Shown here: piece after piece, positions 1-64,000 of the stretch
Layout of the letters: every line of letters starts with the position of its first letter
Numbering within the stretch: the stretch's first letter is position 1
Source of the DNA: an uncultured Pseudomonadota bacterium
GTDB taxonomy: Bacteria > Pseudomonadota > Gammaproteobacteria > Burkholderiales > SG8-39
Assembly (NCBI GenBank): GCA_937907425.1
Contig: CALCIE010000075.1
Location: 2,897 to 66,896 of the forward strand
DNA length: 64,000 bases
Direction of reading: 5' to 3'
The notes under the pieces: model-generated
The model's database searches: none
Told to the model about the DNA's origin: nothing
What the model saw: the letters and a program-made list of their open reading frames with translations, nothing else
Position numbers and translations under genes: made by a program

Positions 1-599
1 ACCAGCGCCTGCGAGACCGTGAACTCGTTGATGATCACCAGCGCCGGCGCGAACCACATCGCCATGTAGATGGGCACGGACAGCGACATGGCGATCAGCA
101 CCGCCGTCATGAGCGCGGCGTAGCCCGCGCCGGCGTCGTTGCTCGCGCCGACCATCGCCGCAAAGCCCGCGCCGCCGATGCCCGCCGCCACCGCGAACAC
201 CGCAAAGCTCGCGATCAGCATGAACAGTCCCAGCAGCATCAGGCTGCCCAAGCGATGGCTGAAGCCCGCGAAGAGTTTGCCGAATTCGAGCCGCTCGCCC
301 GCGGCGAGCTGATGCGCGCCGAGCATGATGCCGCCCAGAAGCACGGGAACCGCAAGCGAGACCAGGATCTGGCCGATATAGGGCAGGAGCGCAAGCAGGA
401 TCATGATCACGCCCATGGCCAGAAACTGCCCCAGCCACACCAACGGCTGTTCCTTGAACAGCCCCCACGCTTGGGCGAGCCAGCTCAGGCCGCGGCCGGC
501 ATTGACGCTGCGTCCTTCCTCGACGAAAGCCCCTTCGCCGTCGATGATCGCCACGTCCTCGACCTGTGCTCCGGGTGCCGCATACGGATTGGTGGACAT
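1..599 (-). CDS. polytopic membrane protein of unknown function (C-terminal part lies beyond the window edge)
   Basis: Absent from the track because it is open at the edge. Minus-strand ATG at 599-597 is preceded by AGGAGGAGG (plus 602-610). My translation MSTNPYAAPGAQVEDVAIIDGEGAFVEEGRSVNAGRGLSWLAQAWGLFKEQPLVWLGQFLAMGVIMILLALLPYIGQILVSLAVPVLLGGIMLGAH... shows several hydrophobic helices and GC3-rich codons. Confidence 0.55.
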   Translation of the reverse strand, partial: MSTNPYAAPGAQVEDVAIIDGEGAFVEEGRSVNAGRGLSWLAQAWGLFKEQPLVWLGQFLAMGVIMILLALLPYIGQILVSLAVPVLLGGIMLGAHQLAAGERLEFGKLFAGFSHRLGSLMLLGLFMLIASFAVFAVAAGIGGAGFAAMVGASNDAGAGYAALMTAVLIAMSLSVPIYMAMWFAPALVIINEFTVSQAL

Positions 600-814
600 C
601 GCCTCCTCCTTTGTTGTTCGTGTACGCGCCAAGGAACAGCTTGCAGGCCGGCAGCCTATGGGAAGGGCTTCCGGGCCGCAAGCCTCGATGACATTGGAAT
701 GCGGAGTTTGGCGACCTCCGTGCAGCCGGAACCGGCCTTCTTCCCCCGAAGCCGGCCGGAATTGATGTCCGTCAGGTGCGGCCGCGCGCCGGTGCGCCGT
801 ATTACACTCCTCCC

Positions 815-1645
815 ATGCAGAAGGTTCATGAAGCCTACGTGCAACTGGCCGAGCGCATCGCCGCGCGGCTCGGCGGTCCGCGCGTGCGCGCGTTGCATCT
901 GCCGCCGCCGTCCGCCGGCAAGGACGCCGAGTTCTGCGCGCTGGAACTGGAGGACGGCGCCATCGGCCTGTCCTACATCCGCCTGGCAGGCACGGAAGCG
1001 GCGCTGCGCGAACGCTACGGCACGTCCGATTTGCACGGCGTCGAGGCCGCCGCGCTGGCACAGGACTTCGCCGCCGCGGACCCGGTGGCGCGCACGCTCG
1101 GCATGGCGGCGGTCAACGCGTTGTCGCAATCGCTGTTCACGCACGCCGGCTGGCAGCCTTCGGCAAGCGGCGACCCGCTGGGCGCGATCGATCCGCAGCC
1201 CGGCGAGCACATCGGCATGATCGGACTGTTCGCGCCGCTCGTGCCTGCCATCCTGAACGCGGGCGCACGGCTCACCGTCCTGGAACTGAAACCCGAGCTG
1301 GTGCGTGAAGAGGGCGCGCTGCGCGTGACGCTCGATCCCGCCGCGCTGCGCGACTGCGGCAAGGTGCTCAGCACCTGCACCGTGCTGCTCAACGACACCC
1401 TGGACGAGGTGCTGGCCGGCTGCCGCCACGCCCGTTACTTCGTCCTCGTCGGCCCCACCGCCGGCTGCGTGCCCGATCCGCTGTTCGAGCGCGGCGTGCA
1501 TGCCCTGGGCGGCCGGCGCGTGGTCGATCGCGAACGCTTTCTCGACGCCTTCCGCAGCGGCGGCAAATGGGGTCCTCATGCCGCCAAGTACGTGCTCGCG
1601 CGCGAGGACTATCCCGGCGTCGAAGCGCTGCTCGCGCGCCTCTAG
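815..1645 (+). CDS. DUF364 / Rossmann-like (putative metal-chelation) domain protein
   Basis: Track ORF 776..1645 starts at a GTG; I prefer the ATG at 815 (MQKVHEAY...). Blocks [37 protein letters not shown] and [24 protein letters not shown] resemble DUF364 as I remember the family. Confidence 0.6.
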
Positions 1646-1674
1646 TTCACCCGGCACTCGATATCGGTACAAGG

Positions 1675-2007
1675 ATGACGAACTGGTTGTATCTCGCCGC
1701 CGCCATCGTCGCCGAAGTGGTGGCGACTTCGGCGCTCAAAGCGAGCGCAGGTTTCACCCGCTTACTGCCTTCGCTCATCGTCGTCGCGGGTTACGGCATC
1801 GCCTTCTATCTGCTCGCGCTGGCGCTGCGCACCATTCCCGTGGGCGTCGCCTACGCCGTATGGTCGGGCGCGGGCATCGTGCTGATCTCGATTGCGGGCT
1901 GGCTGCTGTTCGGTCAGCGACTCGACGGTCCCGCGCTGCTCGGCATCGCGTTGATCGTGGCCGGCGTGCTGGTGCTGCATCTTTTTTCGAAGTCCGTGGC
2001 CCATTGA
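1675..2007 (+). CDS. small multidrug resistance (SMR) family efflux protein, EmrE/QacE-like
   Basis: Track ORF 1567..2007. ATG at 1675 gives 110 aa, [24 protein letters not shown]..., with the conserved membrane-embedded Glu (AIVAEVV) and four TM helices. Confidence 0.85.
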
Positions 2008-2232
2008 ATGGGGGCTTTGCAGCAACACGGCTGCGTCTCTTGCTGAGAATCGGCGCGTCCCGGCTTGCGCGCCAATGCTGCAATCCATCTCGGCGCGTTC
2101 CCTACGCTGTGTAGCGCCGCGCGGATATTGTGCCGCTTCGATCGGCGAAATCCGGATCAAACCCGGCCGTAAGTACGATTGCCGATCTACTAAGTTAGTT
2201 GATCGATTACGCAGCCCGATGAGCAATTCCCT

Positions 2233-2300
2233 CCGAAGTTCAATGACGCACAATTCGAACTTCGTGCTTCGGTCTGCTTGCCCTCTCCATTCGAAGTTCG
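2233..2300. repeat. three copies of a GAAnnTTC-type motif in a lower-GC spacer upstream of ynfA-like gene
   Basis: CCGAAGTTCAA (2233-2243), TTCGAACTTCG (2254-2264), TTCGAAGTTCG (2290-2300). Copies 1 and 2 are mutually inverted (CGAAGTTC / GAACTTCG). Confidence 0.3.
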
Positions 2301-2378
2301 CAGTGCATTGAGCGCCTTGCTGTATACACGACCGGCCCGCCGCTTATGATTGGCGCGTTCCAGCTTCAGTGTCGCGCC

Positions 2379-2714
2379 ATGTTCCCGCTCAAGACCGCCG
2401 CCCTTTTCGCCCTCACCGCCGTCGCGGAAATCGTCGGTTGCTATCTGCCCTATCTGTGGCTGCGTGAAGGCCGCAGCGCCTGGCTGCTCGTGCCGGCGGC
2501 GGCGAGCCTCGCGCTTTTCGCCTGGCTGCTATCGCTGCATCCGACCGCCGCCGGCCGCGTCTATGCCGCCTACGGCGGGGTCTACGTCTGCGCCGCGATC
2601 CTCTGGCTGTGGGCGGTAGACGGCATCCGTCCCACGGTATGGGATGTCGTCGGTTCGGCGGTGGCGCTCTGCGGCATGGCGATCATCATGTTCGCTCCGC
2701 GTGCGACGGGTTGA
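2379..2714 (+). CDS. YnfA / UPF0060 family small membrane protein
   Basis: ATG at 2379 ([31 protein letters not shown]...) gives about 111 aa with 4 TM. The AEIxGCYLPxxWL pattern is the YnfA signature as I recall it. Confidence 0.7.
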
Positions 2715-2751
2715 GACGCCGGGCACCGATCGTGCACGCCGGAACGCCGTC

Positions 2752-3297
2752 ATGTCCGCGCCCCTGACAATCTGGACAATCGGCCATTCCACGCGCCCGC
2801 TGGACGCGCTGCTCGACCTGCTGCGCGCGCACGGTATCGAGGCGCTGGCGGACGTGCGCCGCTATCCCGGCTCGCGCAAGCACCCGCACTTCAACCCCGA
2901 ACCGCTGCGCGCCGGCCTCGCCGCGGCCGGCATCGCCTATCACCCGTTTCCGGAGCTGGGCGGCCGGCGCGCGCCGCGGCCCGATTCGCCCCACACGGCC
3001 TGGCGCAATGCCGCGTTCCGCGGCTATGCCGACTACATGGATACGCCCGCTTTCGCACAGGCACTGGAACGGCTCGTCGCGCTTGCGCGCGCACGGCGCA
3101 CGGCGATGATGTGCGCCGAAGGCCTCTGGTGGCGCTGCCATCGCGCGCTGATCGCCGATGCGCTGAAAGCGCGCGGCGTGGAGGTGTTGCACATCGTGGA
3201 CAAGACCAGGACGGAAGCGCATCCCTACACTTCCGCCGCCCGGGTGGTGGACGGCCGGCTGCATTACGGTCCCGCCCAGGGGCGGCTGCCGTTCTGA
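2752..3297 (+). CDS. DUF488 domain protein
   Basis: ATG at 2752. IWTIGHSTRPLDALLDLL, ALADVRRYPGSRKHPHFN and MCAEGLWWRCHRALIAD blocks are typical of DUF488. Confidence 0.7.
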   Translation: MSAPLTIWTIGHSTRPLDALLDLLRAHGIEALADVRRYPGSRKHPHFNPEPLRAGLAAAGIAYHPFPELGGRRAPRPDSPHTAWRNAAFRGYADYMDTPAFAQALERLVALARARRTAMMCAEGLWWRCHRALIADALKARGVEVLHIVDKTRTEAHPYTSAARVVDGRLHYGPAQGRLPF

Positions 3298-3357
3298 GCG
3301 CGCGGTAGACTGTCGGCGCATGCCTGCGCGGCGTGCACCGGAAGAGGAGGAGGAACC

Positions 3358-4323
3358 ATGCAGCAGCTTTGTCGCCTCGCGGCGCTCGCGCTCGGCCTCT
3401 GCGCCGCGCCGCTGTCCGCGCTCTCTGCCAGCGTCACCGTCATCCCACTCGGCAGCCACGACGGCGAGTTCTGCCGCTACGACCGCGCGCTGATTTTCGA
3501 GGACCCGGACGGCACGCGCATCCTCTACGATGCCGGCCGCACCGTGCGCGGCCCCGACGATCCGCGCCTGGGCAGAATCGACGCGGTGCTGTTGAGCCAC
3601 GTGCACGGCGATCATCTGGGCGACGTGCATCAGCCCGAGGCCAATGCCGGCACCTGCGCCGAACCGGATTTCTCGGTGAAGATCACGCCGGTGTCGAACA
3701 CCGTCGCCATCGCGGCGGCGAAGAAGGCGAAGCTGGTGGTGGGCGGCGAGATGCCGGCCTTCTTCGCGCCCAAGTTGAAAGCCGCGGGCGGCGATCCGAA
3801 GCAGGTGCAGCCGCTGCGCTTCGGCGCGATGACGAAGATCGGCGGCGTGGAGATCGCCAGCGTGCCGGCGGTGCACAGCAACGGGCTCGACCCCAAGTTC
3901 ATCGAGCACGAACATGCGCAGGCGCTCGCGGCGAGCGGACTCACCGCGTATGTGGGTCCGCCCGGCGGCTATGTGCTGCGCTTCAGCAACGGTCTCGTCG
4001 CCTATCTTTCCGGCGATACGGGCATCACCGCCGAACAGGATCTGGTGGTGCGCCGTCACTACCGGGCGCAGCTCGCGGTGCTGAACATCGGCGGCACGTT
4101 CACGACCGGCCCCGCGGAAGCGGCCTACGTGATCAACGAGCTCGTCAAGCCGGCGAGCGTGATCGCCTCGCATGCGAACGAAGAGGCGACGCGCAACGGC
4201 AAACTGCTGCCCGGCACGAAGACCGCGGCGTTCAAGCAGGCGGTGCGGGTACCGGTACATGTGCCCTTGAGCGGCAAGCCGATGCAGTTCGATGCCGAGG
4301 GCAAGTGCGTGGCGGGCTGCTGA
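3358..4323 (+). CDS. secreted MBL-fold metallo-hydrolase
   Basis: Strong RBS GAGGAGGAGGAA before ATG 3358. Signal peptide MQQLCRLAALALGLCAAPLSALSA. HxHxDH motif in LLSHVHGDHLGD. Confidence 0.75.
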   Translation: MQQLCRLAALALGLCAAPLSALSASVTVIPLGSHDGEFCRYDRALIFEDPDGTRILYDAGRTVRGPDDPRLGRIDAVLLSHVHGDHLGDVHQPEANAGTCAEPDFSVKITPVSNTVAIAAAKKAKLVVGGEMPAFFAPKLKAAGGDPKQVQPLRFGAMTKIGGVEIASVPAVHSNGLDPKFIEHEHAQALAASGLTAYVGPPGGYVLRFSNGLVAYLSGDTGITAEQDLVVRRHYRAQLAVLNIGGTFTTGPAEAAYVINELVKPASVIASHANEEATRNGKLLPGTKTAAFKQAVRVPVHVPLSGKPMQFDAEGKCVAGC

Positions 4324-4345
4324 GGCCCGGCGTCGGATGAAACGG

Positions 4346-4371
4346 CGAGGCGCGCGAGCATGCGCGCCTCG
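4346..4371. terminator. GC-rich hairpin between convergent genes (possible bidirectional terminator / mRNA stabiliser)
   Basis: CGAGGCGCGC-GAGCAT-GCGCGCCTCG, a 10-bp perfect stem between the MBL stop (4323) and the SBP stop (4381). No U-tract on either side. Confidence 0.3.
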
Positions 4372-4380
4372 CGCATCGCG

Positions 4381-5499
4381 TCAGTCGCGGAACACGCGGT
4401 CCCGGCCAAGCATGGTGAGGGTGACGAAACGGCTGCCGTCGCGGTTCTCCGGCGAGAAGCGCACGGTATAGCCGCCGACGTCGAGATCGTGGAGGCTGTC
4501 GAGCGCCTTCACCAGCGCGGCCCGCGTCGGATTGGGGCCGGCGCGTTTGAGGCCTTCCACCAGCGTCTTCGCGGCGATGTAGCTCTCCAGCGCGGTGAAG
4601 GAATCGGCCTTGTCGGGCGCGACCTTGGCGATCGCCTCCTTGAATTCGCGCACGACCGGAATGGTGATGCGCGAAGGCGTGGGCACCACCTGCGACATCA
4701 GCACGCCGACACCCTTGTCGCCCAGTTCCGCGGCAAGGGCGTTGGCGCCCGCGAAGGAGGTGCTCACGAATTGCGCGTTGGAACCTTGCGCGCGGGCGCG
4801 CTTGATGAATTCCGCCGTGGCGTCGTAGCGCGTGGTGGCGATCACCACCTGCGGGTTGGCTTTCAGCACGGCCGCGACCGAGGCCGTCACCGCTTCCTTG
4901 CCGCGTTCGATCGCGGCGACGGCGACGGGGCTGAGCTTGTGGGCCTTGAGCGCCCGTTCCACCGCGGCCAGGTTCTGTTTGCCGACCGGGTCGTCGTAGT
5001 GCACGATCGCGAAACGCGTCATGCCGAGCGTGCCGTAGTGCTCGACGATCTTCTCCAGTTCGTCGGCGTAGCTCGCGCGCAGGTTGTACACGTAAGGACG
5101 CTGGCGCAGCACGTCGGCGCCGCTGAAGGGCGCGAAGAACGGCACCTTGGCCCGTTCCGCGATTTCCAGCGCCGGCACGCTGAGCGTGGCGCTGCCGTAG
5201 CCGAACAGGGCGATGACGTTGCGTTCGTCCACCAGCGTCGCGGTGTTGGCCTTGGCCTTGGCGACGTCGTTGGCGTCGTCGAGCGAGACCAGTTCGATCT
5301 TGCGCCCGTGTACGCCGCCGGCGGCGTTCACTTTGTTGAAATAGGCGAGCGCGCCGGCACGGATATCCTGTCCGACCGCCATGACCGGACCCGACAACGG
5401 CGCAGACTGACCGATGAGCAAAGGCGATTGCGCGCAGGCCGCGCCGGCGAAGAACATGCCGGCCAGCGCCGCCACGCGCAGGGCGAGCGAGCGAATCAT
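4381..5499 (-). CDS. periplasmic solute-binding protein, type-1 PBP fold (Leu/Ile/Val-binding-like), orphan
   Basis: GGAG RBS. Signal peptide MIRSLALRVAALAGMFFAGAACAQS. Blocks IGQSAPLSGP, AGGVHGRKIELVSLDD, ALFGYGSA. No permease or ATPase genes adjacent. Confidence 0.8.
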   Translation of the reverse strand: MIRSLALRVAALAGMFFAGAACAQSPLLIGQSAPLSGPVMAVGQDIRAGALAYFNKVNAAGGVHGRKIELVSLDDANDVAKAKANTATLVDERNVIALFGYGSATLSVPALEIAERAKVPFFAPFSGADVLRQRPYVYNLRASYADELEKIVEHYGTLGMTRFAIVHYDDPVGKQNLAAVERALKAHKLSPVAVAAIERGKEAVTASVAAVLKANPQVVIATTRYDATAEFIKRARAQGSNAQFVSTSFAGANALAAELGDKGVGVLMSQVVPTPSRITIPVVREFKEAIAKVAPDKADSFTALESYIAAKTLVEGLKRAGPNPTRAALVKALDSLHDLDVGGYTVRFSPENRDGSRFVTLTMLGRDRVFRD

Positions 5500-5565
5500 C
5501 GTCTACTCCGTGTTGTAGTTGTTGGAGGGTGGAACTTCGTCACGCGGTGCGGCACGATGCCGCGC

Positions 5566-5603
5566 AAAAAAACCGCGCCGCTGCGGCCGGGGCCGGAGCG
5601 GCG
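5566..5603 (-). terminator. rho-independent terminator downstream of the PBP gene
   Basis: Minus strand: imperfect GC hairpin (plus 5576-5603, CGCCGCTGCGGCC...GGCCGGAGCGGCG, one G:G mismatch), then CGG and T7 (plus A-run 5566-5572). Confidence 0.5.
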
Positions 5604-5716
5604 GAACGATTCTATCGACGGACGTGACGAGCGCCCGCTAAAAAAGCCTTATGCGGGCATTAGCGCGGGAACGGACAAAGCGCAGCCTGCGACTGCACGC
5701 GCGCGACGCCTGAACG

Positions 5717-8071
5717 CTAGCGTTGCGCTTCCTCCAAGGCGCGCTGAATGCGCGCGCCGACGCTTTCGAGCGTGCGGATGCCTTCTTCGATGCTGCGCGC
5801 CGCTTCCTCGAAGTCGCGGTAGACGGATTCGTCCTCGGGCGGATTGCGATCCTCGACCGGCGCGGGCGGCTGCCGTCCCCCTTCCTCGGCGTCCTCGCCG
5901 CCCCAGCGGCGCAGCGTGCGGTTGAGGCTGTCCCACCAGTCGCGGAAGATGTTCTCGCCGCGCGGGCGCGGAAACTCGGCCGACTCGTCGAGCAGGCCGG
6001 CGCGGAAGGCGCGGCGGTAGAAATCGCCGACGATGAGCAGCGCGTTGTTGCCGCCCTGCCCCCAGTAGGCGCTGCGCATGTGCACGCGCGGATCGTTGAA
6101 GCCCACCCATGCGCCGGCCACCAGTTGCGGATGCATGAGGATGAACCAGCCGTCGGCGTTGCTCTGCGTCGTCCCTGTCTTGCCCGCCACGTCGGCATCG
6201 ATGCCGAAGCGCGTACGGACGCCGCGGCCGGTGCCTTCGTCGATCGCCGCGCGCAGCATGTCGATGAGCTCGATCGCCGTCTCTTCCTTCATCACCGCCT
6301 GGTGCTCGCGGCCGAATTCCTCCAGCACGTTGCCGTGGCGGTCGGTGATGCGCCAGACCATCCACGGCGCCTTGTAGCGGCCGCGGTCGGCGATGGTGGC
6401 GTAGGCCGACACCATTTCCAGCAGGCTCACGGGACTGGTGCCGAGCGCGAGCGACGGCACGGGCTGCAGCGCGCTGTTGCGTACGCCGAGCCGGCGCGCC
6501 GTATCGACCACCGCCTCGGCGCCGATTTCGCGGATCACCTGTGCAGTGATGTTGTTCTTGGAATAGATCAGCCCGTCGCGCATGGGCACCGGCTCGCCCG
6601 TGGGTTTGCGGGCGTCGGCCGGCCGCCACACGCTGCCGTCGGGCATGGGGATTTCGACTCTCAAGTCCGGGAAGGTGCGGCGCCCGTCGATGCCGCGCTC
6701 CAGGGCCGCGGCATAAACGAAAGCCTTGAATGTGGAGCCCGGCTGGCGCTGCGCGGCGTTGACGTGGTCGTATTGGTCGAGGCCGAAGTCGCGGCTGCCC
6801 ACCCAGGCACGCACCGCGCCGGACTGCGGTTCGATGGCGACGAAACCCGCCTGCAGACGCGTCTTCTCCGCGCGCAGCTTCTTCAGGAAGCTGCCGTCCT
6901 CGCGCAGGCGCGCCAGCGCCGCCTCCGGCGCTTCGCCAGAAGCGACGGCCTTGCGGTATTCCTCGCTCGCGACGATGAACTGCTCGAGCAGGTCGGCGCG
7001 GCTGCGCCAGAAGTAGTCGAAGGGCTGGACGCGCTTGGCGAGCGCCACATAGTGGCGCGGATCGGTGGCGCGCAAGCTGTTCTTGGGCGCCGACCATTCC
7101 ACGTCCGCGACGGCCTGCAAGTACGCGGTCTGGCGTTCGACCGCCTCGTTGGCGAGCGCCTGCAGCCTGCGGTCGATGGTGGTGTGCACGCGCAGCCCGT
7201 CCGCATAGATGTCGTAGCCGCGTTCCGCCGCCCATTCGGCGAGCCAGTTGCGGATCTGATAGGCGAAATGCGGCGCCGGCCCCAGCGCCTCGGCCGGCGG
7301 ATTGAAGTCGAGCTTGAGCGGCCGCTTCTGCAGGCGTGCGGCGGTCTGCCCGTCGAGCATCCCGCGTTTCGCCATCTGCGCCAGCACCACGTTGCGCCGC
7401 TCGAGCGCGCGCTCCGGATGGATGCGCGGGTTGTAGTAGTAGGTGCCCTTCAACATGCCCACCAGCGTGGCGCTCTCCAGCACGTCCAGTTCCGCGGCCG
7501 GTTTGTCGAAATAGGTGTGCGCCGCCATCTCCACACCGTGGGCGTTGTAGAGGAAGGGCACGGTATTCACGTAGAGCTCGAGGATCTGTTCCTTGCTGTA
7601 GGCGCGTTCGAGCTTGAAGGCGGTGATCATCTCCTTCAGCTTGCGCGTGACCGAACGCGAACGGCCCAATTCGTCCGGATAGAGGTTGCGCGCGAGCTGC
7701 TGCGTGATGGTAGAACCGCCCTGCATATCGCCGCGCAGGGTGTGCACGACGGAAGCGAGCGTGCGCCGCCAGTCGATGCCGCGGTGCTCGTAGAAACGAT
7801 GGTCCTCGGTGGCGATCAGCGCTCGGACGAAATGCGGCGCGACTTTGTCGAGGCTTACCCAGTTGCGGTTGACGCGCCGGTAGGCGGTGAGTACCGAGCC
7901 GTCGGTGGCGAGCAGCAGCGACGGTTCTTCGGTGCTGCCCTTGTAGGCGTTGGACACATCGGGCGTGAGGGGGATGAGCAGCAGGACGTAGACGATGCAC
8001 AACGCCGCGCACGCCGCCCCCAGCCGGAGAAGTCCCTTGCCCGCCGCGCGCAGGCGTGCCGCGAAGGACAT
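5717..8071 (-). CDS. class A penicillin-binding protein (bifunctional transglycosylase/transpeptidase, PBP1A family)
   Basis: GT51 motifs EDHRFYEHRGID and GGSTITQQLARN. Transpeptidase motifs STFK, SKN, KTGT. One N-terminal TM. Start is ambiguous: ATG 8071 (chosen) or TTG 8134 (track start). Confidence 0.9.
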   Translation of the reverse strand: MSFAARLRAAGKGLLRLGAACAALCIVYVLLLIPLTPDVSNAYKGSTEEPSLLLATDGSVLTAYRRVNRNWVSLDKVAPHFVRALIATEDHRFYEHRGIDWRRTLASVVHTLRGDMQGGSTITQQLARNLYPDELGRSRSVTRKLKEMITAFKLERAYSKEQILELYVNTVPFLYNAHGVEMAAHTYFDKPAAELDVLESATLVGMLKGTYYYNPRIHPERALERRNVVLAQMAKRGMLDGQTAARLQKRPLKLDFNPPAEALGPAPHFAYQIRNWLAEWAAERGYDIYADGLRVHTTIDRRLQALANEAVERQTAYLQAVADVEWSAPKNSLRATDPRHYVALAKRVQPFDYFWRSRADLLEQFIVASEEYRKAVASGEAPEAALARLREDGSFLKKLRAEKTRLQAGFVAIEPQSGAVRAWVGSRDFGLDQYDHVNAAQRQPGSTFKAFVYAAALERGIDGRRTFPDLRVEIPMPDGSVWRPADARKPTGEPVPMRDGLIYSKNNITAQVIREIGAEAVVDTARRLGVRNSALQPVPSLALGTSPVSLLEMVSAYATIADRGRYKAPWMVWRITDRHGNVLEEFGREHQAVMKEETAIELIDMLRAAIDEGTGRGVRTRFGIDADVAGKTGTTQSNADGWFILMHPQLVAGAWVGFNDPRVHMRSAYWGQGGNNALLIVGDFYRRAFRAGLLDESAEFPRPRGENIFRDWWDSLNRTLRRWGGEDAEEGGRQPPAPVEDRNPPEDESVYRDFEEAARSIEEGIRTLESVGARIQRALEEAQR

Positions 8072-8270
8072 GCCGCCGGCAAAGGCGATGCGCCAGGGTT
8101 CGACAAATGCGGCGAATAAGGACTTGTGTTTCAAGGCGTCCGTGAAGCCAGACGGGAGCTTTGGATTCTATCGGCGAACCCGGGCCGAAACCGGGCCGGA
8201 ATCAGGCAGCGAACGGCAAAGTCCGTCGGGCAACGACGACAGATGTTAAGAACGCCGGGGTACGGCCCCA

Positions 8271-8301
8271 AACAAAAAGGGCGCTTGCCGGAAGCGCCCT
8301 T
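8271..8301 (-). terminator. rho-independent terminator downstream of lipoprotein gene
   Basis: Minus strand AAGGGCGCTT-CCGGC-AAGCGCCCTT (10-bp stem, plus 8277-8301) followed by TTTTTGTT. Confidence 0.7.
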
Positions 8302-8322
8302 CGAAGTCGGATTCCAATAGCT

Positions 8323-8595
8323 TCACTTCGATTCTGAATCTCCTGCCGGGTTCTTGGGTGCCATGCGGCCCGCACGGGTCCAGACCGAATCCGTGCTCTC
8401 GGAACTCGAACCGCTTGCGGATTCGCCGGCCGAGCCTGATGCCGCGGGCGCTTCGCTCGCCGTACTGCCGGAGGAGCCGGAAGAGCCCGTCGCGGCGGCC
8501 GGCGGCGCGCTGGAACTGCCCGTATTGGTCTCCTTCTCGCCGCAGCCTACCAGCGCAAGCACGGCCAATGCCATAATGGCCAAGATTCTCTGCAT
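8323..8595 (-). CDS. small lipoprotein with Ser/Gly/Ala-rich low-complexity mature region
   Basis: RBS AAGGAGA. Lipobox in MQRILAIMALAVLALVGC. Remainder is low complexity. Confidence 0.6.
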   Translation of the reverse strand: MQRILAIMALAVLALVGCGEKETNTGSSSAPPAAATGSSGSSGSTASEAPAASGSAGESASGSSSESTDSVWTRAGRMAPKNPAGDSESK

Positions 8596-8665
8596 GGATG
8601 TCTCCTTTTCCTGGGGAAATCGTACTGCCCTTTAACCAGCGCCACGACCACCAGCAAGAAGAACC

Positions 8666-9112
8666 ATGAAGCTGCTCAGCTCTCTAGCGATCGCAACGCT
8701 AGCCCTCCTTACAGCCAGTACAGCATACGGCTTCGAGGATGGGACCGCAATAAAAGTAAAGACCATCCTGAAGACCACCACGACCTGGGAAGGCAAACCC
8801 ATCGTCTATCCGCAGGGTCAGGCCGAGATCACCGGCCTGACGATCGAACTGGCCCCGGGCGGCGAGACGGGCTGGCATGCCCATCCCGTCCCTTCCTTCG
8901 GCATGATCCTGGAGGGCACCCTGGCCGTGACGTTGAAGGACGGCCGCACTCGCGTCTTCCAAGCCGGCGATTCGGTGGCCGAGGTGATCGGCACCCTGCA
9001 CAACGGCCGCAACGTCGGGGAAGGGCCGGTGAAGCTGCTGGTGTTCTACGCCGGCAGCGTCGATACGCCCCTCACCGTCAAAGCGCCGGCCGAAAGCCAG
9101 GACAAGCGCTGA
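8666..9112 (+). CDS. secreted cupin-domain protein
   Basis: Signal peptide MKLLSSLAIATLALLTASTAYG. Cupin motifs GGETGWHAHP and GTLHNGRN. The 5' end has visibly lower GC. Confidence 0.75.
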   Translation: MKLLSSLAIATLALLTASTAYGFEDGTAIKVKTILKTTTTWEGKPIVYPQGQAEITGLTIELAPGGETGWHAHPVPSFGMILEGTLAVTLKDGRTRVFQAGDSVAEVIGTLHNGRNVGEGPVKLLVFYAGSVDTPLTVKAPAESQDKR

Positions 9113-9330
9113 TGGGCCTGCGCAAGCTGCTCGGCGTGGCGCTGATCGCAGCAGGCGTACTGGGTCTGGTCTACGGCGGTTTCAGCTATACCAAGGAAAA
9201 GCACGGCGCCAGGATCGGTCCCTTCGAACTCTCCATCGCGGAGAAGGAACGGGTCAACGTGCCGGTCTGGGCGGGCGTGGGCGCGATCGCCGTCGGGGTC
9301 GTGCTGCTGCTCGCCGGCCCCAGACGCTAG
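9112..9330 (+). CDS. 72-aa two-TM membrane protein
   Basis: Its ATG overlaps the cupin stop (TGATG at 9110-9114). Helices LLGVALIAAGVLGLVYGG and VWAGVGAIAVGVVLLLAG. Confidence 0.5.
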   Translation: MGLRKLLGVALIAAGVLGLVYGGFSYTKEKHGARIGPFELSIAEKERVNVPVWAGVGAIAVGVVLLLAGPRR

Positions 9331-9334
9331 ACGC

Positions 9335-10510
9335 TCAAGGCCGCAACACCACCTTGATGCATTCCTCGCGCTTGTCGCGGAACAGCCGGTACGCTTCCGG
9401 CGCTTCGTCGAGCGCCATGCGATGGGTAACGATGAAGCCGGGATCGATCTCGCCGTTCCGGATGTGTTCGAGCAGCGGCTGCATGTAGCGGTGCACGTGC
9501 GTCTGGCCGGTCTTGATGGTAAGCGCCTTGTTCACTAGCGCGCCCATCGGCAGTTTGTCCACGAAACCGCCGTACACGCCCGGAACGGAAACGGTGCCGC
9601 CCTTGCGGCAGGCCATGATCGCTTCGCGCAGCACGATCGGGCGGTCGTTCTCCATCATCATCATCGCCTGCTTGACACGATCATAGGCATGCAGCCCGTC
9701 GTGGGCATGCGCTTCGAGCCCCACCGCGTCGATGCAGCGATCCGGACCGAGTCCGCCGGTCAGCGCCATGAGCGCTTCGTAGACCTCCGTCTCTTCGTAG
9801 TTGAGGGTTTCGGCGCCGCTGTGCGAGGCCGCAAGCCGCAGCCGCTCCGGGAAGCGGTCGATGGCAATCACCCGCTCCGCCCCGAGTAAAAATGCGCTGG
9901 CGATGGCGAACTGCCCCACCGGACCGCAGCCCCATACCGCCACGGTGTCGCCCGGTTCGATGTCGCACTGCTCGGCCGCCATGTAGCCGGTGGGAAAGAT
10001 GTCGGACAGGAACAGCACCTGTTCGTCCGACAGCCCGTTTTCGGGAATCCTGAGCGGCCCCACGTCGGCGAAAGGCACCCGCACGTACTCCGCCTGCCCG
10101 CCGGCGAATCCGCCGAGCAGATGCGAATAGCCGTAGATGCCGCAAGGCGAGTGGCCCCACATCTTCTCGGCCATCCAGGCGTTGGGATTGGAGTTCTCGC
10201 ACAGCGAGTAGAGCTGCTTCTCGCAGAAGAAGCAGACGCCGCAGGCGATGGGAAAGGGCACCACGACCCGGTCGCCCACCTTGAGCTTGCGCACCGCGGG
10301 GCCGACCTCCACCACCTCGCCCATGAATTCGTGGCCGAGGATGTCGCCCTTCATCATCGCTGGCACGAAGCCGTCGTACAGATGCAGGTCCGAGCCGCAG
10401 ATGGCGGTGGCGGTGACGCGCACGATGGCATCGCCCTCGTTGATGAGCCGGGGATCGGGTACGCGCTCCACGCGCACGTCGTGTTTGCCGTACCAGCAGG
10501 TGGCTTTCAT
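9335..10510 (-). CDS. zinc-dependent alcohol dehydrogenase family (glutathione-independent formaldehyde dehydrogenase-like)
   Basis: The first 125 codons of track ORF 9335..10885 are Arg-rich and not protein-like. ATG 10510 gives [17 protein letters not shown]... Zn motifs [18 protein letters not shown] and Cys cluster [18 protein letters not shown]. Nucleotide fold VWGCGPVG. Confidence 0.85.
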
Positions 10511-10545
10511 GCGGCTCTCCTCAAGATCGCCTCGCGAACCGCGGC

Positions 10546-11286
10546 TCAGGCCCGGCTCGTGTCGATGCGGTTCGTGCCTTCGCTGCGCTGGGCGCCGGCT
10601 GGTTGGCCGCGCGTGGAAATGATCTCGCCCACTTCCACCAGTTGCTTGAGCCGCCGCAAGGCGTCGGTGACATAGCGCTCCGGCGCCTGGCCGGTGATGC
10701 GCGCCAGCGCCGCGCCCAGGGCGCCTGCGGGCGGCACGTATTCCAGATGCACCGAGACCACGGTGCCGCGCCCGCCCGGCGCTTCGCGAAAGCGCACGCT
10801 GCCGAAATGCGTGAGCGCGCTGCCGTGGGCGGCGCGCCAGGCGATTTCCTGACCCGGTTCGTCGCGGGTGATTTCCGATTCCCATACCGCTTCGCGTCCC
10901 TGCGCGCCCTGCATGTGCCAGCGCGAGCGCAGCGCATCGAGTTGTTCCACGCGCGTGACGCGCGGCGCGAACCGGGGCAGGTTGTCCAGATCACGCCAAT
11001 AGCGATAGAGCGTGTCGCGGTCCGCCCTGATGGTGATCGCCTGATCGAGCACGATGGTTTCGCCGGCCGCGCGCTCCGTGGGCTCGCGGTTCACGCGTAT
11101 GCCGAGCGGGCGGAACATCGGGTTGTAGCCCGTGTAGGCCTGATAGAGCAGCCAGCCGCCCAGGCCCGCCGCGCTGCCGCCGATCCAGTTCCGCCTGCGC
11201 AGGCCCCAGCCGAGCAGGGCCAGTCCGCCCGCCACATAGCCCCAGCGGTCGATCTGCATGAGATTGATCTTGTCGCGCGTTTGCAT
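10546..11286 (-). CDS. membrane-anchored SRPBCC (cyclase/dehydrase-like) protein with DUF2892-like N-terminus
   Basis: ATG 11286 preceded by GGAGG. Two-TM segment [18 protein letters not shown]...[14 protein letters not shown] followed by a START/SRPBCC-like domain. Confidence 0.65.
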
Positions 11287-11367
11287 GCCGCCTCCGTATC
11301 CGGTTTTCCGAAGGCTGCAAGGCGTGTACCGGTCGGCGGCGCCGCCGCGCGGTCTGTCCACCGCAAC

Positions 11368-11811
11368 TCAGCGATACGGGATGATGCTAATGCCGCCGTT
11401 CACTTCGATGACGGCGTACTTGATCTGGTCGAGCCGCTCGATGCCCTGCAGTCTGCGGGCGGCTTCGAGGATGTCGTCTTCGTCCACGCGCGCCTTGGCC
11501 ATGCGCTCGCGCAGGCAGCGGCCGTTCTCCACGATCACGGTGGGCACGCCGTCCAGCACTTTCTCCATGCGCCGCGAGCGCGACTTCAGCAGCGAGAGCA
11601 TCACGTCGACGAACAGCAGGGTCGCGATGATGATCACGGCGTTGGTGATGGAGAAATCCTCGCCGAGCATCGCCTGCTGCGTCGCCTCGCCGATGATCAA
11701 CAGCAGCACGAAGTCGAAGGTGGTGATCTCGGCCAGCGTGCGCCGGCCGGCGATCCGGAACAGCAGCAGGAGCACGAAGTAGATCAGCACAGCGCGCGCG
11801 ACGGCATCCAT
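11368..11811 (-). CDS. DUF421 (YetF-like) membrane protein
   Basis: [43 protein letters not shown]... with TM helices plus a soluble C-terminal domain. Lies 9 nt after the preceding gene. Confidence 0.65.
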
Positions 11812-11820
11812 GACGGAACC

Positions 11821-12318
11821 TCAAGGGTAGATCATCGGCTGCAGCGTGATCGGCGGCCCGTCCGCAAGACCGATGCCGACCCGCGCGGGACCGCTCGACA
11901 GCGGCCGCAGATAAAGACGGATGGTGGCGAGCGCGCCCAGATCGGCGACGGGGAAGCGCAGCCGCACGCCTTCCTCGACGAGCTGCCATTGCGCGGGACG
12001 CGGCACCACCCGCTCGATGTCGAAGGTCTCGACGAAAGCCTCGTCCAGCAGCAACGCCACTTCGTCGTCCCGCACCGCGGCCCGGCCGATGCGCACTTTG
12101 AACATCGCCGGCGAGCCGCTGCGCAGGAAACGCTCGTATTCGACATGCAGGCGCGCATCGCCCGCCTTCACGTTGCTGAGCGGTCCGGGACCGAGCAGCC
12201 CGGCGAGCGCGGCGGCGATGATCGCACCCATCACCGCCCAGCCGATCCGCTCGAAGCGCCAGGTGCGGCGCTGGAAGTCGAGATCCTCGTTGACCTCGAA
12301 TCTCCGGTCTTCGCTCAT
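11821..12318 (-). CDS. hypothetical single-pass membrane protein
   Basis: 165 aa. One TM (IGWAVMGAIIAAALAGLL) followed by a beta-rich extracytoplasmic domain. No family recognised. Lies 42 nt downstream of the Wzy-like gene on the same strand. Confidence 0.45.
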   Translation of the reverse strand: MSEDRRFEVNEDLDFQRRTWRFERIGWAVMGAIIAAALAGLLGPGPLSNVKAGDARLHVEYERFLRSGSPAMFKVRIGRAAVRDDEVALLLDEAFVETFDIERVVPRPAQWQLVEEGVRLRFPVADLGALATIRLYLRPLSSGPARVGIGLADGPPITLQPMIYP

Positions 12319-12360
12319 GCCGCGGGCCTGCGCCGCGCAGGCGGTTCGAAGGGCGACACT

Positions 12361-13677
12361 TCAGGCCCTCGCGCCGGCCGGCGCACCCTCCATGCCGAGC
12401 GCCGGCTGCGGCGTTGCCGCGCGTTCCTGCGGCGCGGGCGCGAGCTCGCGCTGGACGACGACGTTCGTAACCACCAGCAGGGCCATCAGCACATAGGGGT
12501 AGTCCCAATACGCCAGACCGAGGAAGGAGCCGCCGACGAAATAGCCCACCAGGCTCACGTGGATCATGGCGGCGAGATCGTGTGCCCAGCGCAGGTCCTC
12601 GCGCTCCCGCGTGGCGGCGATGATGCGGTTGCCGGTGCGCCACGTCAGCGCCCATACCAGGATGAACAGGAACAGGCCGACGAAGCCGTGCTCGCCCAGC
12701 ACTTCGAACCAGATGCTGTGCGCGTCGTGGAAGTCTTCCGGAATCGGCGCGTACTTGTAGAAGTTCTCGCGCGTGAAGGTCTCGAAACCGCCGCCGGTGA
12801 ACGGGCGCTCCTTCGCCAGATTGAGCGCGAAGCCCCAGGCGTTGATCCGCCCCATGGCCGAGCTGTCGTCCTGGTAGGTTTCGATGGTGGACATCTTCTC
12901 GAACCAGCTCGGCGGCATGAGGCTGATCAGTGCCGGCACCAGCATCAGCACGATGAGCGTGATGGCGATCTTCTTGCGGCTCTTGAACCACAGGAACACG
13001 CTCATGCCGAGGATCGCCACCAGCCCGCCGCGCGAGTAGGTGCCGATCACGCCGATGGCGGTGAGCACGATCGCCGCCTTGAGCGCGAGCTTCACCCAGG
13101 CGGTGTTCGACTGCAGCACCAGGTACCACAGCAGCGGTACCGTCATCACCAGCGCGAGCGCGATTTCGGTGTTGCCCTGCATGAAACCGCCGGGCGGGCC
13201 GAGCACGTAGCCGCGGCCGCCGGCGAGCGTATAGAGTCCGCCCTTGACGCCGAAGAAGGCGATGGACAAGGCCGCCACCCACACCAGCCAGCGGATGCGT
13301 TCGCGGGTCTGCATGACCATCATGGTGATGAAGATGAACACCTGGATGGTGAAAACCTTCTCCCACTGCACCAGCGCCTTGTCGGTGTTGATGCTGAAGG
13401 TCGTGGTCACCGCCATCCAGACGGCGAGCGCCATGAGCGCGACGACCGGCCCCTGCAGCGGCAGCCGCTTCGGTTCGCGCGAGACGAACAGCGCCACCAA
13501 CGTGGCGAGCCCGCTGATCACGCCGAAGGGCATGTTGTAGGCGAAGCTCCAGGTGAGCTTGTGCGGGTTCATCAGCCCGATCCAGGTCCACAGCAGGATG
13601 CCGATATGCGGACGCGACAGCGCAAAGGGCAGTACCGCGGCGACGAACAGGACGAGGGTGATATCGCGTAGGGGCAT
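12361..13677 (-). CDS. O-antigen-ligase/Wzy-like polytopic protein, exosortase A system-associated (putative O-glycosylation ligase; TIGR03097-like from memory)
   Basis: 438 aa with about 10 TM. Wzy_C-type loop TYSRGGLVAILGMS and HDAHSIWFEVLGEHGFVG. Last gene of the XrtA operon. Confidence 0.8.
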   Translation of the reverse strand: MPLRDITLVLFVAAVLPFALSRPHIGILLWTWIGLMNPHKLTWSFAYNMPFGVISGLATLVALFVSREPKRLPLQGPVVALMALAVWMAVTTTFSINTDKALVQWEKVFTIQVFIFITMMVMQTRERIRWLVWVAALSIAFFGVKGGLYTLAGGRGYVLGPPGGFMQGNTEIALALVMTVPLLWYLVLQSNTAWVKLALKAAIVLTAIGVIGTYSRGGLVAILGMSVFLWFKSRKKIAITLIVLMLVPALISLMPPSWFEKMSTIETYQDDSSAMGRINAWGFALNLAKERPFTGGGFETFTRENFYKYAPIPEDFHDAHSIWFEVLGEHGFVGLFLFILVWALTWRTGNRIIAATREREDLRWAHDLAAMIHVSLVGYFVGGSFLGLAYWDYPYVLMALLVVTNVVVQRELAPAPQERAATPQPALGMEGAPAGARA

Positions 13678-13761
13678 GGATCGGCTTCCCGGTGATGCGC
13701 CCGTCGTTATGGATGCGTTGCCCAGAGACTAGGCAATCCGGACACCGCGGGTTGCAAACTT

Positions 13762-14925
13762 TTATGGCGCCGGGGCATGCGAGGCGCGCTTTTGCGCCCT
13801 TCCCAGCGCGGCGTTGGCGTAGATCTCGAACAGCCGCGCCTGCACGCTCGGCCAGGCGTAGGCCGAAGCCGCCCACAGCGCGTTGGCGCGCAGCGCCGCC
13901 GCGAGCAGCGGATCGCGCACCAGCCGCAGCGCCGCGTCCGCCATCGCGCGCGGATCGCCCGGCGGCACCAGCAGCGCGGTCTTGCCGTCCTCCGCGAAAT
14001 AGGGGATGCCGCCGACATCGGTGCTGACCACCGGCACCCCGCTTGCGAACGCCTCCAGCAGCGCGTTGGGCATGTTGTCCACCCGCGAGGGATTGAGCAT
14101 CACGTCGGCCTCGCGATAAAGCGCTGCCATGGCATCCGGATCGAGCCGGCCGCTGAAACGCACGGCGTCCTCGATGCCCAGTTCCTTGCAGCGACGTTGC
14201 AAGCTCGCCAGCTCCGGTCCGCTGCCCGCTACGGTGAGCCGCGCTTGCGGCAACTCGCGGCGCAGGATCGCGAAGGCTTCCAGTGCCGTGCCGATGTCGT
14301 AGAGCGGCTCCAGATTGCGCGTGACGATGAAATGCGGTCCGCCGCGCGCGGCGCCCGGCATGCGCGCAGCTGGATGGAAGCGCGCGAGATCGACAATGTT
14401 CGGCACGATCTCCGTGCGGATGCCGTAACGTGCGAACACGTTGTGCAGGAAGCCCGAGGGCACCGCGACGCAATTGGCGAGGCGCAGCGTCGGCCGTACC
14501 CAGGCGGCCTGCGCCCGCAGAAAGGCTCCGGCGCCGCCGCCCCGGTAGTTCACGATCACCGGCGTGCCGCGCAAGCGCGCGATCCATACCGCAGGCGCGG
14601 CGTGCAGATGCCAGGCCCAGCCGGAGTTGGCCATGACGTGCAGGAGCTCGACGCGCCCTGCGCAGCGCCACAGCGCTCGTACATAGGGAAGCAGGCGGAA
14701 CAGCGCGCGCACGCCGCGCAGTCTGCCGATCCACGCCGGCCGGTACGGTGCATTGGTCCGCACCAGTTCGACCTCGACACCCGCCTCGCGCAACAGCCAG
14801 GCGAGCTGCCGGGTCTGGTTCGCCATGCCGCCCGCGGGCGGCGGCAAAGGCCCCACCAGTCCCACCCTTCGCGGGGCGGACAAGCCGTGTTCGAGAGGGG
14901 TCGGGGCATCACGCGGTGGCGACAT
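13762..14925 (-). CDS. GT-B glycosyltransferase (family 4-like)
   Basis: N-terminal VGLVGPLPPPAGGMANQ. C-terminal NPSRVDNMPNALLEAFASGVPVVSTDVGGIPYFAEDGKTALLVPPGD (E-x7-E region). Confidence 0.85.
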   Translation of the reverse strand: MSPPRDAPTPLEHGLSAPRRVGLVGPLPPPAGGMANQTRQLAWLLREAGVEVELVRTNAPYRPAWIGRLRGVRALFRLLPYVRALWRCAGRVELLHVMANSGWAWHLHAAPAVWIARLRGTPVIVNYRGGGAGAFLRAQAAWVRPTLRLANCVAVPSGFLHNVFARYGIRTEIVPNIVDLARFHPAARMPGAARGGPHFIVTRNLEPLYDIGTALEAFAILRRELPQARLTVAGSGPELASLQRRCKELGIEDAVRFSGRLDPDAMAALYREADVMLNPSRVDNMPNALLEAFASGVPVVSTDVGGIPYFAEDGKTALLVPPGDPRAMADAALRLVRDPLLAAALRANALWAASAYAWPSVQARLFEIYANAALGRAQKRASHAPAP

Positions 14926-15874
14926 GTTCCACTCTCCACAGATTGCGCATCAGACGCAGGGCGTAGGCGAGCGGCGCGCGATCCCAGGGCGTGAAACGCG
15001 GAATCTGATAGATGTCGCAGCCGTAGTGCGCCGCGCCCCAGGCGGTGCACAGGGCGGCGTCGAAACCCGCTTCGCGCACCATGCGTACGTGCGCGGCGGT
15101 GTAATCGCGTTCAGGCTTGCCGTTGGGATAGGCGAACAGGTTCACCGGGCGTTTGAGCAGCGATTCCAGGTGACGTTTGCTCTCGGTGATCTCCTGCCAG
15201 GCCACTTCGTCTGGAATGTTGGCGAGGATGGGATGCGAAACGGTGTGCGCGCCGATGCCCATACCGGCTCCGGCAAGGACGCGCAGTTGGGTCGTCGTGA
15301 GCATCAGGTCGTCGGGCAGCGGCGCGCCGACCCGCGCCGCAATCTGGTCGGCGAGGCGCTGACGCTGATCGAGCGCGTAGTACTTGAGGCACCGGATGAT
15401 GTGCTGGATGGCCGCGCGCCGCTCGGCCACGGTCGCGATCGGATGGCGGCCGAGTTGCAAGTCTTCCAAATCGAGCGCCGGCCCGGGCGCGGCGCGCACC
15501 GCCTCGATCACCGTGTCGTTCCACATCCTGCCGCCGTCGAGATAACCGGTGGCGATGAAGAAGGTGGCGTGCAGGCCGAGCGCGCGCAGGACGGGCAGCG
15601 CGAAGGTGCAGTTGTCGGCATAGCCGTCGTCGAAGGTGATGGCCGCGGCCCGCGCCGGAAGACTGCCTGTGCGCAGGCGCCGCAAAGCCTCTTCCAGGGG
15701 CAGCACGCGGAACCAATCGCGTATCCAGCGCATGCGCGTTTCGAATTCCGCGACATCGGCCTCGTTGGGAAACAGCGGATCTTTGTGCGGCCGGACGCGA
15801 TGGAAGAGCAGCACCGACAGGCGGCCGCGCCGGCCCGCAGGAGAAAGCGCATCAAAAACCCAGCGCAGGCTCAT
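14909..15874 (-). CDS. polysaccharide deacetylase (NodB-homology domain)
   Basis: Only the last 321 codons of track ORF 14909..16684 are protein-like. ATG at 15874 overlaps the upstream stop (ATGA). Motifs ITFDDGYADN and GAHTVSHPIL. Confidence 0.85.
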   Translation of the reverse strand: MSLRWVFDALSPAGRRGRLSVLLFHRVRPHKDPLFPNEADVAEFETRMRWIRDWFRVLPLEEALRRLRTGSLPARAAAITFDDGYADNCTFALPVLRALGLHATFFIATGYLDGGRMWNDTVIEAVRAAPGPALDLEDLQLGRHPIATVAERRAAIQHIIRCLKYYALDQRQRLADQIAARVGAPLPDDLMLTTTQLRVLAGAGMGIGAHTVSHPILANIPDEVAWQEITESKRHLESLLKRPVNLFAYPNGKPERDYTAAHVRMVREAGFDAALCTAWGAAHYGCDIYQIPRFTPWDRAPLAYALRLMRNLWRVEHVATA

Positions 15875-16794
15875 GCTCGCCCCAGCCAAAGCAACAAGAC
15901 GCCGGCCATGCCGAGGGCGAACACCCACACTCCGCGACGCAGCTTGCGATGCAGGCGTGCGAGCGCGTCCGCCGCCGCGCGGTTCTCGGCGGTGAGGTAG
16001 AGGCGGATACCCGGCTGCACGCCGAGAAGCGCCGCAACGCACTGCGCCGCCGCGGGGTGCAGGCGCGAGGCGATGCGCACGAGCGGATGCGCATCGTAGC
16101 TGTAGACCGCGTTGCCCCAGATCAGATACCACTCCCCCGCGCCGCGGCGGTAATAGGCCCACAGCTTGTGCGGATGGACGAAACCCGGCCTGCCGGGACC
16201 TGTCCGCTCGATCGCCGCCTGCGGTCGCAAACCGAGCACGCAGTCGCGGAACTCCAGTGCGGAAAGCGGCGCGCGCGTCGCCGGATCGAGGACGTGGAAG
16301 TTGTTGTACACGTCGAGCATCGCCCATTTCGCGCGCTCGGCGTCCCACACTTCCACGAACACGTGGCCGTTGCCGCCGAAGCCGTTGTGGCTGAAGGCCC
16401 ACTGCCGCACGAACAGGCCGGCGGCGTGCGCCAGCGCGACATAGACCTTCACGAAGTCGGCGCAATGGCCGTAGCCCGCGCGGATGGCGCGATAGGTCGT
16501 CGCGAGATCGGACCGGATCGGTCCGCGGTCCTGCGCGCGCTCGGTGAGATGCCCCGCGAGCGCACGCGCCTTGTCCCAATCGCTCAAGTGTCCGATTCGC
16601 AGATTCTCGACCGCGCGTGCGAACAAGGCGGGCGGCGGCCGCCGTTCCACGAGGAAATCGCCCGGCACGTTCGCAGGCGTCCAATCGAAGTCCGCCGGCC
16701 CGCTCGGCTGCAGCATCCAGGCGTTGCGCAGACGCACGCCCTCGATGCGCGGTCTCGCCCCGGTTTCAGGCGGCAGCGCGTCGCTCTCGTACAT
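15871..16794 (-). CDS. transglutaminase-like (Cys-His-Asp) protein with C-terminal TM anchor
   Basis: ATG 16794 preceded by GGGGGAG. Core GYGHCADFVKVYVALAHAAGLFVRQW...GNGHVFVEVWDAERAKWAMLDVYNN gives putative triad C111/H144/D161. C-terminal helix GVWVFALGMAGVLLLWLG. Confidence 0.65.
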   Translation of the reverse strand: MYESDALPPETGARPRIEGVRLRNAWMLQPSGPADFDWTPANVPGDFLVERRPPPALFARAVENLRIGHLSDWDKARALAGHLTERAQDRGPIRSDLATTYRAIRAGYGHCADFVKVYVALAHAAGLFVRQWAFSHNGFGGNGHVFVEVWDAERAKWAMLDVYNNFHVLDPATRAPLSALEFRDCVLGLRPQAAIERTGPGRPGFVHPHKLWAYYRRGAGEWYLIWGNAVYSYDAHPLVRIASRLHPAAAQCVAALLGVQPGIRLYLTAENRAAADALARLHRKLRRGVWVFALGMAGVLLLWLGRA

Positions 16795-18130
16795 CGCGCG
16801 CTCCCCCTTCCGATCCCCAGCACAAGCCGATGTAGCGTCCGCGCAGTCCTTCGCGATCGGCGAGACGCACGAGATCGAGGACGACGTGCTCGTCGCGCGC
16901 ATGGCGCTTGAGCTGCGCGAGCACCTCCTCGTCCTGCAGCCCGACCACGAGCAGTTCCGAATCGCGCGCCACCGATTCGAGATCGGGACGCATCAGCTGG
17001 CCCAGATGCGGCACCTGCTCCTCGATGTAGCGACGATTCGCGCCCAAGAGCCGCGACAGGTGCACGTTGGGATCGTAGACCAGCAGTTGCATGCCTTCGC
17101 CGACCAGGTGTTTGGCGAGCTGCACCAGCGGGCTTTCGCGCAGATCGTCGGTGCCGGTCTTGAACGACAGGCCGATAAGGCCGATGCGGCGCTTGCCGGT
17201 CGCGGCGATCTTGGCGATGGCGTGTTCAAGATGCGCGCGGTTGGAGGCGAGGATGCTGCCGAGCATGGGCAGCTCGACGTCGCGCATCTTGGCGAGATAG
17301 GCGGTCGCGCGCAGATCCTTGGGCAGGCAGGAACCGCCGAAGGCGAAGCCCGGCTTGAGATAGGCGCTGGAGATGTTGAGCTGCGTATCGCGGCAGACAA
17401 GGTCCATCACCTCGAAGGGATCGACGCCCAGCGCCTCGCACAGCCGCGCCGATTCGTTGGCGAAGGTGATCTTGAGCGCGTGGAAGTTGTTGCAGCAGTA
17501 CTTGACCGTCTCCGCCGCGGGAATGGAGGTGCTGATGAATTCGCAGGGCAGATGGCCGTACAGCTCGCGCAGTCTTTCGCGCGGATAGTCGTGATTGGCG
17601 CCGACGATGGTGAAGGGCGGCCGGTCGTAGTCGCGGATGGATGAGCCTTCGCGCAGGAATTCCGGCTGGAAGCAGACGTGGAAATCCACGCCTTCGGTCT
17701 TGCCGCTTTCGCGCTCGAGGATCGGTTTCAGCACTCCTTCCACCGTGCCGGGCACGACGGTGGAACGGAACACGAACACGTGCGGGCCGATCTTCTCGCG
17801 CATCGCCGCGCCCAGTTCGGCGGCGATGCGCAGCAATGCGCTTTGATCCTGGCTGCCGTTGGGCGCCGAGGGCGTGCCGACGCAGATGAGCGAGAGCTCG
17901 CTGTCCTTCACCGCCTGCGCCGTGTCCTGCGTCACCGCCACGCGGCCGCTCGCCACCACCTGCTGCACGAGCTCGACCATCCCGGCTTCCACGACCGGCG
18001 TCTTGCCCTCTGCGATGAGCGCGAGCTTGGTGCGATCGACGTCGACGCCGATGACGCGATGGCCGTCGCGCGCGAGGCACGCGAGCGATACGGCGCCTAC
18101 ATAGCCCAATCCGAAAATGCTGATGTTCAC
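16766..18130 (-). CDS. nucleotide-sugar 6-dehydrogenase, GDP-mannose 6-dehydrogenase (AlgD)-like
   Basis: GTG start at 18130 overlaps the upstream stop (GTGA). (M)NISIFGLGYVGAVSLACLARDGHRVIGVDVD..., GFAFGGSCLPKD, GLSFKTGTDDLRESP and ...GLCW near the C-terminus closely follow the P. aeruginosa AlgD sequence as I remember it. Confidence 0.8.
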   Translation of the reverse strand: MNISIFGLGYVGAVSLACLARDGHRVIGVDVDRTKLALIAEGKTPVVEAGMVELVQQVVASGRVAVTQDTAQAVKDSELSLICVGTPSAPNGSQDQSALLRIAAELGAAMREKIGPHVFVFRSTVVPGTVEGVLKPILERESGKTEGVDFHVCFQPEFLREGSSIRDYDRPPFTIVGANHDYPRERLRELYGHLPCEFISTSIPAAETVKYCCNNFHALKITFANESARLCEALGVDPFEVMDLVCRDTQLNISSAYLKPGFAFGGSCLPKDLRATAYLAKMRDVELPMLGSILASNRAHLEHAIAKIAATGKRRIGLIGLSFKTGTDDLRESPLVQLAKHLVGEGMQLLVYDPNVHLSRLLGANRRYIEEQVPHLGQLMRPDLESVARDSELLVVGLQDEEVLAQLKRHARDEHVVLDLVRLADREGLRGRYIGLCWGSEGGARDVRERRAAA

Positions 18131-19353
18131 TGCACCGGCTCCTTTTCCAGGTTGAGCGCGTGTTCGGCATGACGCGCGAGACAGCGTTCGATAATGCGAT
18201 CGAGGCGTTGCATGGATTTCGACCAGGCGTGATGCGACAGCACCCGCTCGCGCCCGGCCCGCGCGAGACGGGCGCGTTCGGCCGGGTCGTCGAGGATGCG
18301 CAGGATCTTGCGCACGTAGTCTTCCGGTTCGTCGGCGACGAGAAAGTGCTGTTCGTCCTGCGCGTCGACGCCGCCCGCGGCTACGCGGCTCGTCACCACC
18401 GGCACACCCATGGCCATGGCCTCCAGAATCTTGTTCTGCGTGCCGCGAGCGATCCTGAGCGGTGCGACCATCAGGGCCGAGTTGCGGACATAGGGCCGCA
18501 CGTCCGGCACCGAACCGGTGACGATCACGCCGGGCTGACGGCCCAGTTCGCGCACGGCCGGCGACGGATCGGCACCGACGATGTAGAGCCTGAGCCGCGG
18601 ACGCAGGGCGCGCAGACGCGGAAAGACCTGCGCGCAGAACTCGAACATGCACTGCTGGTTCGGGTAGTAGTCCATGCGCCCGACGAAACAGATACGGCCG
18701 GCGTCGTAAGGCTCGTCGCCCGGCGAGAAGAATTCGTGGTCCACGCCGTTCGGAAACCAGTCGGTGGGCACGTCCACGCGGTAGCCGTTCAGCGTCTCCC
18801 ACTCCGCGCGCGTGGTGGCGGTGCAAAAATCGAAGCGCCGTGCGAGCCGCTTTTCCTCGCGCCACAATTTTTGACCTTCGAGCCAGTAGCCAGCCGACAG
18901 CGGAAAAGGCTTGTAGCGTGCGTACTCCAGCCACTTCTGCGAATCCATGTCGCCGAAGTCGAGGATCTTGGGGATGCCGCGCACATGCTCGACGTAGGGC
19001 GCCATCGAGGAGCAATGCACGAAGATCAGGTCGTAGCGTTTGCGCGCGAGCGCCGCTCGGATCTGACGCGCGAGCGCGGGCGAGTGGAAGAAACCGAAGG
19101 AAGACGGCCGCGTCGTGGGCAGACGCGCGACCATGCGCAGTGTCTGCACGCGGTCGTCCACGCGCGCGGCGAGGATCTCGGCGCAGTGCTTCGCAAGGCC
19201 TTCTCCCTCGCGGGCTTCCTCGTCGGAGCGCAGCAGGGAGGCCACCGTGACTTCGTGGTGCTGCGCGAGATGACGGATCATGTTGAACGGCCGGATCTTG
19301 CCGCCGCGCTTGGGCGGAAAGGGAAAGCGATGGCACAGGTAGAGGATGTTCAT
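18127..19353 (-). CDS. glycosyltransferase, PEP-CTERM/EpsH1 system-associated type (TIGR03087 'stp1'-like from memory)
   Basis: ATG 19353 (MNILYLCHRFPFPPKRGGKIRPFNMIRHL...) overlaps the upstream stop (ATGA). C-terminal MVAPLRIARGTQNKILEAMAMGVPVVTS. Confidence 0.8.
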   Translation of the reverse strand: MNILYLCHRFPFPPKRGGKIRPFNMIRHLAQHHEVTVASLLRSDEEAREGEGLAKHCAEILAARVDDRVQTLRMVARLPTTRPSSFGFFHSPALARQIRAALARKRYDLIFVHCSSMAPYVEHVRGIPKILDFGDMDSQKWLEYARYKPFPLSAGYWLEGQKLWREEKRLARRFDFCTATTRAEWETLNGYRVDVPTDWFPNGVDHEFFSPGDEPYDAGRICFVGRMDYYPNQQCMFEFCAQVFPRLRALRPRLRLYIVGADPSPAVRELGRQPGVIVTGSVPDVRPYVRNSALMVAPLRIARGTQNKILEAMAMGVPVVTSRVAAGGVDAQDEQHFLVADEPEDYVRKILRILDDPAERARLARAGRERVLSHHAWSKSMQRLDRIIERCLARHAEHALNLEKEPVQ

Positions 19354-21275
19354 GCCGCCACCGCTTGCAATTCTTCGGCCACCCGTTCGGGCTCGCGGCC
19401 GTCGAGGTAGATGCGCGCCCAGATTTCCAGGTTCATCAGCGCGAGCAGCCGGTCGGTGCCGTCGGTGCGGCTCGCTTCGTGGTCGGTGATGAGCCGGCGC
19501 ACCGCCTGCGGGTCGAAGATCCCGCGCGCGCGTACCGCCTCCTCCGACAGCAGCTCGTCCAGCACGGGCGCGAGCTGCCGCTTCAGCCAGGCGCCCATCG
19601 GGGCGCCGAAGCCGCGCTTCCTGCGTTCCAGGATGTCGGGCGGCAGCACCCCGGCGAGCGCCTGTTTCATCAAATGCTTCAGGCGGCCGCCGCGGATCTT
19701 GATGTCCTCGGGGATGCGCGCCGCCAGTTCCACCAGCTCGTGATCGAGCAGAGGCACCCGGCATTCCAGCGAAGTCGCCATCGACATCTTGTCGGTCAGC
19801 AACAGCAGGTCGTCGGGCAGCTGGGTGGCGAGATCCACCACCAGCATGCGATGCAGGGAATCGCCGGAAGCGGCTCTGGCGAAGGCTTCACCGAGCGCGT
19901 CCCGGCGCGGCACGCCGTTCACACGGCGCAGCGCGTAGGCGCTGTCGGGCGGGAAAACCTCGACGTAGCGGCGGTAACGGTTCTCGAAGGATTCGTTCGC
20001 CCCGGCAAGAAAGCCCTTCGCGTAGCGGCTCCAGTCGAGGAGCGGCGAATGCCGGTCGGCCGGCAGTTTGCGCGCCACGCTCACCGCCGCCTGTCTCAGC
20101 CAGCCCGGCAGCCGGTCGAAATGCTGCTGATAGCGGTGGCCCAGATAGCGCCGGTAACCGCCGAACAGCTCGTCGCCGCCCACGCCGGAGAGGATGACCG
20201 TGACGTCCTCGCGCGCGAACGCCGACACCAGGTAAGTGGTGATGAAGGCGGTGTCGGCGATCGGCTCGTCCATGTGCCACACGAGTTGCGGCAGCAGCCG
20301 CACCACATCCGGACGCACCAGGATTTCGCGATGTTCGGTGCCCAGGTGTTGCGCCATCCGGCGCGCATAGGGCAGTTCGTTGTAGTAGCGCTCCGCGCCC
20401 TCGCCTTCGAAGCCGATGGCGTACGTCTTGACGGGCCGGTCGCTGTGCCGCGCCATGAAGGCGGCCACGGCGCTCGAATCGATGCCGCCCGACAGGAAGG
20501 CGCCGATGGGCACGTCGCTCACCATCTGTCGCGCGACAGCCGCTTCAAGCTTCGTGCGCACCGCCTCGATCCAGTCCTGTTCGCTCAAGGCGCGGTCGAT
20601 GTCCTGCGGCGGCTCCCAATAGCGGCGCGCATGAACGCCCGCGTCTTCGATGCGCATCAACGTCGCAGGCGGCAGCTTTTCCATGCCGCGGAACATCGAC
20701 TGCGGTGCCGGCACGTAGCCGAGGTGCAGATAGGCGTCGAGCGCAGCCGGGTCGAGCGCCGGCCGGACGCCGGGCAGCGCGAGCAGCGCCTTGGCTTCGC
20801 TCGCGAAGGCGATCAGGCGCTCGTCGCGGTAGAGATAGAGCGGCTTCACGCCCAGCCGGTCCCGGCCGATCAGCAGGCGTTGCCGCTCGCCGTCCCAGAG
20901 CGCGAAGGCATACATGCCGTTCACGTGCTGCAGGAAATCCTCGCCGTACTCGCGATAGAGGCCGAGCAGCACTTCGCAGTCGGACCGGGTCTTGAAGCGA
21001 TGCCCCCTGGCTTCGAGGTCGCGGCGCAGCTCGCGGTAGTTGTAGATCTCGCCGTTGCATACCAGCCAGTACTTCCCGTCCGTGCTCGACAGCGGCTGGC
21101 GGCCGCCGGCGAGATCGATGATCGACAGGCGCCGCATGCCGATTGCGCACGGCCCTTCGACGTACTGGCCCTCGTCGTCCGGGCCGCGGTGCGCCGTCAC
21201 GTTGCCCATGGGCGGCAGCCACGCCGCGTCGGCCGGTGCGCCGTCGAATCGATAGAAGCCGTAGATGCCGCACAT
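19350..21275 (-). CDS. asparagine synthase (glutamine-hydrolysing) family amidotransferase
   Basis: N-terminal nucleophile MCGIYGF. GATase-II blocks RGPDDEG, NGEIYNY, DCEVLL. Synthetase PP-loop FLSGGIDSS. Confidence 0.9.
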   Translation of the reverse strand: MCGIYGFYRFDGAPADAAWLPPMGNVTAHRGPDDEGQYVEGPCAIGMRRLSIIDLAGGRQPLSSTDGKYWLVCNGEIYNYRELRRDLEARGHRFKTRSDCEVLLGLYREYGEDFLQHVNGMYAFALWDGERQRLLIGRDRLGVKPLYLYRDERLIAFASEAKALLALPGVRPALDPAALDAYLHLGYVPAPQSMFRGMEKLPPATLMRIEDAGVHARRYWEPPQDIDRALSEQDWIEAVRTKLEAAVARQMVSDVPIGAFLSGGIDSSAVAAFMARHSDRPVKTYAIGFEGEGAERYYNELPYARRMAQHLGTEHREILVRPDVVRLLPQLVWHMDEPIADTAFITTYLVSAFAREDVTVILSGVGGDELFGGYRRYLGHRYQQHFDRLPGWLRQAAVSVARKLPADRHSPLLDWSRYAKGFLAGANESFENRYRRYVEVFPPDSAYALRRVNGVPRRDALGEAFARAASGDSLHRMLVVDLATQLPDDLLLLTDKMSMATSLECRVPLLDHELVELAARIPEDIKIRGGRLKHLMKQALAGVLPPDILERRKRGFGAPMGAWLKRQLAPVLDELLSEEAVRARGIFDPQAVRRLITDHEASRTDGTDRLLALMNLEIWARIYLDGREPERVAEELQAVAA

Positions 21276-21284
21276 GGTGACGCC

Positions 21285-22511
21285 TCAGACCGCGAGCGGC
21301 GTGCGGCCGCGCGAAGGAAGTTGCCGGTAGACGTGGACGTAGCGCGCCGCGCTGCTTGCCCAGGTGCGCTCGGTTTCCACGAAACGGCGCGCCTTGGCCC
21401 GCACCACATCCCAGCCCGAACGTTGCGCGAGCACCGCTTCGATGGTGGCGGCCAGCGCATAGACGTCCCCGGCGCGGAACAAATAACCGGTCTCGCCGTC
21501 GCGGATCAGTTCGCGGTGTCCGCCCACGTCCGAGGCAATCAGCACCCGCCCTTGGGCCATCGCTTCCAGCGGCTTGAGCGGGGTGACGATTTCGGTGAGC
21601 CGCATCGGACGGCGCGGATAGACCAGCACGTCGATCAGGTCGTAGTAATGCTGGATCTCGTCGTGCGGCACGCGGCCGGCGAACACCACCCGGTTGTCGA
21701 TGCCCAGGTCGCGCGCCTGCTTGCGCAGCGCCTGTTCCTGCGGCCCGCCCCCCACCAGCAGCAAGCGCAGCTCCGGCCGGCGTGCGGCGAGTTGCGACAC
21801 GGCGTCGATGAGCAGATCGAGCCCTTCGTAGGCATAGAAGGAGCCGGCAAAGCCGAGCACCGTCGCGCCTTCCAGGCCCAGGCGCCGGCGCAGCGTGAGA
21901 TCGGGCGCACCGCCGACGCGGAAGACGCGCGGGTCGACGGCGTTGGGGATGACCGTCACGCGCTCCGGTTCGATGCCGCGCAGCGTGATGTCGCGCCGCA
22001 GGCCTTCGCAAATGGTGGTGATGTGGTCCACGTGACGCAGCGCGAAGCTTTCCAGCGCGCGCGAGGCGCGGTAACGCAGGCTGCCTTCGGTGGTGGTGCC
22101 GTGATCGACCGCGGCGTCCTCCCACAGCGCGCGCAGTTCGTACACCACCGGTAGACGGTACTTGTGCGCGACACGGATCGCCGGCAGCACGTTGAGCACG
22201 GGCGAATGCGCGTGCAGCACATCCGGCTTGTAACGGCGCACCAGCTCGTCGATGCGCCTGGCGGTGGCGCGCATCTCGTCCAGATAGATCGCGCCCGGCA
22301 GCCGGTGCCAGGGCTTCGGTTTCAGGAGCGTGCGATGAAACACCCAGCCGTCCACTTCCTCCACCGGCATGCTCGGCACGCTGTGGCGCGGCGTGGTGAG
22401 CTGGATGGTCTCCCAGCCTCGGGCACGCTGCTCGCGCAGGAGCGACACGGTCCGGAACACATAGCCGCTGTGCAGCGGCAGCGAGTGATCGAGGATGTGC
22501 AGGATGCGCAT
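21285..22511 (-). CDS. glycosyltransferase, exosortase A-associated (Daro_2409 family, TIGR04063-like from memory)
   Basis: Only the last 408 codons of track ORF 21285..25592 are real. ATG 22511 gives MRILHILDHSLPLHSGYVFRT... C-terminal PLKPLEAMAQGRVLIASDVGGHRELIRDGETGYLF. Confidence 0.8.
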   Translation of the reverse strand: MRILHILDHSLPLHSGYVFRTVSLLREQRARGWETIQLTTPRHSVPSMPVEEVDGWVFHRTLLKPKPWHRLPGAIYLDEMRATARRIDELVRRYKPDVLHAHSPVLNVLPAIRVAHKYRLPVVYELRALWEDAAVDHGTTTEGSLRYRASRALESFALRHVDHITTICEGLRRDITLRGIEPERVTVIPNAVDPRVFRVGGAPDLTLRRRLGLEGATVLGFAGSFYAYEGLDLLIDAVSQLAARRPELRLLLVGGGPQEQALRKQARDLGIDNRVVFAGRVPHDEIQHYYDLIDVLVYPRRPMRLTEIVTPLKPLEAMAQGRVLIASDVGGHRELIRDGETGYLFRAGDVYALAATIEAVLAQRSGWDVVRAKARRFVETERTWASSAARYVHVYRQLPSRGRTPLAV

Positions 22512-22513
22512 GC

Positions 22514-23917
22514 TCAGACCTCGCTCGTCAGCGTGACGGGAGAGCCGGCGGCCGGAGCCTGCGGCGGCGTCTTGATCCGCGTGACCACGTAGGCGTACTT
22601 GCCGGTCGGCTCCGGTTCGATCCGGTCCAGGAATTCGGGCTCGACCTGCACCGGCCCGAGGAAATAGCGGAATTGCTCGACGATCTTCGGCATGGCGGCG
22701 CGCGCGTCGAATTCGTCGGTCACCACGAGCTGCAGACGGATGCGTTCGAGCGATTCCTGGATCACCTTGAACTGCCGCATGCCGGGCAGGCGCCGCAGCA
22801 AGGCGCCGAAGGTCACCGCGTGCACGCGCGCGCCGTTGTGGGCGTAGAGCAGATCGAGGCTGCGGCCCTGGATCTCCTTGATGAGCGGCAGCCCGCGCCC
22901 GCACAGGCAGGGCGTGTCGTCGAGCGCGGCGATGTCGCCGTTCTTGAAACGGATGAAGGGGAAGTCGTGCGAATGCAGATGCGTGATCAGCACTTCGCCC
23001 GGCTCGCCCGGCGGCAGCGGCCGCCCCTGCTCGTCGACGATTTCCACGATCATGTCCTCGGCCGTGATGTGCAGGCCGCCGTGCGGACATTGATGGGCGA
23101 TGAAACCGGAGTCGCGCCCGCCGTAGCCGTTCGCCACCGGGCAGCCGAAGCCGCGTTCGATCCAGTCGCGTTCGTAGGGATAGAGCCGCTCGGCGGTGGC
23201 GAAAGCGACTTTGATGCCCTGACGCGTCAAATCGATGCCGCGCTCGATGGCGCGCTGTGCGACCAGCGCGAGCGAGGACGGATAGCCGAACAGCATCTTC
23301 GGCCGCATGCGCCGGATCTCGGCGATCACTTCGTCCATGCGCTCGGTGGTGAGCGCCATGGTGGACATGGTCCTGGTGCGCAAGAGACGGTCGCGCAGTT
23401 CGCGCAGCCGGTCCTGCGCCTTGATTTCGATGGGCGAGCTCCAGCACACGATTTCCGGGTCGCCGATGTCCACGCCCCACCAGCGCGTCGCGCGCCATTT
23501 CGCCGCGACGTCCGCGCTCTTGCGGCCGATGCCGGTCTTGAAGCGCAGCGGATTGCCGGTGGAACCGGTGGTGTATTGCCAGGGCAGCCGCTTCGCCGCT
23601 TCCGTGCCCATGCGGTCGCCTTCCACGCGGATGATGTCCTTGGTGAGGATCGGCAGGCGCCGCAAGTCCTCGATGCGTTCGACGCGGCGCGGATCGAAGC
23701 GCGCGCGCGCGAAGGTCTCGCGGTAGTACGGCACGTGCTCGCCGGCGAAGGCGAGCAGACCGCGCAGACGTTCGAGCTGCAGGCGTTGCAACCGCTCGCG
23801 GTCGTACCACTGCGTGCGCATGAGCTCGCGCAGCATGGCGACGCTGCGATGCCCCTTCAGCCGCTCGTGCAGCGGGAAGATCACGTTCGCGCACAGCCTG
23901 GTGTAGAAGTCGCCCAT
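22514..23917 (-). CDS. phenylacetate-CoA ligase (PaaK) / CapK-like adenylate-forming enzyme
   Basis: 467 aa. YTTGSTGNPLRF (AMP-binding P-loop-like), GYPSSL, YGGRDSG, and the general PaaK / coenzyme F390 synthetase architecture. Confidence 0.75.
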   Translation of the reverse strand: MGDFYTRLCANVIFPLHERLKGHRSVAMLRELMRTQWYDRERLQRLQLERLRGLLAFAGEHVPYYRETFARARFDPRRVERIEDLRRLPILTKDIIRVEGDRMGTEAAKRLPWQYTTGSTGNPLRFKTGIGRKSADVAAKWRATRWWGVDIGDPEIVCWSSPIEIKAQDRLRELRDRLLRTRTMSTMALTTERMDEVIAEIRRMRPKMLFGYPSSLALVAQRAIERGIDLTRQGIKVAFATAERLYPYERDWIERGFGCPVANGYGGRDSGFIAHQCPHGGLHITAEDMIVEIVDEQGRPLPPGEPGEVLITHLHSHDFPFIRFKNGDIAALDDTPCLCGRGLPLIKEIQGRSLDLLYAHNGARVHAVTFGALLRRLPGMRQFKVIQESLERIRLQLVVTDEFDARAAMPKIVEQFRYFLGPVQVEPEFLDRIEPEPTGKYAYVVTRIKTPPQAPAAGSPVTLTSEV

Positions 23918-23935
23918 GTTCTCTTGATGCGCTTC

Positions 23936-25861
23936 CTAGCTGGCCTGCCGCAGGACGCCGGCGGGCTCGTTCAATTCGGTCCGACGTACGAACGCGTCGA
24001 ACATCAACAGCGACCACAGCACGGCGCTGTGGTCGCGCAAGCCGGATTGATGCTGGTCGACCAGCCGCTGCAATTGCGCGCGGTTGAAGAAACCGGTGTC
24101 GAGCAGGCGCGGCCCGAGCACCGCCGCGCGCACGCGGTCGCGCAGCGGACCGCGGAACCAGCGTGCCAGCGGCACGGCGAAGCCGCGCTTCGGCCGGTAA
24201 AGGATTTCCTTCGGCAGGTGCGCTTCCATCGCCTTCTTGAGCAGGTATTTGCCCTCCTGCCCGCGCAGCTTGAGGGACGAAGGCAGGCTCGCCAGCCATT
24301 CGACCAGCGGATGGTCCATGAGCGGCTCGCGCACTTCCAGCGAATGCGCCATGCTGGCGCGGTCCACCTTGGTGTTGATGTCGCCGACCAGATAGGTCTT
24401 CAGATCGAGGTACTGCACCAGCGCGAGCGGGTCCTCGACGTCGGCGCGCGCGGCGTGGCGATGGAAGACTTCCACCGCGTTGTAGCCGCCCAGTTGCGCG
24501 CGGAAGCTGCCGCTGTAGAGCGCGCGGCGGGCGTCGTCGCGCAGGATCGAGACGCCGGTGAAATACGCTTCGACGGCATCGCGCGATAGCGCCTGGAACG
24601 TGGCTTTGGCGCGCAGCACGCGCGGCGCCCAGTCGGCCTTGGGATAGACGCGCCCGAGCAGCCCGAACACCGGGCGGCGCAGTGCGAGCGGCAGCGCGCC
24701 GCGCATGCGCTCTTCCGCAAGATGCAGGCGGTAGCGCCGGTACCCGGCGAAGCTCTCGTCGCCGCCGTCGCCCGACAGCGCGACCGTGACGCGCTTGCGC
24801 GCAAGCTGGCAGACCCGGTAGGTGGGAATGGCCGAGCTGTCGGCGTAGGGTTCGTCGTAGAGCGCGGCGAGCGTGTCGATGAGATCGAAATCGTCGCTGC
24901 CCACCTGCTCGACGTAGTGACGGGTGCCGTAGCGCTCGGCCACTTGTCTGGCATAGGCGCTTTCGTCGTAGGCCGGCTCGTCGAAGGCGATGGAACAGGT
25001 GTTGACGGGCTCGTCCGATACCTGCGCCATGGTCGCCACCACGGCGCTGGAATCCACGCCGCCCGACAGGAAAGCCCCCAGCGGCACTTCGGACATGAGC
25101 CGCATGCGCACCGATTCGCGCAGCCGCGCCTGCAATTCGTCGAGCGCATCGTCCAGGGCGATGCGGTTGTCGAGCGTGAAGCGCACGTCCCAGTATTCGC
25201 GCGCCTCGGGCAGCGCTTCGCCGCGCCGCACGAGCAGCGTGTGCGCCGGCGGCAGCTTGCGGGCGCCGCGGAAGATGGTGCGCGGCTCGGCCACGTAACC
25301 GAGCGCGAAATACTCCTCCACCGCGCAAGGGTCGATGTCGCGCGCCAGGGCGCCGTGGGCGAGCAGCGCCTTCAGCTCGGAGCCGAACAGCAACAGCCCG
25401 TCGGGCAGCAGCGCGTAATAGAGCGGTTTGACGCCGAGCCGGTCGCGGGCGAGGAACAGGCTTTCGCGCCTGCGGTCCCACAGCGCGAAGGCGAACATGC
25501 CGCGGAAGCGCTCGACGCAGGCCTCGCCCCACTCCTCCCAGGCATGCACGATCACTTCGGTGTCGCTGCGCGTGCGGAACGCGTGGCCGCATTCGACGAG
25601 CTCGGCCATGAGCTCGCGGTAGTTGTAGATCTCGCCGTTGTAGACGACGGCCACCGTGCCGTCCTCGTTGTAGAGCGGCTGATGTCCGGCGGAAAGATCG
25701 ATGATCGACAGGCGCCGGTGACCCAGACCGAGACCGGGTTCGACATGGACGCCGCCTTCGTCCGGTCCGCGGTGCCGTTGCGCCTCGTTCATGCGTTCGA
25801 GCACGAGCCGGTCAATGTCGCGCTTGCCGCGGGTATCGAAAATGCCGACGAGACCGCACAT
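23936..25861 (-). CDS. exosortase A system-associated amidotransferase 1 (AsnB family; TIGR03108-like from memory)
   Basis: ATG 25861 gives MCGLVGIFDTRG... Blocks RGPDEGG, NGEIYNY, DTEVIV, FLSGGVDSS. Second AsnB paralogue in the operon. Confidence 0.85.
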   Translation of the reverse strand: MCGLVGIFDTRGKRDIDRLVLERMNEAQRHRGPDEGGVHVEPGLGLGHRRLSIIDLSAGHQPLYNEDGTVAVVYNGEIYNYRELMAELVECGHAFRTRSDTEVIVHAWEEWGEACVERFRGMFAFALWDRRRESLFLARDRLGVKPLYYALLPDGLLLFGSELKALLAHGALARDIDPCAVEEYFALGYVAEPRTIFRGARKLPPAHTLLVRRGEALPEAREYWDVRFTLDNRIALDDALDELQARLRESVRMRLMSEVPLGAFLSGGVDSSAVVATMAQVSDEPVNTCSIAFDEPAYDESAYARQVAERYGTRHYVEQVGSDDFDLIDTLAALYDEPYADSSAIPTYRVCQLARKRVTVALSGDGGDESFAGYRRYRLHLAEERMRGALPLALRRPVFGLLGRVYPKADWAPRVLRAKATFQALSRDAVEAYFTGVSILRDDARRALYSGSFRAQLGGYNAVEVFHRHAARADVEDPLALVQYLDLKTYLVGDINTKVDRASMAHSLEVREPLMDHPLVEWLASLPSSLKLRGQEGKYLLKKAMEAHLPKEILYRPKRGFAVPLARWFRGPLRDRVRAAVLGPRLLDTGFFNRAQLQRLVDQHQSGLRDHSAVLWSLLMFDAFVRRTELNEPAGVLRQAS

Positions 25862-25872
25862 GATCGTTCCGT

Positions 25873-27069
25873 TCAGGTCGTCTTCAAGCCGGGGCGCGAA
25901 TGCAGCCGCCCGCCGAGCAGGCTGGTGTAAAGCGTCTCGTAGCGATGGGCCATGTAGTCGAGGCTGAACTTCCGTTCCACCCTCGCGCGAGCGGCGCGGC
26001 CGTGCTCGCGCGCGACATCGGGCAGCGCGTAGTAGCCGTTGATGGCTGCGACCAGCGCATCGACATCGCCGCATGGAACCAGCGTGCCCGTCACCTGATC
26101 GACCACGAGTTCCGGATTGCCGCCCACGCGCGTGGCGATGACCGGCAAGCCGCTCGCCATCGCTTCGAGAAGTGTGTTTGAGACGCCTTCGGCGAGCGAA
26201 GGCAGCACGAAACAGTCCATGCCGCGCATCAGTTCGGGAATGTCGGCGCGCTCGCCGGGCAGCCAGGCGTACTGCCGCGCACCGGCCGCCTCCAGGCGCG
26301 CCTCGGCCTGTGCGCGCAAGGGTCCGTCGCCGACCATCACCAGACGCATGCGCGCTCTCGCTTCCGGCACCGTGTCGAGCGCCCGGAGGAAGGCCTCCAC
26401 CAGGGCGAGCGGATTCTTCACCGCATGCATGCGGCCGACGGTGCCCACGACCCAGTACTTCGGATCGTTGAACGGCGAATCCGCGACCGCTTCGCGGCCC
26501 GCGTCCGCCGGACGGAAACGCAGCGTGTCGACGCCGTTGTAAATCTGGGCAACGCGGTAGGGCGCGATACCCACCGCATCGACCAGGTAGCGTTCGAGCT
26601 CGCAGGACAGCGCGACGTAACGGTGGACGAAAGGACTGAAGGCGCGCCGCAGCCACCGGTATCTGAGGTTGGACCCGTCCAGGTCGGCCAGGTCGCGCCC
26701 ATGTTCGCTGTGGACGCGCACCGGCACGCCCGCCAGCGCCGCCGGCAACGCGGCTTCCAGCGCCGAGAGATTGCGCGTGTGCACGATCGCCGGCTGCAGG
26801 CTGCGGAACAGCCGCACCAGCGCCGGATAGAGGCGCAAGGCGTGGCCCGCCGGCTTGCCGAGCGCGATGTACTGCACGTCATCGCGTTCGATGCGCGAAC
26901 GGAAGTCGGTGATCTCCGTCATCGCCACCACGGCATGGCGGAATTTCGCCCTCGGCATGCGGTTGATGAGATTGGCGACGCCGTTCTCCAGTCCGCCCAC
27001 GGCGAAACGGTGCAGCACGTGCACGATGAGCGGGCGGCTGTCCGGGAAGCGATGGGGTGCGCACGTCAT
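25873..27069 (-). CDS. glycosyltransferase, PEP-CTERM/EpsH1 system-associated type (TIGR03088 'stp2'-like from memory)
   Basis: ATG 27069 overlaps the xrtA stop (ATGA). LIVHVLHRFAVGGLENGVANLINRM. C-terminal VLPSLAEGVSNTLLEAMASGLPVIATRVGGNPELVVDQVTGTLVP. Confidence 0.8.
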   Translation of the reverse strand: MTCAPHRFPDSRPLIVHVLHRFAVGGLENGVANLINRMPRAKFRHAVVAMTEITDFRSRIERDDVQYIALGKPAGHALRLYPALVRLFRSLQPAIVHTRNLSALEAALPAALAGVPVRVHSEHGRDLADLDGSNLRYRWLRRAFSPFVHRYVALSCELERYLVDAVGIAPYRVAQIYNGVDTLRFRPADAGREAVADSPFNDPKYWVVGTVGRMHAVKNPLALVEAFLRALDTVPEARARMRLVMVGDGPLRAQAEARLEAAGARQYAWLPGERADIPELMRGMDCFVLPSLAEGVSNTLLEAMASGLPVIATRVGGNPELVVDQVTGTLVPCGDVDALVAAINGYYALPDVAREHGRAARARVERKFSLDYMAHRYETLYTSLLGGRLHSRPGLKTT

Positions 27070-28613
27070 CGGGCGGACCTGCGGGTTCGTTCCAGTTGGC
27101 TGCGCAACTGCGGGGCGATCGCGCCGACGAAGTCGGCCAGCCTGCGATCCGCTTCGGCGTCCTCGGCGGCATGGGTGTAGACGACGATCGCCGCGGAATC
27201 GTCGCCGCGGCGGGCGAGCTTGGACCACGCCAGCCGCGCCTTGGCCATATAGGCGTTCGCCGTCATGTGACCGTCGATCCAGTACCAGCGCCACGCCACC
27301 ACCCGTTCGCGCGGATGCAGGTATTCGTTGCGCAGCGCCGAGACCCGGTCGAAAGGCAGCGTGACGCTGCCGGTACGCAGCAGACGCCAGCCTTCTTCGG
27401 CGTTCGCCTCGTTGCCGCCGACCGCTTCGGATTGCTGCGACTGATTGCGGTAGTAGGCGATGCGCAGCCCCACGACGGCTCCGTCCTTGGCGAACGCCTG
27501 TTCCACGGATGCGGCCGGCCGGTCGAGCGCGGGCCGCCACAGGGGCAGCGCATCGGCATCGGCCGTTTGCCAACCCGCCACGCCCGCCAGCGGCTGCAGC
27601 GTGACCGCGTTCGCGTCCGGCATATCGAGCGCGTAGGCGAGCGGCCGCCACATGCCCGCCGCCAGCAGCGCGGCCGCCGCGACGGCCCAGGTCGTACGCG
27701 GCAGCAATTTCGCCGGGATCGCCGCGACCGCGGGTGCCGGTCGCGCCGGCGTCTCTGCCAGGTCTTCGCGCCAGCGGGTGCCGATCCAGAACATGATCGC
27801 CATCACCACGCCGAAGAAGATCCAGCCGTAGATGAGGTGATCGACGCCGGCGGCGAGGCGGTTGTCGCTCAGATGACCGAGCATCACGATCAGATAGGCG
27901 CGCAGCCAGTTGGCGACCAGGGGCACCACCATCGACACGCCCACGAACAGCAGCCTGCGCTTGAGGGAGCGGTAGGTGAGATAGGCGTAGAGCGTGCCGA
28001 CCATGACCGAGGCGATGAGGTAGCGCAGCCCGCTGCAGGCCTCCACCACCGACCATGCGCCGCTCGGAATGACGAACATCATGCCTTCGCGATAGACCGG
28101 CACCCCGCTCAGCCGCACCGCGCTCACGGTGAAATCGGCGGTCCACTCCATCAGCCAGGGCAGCATGAAACCGCCGAAGGGCACCGCGAAGAAGAGGAAC
28201 ACGAGCGGGAAGGCGAGCGCACGCGCCGCGCGCAGACCCAGCACCGCGCACACGGCGCAAGGCACCATCGCCACCATCGCGAACTGCGACACGCTCAGCG
28301 TGGCGCTCAACTCGCCGAGCATCCAGACGAAGCCGGCCAGCGCGAGCGGAAGCAGCGCCGGGGCATAGGGCTTGAAAGGCACGGCGTCGAGGCGCGCGCG
28401 GTCGCGCCAGACGAGCCAAGCGAAGATCGGCAGCACCAGCAAACCGTGCGCGAAGGTCTCGGTGCGCCACCAGGTGTTCGCCATCGACGCGAAGGTCGGC
28501 CAGTGCCAGCCGAACACCGCCGCCACGCACGCGGCGACGGCGAACAGCATCGCCGCGCGGCGCGGCCGCACGGCGAGCGAAAGCTGCGCCTCGATCTGCC
28601 GTTCAGCGTGCAT
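27066..28613 (-). CDS. xrtA: exosortase A (XrtA/EpsH) fused to a C-terminal EpsI-family domain
   Basis: 515 aa. N-terminal about 290 aa is polytopic with the exosortase signature residues in VVEACSGLRY (C193), ANWLRAY (R238) and MLGHLSD (H247). The C-terminal about 200 aa is a soluble EpsI-like domain (GLRIAYYRNQSQ..., WRWYWIDG). Confidence 0.9.
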   Translation of the reverse strand: MHAERQIEAQLSLAVRPRRAAMLFAVAACVAAVFGWHWPTFASMANTWWRTETFAHGLLVLPIFAWLVWRDRARLDAVPFKPYAPALLPLALAGFVWMLGELSATLSVSQFAMVAMVPCAVCAVLGLRAARALAFPLVFLFFAVPFGGFMLPWLMEWTADFTVSAVRLSGVPVYREGMMFVIPSGAWSVVEACSGLRYLIASVMVGTLYAYLTYRSLKRRLLFVGVSMVVPLVANWLRAYLIVMLGHLSDNRLAAGVDHLIYGWIFFGVVMAIMFWIGTRWREDLAETPARPAPAVAAIPAKLLPRTTWAVAAAALLAAGMWRPLAYALDMPDANAVTLQPLAGVAGWQTADADALPLWRPALDRPAASVEQAFAKDGAVVGLRIAYYRNQSQQSEAVGGNEANAEEGWRLLRTGSVTLPFDRVSALRNEYLHPRERVVAWRWYWIDGHMTANAYMAKARLAWSKLARRGDDSAAIVVYTHAAEDAEADRRLADFVGAIAPQLRSQLERTRRSAR

Positions 28614-28625
28614 GCCGCCTCCCGT

Positions 28626-29690
28626 TCATCCCAGCCCCCGCACCAGATACGGCCCCAGGGTGTTGGCGACGGGCAGCGGCAGCCGGCGCCACAGCGCGAT
28701 GAAGGCCCGGTACCTGGGGTTGTCGGGATTGTTCTGCGGCACCGTCTCGCGCTTGTAGAGCCGGTACTCGTAATGCAGCGGCGTCGGCGCGAAGCCCCAG
28801 TTCTTCTTGAAATCGAAGGCCCCGCTGCCGCGTTTGCTGCGGCCGTAGTCGAACACTTTGTAGCCGCGCTCGCAGGCACGGCGCATCAGCTCCCAGTACT
28901 TGAAATCGTTCGCCGCGAGCTCCCGCGCGCGCACGAGATCGCCCGCGTAGTAGGGCAGCACTTCGTCGCGGAAGTAGAACGTGAGCACGCCCGACACCGG
29001 CTCGCCTCCGGCATCGCGGACGATCAGCACTTCGCAGTCCGCGCCGAACACGCGTTGCAGGGTTTCGAAATAGTGTCGCGGCAACGCCGGCGTGCCGTGC
29101 CGGCGGACGTTGTCGGCGTAAAGCCGGAAGAACCGGTCGACCGTGGAATCGATTTCGCTCACCAGGCCGTTCCTGATGCCCTTGCGCACCATCGCGCGCT
29201 GCTTGCGCGGGATGGCGAGCAGGTTCGCCTCCACCTCGGGCAGGATCTCCTTGCGGAAGGTGACGTAGAGCTCCTGCCTGGGCCAGTCCGGCTCGCGCGA
29301 ATCGCGATTGCGCAGTTCCAGATGTTGCACGCCAAGCGCCTGCGCGATCGACTCGGCTTCACGATGCAGGGCCGCGACCGCTTCGGCATCGGTGGCCGCC
29401 ACGCCGCCGTAGACGGCGAAAGGCAGGGAGCACAGCGCGTGGCCGAACAGCGCCGTCTTCACTTCGGCGAGCGGCAGCACGCCCACCACGCTGCCCTCGC
29501 GTTCGGCGAGCAGATAATGGGTGCGGTGGCGGAACACGTCCTCCAGCACCGTCTTCCAGCCGATGCGATGGAAGAAGGTCGCATCGGGACAGCGTTCGAC
29601 GAAGCTCTCCCAGCGTTCGCGGTCGGCGTCGGTATAGCGGCGCACATCGATCCTGCCCCGTTGTGCCACGCGCGCATCAGTCGGCTTCAT
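28626..29690 (-). CDS. FemAB-related protein, PEP-CTERM system-associated (TIGR03019-like from memory)
   Basis: ATG 29690 overlaps the upstream stop (ATGA). 354 aa; FFHRIGWKTVLEDVF..., NDFKYWELMRRACERGYKVFDYGRS, FDFKKNWGF. Confidence 0.8.
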   Translation of the reverse strand: MKPTDARVAQRGRIDVRRYTDADRERWESFVERCPDATFFHRIGWKTVLEDVFRHRTHYLLAEREGSVVGVLPLAEVKTALFGHALCSLPFAVYGGVAATDAEAVAALHREAESIAQALGVQHLELRNRDSREPDWPRQELYVTFRKEILPEVEANLLAIPRKQRAMVRKGIRNGLVSEIDSTVDRFFRLYADNVRRHGTPALPRHYFETLQRVFGADCEVLIVRDAGGEPVSGVLTFYFRDEVLPYYAGDLVRARELAANDFKYWELMRRACERGYKVFDYGRSKRGSGAFDFKKNWGFAPTPLHYEYRLYKRETVPQNNPDNPRYRAFIALWRRLPLPVANTLGPYLVRGLG

Positions 29691-30538
29691 GCTTCGCCTC
29701 CCAGGAACACGTTGTCGACCCGGTCCCAGTTGAAGTCGCGCAGCAGCCAGCGCAGCCGCGTCTCCATGCGCCGCAGGTTGAGGTAATGACGGAAGCGCGT
29801 CTTCACGCCGAGGCCCCTCACCCGCGGCTGTTCGGGGTCGAGCTCCCAGGGATGGAAGTAGAAGACCGCCGAACGGCGGTCCTCGCGGTTGACGCGCCGG
29901 ATCATCCAGCGCGACAGCTCGTAGGGCATCAGGCGGAAGTAGCCGCCGCCTCCGCCGGGCAGATTGGCGCTGAAGAGCCGCACCGTGGTGATGGGCACTT
30001 CCAGCAGCCCCACGCGCGCTTCGTAAGGGAAGCGCGGCGCGTCCGGCATGCCGTAATGGTCGTGGCGGATGGGATAGACGCTGGAGCTGTAGCGGTAGCC
30101 CGCTTCGGCGATGCAGTCGAACGCCCAGAGGTTGCGCTCGCAGATGGAGAAGCTCGGCGCGCGGTAGCCCTTCACCTCCACGCCGGCCGCATCTTCGATC
30201 ACAATCTTGGCGAGCCGGATGTCGGCCAGGAAAGCTTCGGGCGTCTGCTCGGTGACGCGGTGATGGCCGTAGCCGTGGCTGGCGATCTCGTGGCCTTCCT
30301 CGACGATCGCGCGCACCAGGCGCGGATAGCGCTCCGCGATCCAGCCGAGGGTGAAGAAGGTCGCGCGCGCGCCGGTCTCGCACAGCAGCTCGAGGATGCG
30401 CTCGACGTTGCGCTCGACCCGGCCGGGTAGGCTGCCCCATTCGCTGCGCGGGATATAAGGCGCGAACGCCGAGACCTGGAAGTAGTCTTCCACGTCAATG
30501 GTGAGTGCATTGACGAAATCCTCCGCACGCGCGGGCAT
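29687..30538 (-). CDS. polysaccharide deacetylase, PEP-CTERM locus subfamily (TIGR03006-like from memory)
   Basis: NALTIDVEDYFQV, ATFFTLGWIAERYP, HEIASHGYGH, YFRLMPY, FYFHPWELDPEQP. Confidence 0.85.
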   Translation of the reverse strand: MPARAEDFVNALTIDVEDYFQVSAFAPYIPRSEWGSLPGRVERNVERILELLCETGARATFFTLGWIAERYPRLVRAIVEEGHEIASHGYGHHRVTEQTPEAFLADIRLAKIVIEDAAGVEVKGYRAPSFSICERNLWAFDCIAEAGYRYSSSVYPIRHDHYGMPDAPRFPYEARVGLLEVPITTVRLFSANLPGGGGGYFRLMPYELSRWMIRRVNREDRRSAVFYFHPWELDPEQPRVRGLGVKTRFRHYLNLRRMETRLRWLLRDFNWDRVDNVFLGGEA

Positions 30539-30541
30539 GGC

Positions 30542-31705
30542 TCATGCTCCTGCGAGCGCCGGCTGCCGTTGCAGCCATTGCGCGAGATGCGAGGCGATGC
30601 GTTCGGCGGCGCGACCGTCCCACAGCTCCGGCATGCGTCCGCGCTTGCCGCCGTTGCGCAGGACGTCGCGCACGCAGTTCAGGATCAGTCGCCGGTCGCG
30701 CCCCACCAGGGTGTTGGTGCCCTGCTCCACCGTGACCGGCCGCTCGGTGTTTTCGCGCAGGGTCAGACAAGGCACCGCGAGGGCGGTCGTTTCCTCCTGG
30801 ATGCCGCCGGAGTCGGTCAGCACCAGCGTCGCCGAAGCCTGCAGGCCGAGCATCTCCAGATAGCCTTGCGGCGGCAGCACCACCATGTTCGGCCCGTCGA
30901 TCAGATGCGAGAGCTCGAAACGCTCGATGTTGGCGCGGGTGCGCGGATGCAGCGCGCACACGAGCGGCAGCTCCGCGCTCACTTCGCGCAGCGTGGCGAG
31001 CACGTCGCTCAACACCTCCGGCCGGTCGACGTTCGACGGCCGGTGCAGCGTCACCACCCCGTAGCCCGCGGGATGATCGAGGATCGAAAGCGGCGCGCCC
31101 GCGCGCTGGAGCGTTTCACTGGGCGGCACGGCGCGCGCGCGATGCGCCAGCAGCGAATCGATCATGACGTTGCCGACGAAATGCACGCGTGCCGGATCGA
31201 TGCCTTCGCGCATCAGGTTGTGGTGCGCGCTGCGCTCGGTGGTGTAGAGCACCGCGGCCAGCTGGTCGGTGAGCAGCCGGTTGATCTCCTCCGGCATGCT
31301 GCGGTCGTGACTGCGCAGGCCGGCTTCCACATGTACCACCGGCACGCCCTTCTTCGCCGCCACCAACGCGCAGGCGAGCGTCGAGTTCACGTCGCCCACC
31401 ACTACCACGCAGCAGGGCCGCAGTTCGTCGATCACCGGATCGAAGCCGCGCATCACTTCCGCCGTCTGTACGGCATGCGTGCCGGAACCGACGCCGAGGT
31501 TCAGATCGGGTCGCGGCAGGCTCAGATCCTCGAACAGGCGTTCGTTCAGGATGAGGTCGTAATGCTGTCCGGTATGGACCAGCATCGCGCGCGGCAGGCG
31601 CGGCTCGGCGGCGAAGGCGCGCAGGATGGGCGCCATCTTCATGTAGTTCGGCCGGGCCCCGACCACGCAAACGATCGGACCGTGGTGGCGTCCGAGATCT
31701 CCCAT
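30542..31705 (-). CDS. wecB: UDP-N-acetylglucosamine 2-epimerase (non-hydrolysing)
   Basis: ATG 31705. VCVVGARPNYMKMAPIL, HTGQHYD, VVVGDVNSTLACALVA, HVEAGLRS, MPEEINR, VLTDSGGIQEE. Confidence 0.9.
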   Translation of the reverse strand: MGDLGRHHGPIVCVVGARPNYMKMAPILRAFAAEPRLPRAMLVHTGQHYDLILNERLFEDLSLPRPDLNLGVGSGTHAVQTAEVMRGFDPVIDELRPCCVVVVGDVNSTLACALVAAKKGVPVVHVEAGLRSHDRSMPEEINRLLTDQLAAVLYTTERSAHHNLMREGIDPARVHFVGNVMIDSLLAHRARAVPPSETLQRAGAPLSILDHPAGYGVVTLHRPSNVDRPEVLSDVLATLREVSAELPLVCALHPRTRANIERFELSHLIDGPNMVVLPPQGYLEMLGLQASATLVLTDSGGIQEETTALAVPCLTLRENTERPVTVEQGTNTLVGRDRRLILNCVRDVLRNGGKRGRMPELWDGRAAERIASHLAQWLQRQPALAGA

Positions 31706-31707
31706 AG

Positions 31708-32811
31708 TCAGCGCCCCGGGGGTTCCGCCGTCCGTTCGGCGGCGGAGTCGGTATTCACGTTGGCGAGCTGCTGCAACAGCGACAGCGTGGCGTGCAGCGT
31801 CTGTTCCAGATGCGTGATGCGCCCCTCCAGGCCGGCCAGTACGCTGCCGCTCACGATCTGGCGCGCGAGCCCCGCCTGTTCCGCATTGAACAGCGGGCGG
31901 TCGCTCCTGAACTCGCCGATGTGCGGCACGCGCGGGAAAGGATGCTGGGCCGGCGTGGCGCGGGTATTGTTCACGTCGCTCGCTGGCGCGAGCTCCACGC
32001 CGAGCTCGTCCTTGATCTCCTCGACCACGTTCAGCACGTCGCCCGCCTCGATGCGGTGCTGCTCGGCAAGGTAGGCCGACATCAGCAGGCGGTTGCAGAG
32101 CGTGTTGATGCGGCGCGGGATACCCTTGGTGGCGCGGTGGATCTCGGCGAAGCACTGGTCTTCGAACGCCGGATCGCCGCGCCAGCCCACGCGCGCCAGA
32201 CGATGCTCGATGTAGGCGCGGGTTTCGTCCGGGTCGAGCGGCCCGAGGTGATAGGAGGCGAGCACGCGCTGCCGCAGTTGCTGCATGTGCGGGCTGCGCA
32301 TGGTCTCGCGCAGCTCGGGCTGACCGATGAGGAAGCTCTGCAGCAGCGCATGATTGTCGAGCTGGAAGTTCGACAGCATGCGCAGCTCCTCCACCGCCCG
32401 AGGGGTGAGGTTCTGCGCCTCGTCCACGATCAGCAGCGCACGCTTGCGCTTGGTGGCAAGCGCGACGAAATAGCTCTCGAGCTGCACGAGCAGCGCGGCT
32501 TTGTCCGTGGACTTGATGGGCAGACCGAAGGCCGCGGCCACCGCCTTGAGCATGTCGTCGGCGTCCAGATGCGTGCTGACGAGCTGCGCGGCAACCACCT
32601 TGTTGCTGTCCAGTTGCTGCAGCAGCCCGCGCAACAGGGTCGTCTTGCCTGCGCCGACCTCGCCGGTGATGACGATGAAGCCTTCGCCCTGGAACAGCCC
32701 GTATTGCAGATAGGCGAAAGCCCGCCTGTGCCCGCGGCTGGCGTAATAGAACGCCGGGTCGGGATTGAGCTGGAAGGGCTTGCCGCTCAGACCGTAGAAC
32801 GTTTCGTACAT
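31708..32811 (-). CDS. ExeA/GspA-like AAA ATPase, PEP-CTERM locus subfamily (TIGR03015-like from memory)
   Basis: ATG 32811 gives MYETFYGLSGKPFQLNPDPAFYY... Walker A GEVGAGKTT. Walker B LLIVDEAQNL. Confidence 0.85.
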   Translation of the reverse strand: MYETFYGLSGKPFQLNPDPAFYYASRGHRRAFAYLQYGLFQGEGFIVITGEVGAGKTTLLRGLLQQLDSNKVVAAQLVSTHLDADDMLKAVAAAFGLPIKSTDKAALLVQLESYFVALATKRKRALLIVDEAQNLTPRAVEELRMLSNFQLDNHALLQSFLIGQPELRETMRSPHMQQLRQRVLASYHLGPLDPDETRAYIEHRLARVGWRGDPAFEDQCFAEIHRATKGIPRRINTLCNRLLMSAYLAEQHRIEAGDVLNVVEEIKDELGVELAPASDVNNTRATPAQHPFPRVPHIGEFRSDRPLFNAEQAGLARQIVSGSVLAGLEGRITHLEQTLHATLSLLQQLANVNTDSAAERTAEPPGR

Positions 32812-32813
32812 GT

Positions 32814-34343
32814 CTAGAACCTGTGCGTGAATCCGACGAACACGGCGGTCTCGCGGTAATCGTGGAAAACGCTTTCGTCGGCATCGAAAATCACGTGGCG
32901 CGCACCGACGTAGGCGGTCGTGTCCGGACTGAGCCGCACGTTGACGCTGGCGCGCAGGGTGTGCTGGGTGGAGTCGCGTCTGAAGGGCTCGTCTTCCTTC
33001 ACCCTGGTGCGGTAAAGGCCGACGTTCAGGCGCGTGCGCCCCGTGAGCCGGTGACTCCAGTGCACGCTCGCGCCGCGCTGGTCGATGTGGCGCCCGAACA
33101 GGGTGTTGAGCTCGACCGCGGTGGGATCGTCCTCGTCGGCGAAGCTCTCGGTCTTCAGCCGGTAGACGGTGAAAGTCACGGTGTTGCGCGCGCCGGTGAG
33201 CGCGAGCGAGATCTCCTGCCGCTGAAGGATCTGCAGCTGCTGATTGAAGAAGGGCACGCCCGCGGGCCAGTTCGAAGGCAGCGCGCCCTCGGCCATGAGC
33301 TGCAGGATGCCGAGCAGCCGCTCGGTTTCGTCCGGCCAGCGCCGTTCGTAGACCGGATGGTTGAAGAACAGCTCGCCCAGGTTCGCGCCTTCCCGCAGGG
33401 TGAACAGGTTCTGCGGATAGGTCGTGAGATCGCGCGTCGCGCGCGCGCGCAAGGTCATGAGCGGGCGCCGGTGCTGCAGGCTGAAGAGATAGCCGGTGCC
33501 GAACACGCGCCGCTCGCCGTAGGCCTCGATCGAAGTGCGCGGCGTGGGGAACCACTGGAAGCCGCCACCGTAAATGTCTTCCTCGCGGTCGGCGAACAGC
33601 GACTCGACCCGCTCGTAACCCACGCGCGCGTTGAGGATGAACTGCGGGTCCAGCCGCCAGTAGCCGATGGCGCGCGAGATCTCGGTGGACAGCTCCTGCG
33701 GACTGTCGTCGTAGGAGGTGTCGTTGCGGTCGTAGGTGAGCGCCAGCCCGAAGGTGCGGATCGGCGTGGCGAAGCGGCCGGTGTACTGGTCGGTGCGCGT
33801 GTCGCTCAGCACCGAGCTCTGGTCGGCGTTGGTCCAGATGCTGCTGTAGCGCAGCAGATAGGTGGAATCGCCGAATATCCGGCCGCGCAGGTACGGCGCG
33901 ACGTAATAGGAATAGGCGGTGTAGCGGTTGTCGGTGTCGCTGACGGGGTCGATCGGCTGCGCGCCGAAGGGCGATTCGAACTGCTGGGTCGCGGAGCCGC
34001 CGATCTCCAGATAGGCGAAATCGGACACCGCCTCGTAGGTGCCCTTGCCGTCGAAGCGGTGATCGACGCGGTTGCGATCCCAGTCCTGCAGGTAGAGCAG
34101 GCCCAGCGCCCGGTAATCGAGCGTCACATCGAGCCGATCGCCCTCACCCCGCACGAAGAAGCCGGGTTCCACTTCGGTGATCAGGTCCCACTCCTCTTCG
34201 CCGTCCTCGGACAGCGACACGTTGTTGGTCCACGTTTCCTGCACCCGGATCGTCGGCGTCACGGTCCAGCGCGCCGCCTGTGCCGGTGCCTGGACGAACA
34301 CCGAGGCCACCGCCAATGCCACGGCCGCCCGTTTCAGCCGCAC
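32814..34343 (-). CDS. outer-membrane beta-barrel protein, PEP-CTERM system-associated (TIGR03016-like from memory)
   Basis: Alternating beta-strand pattern throughout and a C-terminal ...VGFTHRF. Start uncertain. GTG 34343 gives a clean signal peptide (M)RLKRAAVALAVASVFVQAPAQA. Track ATG 34475 would add 44 Arg-rich residues and overlap the kinase gene. Confidence 0.7.
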   Translation of the reverse strand: MRLKRAAVALAVASVFVQAPAQAARWTVTPTIRVQETWTNNVSLSEDGEEEWDLITEVEPGFFVRGEGDRLDVTLDYRALGLLYLQDWDRNRVDHRFDGKGTYEAVSDFAYLEIGGSATQQFESPFGAQPIDPVSDTDNRYTAYSYYVAPYLRGRIFGDSTYLLRYSSIWTNADQSSVLSDTRTDQYTGRFATPIRTFGLALTYDRNDTSYDDSPQELSTEISRAIGYWRLDPQFILNARVGYERVESLFADREEDIYGGGFQWFPTPRTSIEAYGERRVFGTGYLFSLQHRRPLMTLRARATRDLTTYPQNLFTLREGANLGELFFNHPVYERRWPDETERLLGILQLMAEGALPSNWPAGVPFFNQQLQILQRQEISLALTGARNTVTFTVYRLKTESFADEDDPTAVELNTLFGRHIDQRGASVHWSHRLTGRTRLNVGLYRTRVKEDEPFRRDSTQHTLRASVNVRLSPDTTAYVGARHVIFDADESVFHDYRETAVFVGFTHRF

Positions 34344-34458
34344 ACGGACGGCACCCGCTTCCCGTTGGGCGAGTTCGATTCCCACAAGATCCCTGAGCGT
34401 TGTTGGTTTTGATTGCGCAGGCACGCGGCCGCGCCGGCGGGGCAACGCCCCGCATGGC

Positions 34459-35364
34459 TCACGCCTGCGCGGCACGCGAATAACCGTAGTACCCGTAGTA
34501 CTGGGCCACCTCCGAGCGAACGGCTTTGTTCAACATCGTCAGCACCACCGGACACGACTCCACATGCGCCAACGCCTGCTTGAGGTTGCTGTGCGTGGTG
34601 GTATCCGCCTCCACCACCACGATCACCTGGCCCATGTGCGTGGCGAGCACGCGCGACTCGGTGGTGGGCAGCAGCGGCGGCGAGTCGAAGATGATCACGC
34701 GGTCGGGATAGCGCGCCGCCATTTCGGCCACCAGCTGCCCCATGAGATCGCTCGCCAGCACTTCGGTGGCGCGCTGATGATGGGTGCCGGCCGGCAGAAT
34801 CGAGAGCTTCTCGACGTTGGTGCGCAGAATCACGTCGGAGAGACTCACGTCCGGATTGGTCAGCACGTCCATGAGGCCGCGCGCAGGCGGCAGTCCCAGC
34901 ACTTTCAGCAGGCCCGGATTGGCGACGTCGGCATCGACCAGCAGCACCGTGCTGTCCAGTTCCATGGCGATGCTCATCGCCAGGTTGAGCGCGCTGAAGC
35001 TCTTGCCCTCGCCCGGCAGCGCGCTGGTGATCATGATGAGGTTGGCGTTCTTCACCGGCACCGGCGATTTGCCCTGCGCATTGGCGAGCAGAGGGCGCTT
35101 GATCACCCGGAACTCGTTGGCGATGGGCGAATGCGGCGCTTCGGGCGTGACCATGCCCATGGCGGCAAGCCGCGACAGGTCCACCTCGACGACACGGCTG
35201 TACTGCACCGGGCCTTGCGGCTGCTGGCTCTTGAGCGGCGTGTACTCCGGACCGCTGTCGTCGCCTGCGGCAGCGGGCGTGCCCTCGACGACGTCGTCGG
35301 GCACCGCGACGCCGGTGCGCTTCAGTTCCTCCAGCCGCTGGGCCGCTTTTTCGATCAGGCTCAT
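34459..35364 (-). CDS. BY-kinase-type tyrosine autokinase, exopolysaccharide/PEP-CTERM locus type (TIGR03018-like from memory)
   Basis: Walker A SALPGEGKS, Walker A' LLVDAD, Walker B IIFDSPP. C-terminal Tyr cluster AQYYGYYGYS. Confidence 0.85.
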   Translation of the reverse strand: MSLIEKAAQRLEELKRTGVAVPDDVVEGTPAAAGDDSGPEYTPLKSQQPQGPVQYSRVVEVDLSRLAAMGMVTPEAPHSPIANEFRVIKRPLLANAQGKSPVPVKNANLIMITSALPGEGKSFSALNLAMSIAMELDSTVLLVDADVANPGLLKVLGLPPARGLMDVLTNPDVSLSDVILRTNVEKLSILPAGTHHQRATEVLASDLMGQLVAEMAARYPDRVIIFDSPPLLPTTESRVLATHMGQVIVVVEADTTTHSNLKQALAHVESCPVVLTMLNKAVRSEVAQYYGYYGYSRAAQA

Positions 35365-35374
35365 CTGACACCTC

Positions 35375-36934
35375 TCAGAATCGGGGACCGCCGACGGTCA
35401 GCAGCATCATCGCCGCGCCGTACACGGCGAACAGACCCGCCACGCCGCCCGCGAACAACGCGACGTTGCGCCTCCGCTGACGGTTCATCGCGGCATTGGT
35501 CAACAGGGACACGGTGCCGAGCACCGGACGTCCGGATACCTCGCGCAGCATGCGGGCATCGTGGAAGGTCGGCAGCGCCTGGCTGATGACGAAGGCGAAG
35601 AACAGGCCCGCGCCGAGCGCGACGAACAGCACTGCCGGCAGCATCAGCAGGCGGTTCGGCGCCACGGGCGTGGGCGAGACCGAGGGCGGATCGATGATGC
35701 GGAAGTCGGCAAGGCCCGCGGCCGCGTCCATTTCGCCGGACAGCGTGGCCGATTCGCGCCGCTGCACCAGCGTCTGGTAGTTGCGCCGCTGCACGTCGTA
35801 GTCGCGGTTGAGCGCGGCGTACTGCGCTTCCACCTCCGGCAGCATCTGCGCCGCGGCACGCATCTTCTCCACCCGCGCCTGCAGTTCGTTGGCGCGCGCC
35901 TGCAATGCGGCGATGTGCGCCTCGGATTCGGCCAGCGCGACCTTCAATTGCTGGAACACCGGATTGGTGTTGAGCGGCCGCGAACCGACCGAACCCGCCA
36001 TGCTCTGGCCACCCGAAGCGCCCTTCTGTTTCTTCTCCTCCTCGAGCGAGGCGATCAGCCGTTTGGTGTACTGCACGTCGGGATGCGCTTCGGTGTAGCG
36101 CCGCAGCAGTTCGTCCAGGTTGCGCTTCTGCGCTTCGATACGCAGATCCAGTTCGGAAGCCGGACCGGCCGGCGCGAGCGCGGTCCCGTCCGGGAGATAG
36201 ACGGCCTCCTCGCCGTCGAGCTGGCGCTTGTAGGAGTCGCGCACCTGTTCGGCCGCGCGCAGTTCCAGATTGACGCGCGCGAGCTCTTCGTTGAGGCGCT
36301 GCATCTGCTGGTAGTAGGCGTTGCCGTCGCCACCCATCATGCCCATGTGCTTGAGCTTGAATTCCTTCACGCGGTTCTCGGCTTCGCGCAGCTTGGCCTC
36401 GTACACCGCGATCTGTTCGTCGATGAAGCGGCGTGCGGCGTCCGAGCCCTTGCGTTTATCGCCGATGCCCGACTCGACGAACATCGACAGGAGCGCCTGC
36501 ACCACCCGCTTCGCCTCGGCGGGATTGGTGTGGCGATAGGTGATGGTGTAGAGGTTCTGCCGGTCGCTGCCTTTGAGCTGCAGCGTCTTCATCAGATGAT
36601 CGATGAGCTGCTCCTTCTGGCGCGTGGTCTGGATGTTGTGGTCCAGGTCCGCCATGCGGATCAGCTTCTCGATGTTGGGACGGCTGATCAGCGTGCGGCT
36701 CAGGATGGCGATCTGCTGATCGACGTTGGGCTGCACCGCCAGGCCAGACATCAGCGGCTTCAGCACCGACTGGGTATCGACGTACACCCGCGCGCTCGCC
36801 TCGTACTGGTCTGGCATCTTGAACAGCATGATCGCGCCGGCGATGCCGACGATCCATGCCACGGCGAGCCCCGGCCAGCGGCGCCGCCACATGCCGCGCA
36901 GGTACGTCATCAGTTGTTGCAGCAACTCGTCCAT
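35375..36934 (-). CDS. polysaccharide chain-length determinant (Wzz/PCP) protein, PEP-CTERM locus subfamily
   Basis: RBS GAGGTGG. N-terminal TM (WPGLAVAWIVGIAGAIMLF), long coiled-coil periplasmic region, C-terminal TM(s). Confidence 0.85.
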   Translation of the reverse strand: MDELLQQLMTYLRGMWRRRWPGLAVAWIVGIAGAIMLFKMPDQYEASARVYVDTQSVLKPLMSGLAVQPNVDQQIAILSRTLISRPNIEKLIRMADLDHNIQTTRQKEQLIDHLMKTLQLKGSDRQNLYTITYRHTNPAEAKRVVQALLSMFVESGIGDKRKGSDAARRFIDEQIAVYEAKLREAENRVKEFKLKHMGMMGGDGNAYYQQMQRLNEELARVNLELRAAEQVRDSYKRQLDGEEAVYLPDGTALAPAGPASELDLRIEAQKRNLDELLRRYTEAHPDVQYTKRLIASLEEEKKQKGASGGQSMAGSVGSRPLNTNPVFQQLKVALAESEAHIAALQARANELQARVEKMRAAAQMLPEVEAQYAALNRDYDVQRRNYQTLVQRRESATLSGEMDAAAGLADFRIIDPPSVSPTPVAPNRLLMLPAVLFVALGAGLFFAFVISQALPTFHDARMLREVSGRPVLGTVSLLTNAAMNRQRRRNVALFAGGVAGLFAVYGAAMMLLTVGGPRF

Positions 36935-37025
36935 GAATCACCACCTCAGCAGAACGTCTCAATCACCGCGCCGGGCCGGCGGCCGTTCGACGCTTCCTCG
37001 TCATCCGCCGAGCGCCGCCGTTCCG

Positions 37026-37646
37026 CTAGAACCAGCTTTGCGGAATGATCAGCACGTCTCCCGGCTTCACGTCCACGTTGGCCGTCACGTCGCCCCGTTT
37101 GACCAGATCCTTCAACCGCACCGTGTACTGCTTGCCGCCTTCCGAAGTACGCAACAGCACCGACGCATTGCCGTCGGCGAAATCGGTCAGCCCGCCGACC
37201 GCGATCATCACGTCGAGCAGGGTCATGTTCTGGCGATAGGGCAGCGTCTGCGGTTTGCCCGCTTCGCCGATGACGCGGATCTGTTCGCTGTAGGGACCGA
37301 CGAAGTTGGTGACGATGACCGTCACGACCGGATCGCGGATGTACTTGCTCAGCGCTTTCTCGATGTCGCGCGCGAGCGTGGTCGGGTCCTTGCCCGCGGC
37401 GGGCAGGTCTTCCACCAGCGGCGTGGTGATCAGTCCGTCCGGGCGCACCGGCACGGCGAGCGAAAGTTCCGGGTTGCGCCACACGATGATGCTGACCTGG
37501 TCGCCCGGGCCGATGACATAGCGGTAATCCGGTGTCGCCGCGGAAGTCGGCGCCGGCGGATAACCGATCCCAGTGCCGCAGCCGGCGAGCAATGCGGCAC
37601 ACAGCATGGCGAACATGTGATGACGGAACTGTGCGGCAACAGACAT
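37026..37646 (-). CDS. polysaccharide export outer-membrane lipoprotein (Wza-like, PEP-CTERM system-associated)
   Basis: ATG 37646 preceded by GGGAGA. Lipobox MFAMLCAALLAGCG. Poly_export block YVIGPGDQVSIIVW, SLBB-like C-terminus, ends ...IIPQSWF. First gene of the operon. Confidence 0.85.
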   Translation of the reverse strand: MSVAAQFRHHMFAMLCAALLAGCGTGIGYPPAPTSAATPDYRYVIGPGDQVSIIVWRNPELSLAVPVRPDGLITTPLVEDLPAAGKDPTTLARDIEKALSKYIRDPVVTVIVTNFVGPYSEQIRVIGEAGKPQTLPYRQNMTLLDVMIAVGGLTDFADGNASVLLRTSEGGKQYTVRLKDLVKRGDVTANVDVKPGDVLIIPQSWF

Positions 37647-37902
37647 CGACGGTCTCCCTAATTGACGATCGTTCGTTGGTCTTCTCGGCTGGAGCCGTAC
37701 ACCGATTCGAAACTCCGTTGGACATGGGCTGGAACGCGCTCGGCATACACGCGCGGACAGTAGAGCCGCGAGACTAACTCCGCCCTCTGTACCGATGGGC
37801 GAAATTGACAATGTTTAACTGCCGCTCCGTGTGCTGGACGCATGCCATATACGGCAAGCGCTGCGCCGGAACCGGTGCGCGCGACAGTTGTTGACGAGGT
37901 TG

Positions 37903-38955
37903 TTAAATCTGATGACGGTAGACGAGCGCGCTCGCGCGCGGACGGCCGGCACGCACCGCAGGCGGCGCGGCGTAGCCGAAACGGAACACCATGACCGGAT
38001 GCGCATCGGGCACCAGTTCGCGCCAGGCGCGCACTAGGCGCGCACGCGCCGCGTCGTCGAGCGCGCTGCGCCCGGCGCGTGCGAGCGCCACGGCGGCGGC
38101 GAAGGGTTGCGCGGCGAGCCCCCGGCGCGTGGCGGCAAGCCAGAGGCGCTCCATCGCTCTGCCCGCCCGCAACAGCGCATCGACACTTTCCAGCGCCGTG
38201 CGTGAGGCCAGCACACAAAGATGCGGCGCCCGGCGCGCGGGAAACGCGCTCGCACGCGCAGCGATAGCGTGATGCAACCCCGCGCGGGCAAGCGCTCGCG
38301 CCAGCGGCCAATGGCGTAACAGCGAGAATGCGCCGCGCATGCCCGGCTCGATCCCGAGCGCCGCGGGCGGCAATCCTTCTTCCGCGCTGCGCCGCCAGCC
38401 GACGTCGAAGCGGATGCCGGCGAACATCGCCCGGTGCAATTCGGCGTTGGCATAACGGTGCGCTTCGGCTTCGCGCAGCAGCCTGCACAGCGGCTTGCGG
38501 GTCTCGTCGTCATCGAACCAGTGCAGCCGCCAGTTGCCGCCCAGGGGAGCGAGCGCGGCTTCGAGCGCCGCCCGCTCGTCGGCGCTCAGACGCGGACCGC
38601 GATAGAACAGTCGCCGGTTGGTGTGACGTTGCCCGATACAGGCCGCGAGCTCGTCGGGTGCCGCGTCCCGATGCACGAAGTCGATGCGGATGTCCGCGAG
38701 CTCCGACAGACGGTCGCGCGCGATCTCGCAACGCAGACCGTGCACGCTGGCGGCAACGACGATGTTCTCCAGAGCCGCGCCGATCGACAGCCACATGGCG
38801 TAATGCTGGTCCGCGCTCGCCTGCGCGATCGCCGGATCGGGATGCAGACGCAACTGCATGCCTTCGAAACTGTAACGGAAGGCATGGCGGTTCTCGGCCG
38901 AAGGCGCCCACACCGCCGCTTCGAGCAGATCGCGTCGCACCGCCGCGTCGAGCAC
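37903..38955 (-). CDS. double nitroreductase-fold protein (Acg/Rv1355c C-terminal-domain-like)
   Basis: GTG start 38955 lies 3 nt after the ThiF stop. AAVWAPSAENRHAFRY near the N-terminus and a second lobe (LWLAATRRGLAAQP) fit two-lobed nitroreductase-superfamily proteins. Family call is tentative. Confidence 0.6.
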   Translation of the reverse strand: MLDAAVRRDLLEAAVWAPSAENRHAFRYSFEGMQLRLHPDPAIAQASADQHYAMWLSIGAALENIVVAASVHGLRCEIARDRLSELADIRIDFVHRDAAPDELAACIGQRHTNRRLFYRGPRLSADERAALEAALAPLGGNWRLHWFDDDETRKPLCRLLREAEAHRYANAELHRAMFAGIRFDVGWRRSAEEGLPPAALGIEPGMRGAFSLLRHWPLARALARAGLHHAIAARASAFPARRAPHLCVLASRTALESVDALLRAGRAMERLWLAATRRGLAAQPFAAAVALARAGRSALDDAARARLVRAWRELVPDAHPVMVFRFGYAAPPAVRAGRPRASALVYRHQI

Positions 38956-38958
38956 CGT

Positions 38959-39822
38959 TCAATCCTTGGCCGCAAGCTGACGCGCGATGAGACGCATCAG
39001 CAGTTTCTGCAGCGGATTGGCGTTGCCCCAGGGCCGCCAGGTTTTTTTGTATTTGTTGCGGTAGGCGTCGAAATGCAGGCCGTACGGTGCGCTCACCACC
39101 TCACCGCGCCGCAGGATGAGCTTGAGCGTCTCGGTCGCTGCCACGCCCGCGCAGAGCTGGCAGGCCATGGGCGTCGAGGGTCCGGCGCCGCGCGCCAGCG
39201 CGACGCGGCTGCGGTCCACGAGATAGCTGCGTTGCAGCATGGCAGGCGTGAGGCCGGCGAGGAAACGCAACGCCATCTCGGCCTCCGAGCGGCCTTCCAG
39301 ACGGAAGTATTCCTCGAAGCTCATGCCGCCCGGCAGGAAGTTGAGCAGCGCAACGCCCATGCCGATGGGTGCCGCGGTGGTGGCCGGCACGCCGAGCCGC
39401 GCGCAGGCGGCGAAGGTCATGCGGCGCGCCTCGAAAGCGAAGAAGTCGAGCCCGTCCACATAGACGTCGGCGTCACGCAGGAAGTCGTCGACGTTGTGCG
39501 GCTGGACGCCTTCGGGAAAGATACGGATGTCCAGCTCGGGGTTGATGTCGCGCGCCATTTCGACCATCACCTCGAGTTTCGGCCGCCCCAGCGTGGACAT
39601 GGCCGCGCCGGCCTGGCGGTTGAAGTTCGCCAGCCCGAACCGGTCGAACTCGGCCAGATTGAAGGCGCCGATCCCCAGCCGCGCGAGCGTCAGGAGATGG
39701 AAACCGCCCACGCCGCCCAGCCCGGCGATCGCCACCCGCGCACGGCGCAGCTTTTGCTGTTCGGCCGGCGTCACCCAGCCGATGTTGCGCGTAAAAGCGG
39801 CGTCGTAATCGAAGGCGTTCAC
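38959..39822 (-). CDS. ThiF/MoeB/E1-family adenylyltransferase
   Basis: GTG start. FTRNIGWVTPAEQQKLRRARVAIAGLGGVGG (dinucleotide fold), DFDRF..ANFNRQ-type block (AEFDRFGLANFNRQ), single CxxC (CQLC). Confidence 0.85.
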   Translation of the reverse strand: MNAFDYDAAFTRNIGWVTPAEQQKLRRARVAIAGLGGVGGFHLLTLARLGIGAFNLAEFDRFGLANFNRQAGAAMSTLGRPKLEVMVEMARDINPELDIRIFPEGVQPHNVDDFLRDADVYVDGLDFFAFEARRMTFAACARLGVPATTAAPIGMGVALLNFLPGGMSFEEYFRLEGRSEAEMALRFLAGLTPAMLQRSYLVDRSRVALARGAGPSTPMACQLCAGVAATETLKLILRRGEVVSAPYGLHFDAYRNKYKKTWRPWGNANPLQKLLMRLIARQLAAKD

Positions 39823-39850
39823 GAGGGCTCGGACTCCGGAATCGGGCGGC

Positions 39851-41140
39851 GTGCCGCGAGATGCCAGGATCGTGCCGGGTGCGAACGACTTGCTTTTGGA
39901 AATCCGGCCGACCGTCTTGCTGACCGATCTCTACATCGCCTTGCGTAACGTGCTGCGCCACCGGCGCCGCAGCCTCATGGGCATCGCCTCCATCGCCTTC
40001 GGCATCGTCGCCCTCATGCAGGCCGCGGGCTTCGTGGAATGGGTGTACTGGGCCATGCGCGAGGACACCATCCGTTCGCGCCTGGGGCACATACAGGTCG
40101 TCCGGGAAGGCTATCGCGAACGCGGCCAGGCTGATCCTTTCGCCTATCTGCTGCCGCAGCGCTCGCCGGTGCTCGATGCGATCGAAGCGCTGCCGCACGT
40201 GGTGACGGTGGCCCCGCGCCTGCATTTCTCCGGGCTGGCGAGCGCAGGCGACACCACCTTGTCCTTCATCGGCGAGGGCATGCTGCCCGAGCGCGAGACG
40301 GCCTTCGATCGCGGCGTGGTGTTCACGGCCGGGCGCGACCTCGCCGCGGACGAAAGCGCAGGTATGGTGCTCGGCCACGGACTGGCGCGCAATCTCGGTG
40401 CCGCGATCGGCGACAACGTCGTGCTGGTGGTCAACACCGCCTCCGGCGGCATCAACGCGGTGGAAGGACCGGTGCGCGGCACCTTTTCCACGGTGGCGAA
40501 GAGCTACGACGATTCGGCCCTGCGCGTGCCGCTCGCGCTGGCGCAGCAGCTGCTGCGCGTGGAAGGCGCGCACGTGTGGATCGTGGTCCTCGACGACACC
40601 GCCCGCACCGACGAAACGCTGACCCTGCTGCGCGCACGCTACGGCGACAGCGAACGTCTCGCGTTCATTCCCTGGTACGAGCTGGCGGACTTCTACAACA
40701 AGACGGTGGCGCTGTTCTCCAAACAGGTGGGCGTGGTGAAGCTCATCATCGCCGTCATCATCGTGCTCAGCATTTCCAACACCCTCACCATGAGCGTGCT
40801 GGAACGCACCGGCGAAATCGGCACCACGCTCGCGCTGGGCGCGACGCGGCGGCAGATCCTGCGGCGCTTTCTGGGCGAAGGGCTGTTCCTGGGCGTGATC
40901 GGCGGGCTGGTCGGCCTCGCCCTCGGCTGGCTGCTCGCGCTGGCGATTTCGGCGGTGGGGATTCCGATGCCGCCGCCGCCCGGTATGGCGCGCGGTTTCA
41001 CGGGCGCGATCCGCGTCACGCCGGCGCTCGCTTTCGATGCCTGGCTGCTTGCGGTGCTCACCACGCTCGCGGCCAGCGTCTACCCCGCCTGGCGCGCGTC
41101 GCGGCTGGAAATCGTCGACGCGTTGCGGCACGCGCGCTAG
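39851..41140 (+). CDS. FtsX/MacB-type ABC transporter permease 1 (LolC/E-like)
   Basis: LRNVLRHRRRSLMGIASIAFGIVALM (TM1), large periplasmic domain, three C-terminal TM, ends YPAWRASRLEIVDALRHAR. No in-frame ATG near the 5' end. Candidate starts are GTG 39851 / 39872 and TTG 39890 / 39896 / 39917. Confidence 0.8.
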   Translation: MPRDARIVPGANDLLLEIRPTVLLTDLYIALRNVLRHRRRSLMGIASIAFGIVALMQAAGFVEWVYWAMREDTIRSRLGHIQVVREGYRERGQADPFAYLLPQRSPVLDAIEALPHVVTVAPRLHFSGLASAGDTTLSFIGEGMLPERETAFDRGVVFTAGRDLAADESAGMVLGHGLARNLGAAIGDNVVLVVNTASGGINAVEGPVRGTFSTVAKSYDDSALRVPLALAQQLLRVEGAHVWIVVLDDTARTDETLTLLRARYGDSERLAFIPWYELADFYNKTVALFSKQVGVVKLIIAVIIVLSISNTLTMSVLERTGEIGTTLALGATRRQILRRFLGEGLFLGVIGGLVGLALGWLLALAISAVGIPMPPPPGMARGFTGAIRVTPALAFDAWLLAVLTTLAASVYPAWRASRLEIVDALRHAR

Positions 41141-41150
41141 AGGGCAGCCG

Positions 41151-42374
41151 ATGCGCATCCCGATCCTCCGACTGGCTTCGCGCAACATCCTCCGGCACAA
41201 GCTGCGCACGGCGATGACGCTCGCCGCTATCGTCATCGGCGTGTGCGGGATCATCCTCACCGGCGGCTTCGTGCGGGACATCTTCGTCCAGCTCGGCGAA
41301 AGCTTCATCCATTCCCAAAGCGGCCATCTGCAAGTGGCCAGGCCGGAATTCTTCGGTGAAGGTTCGCGCCGTCCGGAAGCCTTCCTCATCGAGGACGAGG
41401 AGGCGCTGAAACGCCTGGTCGCCGCCCAGCCGGGCGTGGCCTTCGCCATGGGCCGGCTCAATTTCCACGGCCTGCTCAACAACGGCCGCACGGATTGGGC
41501 GGTGATCGCCGAAGGCGTCGAGCCCCAGCTCGAAGCGCGGCTCGGCTCCTCCTTGCAATACATCGCCGGCACGCCGCTCGGCGTGGAGGACGACAACGCC
41601 ATCGTCATCGGCGAAGGGGTGGCGCAGACGCTCGATCTGGCGCCCGGCGATGCGGTCACGCTGGTGGTCAGTACGCCCGAAGGCGCCATGAACACGCTCG
41701 ATTTCGCGGTGCAGGGCGTGTTCCGCACGTTCTCGCGCGATTACGACGCGCGCGCGGTGCGCCTGCCGCTCGCCGCCGCGCAGGATCTGCTCGCCACGCC
41801 GGGCGTGAGCGTGATCGTGGTGGCGCTGGAACACACGGAAGACACGGCGCTCGCCAAGCGCCGCATCGCCTCTGCCGTGCAAGCGCAGGGCCTCGCGGTG
41901 CGCGACTGGCAGGAGTTGAACGATTTCTACGAAAAGACGGTCGCGCTCTACGAGCGGCAGTTCGGCGTGTTGCAGCTCATCATCCTCGTCATGGTGCTGC
42001 TCACCGTGACCAATACCGTCAACATGGCGGTGTTCGAGCGGCAGGGCGAGTTCGGCACCATGCGCGCGCTGGGCAACCGCGGCCGCGACGTCTTCGCCCT
42101 GGTGGTCACTGAGAGCCTGCTGCTCGGCGCGATCGGCGCGGCGATCGGCATCGTGCTCGGCATCCTGCTCGCCCTGACGATCTCGACCGTGGGCATTCCC
42201 ATGCCGCCGCCGCCCAATTCCAACGCGGGTTACACCGCTTACATCCGCCTGGTACCCGACGTGATCGCGGGCGCGGGCCTGGTCGGGATGCTTGCGGCGT
42301 TGTTCGCCAGCCTGCTGCCGGCATGGCGGGTGGCGCGCACGCCGATCGTGGATGCGCTGCGCCAGAACGTCTGA
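41151..42374 (+). CDS. FtsX/MacB-type ABC transporter permease 2 (LolC/E-like)
   Basis: ATG 41151 lies 10 nt after the permease-1 stop. MRIPILRLASRNILRHKLRTAMTLAAIVIGV..., same architecture, ends LPAWRVARTPIVDALRQNV. Confidence 0.85.
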   Translation: MRIPILRLASRNILRHKLRTAMTLAAIVIGVCGIILTGGFVRDIFVQLGESFIHSQSGHLQVARPEFFGEGSRRPEAFLIEDEEALKRLVAAQPGVAFAMGRLNFHGLLNNGRTDWAVIAEGVEPQLEARLGSSLQYIAGTPLGVEDDNAIVIGEGVAQTLDLAPGDAVTLVVSTPEGAMNTLDFAVQGVFRTFSRDYDARAVRLPLAAAQDLLATPGVSVIVVALEHTEDTALAKRRIASAVQAQGLAVRDWQELNDFYEKTVALYERQFGVLQLIILVMVLLTVTNTVNMAVFERQGEFGTMRALGNRGRDVFALVVTESLLLGAIGAAIGIVLGILLALTISTVGIPMPPPPNSNAGYTAYIRLVPDVIAGAGLVGMLAALFASLLPAWRVARTPIVDALRQNV

Positions 42375-42410
42375 GACATTCGCGGCGCCGGTCGTCCGGC
42401 CTTTGTCTAT

Positions 42411-42440
42411 GTCGCCATATGGCGACTCGCGTTTTTCTTT
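42411..42440 (+). terminator. weak hairpin + T-rich tract after the permease genes
   Basis: GTCGCC-ATAT-GGCGAC (42411-42426) followed by TCGCGTTTTTCTTT. Confidence 0.4.
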
Positions 42441-42566
42441 GAAATGCGTGGCTTAGCCGAATGTACCGCGCGGCCGTCGTTGCAACCCAACGTCCGCTCT
42501 CGCAACGGCTCTCCACTCTTTGAGAGAACGAACTGATTATTAAGACTTTTCCATCGTGGCGCGGGG

Positions 42567-42596
42567 CTTGCTCAATGAGCGCGAGCAGGTTTTTTT
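42567..42596 (+). terminator. terminator/attenuator-like hairpin + T7 immediately upstream of NAS-A
   Basis: CTTGCTC-AATGAGCGC-GAGCAGG (7 bp including one G:U) followed by TTTTTTT (42590-42596), 30 nt before ATG 42626. Confidence 0.5.
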
Positions 42597-42625
42597 ACAA
42601 CGACTCATAAGCAGGGCCATCCCAT

Positions 42626-43345
42626 ATGCATATCGCTCGATTTGCCGTCGCGCATCGCCTCGAAAACGATCACCGCATGAGCGAGCTCGGCGAACGATGG
42701 CGCAGCGGCAAACCGTTCATCCTCACCCCCGCGTCGTTCAAGCGTTGCGTGCTGGAAGATGTGCATCTGAATGTGCGCGCCACCATCGCCGACCGTCCTG
42801 CCGACTTCGAGGCCGCGCGCCTGCTGGTCGCCCAGCGCTACACCGCGCGCGGCTACCGCAGCATGTGCGACGCCGGCCGGCCATGCCAGGAAACGCATGC
42901 CGTCACCATCCTGGCGGCCCGGGACAGCCGCACGGTGGGCACCATGACTCTGCGCTTCGATTCCAGCGAGGGTTTGAACGTGGACGAGGCCTACCGCACG
43001 GAAGTCAACGCAGTGCGCGCAGGCGGCGGCGTGGTCTGCGAACTGACCTGCCTGGCCGTGGCGCAAGGCACCGACTCCCACGCCGTGCTGGCGGTGCTGT
43101 TCCGGATGGCTTTTTATGTCGCGGACAAAATGGGCGTGACCGACGTGTTCATCGAAGTGAACCCGCGCCACGAACGTTTCTACAGGCGTGTGCTCGGTTT
43201 CGCCGTGGCCGCCGAACAACGGCTTTGTCCGCGCGTGCAGGCGCCGGCCGTGCTGCTTCATCAGGACATGGTCGCGCTCGGAAAGCGTCTGGGCGGTTTC
43301 CCGCCGCCGACCGAGTACGGCACGCGCGCCCTCGCAGCAACTTGA
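42626..43345 (+). CDS. FeeM-type long-chain N-acyl amino acid synthase, exosortase-associated type (NAS-A; TIGR03694-like from memory)
   Basis: 239 aa. Blocks LLVAQRYTARGY, GTMTLRFDSSEGLNVDEAY, CELTCLAVA, FIEVNPRHERFYRRVLGF, VQAPAVLL. Paralogous to 46417..47286. Confidence 0.7.
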   Translation: MHIARFAVAHRLENDHRMSELGERWRSGKPFILTPASFKRCVLEDVHLNVRATIADRPADFEAARLLVAQRYTARGYRSMCDAGRPCQETHAVTILAARDSRTVGTMTLRFDSSEGLNVDEAYRTEVNAVRAGGGVVCELTCLAVAQGTDSHAVLAVLFRMAFYVADKMGVTDVFIEVNPRHERFYRRVLGFAVAAEQRLCPRVQAPAVLLHQDMVALGKRLGGFPPPTEYGTRALAAT

Positions 43346-43367
43346 GTTCCTCCCTGGCCCTCCGCCT

Positions 43368-43396
43368 CGGGCGGTCTGCGGATCGCCCGTTTTTTT
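43368..43396 (+). terminator. rho-independent terminator of NAS-A
   Basis: CGGGCG-GTCTGCGGAT-CGCCCG followed by TTTTTTT (43390-43396). Confidence 0.7.
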
Positions 43397-43399
43397 AGT

Positions 43400-44866
43400 T
43401 TAGAAGTCGTAACGCAGCTCGGCGTACACGCGGTCGCGGTTGTTATAGCGGCCGAAGAACCCGTCGTCGGGCCCGGCGAAGATGTCGACCCCGAAGGCCA
43501 GCGTGGCGTTCTGCGTCACGTACCAGTTGAGCCGCGGCCGCAGCATGCGGTCGCCGCCGTGCGAGAGGCTTTGAATCCAGAGCAGTTGCGGCTCCAGCAC
43601 AGGCGTGATCTTGTGACTGATCCACACGCTCGCGCCGAAACCGTCGGACTTGGGCACGATGTGGTCGGCGTCGCCGAAGATATGACGATGAAAGACCTGG
43701 ATGTTGAGCCGCGTGTCGGCCGGCACGGCGATGTCGAAGCCGAGGATGTAGTCGAAACTGTTGCGCTTCACCACGCCGTCGGCGTCGTCGAGCGTATCGA
43801 CGCTGTAGCGCTGGCCGTCGGTATAGACCGCTTCCCCGCGCAGCACGAAGGCGCCGAGATCCTTGCTCAGGGTCGCGCCCGCCTGCCAGATCCGCGCGTG
43901 CCGCGGCGTGAACACGGCAATCGGCGTGCCGTTCACCGGCACGATGTCGCGATGGAAAGTCGGCGTGGCGCTGTGGCTGCGGTAATAGAAGGCGGCGAGG
44001 TCCCAGCCGTCGACGAGCGTGTTCACGCGCACGCCCCATGCGGAATTGGAGACGTTGCGCGCCGGGCGGTCGTCCGAAGCGAAGACGGCATCGGGGATGT
44101 CGTCGGCGATAAGCCCCGCGGGATAGAACTCCGCGCCCGGCCTGCCGATCTCGTCGTAGCTTTGATAGGGAATCCACACCAGCTCCGCGTGCCAGTCGTT
44201 GCCGAAGTATTCGGCGCGCGCGGCCCACTGCGGAATGCGGATGACGTCGAAGCTCGGCAGGATGAAGTCGCGCTGGTCGCGCGCGGAGACCACGTCGGCG
44301 AAGAACAGTCCCACCACTTCGCCCCAGATGATGTGCTGGCGCCCGAGCCGGAACTCCCAGTCTCCGGCGCTGAAGTCGAGATAGTTCTCGCGCAGCATGA
44401 ATTCGAAGTCCTGGTCGTCCTGCACCCGGCCGGGATAGAAGTTGCTGTCGAAATACACCGGATCGATGTCGGCGCGCGCGGATACGACGTAGCGCACGCC
44501 GGGGACGAGTTCGCCGCGGCCTTCCAGTTGCAGCCGCGAGACGGCGCGCGACCAGTGACCGGGATGGCTGTGCGTGTAGGCGAGCTGACCGTTGTAGAAG
44601 CCGCCCCAACGGAAGGCCCGCGCCGGTTCTTCCTTCTCCTCGAGCCCGAACAATTCGCCGCGCGAAGGCTGAGATTCCGCCGGCGGAGCGGGCGGCGTAC
44701 CGAACAGCTCGTCGCGGGAGCGCGGCTCGGGCGGCGGCGTCTCAGGCTTCGCCGGACTGACGCCGAAGAGCTCGTCGCGCGAAGCCTGTGCGAACGCGTC
44801 GACATGCGCGGCGCAGAACGCGGTCCACAGCAGCGCCGGTACTATCGTCCTCATCATCCAGTTCAT
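43400..44866 (-). CDS. outer-membrane beta-barrel protein (DUF1302/alginate-export-like) with N-terminal ELFG repeats
   Basis: GGGAG RBS. Signal peptide MNWMMRTIVPALLWTAFCAAHVDAFA. Three (S)R(D/G)ELFG repeats with Pro-rich linkers. FRLGRQHIIWGE block, alternating strands, C-terminal ...AELRYDF. Confidence 0.7.
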   Translation of the reverse strand: MNWMMRTIVPALLWTAFCAAHVDAFAQASRDELFGVSPAKPETPPPEPRSRDELFGTPPAPPAESQPSRGELFGLEEKEEPARAFRWGGFYNGQLAYTHSHPGHWSRAVSRLQLEGRGELVPGVRYVVSARADIDPVYFDSNFYPGRVQDDQDFEFMLRENYLDFSAGDWEFRLGRQHIIWGEVVGLFFADVVSARDQRDFILPSFDVIRIPQWAARAEYFGNDWHAELVWIPYQSYDEIGRPGAEFYPAGLIADDIPDAVFASDDRPARNVSNSAWGVRVNTLVDGWDLAAFYYRSHSATPTFHRDIVPVNGTPIAVFTPRHARIWQAGATLSKDLGAFVLRGEAVYTDGQRYSVDTLDDADGVVKRNSFDYILGFDIAVPADTRLNIQVFHRHIFGDADHIVPKSDGFGASVWISHKITPVLEPQLLWIQSLSHGGDRMLRPRLNWYVTQNATLAFGVDIFAGPDDGFFGRYNNRDRVYAELRYDF

Positions 44867-44881
44867 GCCCGCACTCCCAGT

Positions 44882-45628
44882 TCAAGCATTGCGTTGCTGC
44901 CGTTCGCGCCGGCGCATTTCGTCGACCAGCAGCCAGCGGCTGCGCCGTACGCCCAGCGCGCGGATCTGCCCGTCTTCCATCCGCACCAGCCGGTCGGCCT
45001 TCGCCATCACCTTCTTGTCGTGTGTGGAAAAGATGAACGTGGTGCCGAAGCGCTGGTTGATGTCCTTCATCAGCGCCAGGATGCCCTCGCCGGTCCTGTG
45101 GTCCAGGTTGGCGGTGGGCTCGTCCGCCAGCACGAGTTTGGGATGGGTCGCCAGCGCGCGGGCGATGGCCACGCGCTGGCGCTGTCCGCCCGAAAGCTGA
45201 TTGGGCCGGTGATCGGCGAACTTGGAAAGCTGCACCACGTCGAGGAAATGTTCGACCCGCTTGCGCCGCTCTTCGCGCGACAATTCCTTAAGTTGCAGGA
45301 GCGGGTACTCCACGTTCTCGCGCGCGGTGAGCACCGGCAGCAGATTGAAGGTCTGGAACACGAAGCCGATGGTGCGGGCGCGCAGCTCGGCCAGCTCGTC
45401 CGGCGTGCGGCCGCTCACATCCTGGCCGTCGATAAGGATTTTTCCGCTGGTCGGCGTGTCAATGCAGCCGATGAGATTCAAAAGCGTGGACTTGCCGCTG
45501 CCCGAGGGCCCGGCGATTGCGAGGAACACCCCGGCCTCGATGCTGAGGCTGACATTGCGCAGCGCCTGCACCCGCTGCTCGCCGAGCAGATAATCCTTGG
45601 AAACGTTTTCCACCCGCACCAGTGACAT
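44882..45628 (-). CDS. ABC transporter ATP-binding protein (LolD/MacB-NBD-like)
   Basis: Walker A GPSGSGKST, Q-loop, signature LSGGQRQRVAIARAL, Walker B LVLADEPT. Lies 15 nt upstream of the beta-barrel gene. Confidence 0.9.
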   Translation of the reverse strand: MSLVRVENVSKDYLLGEQRVQALRNVSLSIEAGVFLAIAGPSGSGKSTLLNLIGCIDTPTSGKILIDGQDVSGRTPDELAELRARTIGFVFQTFNLLPVLTARENVEYPLLQLKELSREERRKRVEHFLDVVQLSKFADHRPNQLSGGQRQRVAIARALATHPKLVLADEPTANLDHRTGEGILALMKDINQRFGTTFIFSTHDKKVMAKADRLVRMEDGQIRALGVRRSRWLLVDEMRRRERQQRNA

Positions 45629-45663
45629 GACTTGCTTCTCAAAGCTCGAACGGATTGAACACG

Positions 45664-46413
45664 ATGCGAATCGCTGAACTGCTCGCCGCCGGCCTGGCGG
45701 CCCTCGCTTTCGCCGCCGGCGCCCATGCCGCCCAGGAACCGCCCGATGCCGCCGCCATCGTCAGGAAAGCCGATGAGGTGCGCTTCCCGGACCACGGCTT
45801 CGAGGTGGAGGTCGACATCGAATCGCAGCTCGCCGACGGCAGGACCGAGTCACGCAAGTACAAAGTGCTGTCCAAGGGCAACGAGAACACGCTGGTCATG
45901 GTGGTGGAACCGGCTTCGGAACGCGGCCAGATCCTGCTGATGAAAGGCCGCGATCTGTGGATCTTCCTGCCCAACGTCTCGCAACCTGTACGCATCGGTC
46001 TCGCTCAACGGCTCACCGGCCAGGTCGCCAACGGTGACCTGGCGCGCGCCAACTTCGCCGGCGACTACACGCCCAAATTGCTGCGCACCGAGGACATCGA
46101 CGGCGAGCCGCATTACGTGCTCGAGCTCACGGCCGTCGACCGCGGTGTGACCTACGGCAAGGTGATGTACTGGGTACGCGCATCCAACTACTGGCCGCAC
46201 AAGGCGGAGTTCTATTCTTTGTCGGGCCGGCTGCTGAAGACGGCGCACTATCGCGGCTACCAGCAAATGGCGGGCCGGATGCGCCCGACCCAACTGCTCA
46301 TGGAAGACGCGTTGCGCAAAGGCGAGCGCAGTACGCTCGAATACCGCAACATGAAGCCGCGCGACCTGCCGGACAAGGTCTTCACCAAGGATTACCTCAA
46401 ACGCCTGCAATGA
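45664..46413 (+). CDS. periplasmic LolA-like 'outer membrane lipoprotein-sorting' family protein
   Basis: ATG 45664 (track begins at TTG 45655). Signal peptide MRIAELLAAGLAALAFAAGAHA. About 225-aa beta-rich mature domain of the kind annotated LolA_like next to FtsX-type ABC systems. Assignment is from memory of that family. Confidence 0.65.
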   Translation: MRIAELLAAGLAALAFAAGAHAAQEPPDAAAIVRKADEVRFPDHGFEVEVDIESQLADGRTESRKYKVLSKGNENTLVMVVEPASERGQILLMKGRDLWIFLPNVSQPVRIGLAQRLTGQVANGDLARANFAGDYTPKLLRTEDIDGEPHYVLELTAVDRGVTYGKVMYWVRASNYWPHKAEFYSLSGRLLKTAHYRGYQQMAGRMRPTQLLMEDALRKGERSTLEYRNMKPRDLPDKVFTKDYLKRLQ

Positions 46414-46416
46414 GCT

Positions 46417-47286
46417 TCAGCCGTCGCGGTTGCGCGCAGCATCCAGTTCGCGCAGCCGGCGCAGGATGCCGCGCTCCTCCTCGGGCGAAAAGCCGAAGGG
46501 ATACAGCGAACGCACGCTGCCGGCCAGTTCCGCCTTGCCGCCGTAACGCGCGATGCCCTCCGCGATGGTTTCGAACGCTACGCACAACAGCACGGCGGGC
46601 GCGTTCACGCGCCTGTTGATGCGCTCCGGCCCGATCTGTTCGAAACCCAGCGCCCGTTCGTAGAAGCCGACGTGGCGCGGATTCACCTCGATCACCGCAT
46701 GGTCGTATCCCCGCACCACCGAGGCATAGAGATAGGCGGTGTGAAAGAGCCCCGCCAGCACCGGTTTGCTGGCCGTGCGCACGTCGACCGCGAGGCGGGT
46801 GAATTCGCAGATGCGCCAGCCGCGCCGCCGCAACGCGTCCAGTTCCTCGCGATAGAGCTCGTCGGCGGACAGTCCGCGCGGCGAATCGAGGCGGATGCTC
46901 ACGGTGCCGACCACCGCGCCGTCGTCGTAGGCCAGGAAGGAATAGAGATCGGGATCGCTGGGAATGCCCGGAACGATATAGCCGCGGTCGCTGTAGCGGC
47001 GGCTCACCAGAGTGCTCGCTTCGCGCCGGAAACCGGCGGATTTGGCCAGACGGATCTTGAACGCCGGCTGCGTATCGCTTTCGTCCGGGAACTCGCTCTG
47101 ACCGGCTTCCGGCAGCGTCAGATTGCGGAAGCGGCGCGCGGGAAGCTCCGGGGCCGCGAACACGGTTACGCCGCTTCGTTCGGCGGCCGGCGGTACGGAT
47201 TCGCCGCCGTGCGCGGACGCATCGTTGCGCGCCTGCGCACCCTTGCCACGCCTGGCGCCGAACCACCTGAGCAGTTTTTCTTTCAT
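46417..47286 (-). CDS. FeeM-type long-chain N-acyl amino acid synthase paralogue (NAS-B)
   Basis: ATG 47286 (MKEKLLRWFG...). Blocks LVSRRYSDRGY, GTVSIRLDSPRGLSADELY, CEFTRLAVD, VIEVNPRHVGFYERALGF, VNAPAVLL align with NAS-A. Has about 85 extra N-terminal residues. The track start 47427 adds Arg-rich sequence that is not protein-like. Confidence 0.7.
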   Translation of the reverse strand: MKEKLLRWFGARRGKGAQARNDASAHGGESVPPAAERSGVTVFAAPELPARRFRNLTLPEAGQSEFPDESDTQPAFKIRLAKSAGFRREASTLVSRRYSDRGYIVPGIPSDPDLYSFLAYDDGAVVGTVSIRLDSPRGLSADELYREELDALRRRGWRICEFTRLAVDVRTASKPVLAGLFHTAYLYASVVRGYDHAVIEVNPRHVGFYERALGFEQIGPERINRRVNAPAVLLCVAFETIAEGIARYGGKAELAGSVRSLYPFGFSPEEERGILRRLRELDAARNRDG

Positions 47287-47460
47287 CTGGAGGCGCACTC
47301 CGCCCAAGGTTGACCGGGCCGGCGCCGCTGCGGACGCGTGGGACACCGGACCGTACCGGCTTGGCTGAAGCAAGCAACCGGCCGACCCGAAGCGGCGCAA
47401 GTGCGGGGCTCGCCGGCTGTGCGGCACGCACGAGGCGCTGCGCCCCGCCCGGCCGACCGC

Positions 47461-48897
47461 TCAAGCCTCGTTGCCGTCGGCATCGAGGGGCAGCAGAAAG
47501 CTGAAACGCGCCCCCTGGTTCGGCGCGCCTTCGGCCCGGACCCGGCCGCCGTGCCGGTCGACGATCCTTTTCACGATCGCCAGGCCGACCCCCGTTCCGG
47601 GAAACTCCTGGCCCTGATGCAGGCGCTGAAACACCTCGAACAGTTTGCCGGCGTAACGCATGTCGAACCCCACGCCGTTGTCTTCGATGGTGTATGCCGC
47701 CCAGCCGTCGTCCTGCACGCCGCCGAAGATGCGGATCACCGGCTGTTCCGCCTTGCCGGAGTATTTCAACGCATTGTCGATGAGGTTCGCCCACACCTGA
47801 CGCAACAACGCTGCGTCGCCGAAGGCCTGCGGCAGATCGCCGACTTCGAAACGCGCCCGCAGGGTGTCGCGCGAATCGGCGCGGAAAGCGGCGATCACCT
47901 CTTCCACCAATGCCTTCATGTCGACGGGCTCGCGATGCAGCGCCTGACGGCCCACGCGCGAAAAGGCGAGCAGATCGTCGATGAGCCGGCCCATGCGCTC
48001 GGCGTTGCCGCGCACCACGCCGAGCAGGCGGCGTCCTTCGGCATCGAGCGCCGCGCCGTACTCTTCCTCGAGGATATGCGCGAAGCTCGAAATCGCGCGG
48101 ACCGGCGCGCGCAGATCGTGCGAAACGGAATAGGAGAAGTCCTCCAATTCCTTGTTGATCGCCTGCAACGCCTCGGCGCGCTTTTCAAGGGCGCGGTTGA
48201 GATCCATCACCCGGCGCTGGATCGCCCGGTGCGCCCGCGCGGTGCGATCGAGATACATGAGCGCCAGGATCAGAACGAGCAGGCAGATGCCGAAACCGGC
48301 GACGATGAGCGTCTGCAAGGATGCAGCCGCGGCCTCCGCCTCGGTCTGGTTGCGTCGCAAGCGCTCGCGCTCGGCATCGGCCAGCGCCGTCAGCAGCTCG
48401 CCGATGCCCGCCAGACGCAACGCCGACGCCCGCTCCTCGTCCGAGGCCGGGCCGCTGCCCGCGCGCGCACCGGCGCGCAACCCGGCGAGATCGTCCTGCA
48501 TGAGCCGGTCGAGGCTCAACAGTCGTACGCGTTGTTCGGCGCCGTCTATCGCCACTTCGAGCTGCGCCATGCGCGCGCCCGTCTCGCGGACCGCCGCTTC
48601 GAATTGCGCCAGGCTGGAGGGATCGCCCGCGGATGCGTACGCCTCCCAGGCGCCACGGGCGCGCCGATGCGCCGCCGACGCCTCCTGCAGCTGCACGAGC
48701 GCATCGTGCGCCTGCACGATCGCCCGCAGGCGTTCCTGTTGTCTCAGGACACCCTGATAACAAAGGCCGGCGACGAGCGCCAGCACCACGAGCGCGCCGG
48801 CGATGGCCGCGGTGGCAACCCGGCGTTGCAGCGCGGACGTGCCGTCCGCGCCTGAAACGCGTTCCGTAGACCGGCCACTCAACTGCAGCGCTTTCAT
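47461..48897 (-). CDS. two-TM sensor histidine kinase (periplasmic helical sensor, CHASE3-like)
   Basis: TM1 VATAAIAGALVVLALVAGLCY, about 150-aa periplasmic helical region, TM2 LIVAGFGICLLVLILALMYL. H-box FSYSVSHDLRAP, N-box NLIDNALKY, G-boxes DNGVGF and GTGVGLAI. No response regulator adjacent. Confidence 0.85.
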   Translation of the reverse strand: MKALQLSGRSTERVSGADGTSALQRRVATAAIAGALVVLALVAGLCYQGVLRQQERLRAIVQAHDALVQLQEASAAHRRARGAWEAYASAGDPSSLAQFEAAVRETGARMAQLEVAIDGAEQRVRLLSLDRLMQDDLAGLRAGARAGSGPASDEERASALRLAGIGELLTALADAERERLRRNQTEAEAAAASLQTLIVAGFGICLLVLILALMYLDRTARAHRAIQRRVMDLNRALEKRAEALQAINKELEDFSYSVSHDLRAPVRAISSFAHILEEEYGAALDAEGRRLLGVVRGNAERMGRLIDDLLAFSRVGRQALHREPVDMKALVEEVIAAFRADSRDTLRARFEVGDLPQAFGDAALLRQVWANLIDNALKYSGKAEQPVIRIFGGVQDDGWAAYTIEDNGVGFDMRYAGKLFEVFQRLHQGQEFPGTGVGLAIVKRIVDRHGGRVRAEGAPNQGARFSFLLPLDADGNEA

Positions 48898-49210
48898 TGC
48901 ATCCGCGACGATCGAGGCTCCCGGATACGCGGCGCCCGGCGGTGGACGCTGAACGCCGCGGCGTCGCCCTCCCGGCCGGGGGATGGGAATCGAACCAGGC
49001 CGACAGACCGCCGCTCACGAACGCCGCGATACTGTGGCGCTTGGCAACTGAAGCAACTATGGTGCCCTGGACATAACCGCGCGGGCCTGCATCGGTCCGT
49101 CAGGTCGACTCGCCACCGCCGCCTTCGCCTGAAAACGGAAAAGCGCCCGCTCCGACGGCAAAGGACGCCCCTTGTGGTGGTAATGCGCGCCGCGCCGCCG
49201 GGCGCGTCGC

Positions 49211-49240
49211 TCAAAGGGAAGCCGCCTCGAACGAGGCGGC
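49211..49240 (-). terminator. hairpin terminator downstream of glmS
   Basis: GCCGCCTCG-(AA)-CGAGGCGGC (49221-49240). On the minus strand it is followed by TTCCCTTTGA. Confidence 0.5.
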
Positions 49241-49287
49241 CGACTCGCTGGAACGCCGTTACAAAGAGAGCCGCGGCGAGCGGCGGG

Positions 49288-51114
<1,827 letters not shown>

Positions 51115-51170
51115 GTCTACACCGTCACTGAGAATGCTGCTTGTACGGGACCCGTCCCATCCGCGGACGA

Positions 51171-52532
51171 TCACTTCGGCGTCTTGGTCGGCCGCTTCCA
51201 ATTCGCGATCGATACCTGCCGCACGCGCGACAGGGTCAGCTGTTCCGCCGGCGCATCCTTGGTGAGGGTCGTGCCGGCCGCAAGGGTCGCGCCGCGGCCC
51301 ACGCGCACGGGCGCGATGAGCTGCGTGTCGGAGCCGATGAACACGTCGTCCTCGATCACGGTGCGATGCTTGTTCGCGCCGTCGTAGTTGCAGGTGATGG
51401 TGCCCGCACCGACGTTGACGTTGCGCCCCACTTCGCTGTCGCCGATGTAGCTGAGGTGGTTCGCCTTGGAATGGGCACCGATGGAGCTCGCCTTCACTTC
51501 GCAGAAATTGCCGATGTGCACCGACTCGGCGAGCTGCGTTTGCGGCCGCAGGCGCGCATAAGGTCCGATCCGGCAGTTGGCTCCGATGTCGGCGCCGTCG
51601 AGATGACAGAAGGCCTCGATGCGCGTATCGGCTGCGATGCGGACGTTGCGCAACACGCAGTTCGGGCCCACGTATACGCGGTCGCCCAGGACCACTTCGC
51701 CTTCGAACACGCAGTTGACGTCGATGTGGACGTCGCGCCCGCAGGCGAGCGACCCGCGCACGTCGAGGCGCGCCGGGTCGGCGAGCGTGGCGCCCTGCTC
51801 CAGCAACTGCGCGGCGATGTTGCGCTGATGGATGCGCTCCAGCTCGGCGAGCTGGGCCTTGCTGTTGACGCCGAGCGTCTCCCAGACGGCGCCGGGCTGA
51901 AAGGCGCGCACTTCCACGCCCTCCGCCACCGCCCGCGCGATGATGTCGGTGAGGTAGTACTCGCCCTGCGCGTTGTCGTTCTGGAGCGAGCCGACCCAGG
52001 CGGCGAGCCGCCGGGTGGGCAGGGCCATGATGCCCGTGTTCACTTCGCGCACACGCAGCTGCTCGGGCGTGGCGTCCTTGTGTTCGACGATGCGCAGCAC
52101 GCGGCCGTCGTCGGCGCGTACGATGCGGCCGTAGCCGGCGGGATCGTCGAGCTCCACGGTCAGCAGGGCCAACGACCCTTGTGCGGCCGCCTCGAGCAGC
52201 GGCTTCAAGGTCTCCGCCCGGATGAGCGGCACGTCGCCGTAGAGCACCAGGGTCGGCCCGTCCGGATCGAGATGCGGCAGCGCCTGCTGCACTGCGTGCC
52301 CCGTGCCGAGCTGCGGCTCCTGCAACACCCATTGCACGGCGGCGTCGGCGAAAGCCTCGCGCACCGTTTCGCCGCCGTGACCGTACACCACGCAGATGCG
52401 CCGCGGCGCGAGCGTCTGCGCCGTGGCGAGGACGTGGGCGAGCAGCGGACGGCCGCCGAGTTCGTGCAGCACCTTGGGCCGGTCGGAATGCATGCGCTTG
52501 CCCTGACCGGCGGCGAGAATGACAATGTTCAT
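51171..52532 (-). CDS. glmU: bifunctional UDP-GlcNAc pyrophosphorylase / GlcN-1-P N-acetyltransferase
   Basis: ATG 52532 gives [23 protein letters not shown]... C-terminal left-handed beta-helix hexapeptide repeats. 453 aa. Confidence 0.95.
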
Positions 52533-52689
52533 CGACGCGATTTTCTGGTGGAAGGAGTCGGTACTGGCGACGCGCCGATGGTACACGCGGTTCTTCGCGG
52601 CTTCCAGCCGAGGGACTGCGGCATGCGCGTTGCCTCATCCGGGACGAAACGTCCCGCCGTACAACCCGCCGACATGCCGGAGGTCAGCC

Positions 52690-53247
52690 ATGGCCGCATT
52701 ACCCGTGCAGCACCTGCTCGCAGCCTGCGCCGTAAGTGTGCTCAGTTTGGGCTTCGCTGCATCGGCCGGTGCAGAAATTTACAAATGGACCGACGAGCGC
52801 GGCGTCGTGCATTACAGCAACAGCCGTCCCGCCGCGGTGCAGAAGATCGAGCGTGTGTCCGATGACCGCTTGAGCGTGGTGGAGATGCGCAAGCCCTCGG
52901 CCGAGGAAGTACGCGCATTGAACGAGCGCCTGACCAACCGGCGCATCCGTCAATTGGAAGAGGCTTTGTACGCCGCCCGGCAGGCGCCGGCCGTCGCCTA
53001 CGCATCGCCTGCGGAAAGCGCGCCGGTCTATTACCCGGCCGGCGGCTATTACTGGGGTTCGGCGCATCCGCCCGTGGGCGAGATCCTCATCGATCGCAAC
53101 CTCGACGAGCGGGGCCGCAGCCGGCATACCCGCATCCAGCTCCTGCCGCGCTACCGGATCGGGCCCGGCCCTTACGGCATCGGCGGCCAAGCCATTCCGG
53201 TCCAGCCGCGCGAACCCAGGCACTTCCTGTCGCGCTCGCTGCGCTAG
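52690..53247 (+). CDS. DUF4124 domain protein (secreted)
   Basis: GGAGG RBS before ATG 52690. Signal peptide. EIYKWTDERGVVHYSN is the DUF4124 signature. Confidence 0.65.
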   Translation: MAALPVQHLLAACAVSVLSLGFAASAGAEIYKWTDERGVVHYSNSRPAAVQKIERVSDDRLSVVEMRKPSAEEVRALNERLTNRRIRQLEEALYAARQAPAVAYASPAESAPVYYPAGGYYWGSAHPPVGEILIDRNLDERGRSRHTRIQLLPRYRIGPGPYGIGGQAIPVQPREPRHFLSRSLR

Positions 53248-53252
53248 CGGCT

Positions 53253-54701
53253 TCAGCGCGGCAGCAGGGACGAGCCCATCAGGTATTCGTCCACCGCCCG
53301 CGCGCACTGGCGACCTTCGCGGATCGCCCAGACGACGAGCGACTGGCCGCGCCGCATATCGCCCGCGGCGAAGACCTTGGGATGGGAGGTCTGGTAGCAG
53401 CCGGGACCGTCGGTGGAAGCGCGCACGTTGCCGCGCGGATCTTTCTCCACGCCGGCCTGTTCGAGCAGGCCCGTCTGCACCGGACCCACGAAACCCATCG
53501 CGAACAGCACCAAGTCGGCGGGGATCTCGAATTCGCTGCCCGGAATCTCGCTCATTTTCATCTGGCCGGTGGCTTCGTCGCGCTTCCATTCGACGCGCGC
53601 GGCGACCAGCGCCTTGACCTTGCCGTTCTCGCCCCTGAAGGCCTTGGTCGTCACCGCCCAGTCGCGCTGCACGCCTTCTTCATGCGAGGACGAGGTGCGC
53701 AGCTTGAGCGGCCAGTACGGCCAGGTGAGCTCCTTGTTCTCGTGCACGGGCGGCTGCGGCAGCAGTTCGAGCTGGGTCACCGACTTGGCGCCCTGGCGGT
53801 TCGAGGTGCCCACGCAGTCGGAGCCGGTGTCGCCGCCGCCGATCACGACCACGTGCTTGCCGGTGGCGGTGATCTGTCCCGGCACCGGATCGCCCGCCAC
53901 CACCTTGTTCTGCTGGGCGAGGAATTCCATCGCGAAATGGATGCCATCCAGCTCGCGGCCGGGCACCGGCAGGTCGCGCGGCTGTTCGGCGCCGCCGGCG
54001 AGCACGACGGCGTCGTACTCGTCGAGCAGACGCGCGAACGGCAGGTCGCGGCCCACGTTCACGCCAGTACGGAACTGCACACCCTCTTCCTGCATCTGCG
54101 CCACGCGGCGGTCGATGTGGTGCTTTTCGAGTTTGAAGTCGGGAATGCCGTAACGCAGCAGCCCGCCCACGCGGTCGGCTTTCTCGTACACCACCACGTC
54201 ATGGCCGGCGCGCGCGAGCTGTTGCGCGGCGGCGAGGCCCGCGGGACCCGAACCGACGACGGCGACGCGCTTGCCGGTCTTGTGCTTGGGCGGCTGCGGC
54301 CGCACCCAGCCCATCTCCCAGGCCTTGTCGATGATGGCGTGCTCGATGGACTTGATCCCGACCGGATCGTCGTTGATGTTCAGCGTACAGGCCGCCTCGC
54401 AGGGCGCCGGGCACACACGGCCGGTGAACTCGGGGAAGTTGTTGGTGGAATGGAGGACCTCGATCGCCTCCTGCCACTTGCCGTTGTAAACGAGGTCGTT
54501 CCAGTCCGGGATGATGTTGTGGACCGGGCAGCCGTTGGTGCAGAACGGGATGCCGCAATCCATGCAGCGCGCCCCCTGCACCTTGGCTTCCTCGTCGCTC
54601 AGGCGCAGCACGAACTCGCGGTAATGCTTGACCCGTTCGCTCGGCGGTTCGGTCGCTTCCTGCAACCGCTGGAATTCCATGAACCCGGTGATCTTGCCCA
54701 T
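53253..54701 (-). CDS. gltD: glutamate synthase small (beta) subunit
   Basis: [30 protein letters not shown]... Fe-S Cys clusters ([18 protein letters not shown]). FAD/NADPH folds [14 protein letters not shown] and [13 protein letters not shown]. Confidence 0.95.
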
Positions 54702-54790
54702 CGCTGTTTACGTCCTGTTGTCCGGCACCGGGCGCAGCATCCGTCGAGCGTACGGATACGCGCCCGATCCCATCGAAATACTCTCGGTGA

Positions 54791-59443
<4,653 letters not shown>

Positions 59444-59537
59444 AATCACTTCCTCGTTCCAGGGGCCCCGCCGGGGACCCGTCAGTGCAAGCGCGCACCA
59501 GGACGAACGGCGCTCGCCCTTCGGCGCGGGGGGAACG

Positions 59538-59566
59538 ACTATACGCTTCGCATCCCCCGCACTCAA
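59538..59566 (-). promoter_or_regulatory. candidate sigma-70 promoter of gltBD
   Basis: Minus strand TTGAGT (59566-59561), 17 nt, TATAGT (59543-59538). The -10 lies about 95 nt upstream of the gltB start. Confidence 0.4.
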
Positions 59567-59591
59567 GAACGAATTCACTCGAAGTTGTCAA

Positions 59592-59662
59592 TGCCCAGAA
59601 ATGGTGCGGGTCTGAGGCCGATTTCACCGAAATGGTGCAGCTCAATTCACCGAGTTGGTGCA
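59592..59662. promoter_or_regulatory. three tandem NtrC-type dyads (TGCACCA-N3-TGGTGCA-like) upstream of gltB
   Basis: TGCCCAGAAATGGTGCG (59592-59608), TTCACCGAAATGGTGCA (59623-59639), TTCACCGAGTTGGTGCA (59646-59662). The last two match 12 of 14 specified consensus positions, with centres 23 bp apart. The last site lies within the final codons of aroB. Confidence 0.4.
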
Positions 59663-60733
59663 TGCGTCCACGATCGCGCGCAGCGCATCGCGGTCGACGC
59701 TGTCGTGGACGAAGGCATCGCCGATGGCGCGCAACAGCACGAAGCGCAGCCGCCCGCTCTCGTTCTTCTTGTCCACGCTCATGAGCTCCAGATAGCGCTC
59801 GAAGCCCAGCGCCGGTCCCGCCGCCGGCAGGCCGGCGCGCGCGATCAGCTCGCGCACCCGCTCGCGCGCCGCGGCATCGATCAGGCCCAGCCGGCGCGAG
59901 AGGTCCGCGGCCATGACCATCCCCGCCCCGACGGCTTCGCCGTGCAGCCAGGTGCCGAAACCCAGACCGGCCTCGATGGCATGGCCGAAGGTATGACCGA
60001 AATTGAGCACCGCGCGCAGTCCGGACTCGCGTTCGTCCAGCGCAACGACCTCGGCCTTGATTTCCACCGAACGCTTGATGGCATGGATCAGCGCTTCGGC
60101 ATCGCGCGCGAGCAGACGCTCGATGTTCGCTTCCAGCCATTGGAAATAGTCCGCGTCGCGAATGGCGCCGTGCTTGATGATCTCCGCGATGCCGGCCTTG
60201 AGTTCGCGATCCGGCAGCGTCGAAAACGTGTCGATGTCGGCCAGCACCGCGATCGGCTGATGGAAAGCGCCGATCATGTTCTTGCCGAGCGGATGGTTGA
60301 TGCCCGTCTTGCCGCCCACCGAGGAATCCACCTGCGCGAGCAGCGTGGTCGGCATCTGCACGAAAGGCACGCCGCGCATGAAGGCGGCGGCGGCAAAGCC
60401 GGTGATGTCGCCGATGACGCCGCCGCCCAGCGCGATCAGCGTGGTCTTGCGGTCGCAGCGGTGCCGCAGCAGGGCGTCGAAAATGAGATTGAGCGTCGGC
60501 CAGTCCTTGTGGTCTTCGCCGTCGGGAAGCACCACCGACAAGGCTTCGATGCCCGCGCGTTCGAAGGCTCGTACGACGCGATCGAGGTAAAGCGGCGCGA
60601 CGACGGTGTTGCTGACGATCATCACGCGCCGTTGCGGCAGGAGCGGCGCGAGCAGATCGATACGCTCGATCAGACCGGCGCCGATGTGGATGGGATAGCT
60701 GCGCTCGTCGAGCGCTACGCGGATCGTTTGCAT
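59642..60733 (-). CDS. aroB: 3-dehydroquinate synthase
   Basis: 363 aa. [52 protein letters not shown], and the metal-binding His pair in [10 protein letters not shown]. Confidence 0.95.
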
Positions 60734-61245
60734 TCTTCAGGCAGTGACAACAGCAGTTCCTTGGTCAGGCTCGCCACGCTCTGCTGACCGGTTTCCAGCA
60801 CCAGGTCCGCCGTCTCGCGGTAGAGCGGATCGCGAATCGCGTACAGCTCCTTGAGCTTGGCCAGCGGATCGGCGGTGCGCAACAGCGGCCGGGACTTGTC
60901 GTGACGCGTGCGCTGCCACAGATCCTCCGGCTGCGCATGCAGGTAGACGACATAGCCGCGGCTGCGCAGGCGTTCCCGGTTGAGGGCATCGAGGATAGCA
61001 CCGCCCCCGGTCGCCAGGACGATGCCGTCGAGCTGCGTCAGCCGGTCGATGGCTTCCACCTCCCGCGCACGGAAACCGGCCTCGCCCTCGATTTCGAAAA
61101 TCACCGGGATGCGCACGCCCGTGCGCGCCTCGATCTCGTGATCCGAGTCGTAAAAGGCCTTGTCCAGGCGCCGGGCAAGCTGTTTCCCGATCGTCGTCTT
61201 GCCCGCCCCCATGAGGCCGACCAAAAAGATGTTCCGGCAGCGCAT
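60715..61245 (-). CDS. aroK: shikimate kinase
   Basis: P-loop [23 protein letters not shown] motif, GGGAIL. Its 3' end overlaps the aroB start by 19 nt. Confidence 0.9.
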
Positions 61246-61270
61246 GCCGCATTGTAGCGGGCGGCGGCCC

Positions 61271-61305
61271 CAAAAAAGAAAGCCGGGGGCGAAACCCCGG
61301 CTTTC
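61271..61305 (-). terminator. strong rho-independent terminator after pilQ
   Basis: Minus strand GAAAGCCGGGG-TTTCGC-CCCCGGCTTTC (11-bp perfect stem, plus 61278-61305) followed by TTTTTT. Confidence 0.8.
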
Positions 61306-61322
61306 CGCGCCTCAGGCGTGTT

Positions 61323-63428
61323 TCAGCGCACGGTGAGCTTGTCCTCCACGATGCGCGGCGTCAGGAAGACCAGCAGCTCGGTCTTGTTGTCCTGCCGCAG
61401 GGTGTTGCGGAACAGGTTGCCCAGCCCCGGAATATCGCCCAGCAGCGGGATCTTGTTGACCTGATTGCGCTCTTCCTGCGTGTAGATGCCGCCGATCACC
61501 ACGGTACCGCCGTTTTCGACCAGCACCGAGGTCTTGACGTGCTTGGTGTCGATCGCGGGCGCACCGGCCGCGCCGGTGAATTGCGAGACGGCGTCCTTGT
61601 TGACGCTGACCTCCATCATCACGTTGCCGTCGGGCGTGATGTGGGGCGTGACGCGCAGGGCCAGGACCGCCTTCTTGAACTGCACGGAGGTGGCGCCGCT
61701 GGAACTCGCCTCCTGGTAGGGGATCTCCGTACCCTGCTCGATCACCGCTTCCACCTGGTTGGCCGTGACGACCCGCGGGCTGGAGATGATTTTGCCCTTG
61801 CCGTCCGACTCCAGCGCGCTGAGCTCAAGGTTCAGGAAGCGCGACAGCGAACTGCTGAACAGCACCATCGAGAATCTGCCGGGCGCGGGGCCGCCGGGGA
61901 TATTGGCGGGCAGATTGACGCCCAGCACGTTCTCGAACGCGGGCTGATCTTCCAGCTGACCGGTCAGGTAGGCCGGCCCTTCCAACGCCCCGCCGAAGGT
62001 GACGCGCGTGCTCTCGTTGCCGAGCAGGGCGGACGATCCGTTGATCGTACTGTTGTAGCCCAGGCGGGCGCCCAGCGTACGGGCGAACCTGTCATCCGCT
62101 TCGACGATGCGCGCCTCGATCATGACCTGTTTCACCGGTACATCGGTCACAGCGATGATCTTGCGCACCTCCTCCAGCCGCGAGGGGATGTCCTGAATGA
62201 AGGCGACGTTGGTGCGCTGATCCCACACCGCGCTGCCGCGCTTGGACAGGATGCGCTGTTTCTCGTCGGTCAGGATCTTCGCCAGATCCGCCGCCTTGAT
62301 GTAATTAAGATGGAAGGTCTCGGTGCGCAGCGGTTCCAGCTCCTCGATCTGCTGACGCGCCTCGTGCTCGAGTTTCTCCTTGGTCGCCAGTTCGTCGGCC
62401 GGCGCGATCCAGACCACGTTGCCGTTCTTGCGCATCGCCAGCCCGCGCGTCTGCAGGATGATGTCGAGCGCCTGATCCCACGGCACGTCCTTCAGGCGCA
62501 GGGTCAGGTTGCCCTGCACCGAATCGCTGGTGATGATGTTGAGATCGGTGAAGTCGGCGATGACGTTGAGCACGCTGCGCACTTCCACGTTCTGGAAGTT
62601 GAGCGACAGCTTTTCGCCCTTATAGCCGCCGCGCGTACCCTGCACCAGCTTGTTCGGGTCGTATTGGACGGGCTTCACCTCGACCACGAACTGGTTGTCG
62701 GTCTGATAGGCGTTGTGCTCCCAAAGACCGGTCGGCTCGATCACGACGCGCGCGTTCTCGCCTTGCGCGAAGGCCTTGATGTTCGTGACCGGCGTGCCGA
62801 AGTCGGCGACGTCCAGACGTTTGCGCAAGTGCTCGGGCAGGCTCGTGCGGATGAAATCCACCACAAGGGTATTGCCCTGCGTGCGGATGTCGATGCCGGT
62901 ATCAGGATCGGAAAGATCGACCACGATGCGGCCTTCGCCGCCGGGCCCGCGCCGGAAGTCGATGGCCCGCACCGCGTGCCTGGCGCCGACGTTGCTGCTT
63001 TCCGCGAAACGTGCGGCCTTCGGCGCGGCGGCCGGCTGCCCGCTGCGCGTCAGGTTGATGATGAGCGCGTTGCCGTCCACCTCCGCCTTGTGGACCATCG
63101 GCGCATTGAGGTTGAGCACCACGCGGGTACGGTCGCCCGCCTGCACCACGGTGTAGCTGCGCAGATCGCCCTGGTTGACCTCGTCGCTGTTCTTCGGCAG
63201 CGCACTGGCCGTGTTGGGGAAGTCGAACGCGACGCGCGGCGGCGAAACGACGCTGAAGCTGGCGGGCGCGGCCTGCAGAGGCTCTTTCATGGACAGGCGC
63301 ACGACGACGCTGCCGCCCCGGTCCATGACGTCGATCGCCTGGATGCTGTTCTGCGCGCCCTGCGCTACAGCGGCGAAGGACAGGAACAGCGCCAGCAGGA
63401 ACGCTTTGGTCAGTGTAAAGGCTTTCAT
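61323..63428 (-). CDS. pilQ: type IV pilus secretin
   Basis: 701 aa. Signal peptide, AMIN-like N-terminal repeats, STN / secretin N domains, and a C-terminal secretin domain (...VPLLGDIPGLGNLFR...). Confidence 0.9.
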   Translation of the reverse strand: MKAFTLTKAFLLALFLSFAAVAQGAQNSIQAIDVMDRGGSVVVRLSMKEPLQAAPASFSVVSPPRVAFDFPNTASALPKNSDEVNQGDLRSYTVVQAGDRTRVVLNLNAPMVHKAEVDGNALIINLTRSGQPAAAPKAARFAESSNVGARHAVRAIDFRRGPGGEGRIVVDLSDPDTGIDIRTQGNTLVVDFIRTSLPEHLRKRLDVADFGTPVTNIKAFAQGENARVVIEPTGLWEHNAYQTDNQFVVEVKPVQYDPNKLVQGTRGGYKGEKLSLNFQNVEVRSVLNVIADFTDLNIITSDSVQGNLTLRLKDVPWDQALDIILQTRGLAMRKNGNVVWIAPADELATKEKLEHEARQQIEELEPLRTETFHLNYIKAADLAKILTDEKQRILSKRGSAVWDQRTNVAFIQDIPSRLEEVRKIIAVTDVPVKQVMIEARIVEADDRFARTLGARLGYNSTINGSSALLGNESTRVTFGGALEGPAYLTGQLEDQPAFENVLGVNLPANIPGGPAPGRFSMVLFSSSLSRFLNLELSALESDGKGKIISSPRVVTANQVEAVIEQGTEIPYQEASSSGATSVQFKKAVLALRVTPHITPDGNVMMEVSVNKDAVSQFTGAAGAPAIDTKHVKTSVLVENGGTVVIGGIYTQEERNQVNKIPLLGDIPGLGNLFRNTLRQDNKTELLVFLTPRIVEDKLTVR

Positions 63429-63952
63429 TTTCGTTTTTCCTCCGCTTCCTGCAGATGCAGGCTACTTTCGCGCTCGGTCCAATCACCGGCAGCGTCTTGA
63501 ATCAGTTCCTTGACGCGGATTTCCGTCTCGTCGATGGCCGTGATGAGGCCGAAGTTCTGGCCGATGTAGTTGCCCACACCGACCCGGTAGAGGCCCGAAG
63601 AAGCCTTGATCAGCGCGTAGGTCTTGTTCTTCTGCTGCAGCACGCCGACCATCGCCAGCGACTCCAGCGGATAGGCCTCCAACGGCTCTTTCGGCCGGTT
63701 GAAATCGGGCTTGATGCCGCTGCCGCCGCCCTGTGTCTTGGTGGCCAGCGCGATCTTCTCCGGACCGAAGGGATCGGGCAGATCGAAAGCGGCATACGGC
63801 ACCGGCTCGTACGGCTTGACGACCGGCAGCGGCGGCACGCGCCCGCGCAGATCCTTGGTGAGCGCGTCCAGTTCGGCCTGCAACGCCTTTTGTTCGCCGC
63901 CTTCGCATCCGAGCACGAACAGCGTCATCCCCAGAATCAAGAGCTTTCTCAT
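63425..63952 (-). CDS. pilP: type IV pilus assembly lipoprotein PilP
   Basis: Lipobox MRKLLILGMTLFVLGC. Conserved C-terminal beta-domain (LESLAMVGVL...ALIKASSGLYRVGVGNYIG). Its stop overlaps the pilQ start (ATGA). Confidence 0.8.
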   Translation of the reverse strand: MRKLLILGMTLFVLGCEGGEQKALQAELDALTKDLRGRVPPLPVVKPYEPVPYAAFDLPDPFGPEKIALATKTQGGGSGIKPDFNRPKEPLEAYPLESLAMVGVLQQKNKTYALIKASSGLYRVGVGNYIGQNFGLITAIDETEIRVKELIQDAAGDWTERESSLHLQEAEEKRK

Positions 63953-64000
63953 TTCTTCCGGCCCTTCTTCTTCGTGCCCTGCTTCGCCTTCGCGGCCGCA
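63949..64000 (-). CDS. 3' end of a gene upstream of pilP (probably pilO), cut by window edge
   Basis: Only 16 codons are visible (...AAAKAKQGTKKKGRKK*). The stop overlaps the pilP start (ATGA). Identity is inferred only from the canonical pilMNOPQ order. Confidence 0.35.
   Translation of the reverse strand, partial: AAAKAKQGTKKKGRKK

What the first reader, a model, noticed from the sequence alone, without database searches (positions are those of the whole stretch)
37903..47286. Candidate lipo-amino-acid synthesis plus Lol-like envelope export module attached to the exosortase locus
Seen: directly upstream of the XrtA operon lies a ~9.4 kb cluster of short transcription units. The order is <-nitroreductase-like <-ThiF | FtsX permease-> FtsX permease-> NAS-A-> | <-beta-barrel <-ABC ATPase | LolA-like-> | <-NAS-B. 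Two separate FtsX/MacB-type permeases plus one LolD-like ATPase reproduce the LolC/LolE/LolD composition. A signal-peptide LolA-like protein and a C-terminal-Phe beta-barrel would complete an inner-membrane to outer-membrane route. Two FeeM-type N-acyl amino acid synthase paralogues bracket these genes. Established: FeeM/NasY-type enzymes make long-chain N-acyl amino acids, and a subgroup of them has been reported to be genomically linked to PEP-CTERM/exosortase loci. Inference: the cluster makes a lipo-amino acid (or derived lipid) and uses a dedicated Lol-like pathway to extract it from the inner membrane and deliver it to the outer membrane or cell surface, functionally coupled to exosortase sorting or EPS anchoring. 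I am not aware of a description of this transporter / LolA-like / barrel / E1-nitroreductase combination as a unit.
Basis: partly seen in the sequence, partly recalled or inferred. Interest (0 to 1): 0.8.

Follow-up and report, generated by a model that had tools for sequence, protein, structure and literature searches.

The report
Acyl-oxazolone lipid genes with Lol-like exporter
Next to an exosortase (XrtA) polysaccharide locus lies a conserved nine-gene module: a known enzyme trio that makes N-acyl-dehydroamino-acid or oxazolone lipids, joined to its own Lol-like inner-to-outer-membrane transport set. In related genomes the module travels with PEP-CTERM surface-protein genes, so the old question of why lipo-amino-acid synthases sit with exosortases can now be tested.

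Summary
All nine genes are present at the stated coordinates, with the stated families and orientations, directly upstream of a true XrtA operon.

Together with FeeM-type N-acyl amino acid synthases they form the published Oxz/Tyz/Trz pathway: N-acylation, ATP-dependent ThiF cyclisation and flavin-dependent desaturation. That pathway makes N-acyl oxazolones or N-acyl dehydro-amino acids.

The other five genes are two paralogous FtsX/MacB permeases, one ATPase, a secreted LolA-superfamily protein and a DUF1302 barrel. The secreted protein is a close homologue of Nitrosomonas NE2245 (PDB 3BUU). Together they resemble Lol in architecture but fail the Lol membership cut-offs.

In 80 related loci the biosynthetic and transport genes stay together in more than 20 different gene orders. 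PEP-CTERM genes with PrsR/sigma-54 boxes sit inside or beside the module far more often than chance. In cultured Piscinibacter koreensis the biosynthetic genes lie inside the XrtA/PrsKRT locus.

No searchable paper links oxazolone genes to exosortase or to this transporter. I rate it a new variant of known kinds. Product, cargo and mechanism remain inferred.

The parts
37903..38955 (-). [quoted passage not shown]
   Evidence: NF047509 E 3.9e-38; Rv1355c (TrzS) family model positions 374-716, E 5.9e-34; Pfam Nitroreductase 37.6 bits. AF2 model pLDDT 90.5. Best PDB match is MsAcg 2YMV, TM 0.69/0.73 over the whole chain. Lies 3 bp downstream of ThiF.
38959..39822 (-). ThiF-like ATP-dependent adenylating cyclase (TyzB / OxzB-ThiF-domain type).
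   Evidence: NF006077, 454 bits (cut-off 266), and Pfam ThiF 135.7 bits. Nearest solved relative is the cyclodehydratase TcdA. The same family is fused to the FDO in NF011424/NF005901 and in P0394.
39851..41140 (+). FtsX/MacB-type (type VII ABC) permease 1.
   Evidence: MacB_PCD + FtsX. Best NCBIfam model lolCE at 99.5 bits, cut-off 362. 41% identical to permease 2.
41151..42374 (+). FtsX/MacB-type permease 2, a paralogue of permease 1.
   Evidence: MacB_PCD + FtsX. lolCE 112 bits. Nearest solved structures are LolE (E 3e-21), LolF and LolC, ahead of MacB (E 3.6e-7).
42411..42426 (.). Perfect 16-bp palindrome GTCGCCATATGGCGAC. Candidate activator site or the terminator of the permease operon.
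   Evidence: conserved, with one or two substitutions, in the orthologous intergenic regions of L006 and L007.
42557..42572 (+). Sigma-54 -24/-12-like element (TGGCGC-N5-TTGCT), 53 nt upstream of the NAS-A start codon.
   Evidence: one of only three 1-mismatch hits in the window; the GG and TTGC blocks are conserved at the same position in L006 and L007.
42626..43345 (+). FeeM-type N-acyl amino acid synthase, paralogue A.
   Evidence: Pfam FeeM 138 bits. 45% identical to NAS-B over the catalytic core.
43400..44866 (-). DUF1302 outer-membrane beta-barrel. The N-terminal tail carries three S-R-[DG]-E-L-F-G repeats.
   Evidence: Pfam DUF1302 57.5 bits. Signal peptide and terminal ...RYDF; the RY-x-F end is conserved in orthologues. 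Repeat motif.
44882..45628 (-). ABC ATPase for the two permeases.
   Evidence: ABC_tran 130.8 bits. Best NCBIfam models are LolD at 231 bits (cut-off 308) and DevA at 223 bits.
45655..46413 (+). Secreted LolA-superfamily protein (PF17131 / TP_0789-like). Close homologue (probable orthologue) of Nitrosomonas europaea NE2245.
   Evidence: PF17131 178 bits. PDB 3BUU E 1.9e-95 over 222 residues. Signal peptide without a lipobox.
46417..47286 (-). FeeM-type N-acyl amino acid synthase, paralogue B, with a conserved N-terminal extension of about 85 residues.
   Evidence: Pfam FeeM 174 bits. FeeM structure 2G0B E 2.6e-12. [quoted passage not shown] Conserved N-terminal residues.
12361..37646 (-). Adjacent XrtA/PEP-CTERM exopolysaccharide locus (context, not part of the nine genes).
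   Evidence: TIGR03027, TIGR03007, TIGR03018, TIGR03016, TIGR03109+EpsI (27066-28613) and TIGR03097, all above cut-off.

Best explanation
The cluster has two halves.

**Biosynthetic half** (NAS-A, NAS-B, ThiF, FDO). This is an Oxz/Tyz-type pathway.
1. The FeeM-type synthases N-acylate an amino acid, by precedent most likely an aromatic one.
2. The ThiF enzyme adenylates the free carboxylate and closes the oxazolone ring.
3. The Acg/TyzC-like flavoprotein introduces the C-alpha/C-beta double bond.

The product would be an N-acyl oxazolone or, after ring opening, an N-acyl dehydro-amino acid.

**Transport half** (two FtsX/MacB permeases, one ATPase, a soluble LolA-superfamily protein, a DUF1302 barrel). 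I infer that it takes this amphiphile, or a conjugate made from it, out of the inner membrane. It would then shuttle the cargo across the periplasm and release it into or through the outer membrane.

The whole module belongs functionally to the XrtA/PEP-CTERM cell-surface and exopolysaccharide system.

**Status of each step.** Shown: gene content, family assignments, synteny and the regulatory-site association. Inferred: enzyme chemistry (by homology to characterised enzymes), cargo, transport direction, and the nature of the coupling to exosortase.
For: **Chemistry**
- FeeM + ThiF + FDO are fused in NCBIfam families NF011425, NF011424 and NF005901 (the Rv1355c/TrzS family), and in library protein P0394.
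- OxzAB, TyzACB and TrzAS were reconstituted experimentally.
- TyzC's subcluster includes Betaproteobacteria and Hydrogenophilalia, with stand-alone FDOs next to a ThiF gene.
- The betaproteobacterium Massilia kyonggiensis carries the same gene trio and produces N-acyl dehydrotyrosines; the paper proposes the link from comparative genomics.
- The FDO model matches Acg along its full length.
- The nearest solved relative of the ThiF protein is the cyclodehydratase TcdA.

**Transport**
- The four transport families accompany NAS-B homologues in 17 of 40 full-length loci, and at least one of them in 24 of 40. More than 20 distinct gene orders are seen.
- A divergent variant with a fused double permease and a LolA-like protein only about 35% identical also sits with NAS and ThiF genes (L076, L080, L083, L085).
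- Six look-ups anchored on LolA-like homologues found FeeM genes in 5 of the 6 loci.
- The carrier is secreted and a close homologue has a solved LolA-superfamily fold.
- The permeases are closest to LolE, LolF and LolC among solved structures.
- DUF1302 barrels work with LolA-superfamily proteins and inner-membrane exporters in Ame-type and Pseudomonas systems.
- The Mtb tyz genes are flanked by the lipid exporter gene mmpL9.

**Exosortase link**
- The window cluster abuts the XrtA operon.
- 32 of 40 PEP-CTERM genes in related loci lie within 500 bp of a module gene; the null mean is 7.8 and the maximum 13 in 200 simulations.
- 33 of 40 carry sigma-54 sites, and most of these also have the upstream TGTCG-N6-TTTACA box, matching the two motifs of Haft 2006.
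- In P. koreensis the genes sit between the XrtA export genes and PrsT/R/K.
- 22 of 31 full-length module loci carry a PEP-CTERM-system marker, against 3 of 9 NAS-only loci.
Against: - No product, cargo or localisation data exist for any member of this module.
- The transporter occurs without NAS, ThiF or FDO in L087, next to other lipid-type genes.
- ThiF-bearing loci lack the transporter within 10 kb in 7 of 40 full-length loci, for example L074, assigned to the Thiobacillus-type group by shared layout.
- All nine families co-occur in only 5 of 40 full-length loci.
- The published oxazolone papers read here mention no dedicated transporter; the only exporter noted is mmpL9 beside the Mtb tyz genes.
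- The permeases, ATPase and carrier all fail the Lol equivalog cut-offs.
- No LolB-like acceptor or membrane-fusion protein is present.
- The survey covered only the 80 best of at least 561 NAS-B relatives, nearly all from MAGs. It could not test whether xrtA is present elsewhere in each genome.
- The window itself has no PEP-CTERM gene and no PrsR box.
Confidence: 0.55

Rival explanations
1. The cargo is protein, not free lipid. The oxazolone is an activated acyl donor, and the N-acyl amino acid could also take part. One of them becomes attached to exosortase-processed PEP-CTERM proteins. The Lol-like ABC / LolA-like / DUF1302 route then carries the resulting lipid-tagged proteins to the outer membrane, as Lol does for lipoproteins.
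For: PEP-CTERM genes with PrsR/sigma-54 boxes are embedded in or abut the module. The permeases are closest to the lipoprotein extractors LolE, LolF and LolC. The acceptor for the exosortase transfer step is unknown (Haft 2006). Oxazolones (azlactones) react with amines (established chemistry; my own knowledge).
Against: The embedded PEP-CTERM proteins belong to many unrelated families. The window cluster has none. There is no evidence that any PEP-CTERM protein is lipidated. ThiF, FDO and the NAS proteins have no signal peptides, whereas exosortase is proposed to act at the periplasmic face (Haft 2006 model). A barrel is not a LolB-type acceptor.
Confidence: 0.12
2. The transporter is a general hydrophobic-compound or envelope-lipid exporter or efflux system of the PEP-CTERM regulon. 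It does not specifically carry the NAS/ThiF/FDO product. The two gene sets are neighbours only because they share regulation and a cell-surface role.
For: L087 carries the same transporter beside UDPGT, GMC oxidoreductase, AMP-binding and reductase genes, with no NAS. L091 and L092 add FAD_binding_4 and AMP-binding neighbours. DUF1302 systems elsewhere handle monoterpenes or unknown envelope components. The L074-type loci (Thiobacillus group) keep NAS-ThiF-FDO without the transporter.
Against: NAS genes are interleaved with transporter genes in more than 20 different orders, and in a second, divergent transporter variant. FeeM genes occur in 5 of the 6 loci found with LolA-like homologues.
Confidence: 0.2
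3. [quoted passage not shown] ThiF and the nitroreductase-like protein do something unrelated, for example sulfur-carrier or redox chemistry.
For: FeeM-type enzymes alone make N-acyl amino acids. Massilia umbonata makes only saturated kyonggic acids and lacks the ThiF and NTR genes in its candidate cluster. Half of the related loci show no ThiF within reach.
Against: ThiF and FDO are 3 bp apart. They are fused to each other and to a FeeM-like domain in other organisms. The trio is experimentally tied to desaturation and cyclisation of N-acyl amino acids. No ThiS/MoaD-like carrier gene lies in the cluster.
Confidence: 0.08

Closest known systems
OxzAB (Pseudoalteromonas rubra), TyzACB and TrzAS (Mycobacterium tuberculosis and relatives): N-acyl oxazolone biosynthesis. 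The same gene trio is proposed for the kyonggic acids, thalassotalic acids and stieleriacines.
   Same: A FeeM-like N-acyltransferase, a ThiF-like ATP-dependent cyclase and a nitroreductase-superfamily flavin-dependent oxidase are clustered. Here ThiF and FDO are separate genes 3 bp apart, as in tyzB/tyzC.
   Different: There are two NAS paralogues, one with a conserved 85-residue N-terminal extension. There is a dedicated five-gene envelope transport set. The cluster is embedded in the XrtA/PEP-CTERM context. None of these features appears in the papers read. The amino-acid and acyl specificity here is unknown.
LolCDE-LolA-LolB lipoprotein sorting pathway
   Same: Two paralogous four-helix FtsX/MacB permeases plus one ATPase gene, and a soluble periplasmic LolA-superfamily carrier. 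The permeases are closest to LolE, LolF and LolC among solved structures.
   Different: Scores are far below the equivalog cut-offs: 99-112 against 362 for lolCE, and 231 against 308 for LolD. The carrier belongs to PF17131, not the LolA family. There is no LolB. The outer-membrane partner is a DUF1302 barrel. The genes sit in a biosynthetic cluster, not a housekeeping operon.
DUF1302 / DUF1329 / BNR / RND export sets (AmeABCD of Castellaniella defragrans; co-fit genes in Shewanella and Pseudomonas)
   Same: A DUF1302 outer-membrane barrel is paired with a periplasmic LolA-superfamily protein and an inner-membrane exporter for hydrophobic or envelope compounds.
   Different: The inner-membrane engine is an ABC/FtsX type VII transporter, not an RND pump. 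The periplasmic protein is PF17131, not DUF1329. There is no BNR protein. The barrel is a short, divergent DUF1302 (488 residues; match to model positions 97-541).
[quoted passage not shown]
   Same: FeeM-family NAS genes are genomically tied to PEP-CTERM/exosortase loci. A knockout of such a gene abolished polysaccharide band formation.
   Different: The window NAS proteins match no NCBIfam NAS model. They come with ThiF, FDO and a transporter. The 2011 paper could not be read here.
DevBCA-TolC heterocyst glycolipid exporter and the LolA-like genes in aryl-polyene and flexirubin clusters (recalled from my own knowledge, not tested)
   Same: FtsX-type ABC exporters or LolA-like proteins are dedicated to moving a cluster-encoded lipid to the outer envelope. 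The ATPase scores 223 bits on the DevA model.
   Different: No membrane-fusion protein or TolC is present here. The DevC model scores only E 0.0025 on permease 1. The aryl-polyene systems use RND/MMPL pumps.

Membership tests
Oxz/Tyz/Trz N-acyl oxazolone pathway | FeeM/OxzA/TyzA-like N-acyltransferase in the cluster | tested here: met
   Pfam FeeM at 138 and 174 bits, cut-off 27. FeeM structure 2G0B E 2.6e-12.
Oxz/Tyz/Trz N-acyl oxazolone pathway | ThiF-like ATP-dependent cyclase adjacent to or fused with the oxidase | tested here: met
   ThiF 135.7 bits and NF006077 454 bits. 3-bp gap to the FDO gene. Matches the ThiF part of the Rv1355c (TrzS) family model, E 7.9e-17.
Oxz/Tyz/Trz N-acyl oxazolone pathway | Flavin-dependent oxidase of the nitroreductase superfamily (single-chain, Acg-like with lid) | tested here: met
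   NF047509 E 3.9e-38. Rv1355c family positions 374-716, E 5.9e-34. The model matches MsAcg 2YMV, TM 0.69/0.73.
Oxz/Tyz/Trz N-acyl oxazolone pathway | Product is an N-acyl oxazolone or N-acyl dehydro-amino acid | not testable with these tools
   Needs expression and LC-MS.
LolCDE-LolA-LolB | Permeases reach the lolCE / LolC / LolE equivalog scores | tested here: not met
   TIGR02212 at 99.5 and 112.3 bits against a cut-off of 362.
LolCDE-LolA-LolB | ATPase reaches the LolD equivalog score | tested here: not met
   TIGR02211 at 231.4 bits against a cut-off of 307.75.
LolCDE-LolA-LolB | Periplasmic carrier is a LolA-family protein, with a LolB acceptor lipoprotein | tested here: not met
   The only Pfam family matched at E <= 0.01 is PF17131 (LolA_like / TP_0789-like), and no NCBIfam model matches. 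No LolB-like gene is in the cluster.
MacAB-TolC-type tripartite type VII ABC pump | MacB_PCD + FtsX permease with a membrane-fusion (HlyD-type) adaptor and a TolC-type duct | tested here: not met
   The permease domains are present. No adaptor or TolC gene lies in the cluster.
DUF1302/DUF1329/BNR/RND export set | DUF1302 outer-membrane barrel | tested here: met
   PF06980 at 57.5 bits, cut-off 23.2. Signal peptide and aromatic C-terminus.
DUF1302/DUF1329/BNR/RND export set | DUF1329 partner, BNR protein and RND (COG1033) exporter | tested here: not met
   None of these families occurs in the cluster.
TIGR03694 exosortase-associated acyltransferase | Match to the family model | tested here: inconclusive
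   No NCBIfam hit other than NF011425 at E <= 1. I could not verify that TIGR03694 is in this release.
XrtA/PEP-CTERM system (context) | Exosortase A with EPS export, chain-length and kinase genes | tested here: met
   TIGR03109, TIGR03027, TIGR03007, TIGR03018, TIGR03016 and TIGR03097 are all above cut-off.

The most novel reading that the evidence does not exclude
The module supplies the missing lipid partner of exosortase sorting. In this reading the oxazolone is a self-activated acyl donor, and its N-acyl amino acid precursor may also take part. One of them is joined to PEP-CTERM proteins, or to deacetylated EPS amines. The Lol-like ABC / NE2245-type carrier / DUF1302 barrel would then be a second, lipoprotein-like trafficking route that delivers the lipid-tagged cargo to the cell surface.
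Probability: 0.12. Interest if true: 0.9.

Novelty: new variant of a known kind. Interest (0 to 1): 0.55.

Why it matters
[quoted passage not shown] The acceptor or partner molecule of exosortase sorting has been unknown since 2006.

**What this analysis adds.**
- At least one large betaproteobacterial group of these synthases belongs to an oxazolone / dehydro-amino-acid lipid pathway.
- That pathway often has its own Lol-like envelope route.
- PrsR/sigma-54-controlled PEP-CTERM genes are embedded in it.

**Concrete experimental handles.**
- A cultured strain, Piscinibacter koreensis ID0723.
- A solved carrier structure, NE2245 (PDB 3BUU).
- Enzymes whose chemistry is already established.

**Wider relevance.**
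- It gives a first plausible physiological setting for proteobacterial oxazolones.
- It suggests a possible cargo class for PF17131 and for short DUF1302 proteins.
- Floc and biofilm formation in wastewater bacteria depends on this surface system (my own knowledge; not examined here).

Tried and rejected
- **RiPP-type reading.** I considered ThiF + nitroreductase as in azole-forming systems. No YcaO gene and no precursor ORF lie in the short gaps. The NAS / oxazolone literature explains the pair better.
- **RNA elements.** No Rfam family matches in 36900-49000 at E <= 0.1.
- **Sigma-70 promoters.** None found.
- **Window-wide sigma-54 scan.** 30 hits against 29.9 expected, so it is uninformative alone. 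Only the conserved site upstream of NAS-A was kept.
- **PrsR box in the window.** TGTCG-N6-TTTACA occurs at chance level.
- **PEP-CTERM genes in the window.** None, even with a loosened pattern.
- **A single conserved PEP-CTERM family in the module.** Rejected: BLAST and jackhmmer split the 44 proteins of at least 200 residues matching the PEP-CTERM pattern in the fetched loci into at least 9 groups plus singletons.
- **Sequence search of the FDO against the PDB.** Nothing found. Structure prediction plus Foldseek was needed.
- **Craig et al. 2011.** Not held in the library.
- **NE2245 neighbourhood.** NE2245 was not among the 120 listed LolA-like hits, so its genomic context could not be fetched.
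- **Not attempted.** A structure for the DUF1302 barrel, or a LolC 'hook' test on the permeases.

Full report
**1. Observation**

The window has 64-69% G+C. In such DNA long spurious ORFs are common, so I checked each ORF by codon-position G+C. All nine show the coding pattern, with GC3 of 0.78-0.88.

Independent gene calls on public metagenome contigs that encode the identical ABC ATPase give the same nine genes, lengths and strands.
- nitroreductase-superfamily protein, 37903-38955 (-)
- ThiF, 38959-39822 (-)
- two MacB_PCD+FtsX permeases, 39851-41140 and 41151-42374 (+)
- FeeM-type NAS-A, 42626-43345 (+)
- DUF1302 barrel, 43400-44866 (-)
- ABC ATPase, 44882-45628 (-)
- PF17131 LolA-like protein, 45655-46413 (+)
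- FeeM-type NAS-B, 46417-47286 (-)

The barrel and the LolA-like protein have type I signal peptides. The barrel ends in ...RYDF.

The genes below 37.7 kb are a true XrtA locus. These score above their NCBIfam cut-offs:
- TIGR03027 export protein
- TIGR03007 chain-length determinant
- TIGR03018 tyrosine autokinase
- TIGR03016 outer-membrane protein
- TIGR03109 exosortase A fused to EpsI (27066-28613)
- TIGR03097 ligase

Above the cluster lie a histidine kinase, glmS and a glmU-like NTP-transferase/hexapeptide gene.

**2.

The NCBIfam hits themselves pointed to it.
- Both NAS proteins match only the N-terminus of NF011425, a 989-residue family. The window's ThiF protein matches the middle of that family (model positions 312-586).
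- ThiF and the NTR-like protein match the two halves of NF011424 and of NF005901, the Rv1355c family.

A literature search then showed that this trio is characterised.
- OxzA/OxzB of Pseudoalteromonas rubra make N-acyl tyrazolones. OxzA N-acylates tyrosine. The ThiF-nitroreductase fusion OxzB cyclises and oxidises.
- In M. tuberculosis, TyzA (FeeM-like fold), TyzB (ThiF, ATP-dependent cyclisation) and TyzC (flavin-dependent oxidase, O2-dependent desaturation) make C12:0-tyrazolone.
- TrzA/TrzS (Rv1356c/Rv1355c) make tryptazolones.
- NAS, ThiF and nitroreductase genes are also clustered in producers of N-acyl dehydrotyrosines, including the betaproteobacterium Massilia kyonggiensis.
- TyzC's sequence subcluster is reported to contain Betaproteobacteria and Hydrogenophilalia, with stand-alone oxidases next to a ThiF gene. 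That is the arrangement here, with a 3-bp gap.

My own tests agree.
- The oxidase folds with high confidence (pLDDT 90.5).
- Its best PDB match, over the whole chain, is MsAcg 2YMV, the fold described for TyzC (TM 0.69/0.73).
- A profile search finds 949 representative proteins at E <= 1e-30. Most are about 350 residues, with occasional fusions to a ThiF domain.
- The nearest solved relative of the ThiF protein is the cyclodehydratase TcdA.
- NAS-B matches the FeeM crystal structure.
- NAS-A and NAS-B are 45% identical in the catalytic core.

**3. The transport half**

- The two permeases are 41% identical paralogues. Their closest solved relatives are LolE, LolF and LolC (E 3e-21 to 1e-12), well ahead of MacB.
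- Even so, they and the ATPase score far below the Lol equivalog cut-offs.
- The carrier is not in the LolA family. It is a close homologue (probable orthologue) of Nitrosomonas europaea NE2245, solved as PDB 3BUU, 'uncharacterized LolA superfamily protein' (E 1.9e-95 over 222 residues).
- DUF1302 proteins are described as 18-stranded AlgE-like barrels with no solved structure.
- In Shewanella, Pseudomonas and Castellaniella they work with a LolA-superfamily protein (DUF1329), a BNR protein and an RND exporter. Those systems have been proposed to export an envelope component or monoterpenes.

The architecture 'inner-membrane exporter + LolA-superfamily protein + DUF1302 barrel' therefore has a precedent. 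The ABC/FtsX engine and the PF17131 carrier are the variant features. No membrane-fusion protein, TolC or LolB gene is present.

**4. Conservation**

I anchored a scan on an alignment of NAS-B homologues. It covered one genome per species and found at least 561 loci, of which the best 80 were kept. I annotated these with tblastn and iterated profiles built from the window proteins.

| Feature within +/-10 kb | Full-length (>=20 kb) loci, of 40 |
|---|---|
| At least one transport family | 24 |
| All four transport families | 17 |
| ThiF | 23 |
| FDO (probably an undercount) | 15 |
| A second NAS gene | 20 |
| All nine families | 5 |

- More than 20 different gene orders occur. This argues for selection on co-localisation rather than inheritance of one block.
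- The closest relative is L006, a Nitrosomonadales MAG. It reproduces the window's order from glmS to the EPS export gene.
- A divergent variant has the two permeases fused and a LolA-like protein only about 35% identical. It also sits with two NAS genes, in three of the four loci with ThiF as well (L076, L080, L083, L085).
- Six reciprocal look-ups anchored on LolA-like homologues (65-68% identical) found FeeM genes in five loci. In the sixth (L087) the transporter sits beside a UDP-glycosyltransferase, a GMC oxidoreductase, an AMP-binding enzyme and a reductase instead.
- Conversely, the Thiobacillus-type loci keep NAS-ThiF-FDO without the transporter (L074 is assigned to this group by its shared layout).

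**5. Link to the exosortase system**

- Direct adjacency to the XrtA EPS export genes is seen in only 6 of 40 full-length loci.
- A different signal is strong. A C-terminal pattern search found 40 PEP-CTERM genes in the NAS-B-anchored loci. Of these, 32 lie within 500 bp of a module gene and 21 lie inside the module's span. Random placement gives a mean of 7.8 and a maximum of 13 in 200 trials.
- Of the 40, 33 carry a TGGCAC-N5-TGCT sigma-54 element about 70-100 nt upstream of the start codon. The background rate is 0.13 per kb.
- Most of these 33 also have a TGTCG-N6-TTTACA box about 68-92 nt further upstream. These are the two motifs that Haft et al. assigned to PrsR-dependent PEP-CTERM genes.
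- The proteins themselves belong to many unrelated families.
- PrsT-like TPR proteins occur in 15 of 80 loci.
- Overall, 22 of 31 full-length module loci carry some PEP-CTERM-system marker, against 3 of 9 NAS-only loci.
- In the cultured Piscinibacter koreensis ID0723 (L075), ThiF, a PEP-CTERM gene and two NAS genes lie between the XrtA ATPase, kinase, chain-length and export genes on one side and PrsT, PrsR, PrsK and the TIGR03013 glycosyltransferase on the other. All of these flanking genes score above cut-off.
- The window itself has no PEP-CTERM gene and no PrsR box.
- It does have a sigma-54-like site 53 nt upstream of NAS-A, conserved in position in L006 and L007. A conserved 16-bp palindrome lies 131 nt further upstream.

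**6. Mechanism**

*Shown:* gene content, family membership, synteny and regulatory-site enrichment.

*Inferred by homology to reconstituted enzymes:* the NAS enzymes acylate an amino acid, ThiF adenylates and cyclises, and the FDO desaturates. The result would be an N-acyl oxazolone or a dehydro-amino acid.

*Inferred from architecture and co-localisation only:* the ABC/FtsX heterodimer extracts the amphiphile from the inner membrane. The NE2245-type protein carries it across the periplasm. The DUF1302 barrel inserts or releases it at the outer membrane.

The coupling to exosortase is established as a genomic association. Its mechanism is open. I give the combined statement a confidence of 0.55.

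Rival readings:
- The cargo is lipid-tagged PEP-CTERM protein (0.12).
- The transporter serves other envelope lipids and is only co-regulated with the enzymes (0.20).
- The product is a plain N-acyl amino acid and ThiF/FDO are unrelated (0.08).

**7. Novelty**

- The biosynthetic trio is already known.
- The NAS-exosortase link is known (Craig et al. 2011, cited). One knockout of an exosortase-linked NAS gene gave a polysaccharide phenotype.
- The DUF1302 / LolA-superfamily export architecture is known.
- Absent from every paper I could search are the union of the oxazolone pathway with a Lol-like ABC / PF17131 / DUF1302 route, and its embedding in the PEP-CTERM regulon. No paper combines oxazolone terms with exosortase terms except one incidental genome-mining study.

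I therefore rate it a new variant of known kinds, with an interest of 0.55. It remains well above ordinary because it makes an old open question testable.

**8. Limits**

- The locus sample holds the closest 80 relatives only, nearly all from MAGs.
- Flanks are limited to 10 kb, and xrtA presence elsewhere in each genome was not tested.
- The FDO and DUF1302 counts depend on profile thresholds.
- I could not confirm that TIGR03694 is in the NCBIfam release used.
- No structure was predicted for the barrel or the permeases.

Noticed in passing
window 42557-42572 (+) and 42411-42426: A sigma-54 -24/-12-like site (TGGCGCGGGGCTTGCT) lies 53 nt upstream of the NAS-A start codon. It is conserved in position in the orthologous regions of L006 and L007. 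A perfect 16-bp palindrome, GTCGCCATATGGCGAC, lies 131 nt further upstream and is also conserved apart from one or two substitutions. It is not the PrsR TGTCG-N6-TTTACA box. It could be another activator's site, or the terminator of the permease operon.
   Followed up: partly
window 49052-49067 (-): A second 1-mismatch sigma-54-like site (GGGCACCATAGTTGCT) lies 155 nt upstream of the histidine kinase gene at 47461-48897 (-). That kinase is conserved next to NAS-B only in the closest relatives (L006, L007).
   Followed up: no
window 44650-44790 (-): residues ~29-75 of the DUF1302 protein: Three copies of S-R-[DG]-E-L-F-G are separated by Pro/Ala-rich linkers in the predicted periplasmic N-terminal tail of the barrel. 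An [RK][DE]xLF motif occurs 1-3 times in this tail in 18 of 30 orthologues, against 1 of 30 barrel bodies. It may be a docking motif for the carrier or the permease periplasmic domains.
   Followed up: partly
L075 (Piscinibacter koreensis ID0723) 209-20058: In this cultured strain ThiF, a PEP-CTERM gene and two NAS genes are inserted between the XrtA EPS export genes and PrsT/PrsR/PrsK plus the TIGR03013 glycosyltransferase. No transporter was detected within 10 kb, and an SDR epimerase/dehydratase-like gene follows the NAS genes. It is a good experimental entry point.
   Followed up: partly
L087 16247-20771; L091 4991-8694; L092 1-4132: A recurring neighbour set lies beside the same transporter: a FAD_binding_4 oxidase in all three loci, a PEP-CTERM gene nearby in all three, an AMP-binding enzyme in L087 and L092, and an unannotated protein of 356-394 residues in L091 and L092. 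In L087 it appears without any NAS gene. The transporter may therefore serve more than one lipid pathway.
   Followed up: no
L076, L080, L083, L085: A divergent module variant has the two FtsX permeases fused into one gene and a LolA-like protein about 35% identical to the window's. No DUF1302 barrel was detected. In L083 a protein of 427 residues with no family match follows the LolA-like gene and might be the outer-membrane component.
   Followed up: no
P0357 (1593 aa) and P0394 (1062 aa), from the FDO profile search: Rosetta-stone fusions of the oxidase. One is ThiF-FDO followed by further nitroreductase-type sequence. The other places a UDPGT/EryCIII-like glycosyltransferase, an FDO and a GT28 domain in one chain. 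The second hints that some FDO-modified lipids are glycosylated; compare the UDPGT gene next to the LolA-like gene in L087.
   Followed up: no
L090 8845-11398: A penicillin-amidase (Ntn hydrolase, AHL-acylase-like) gene, split into two ORFs, lies directly downstream of the FeeM gene inside the module. It may be an N-acyl amide hydrolase acting on the same lipid.
   Followed up: no
window 39851-39914: The annotated GTG start of permease 1 leaves only 28 bp to the divergent ThiF gene. Alignment with permease 2 begins at residue 27, so the true start may lie about 20 codons downstream. The gap between the ABC ATPase and the LolA-like gene is similarly tight (26 bp).
   Followed up: no
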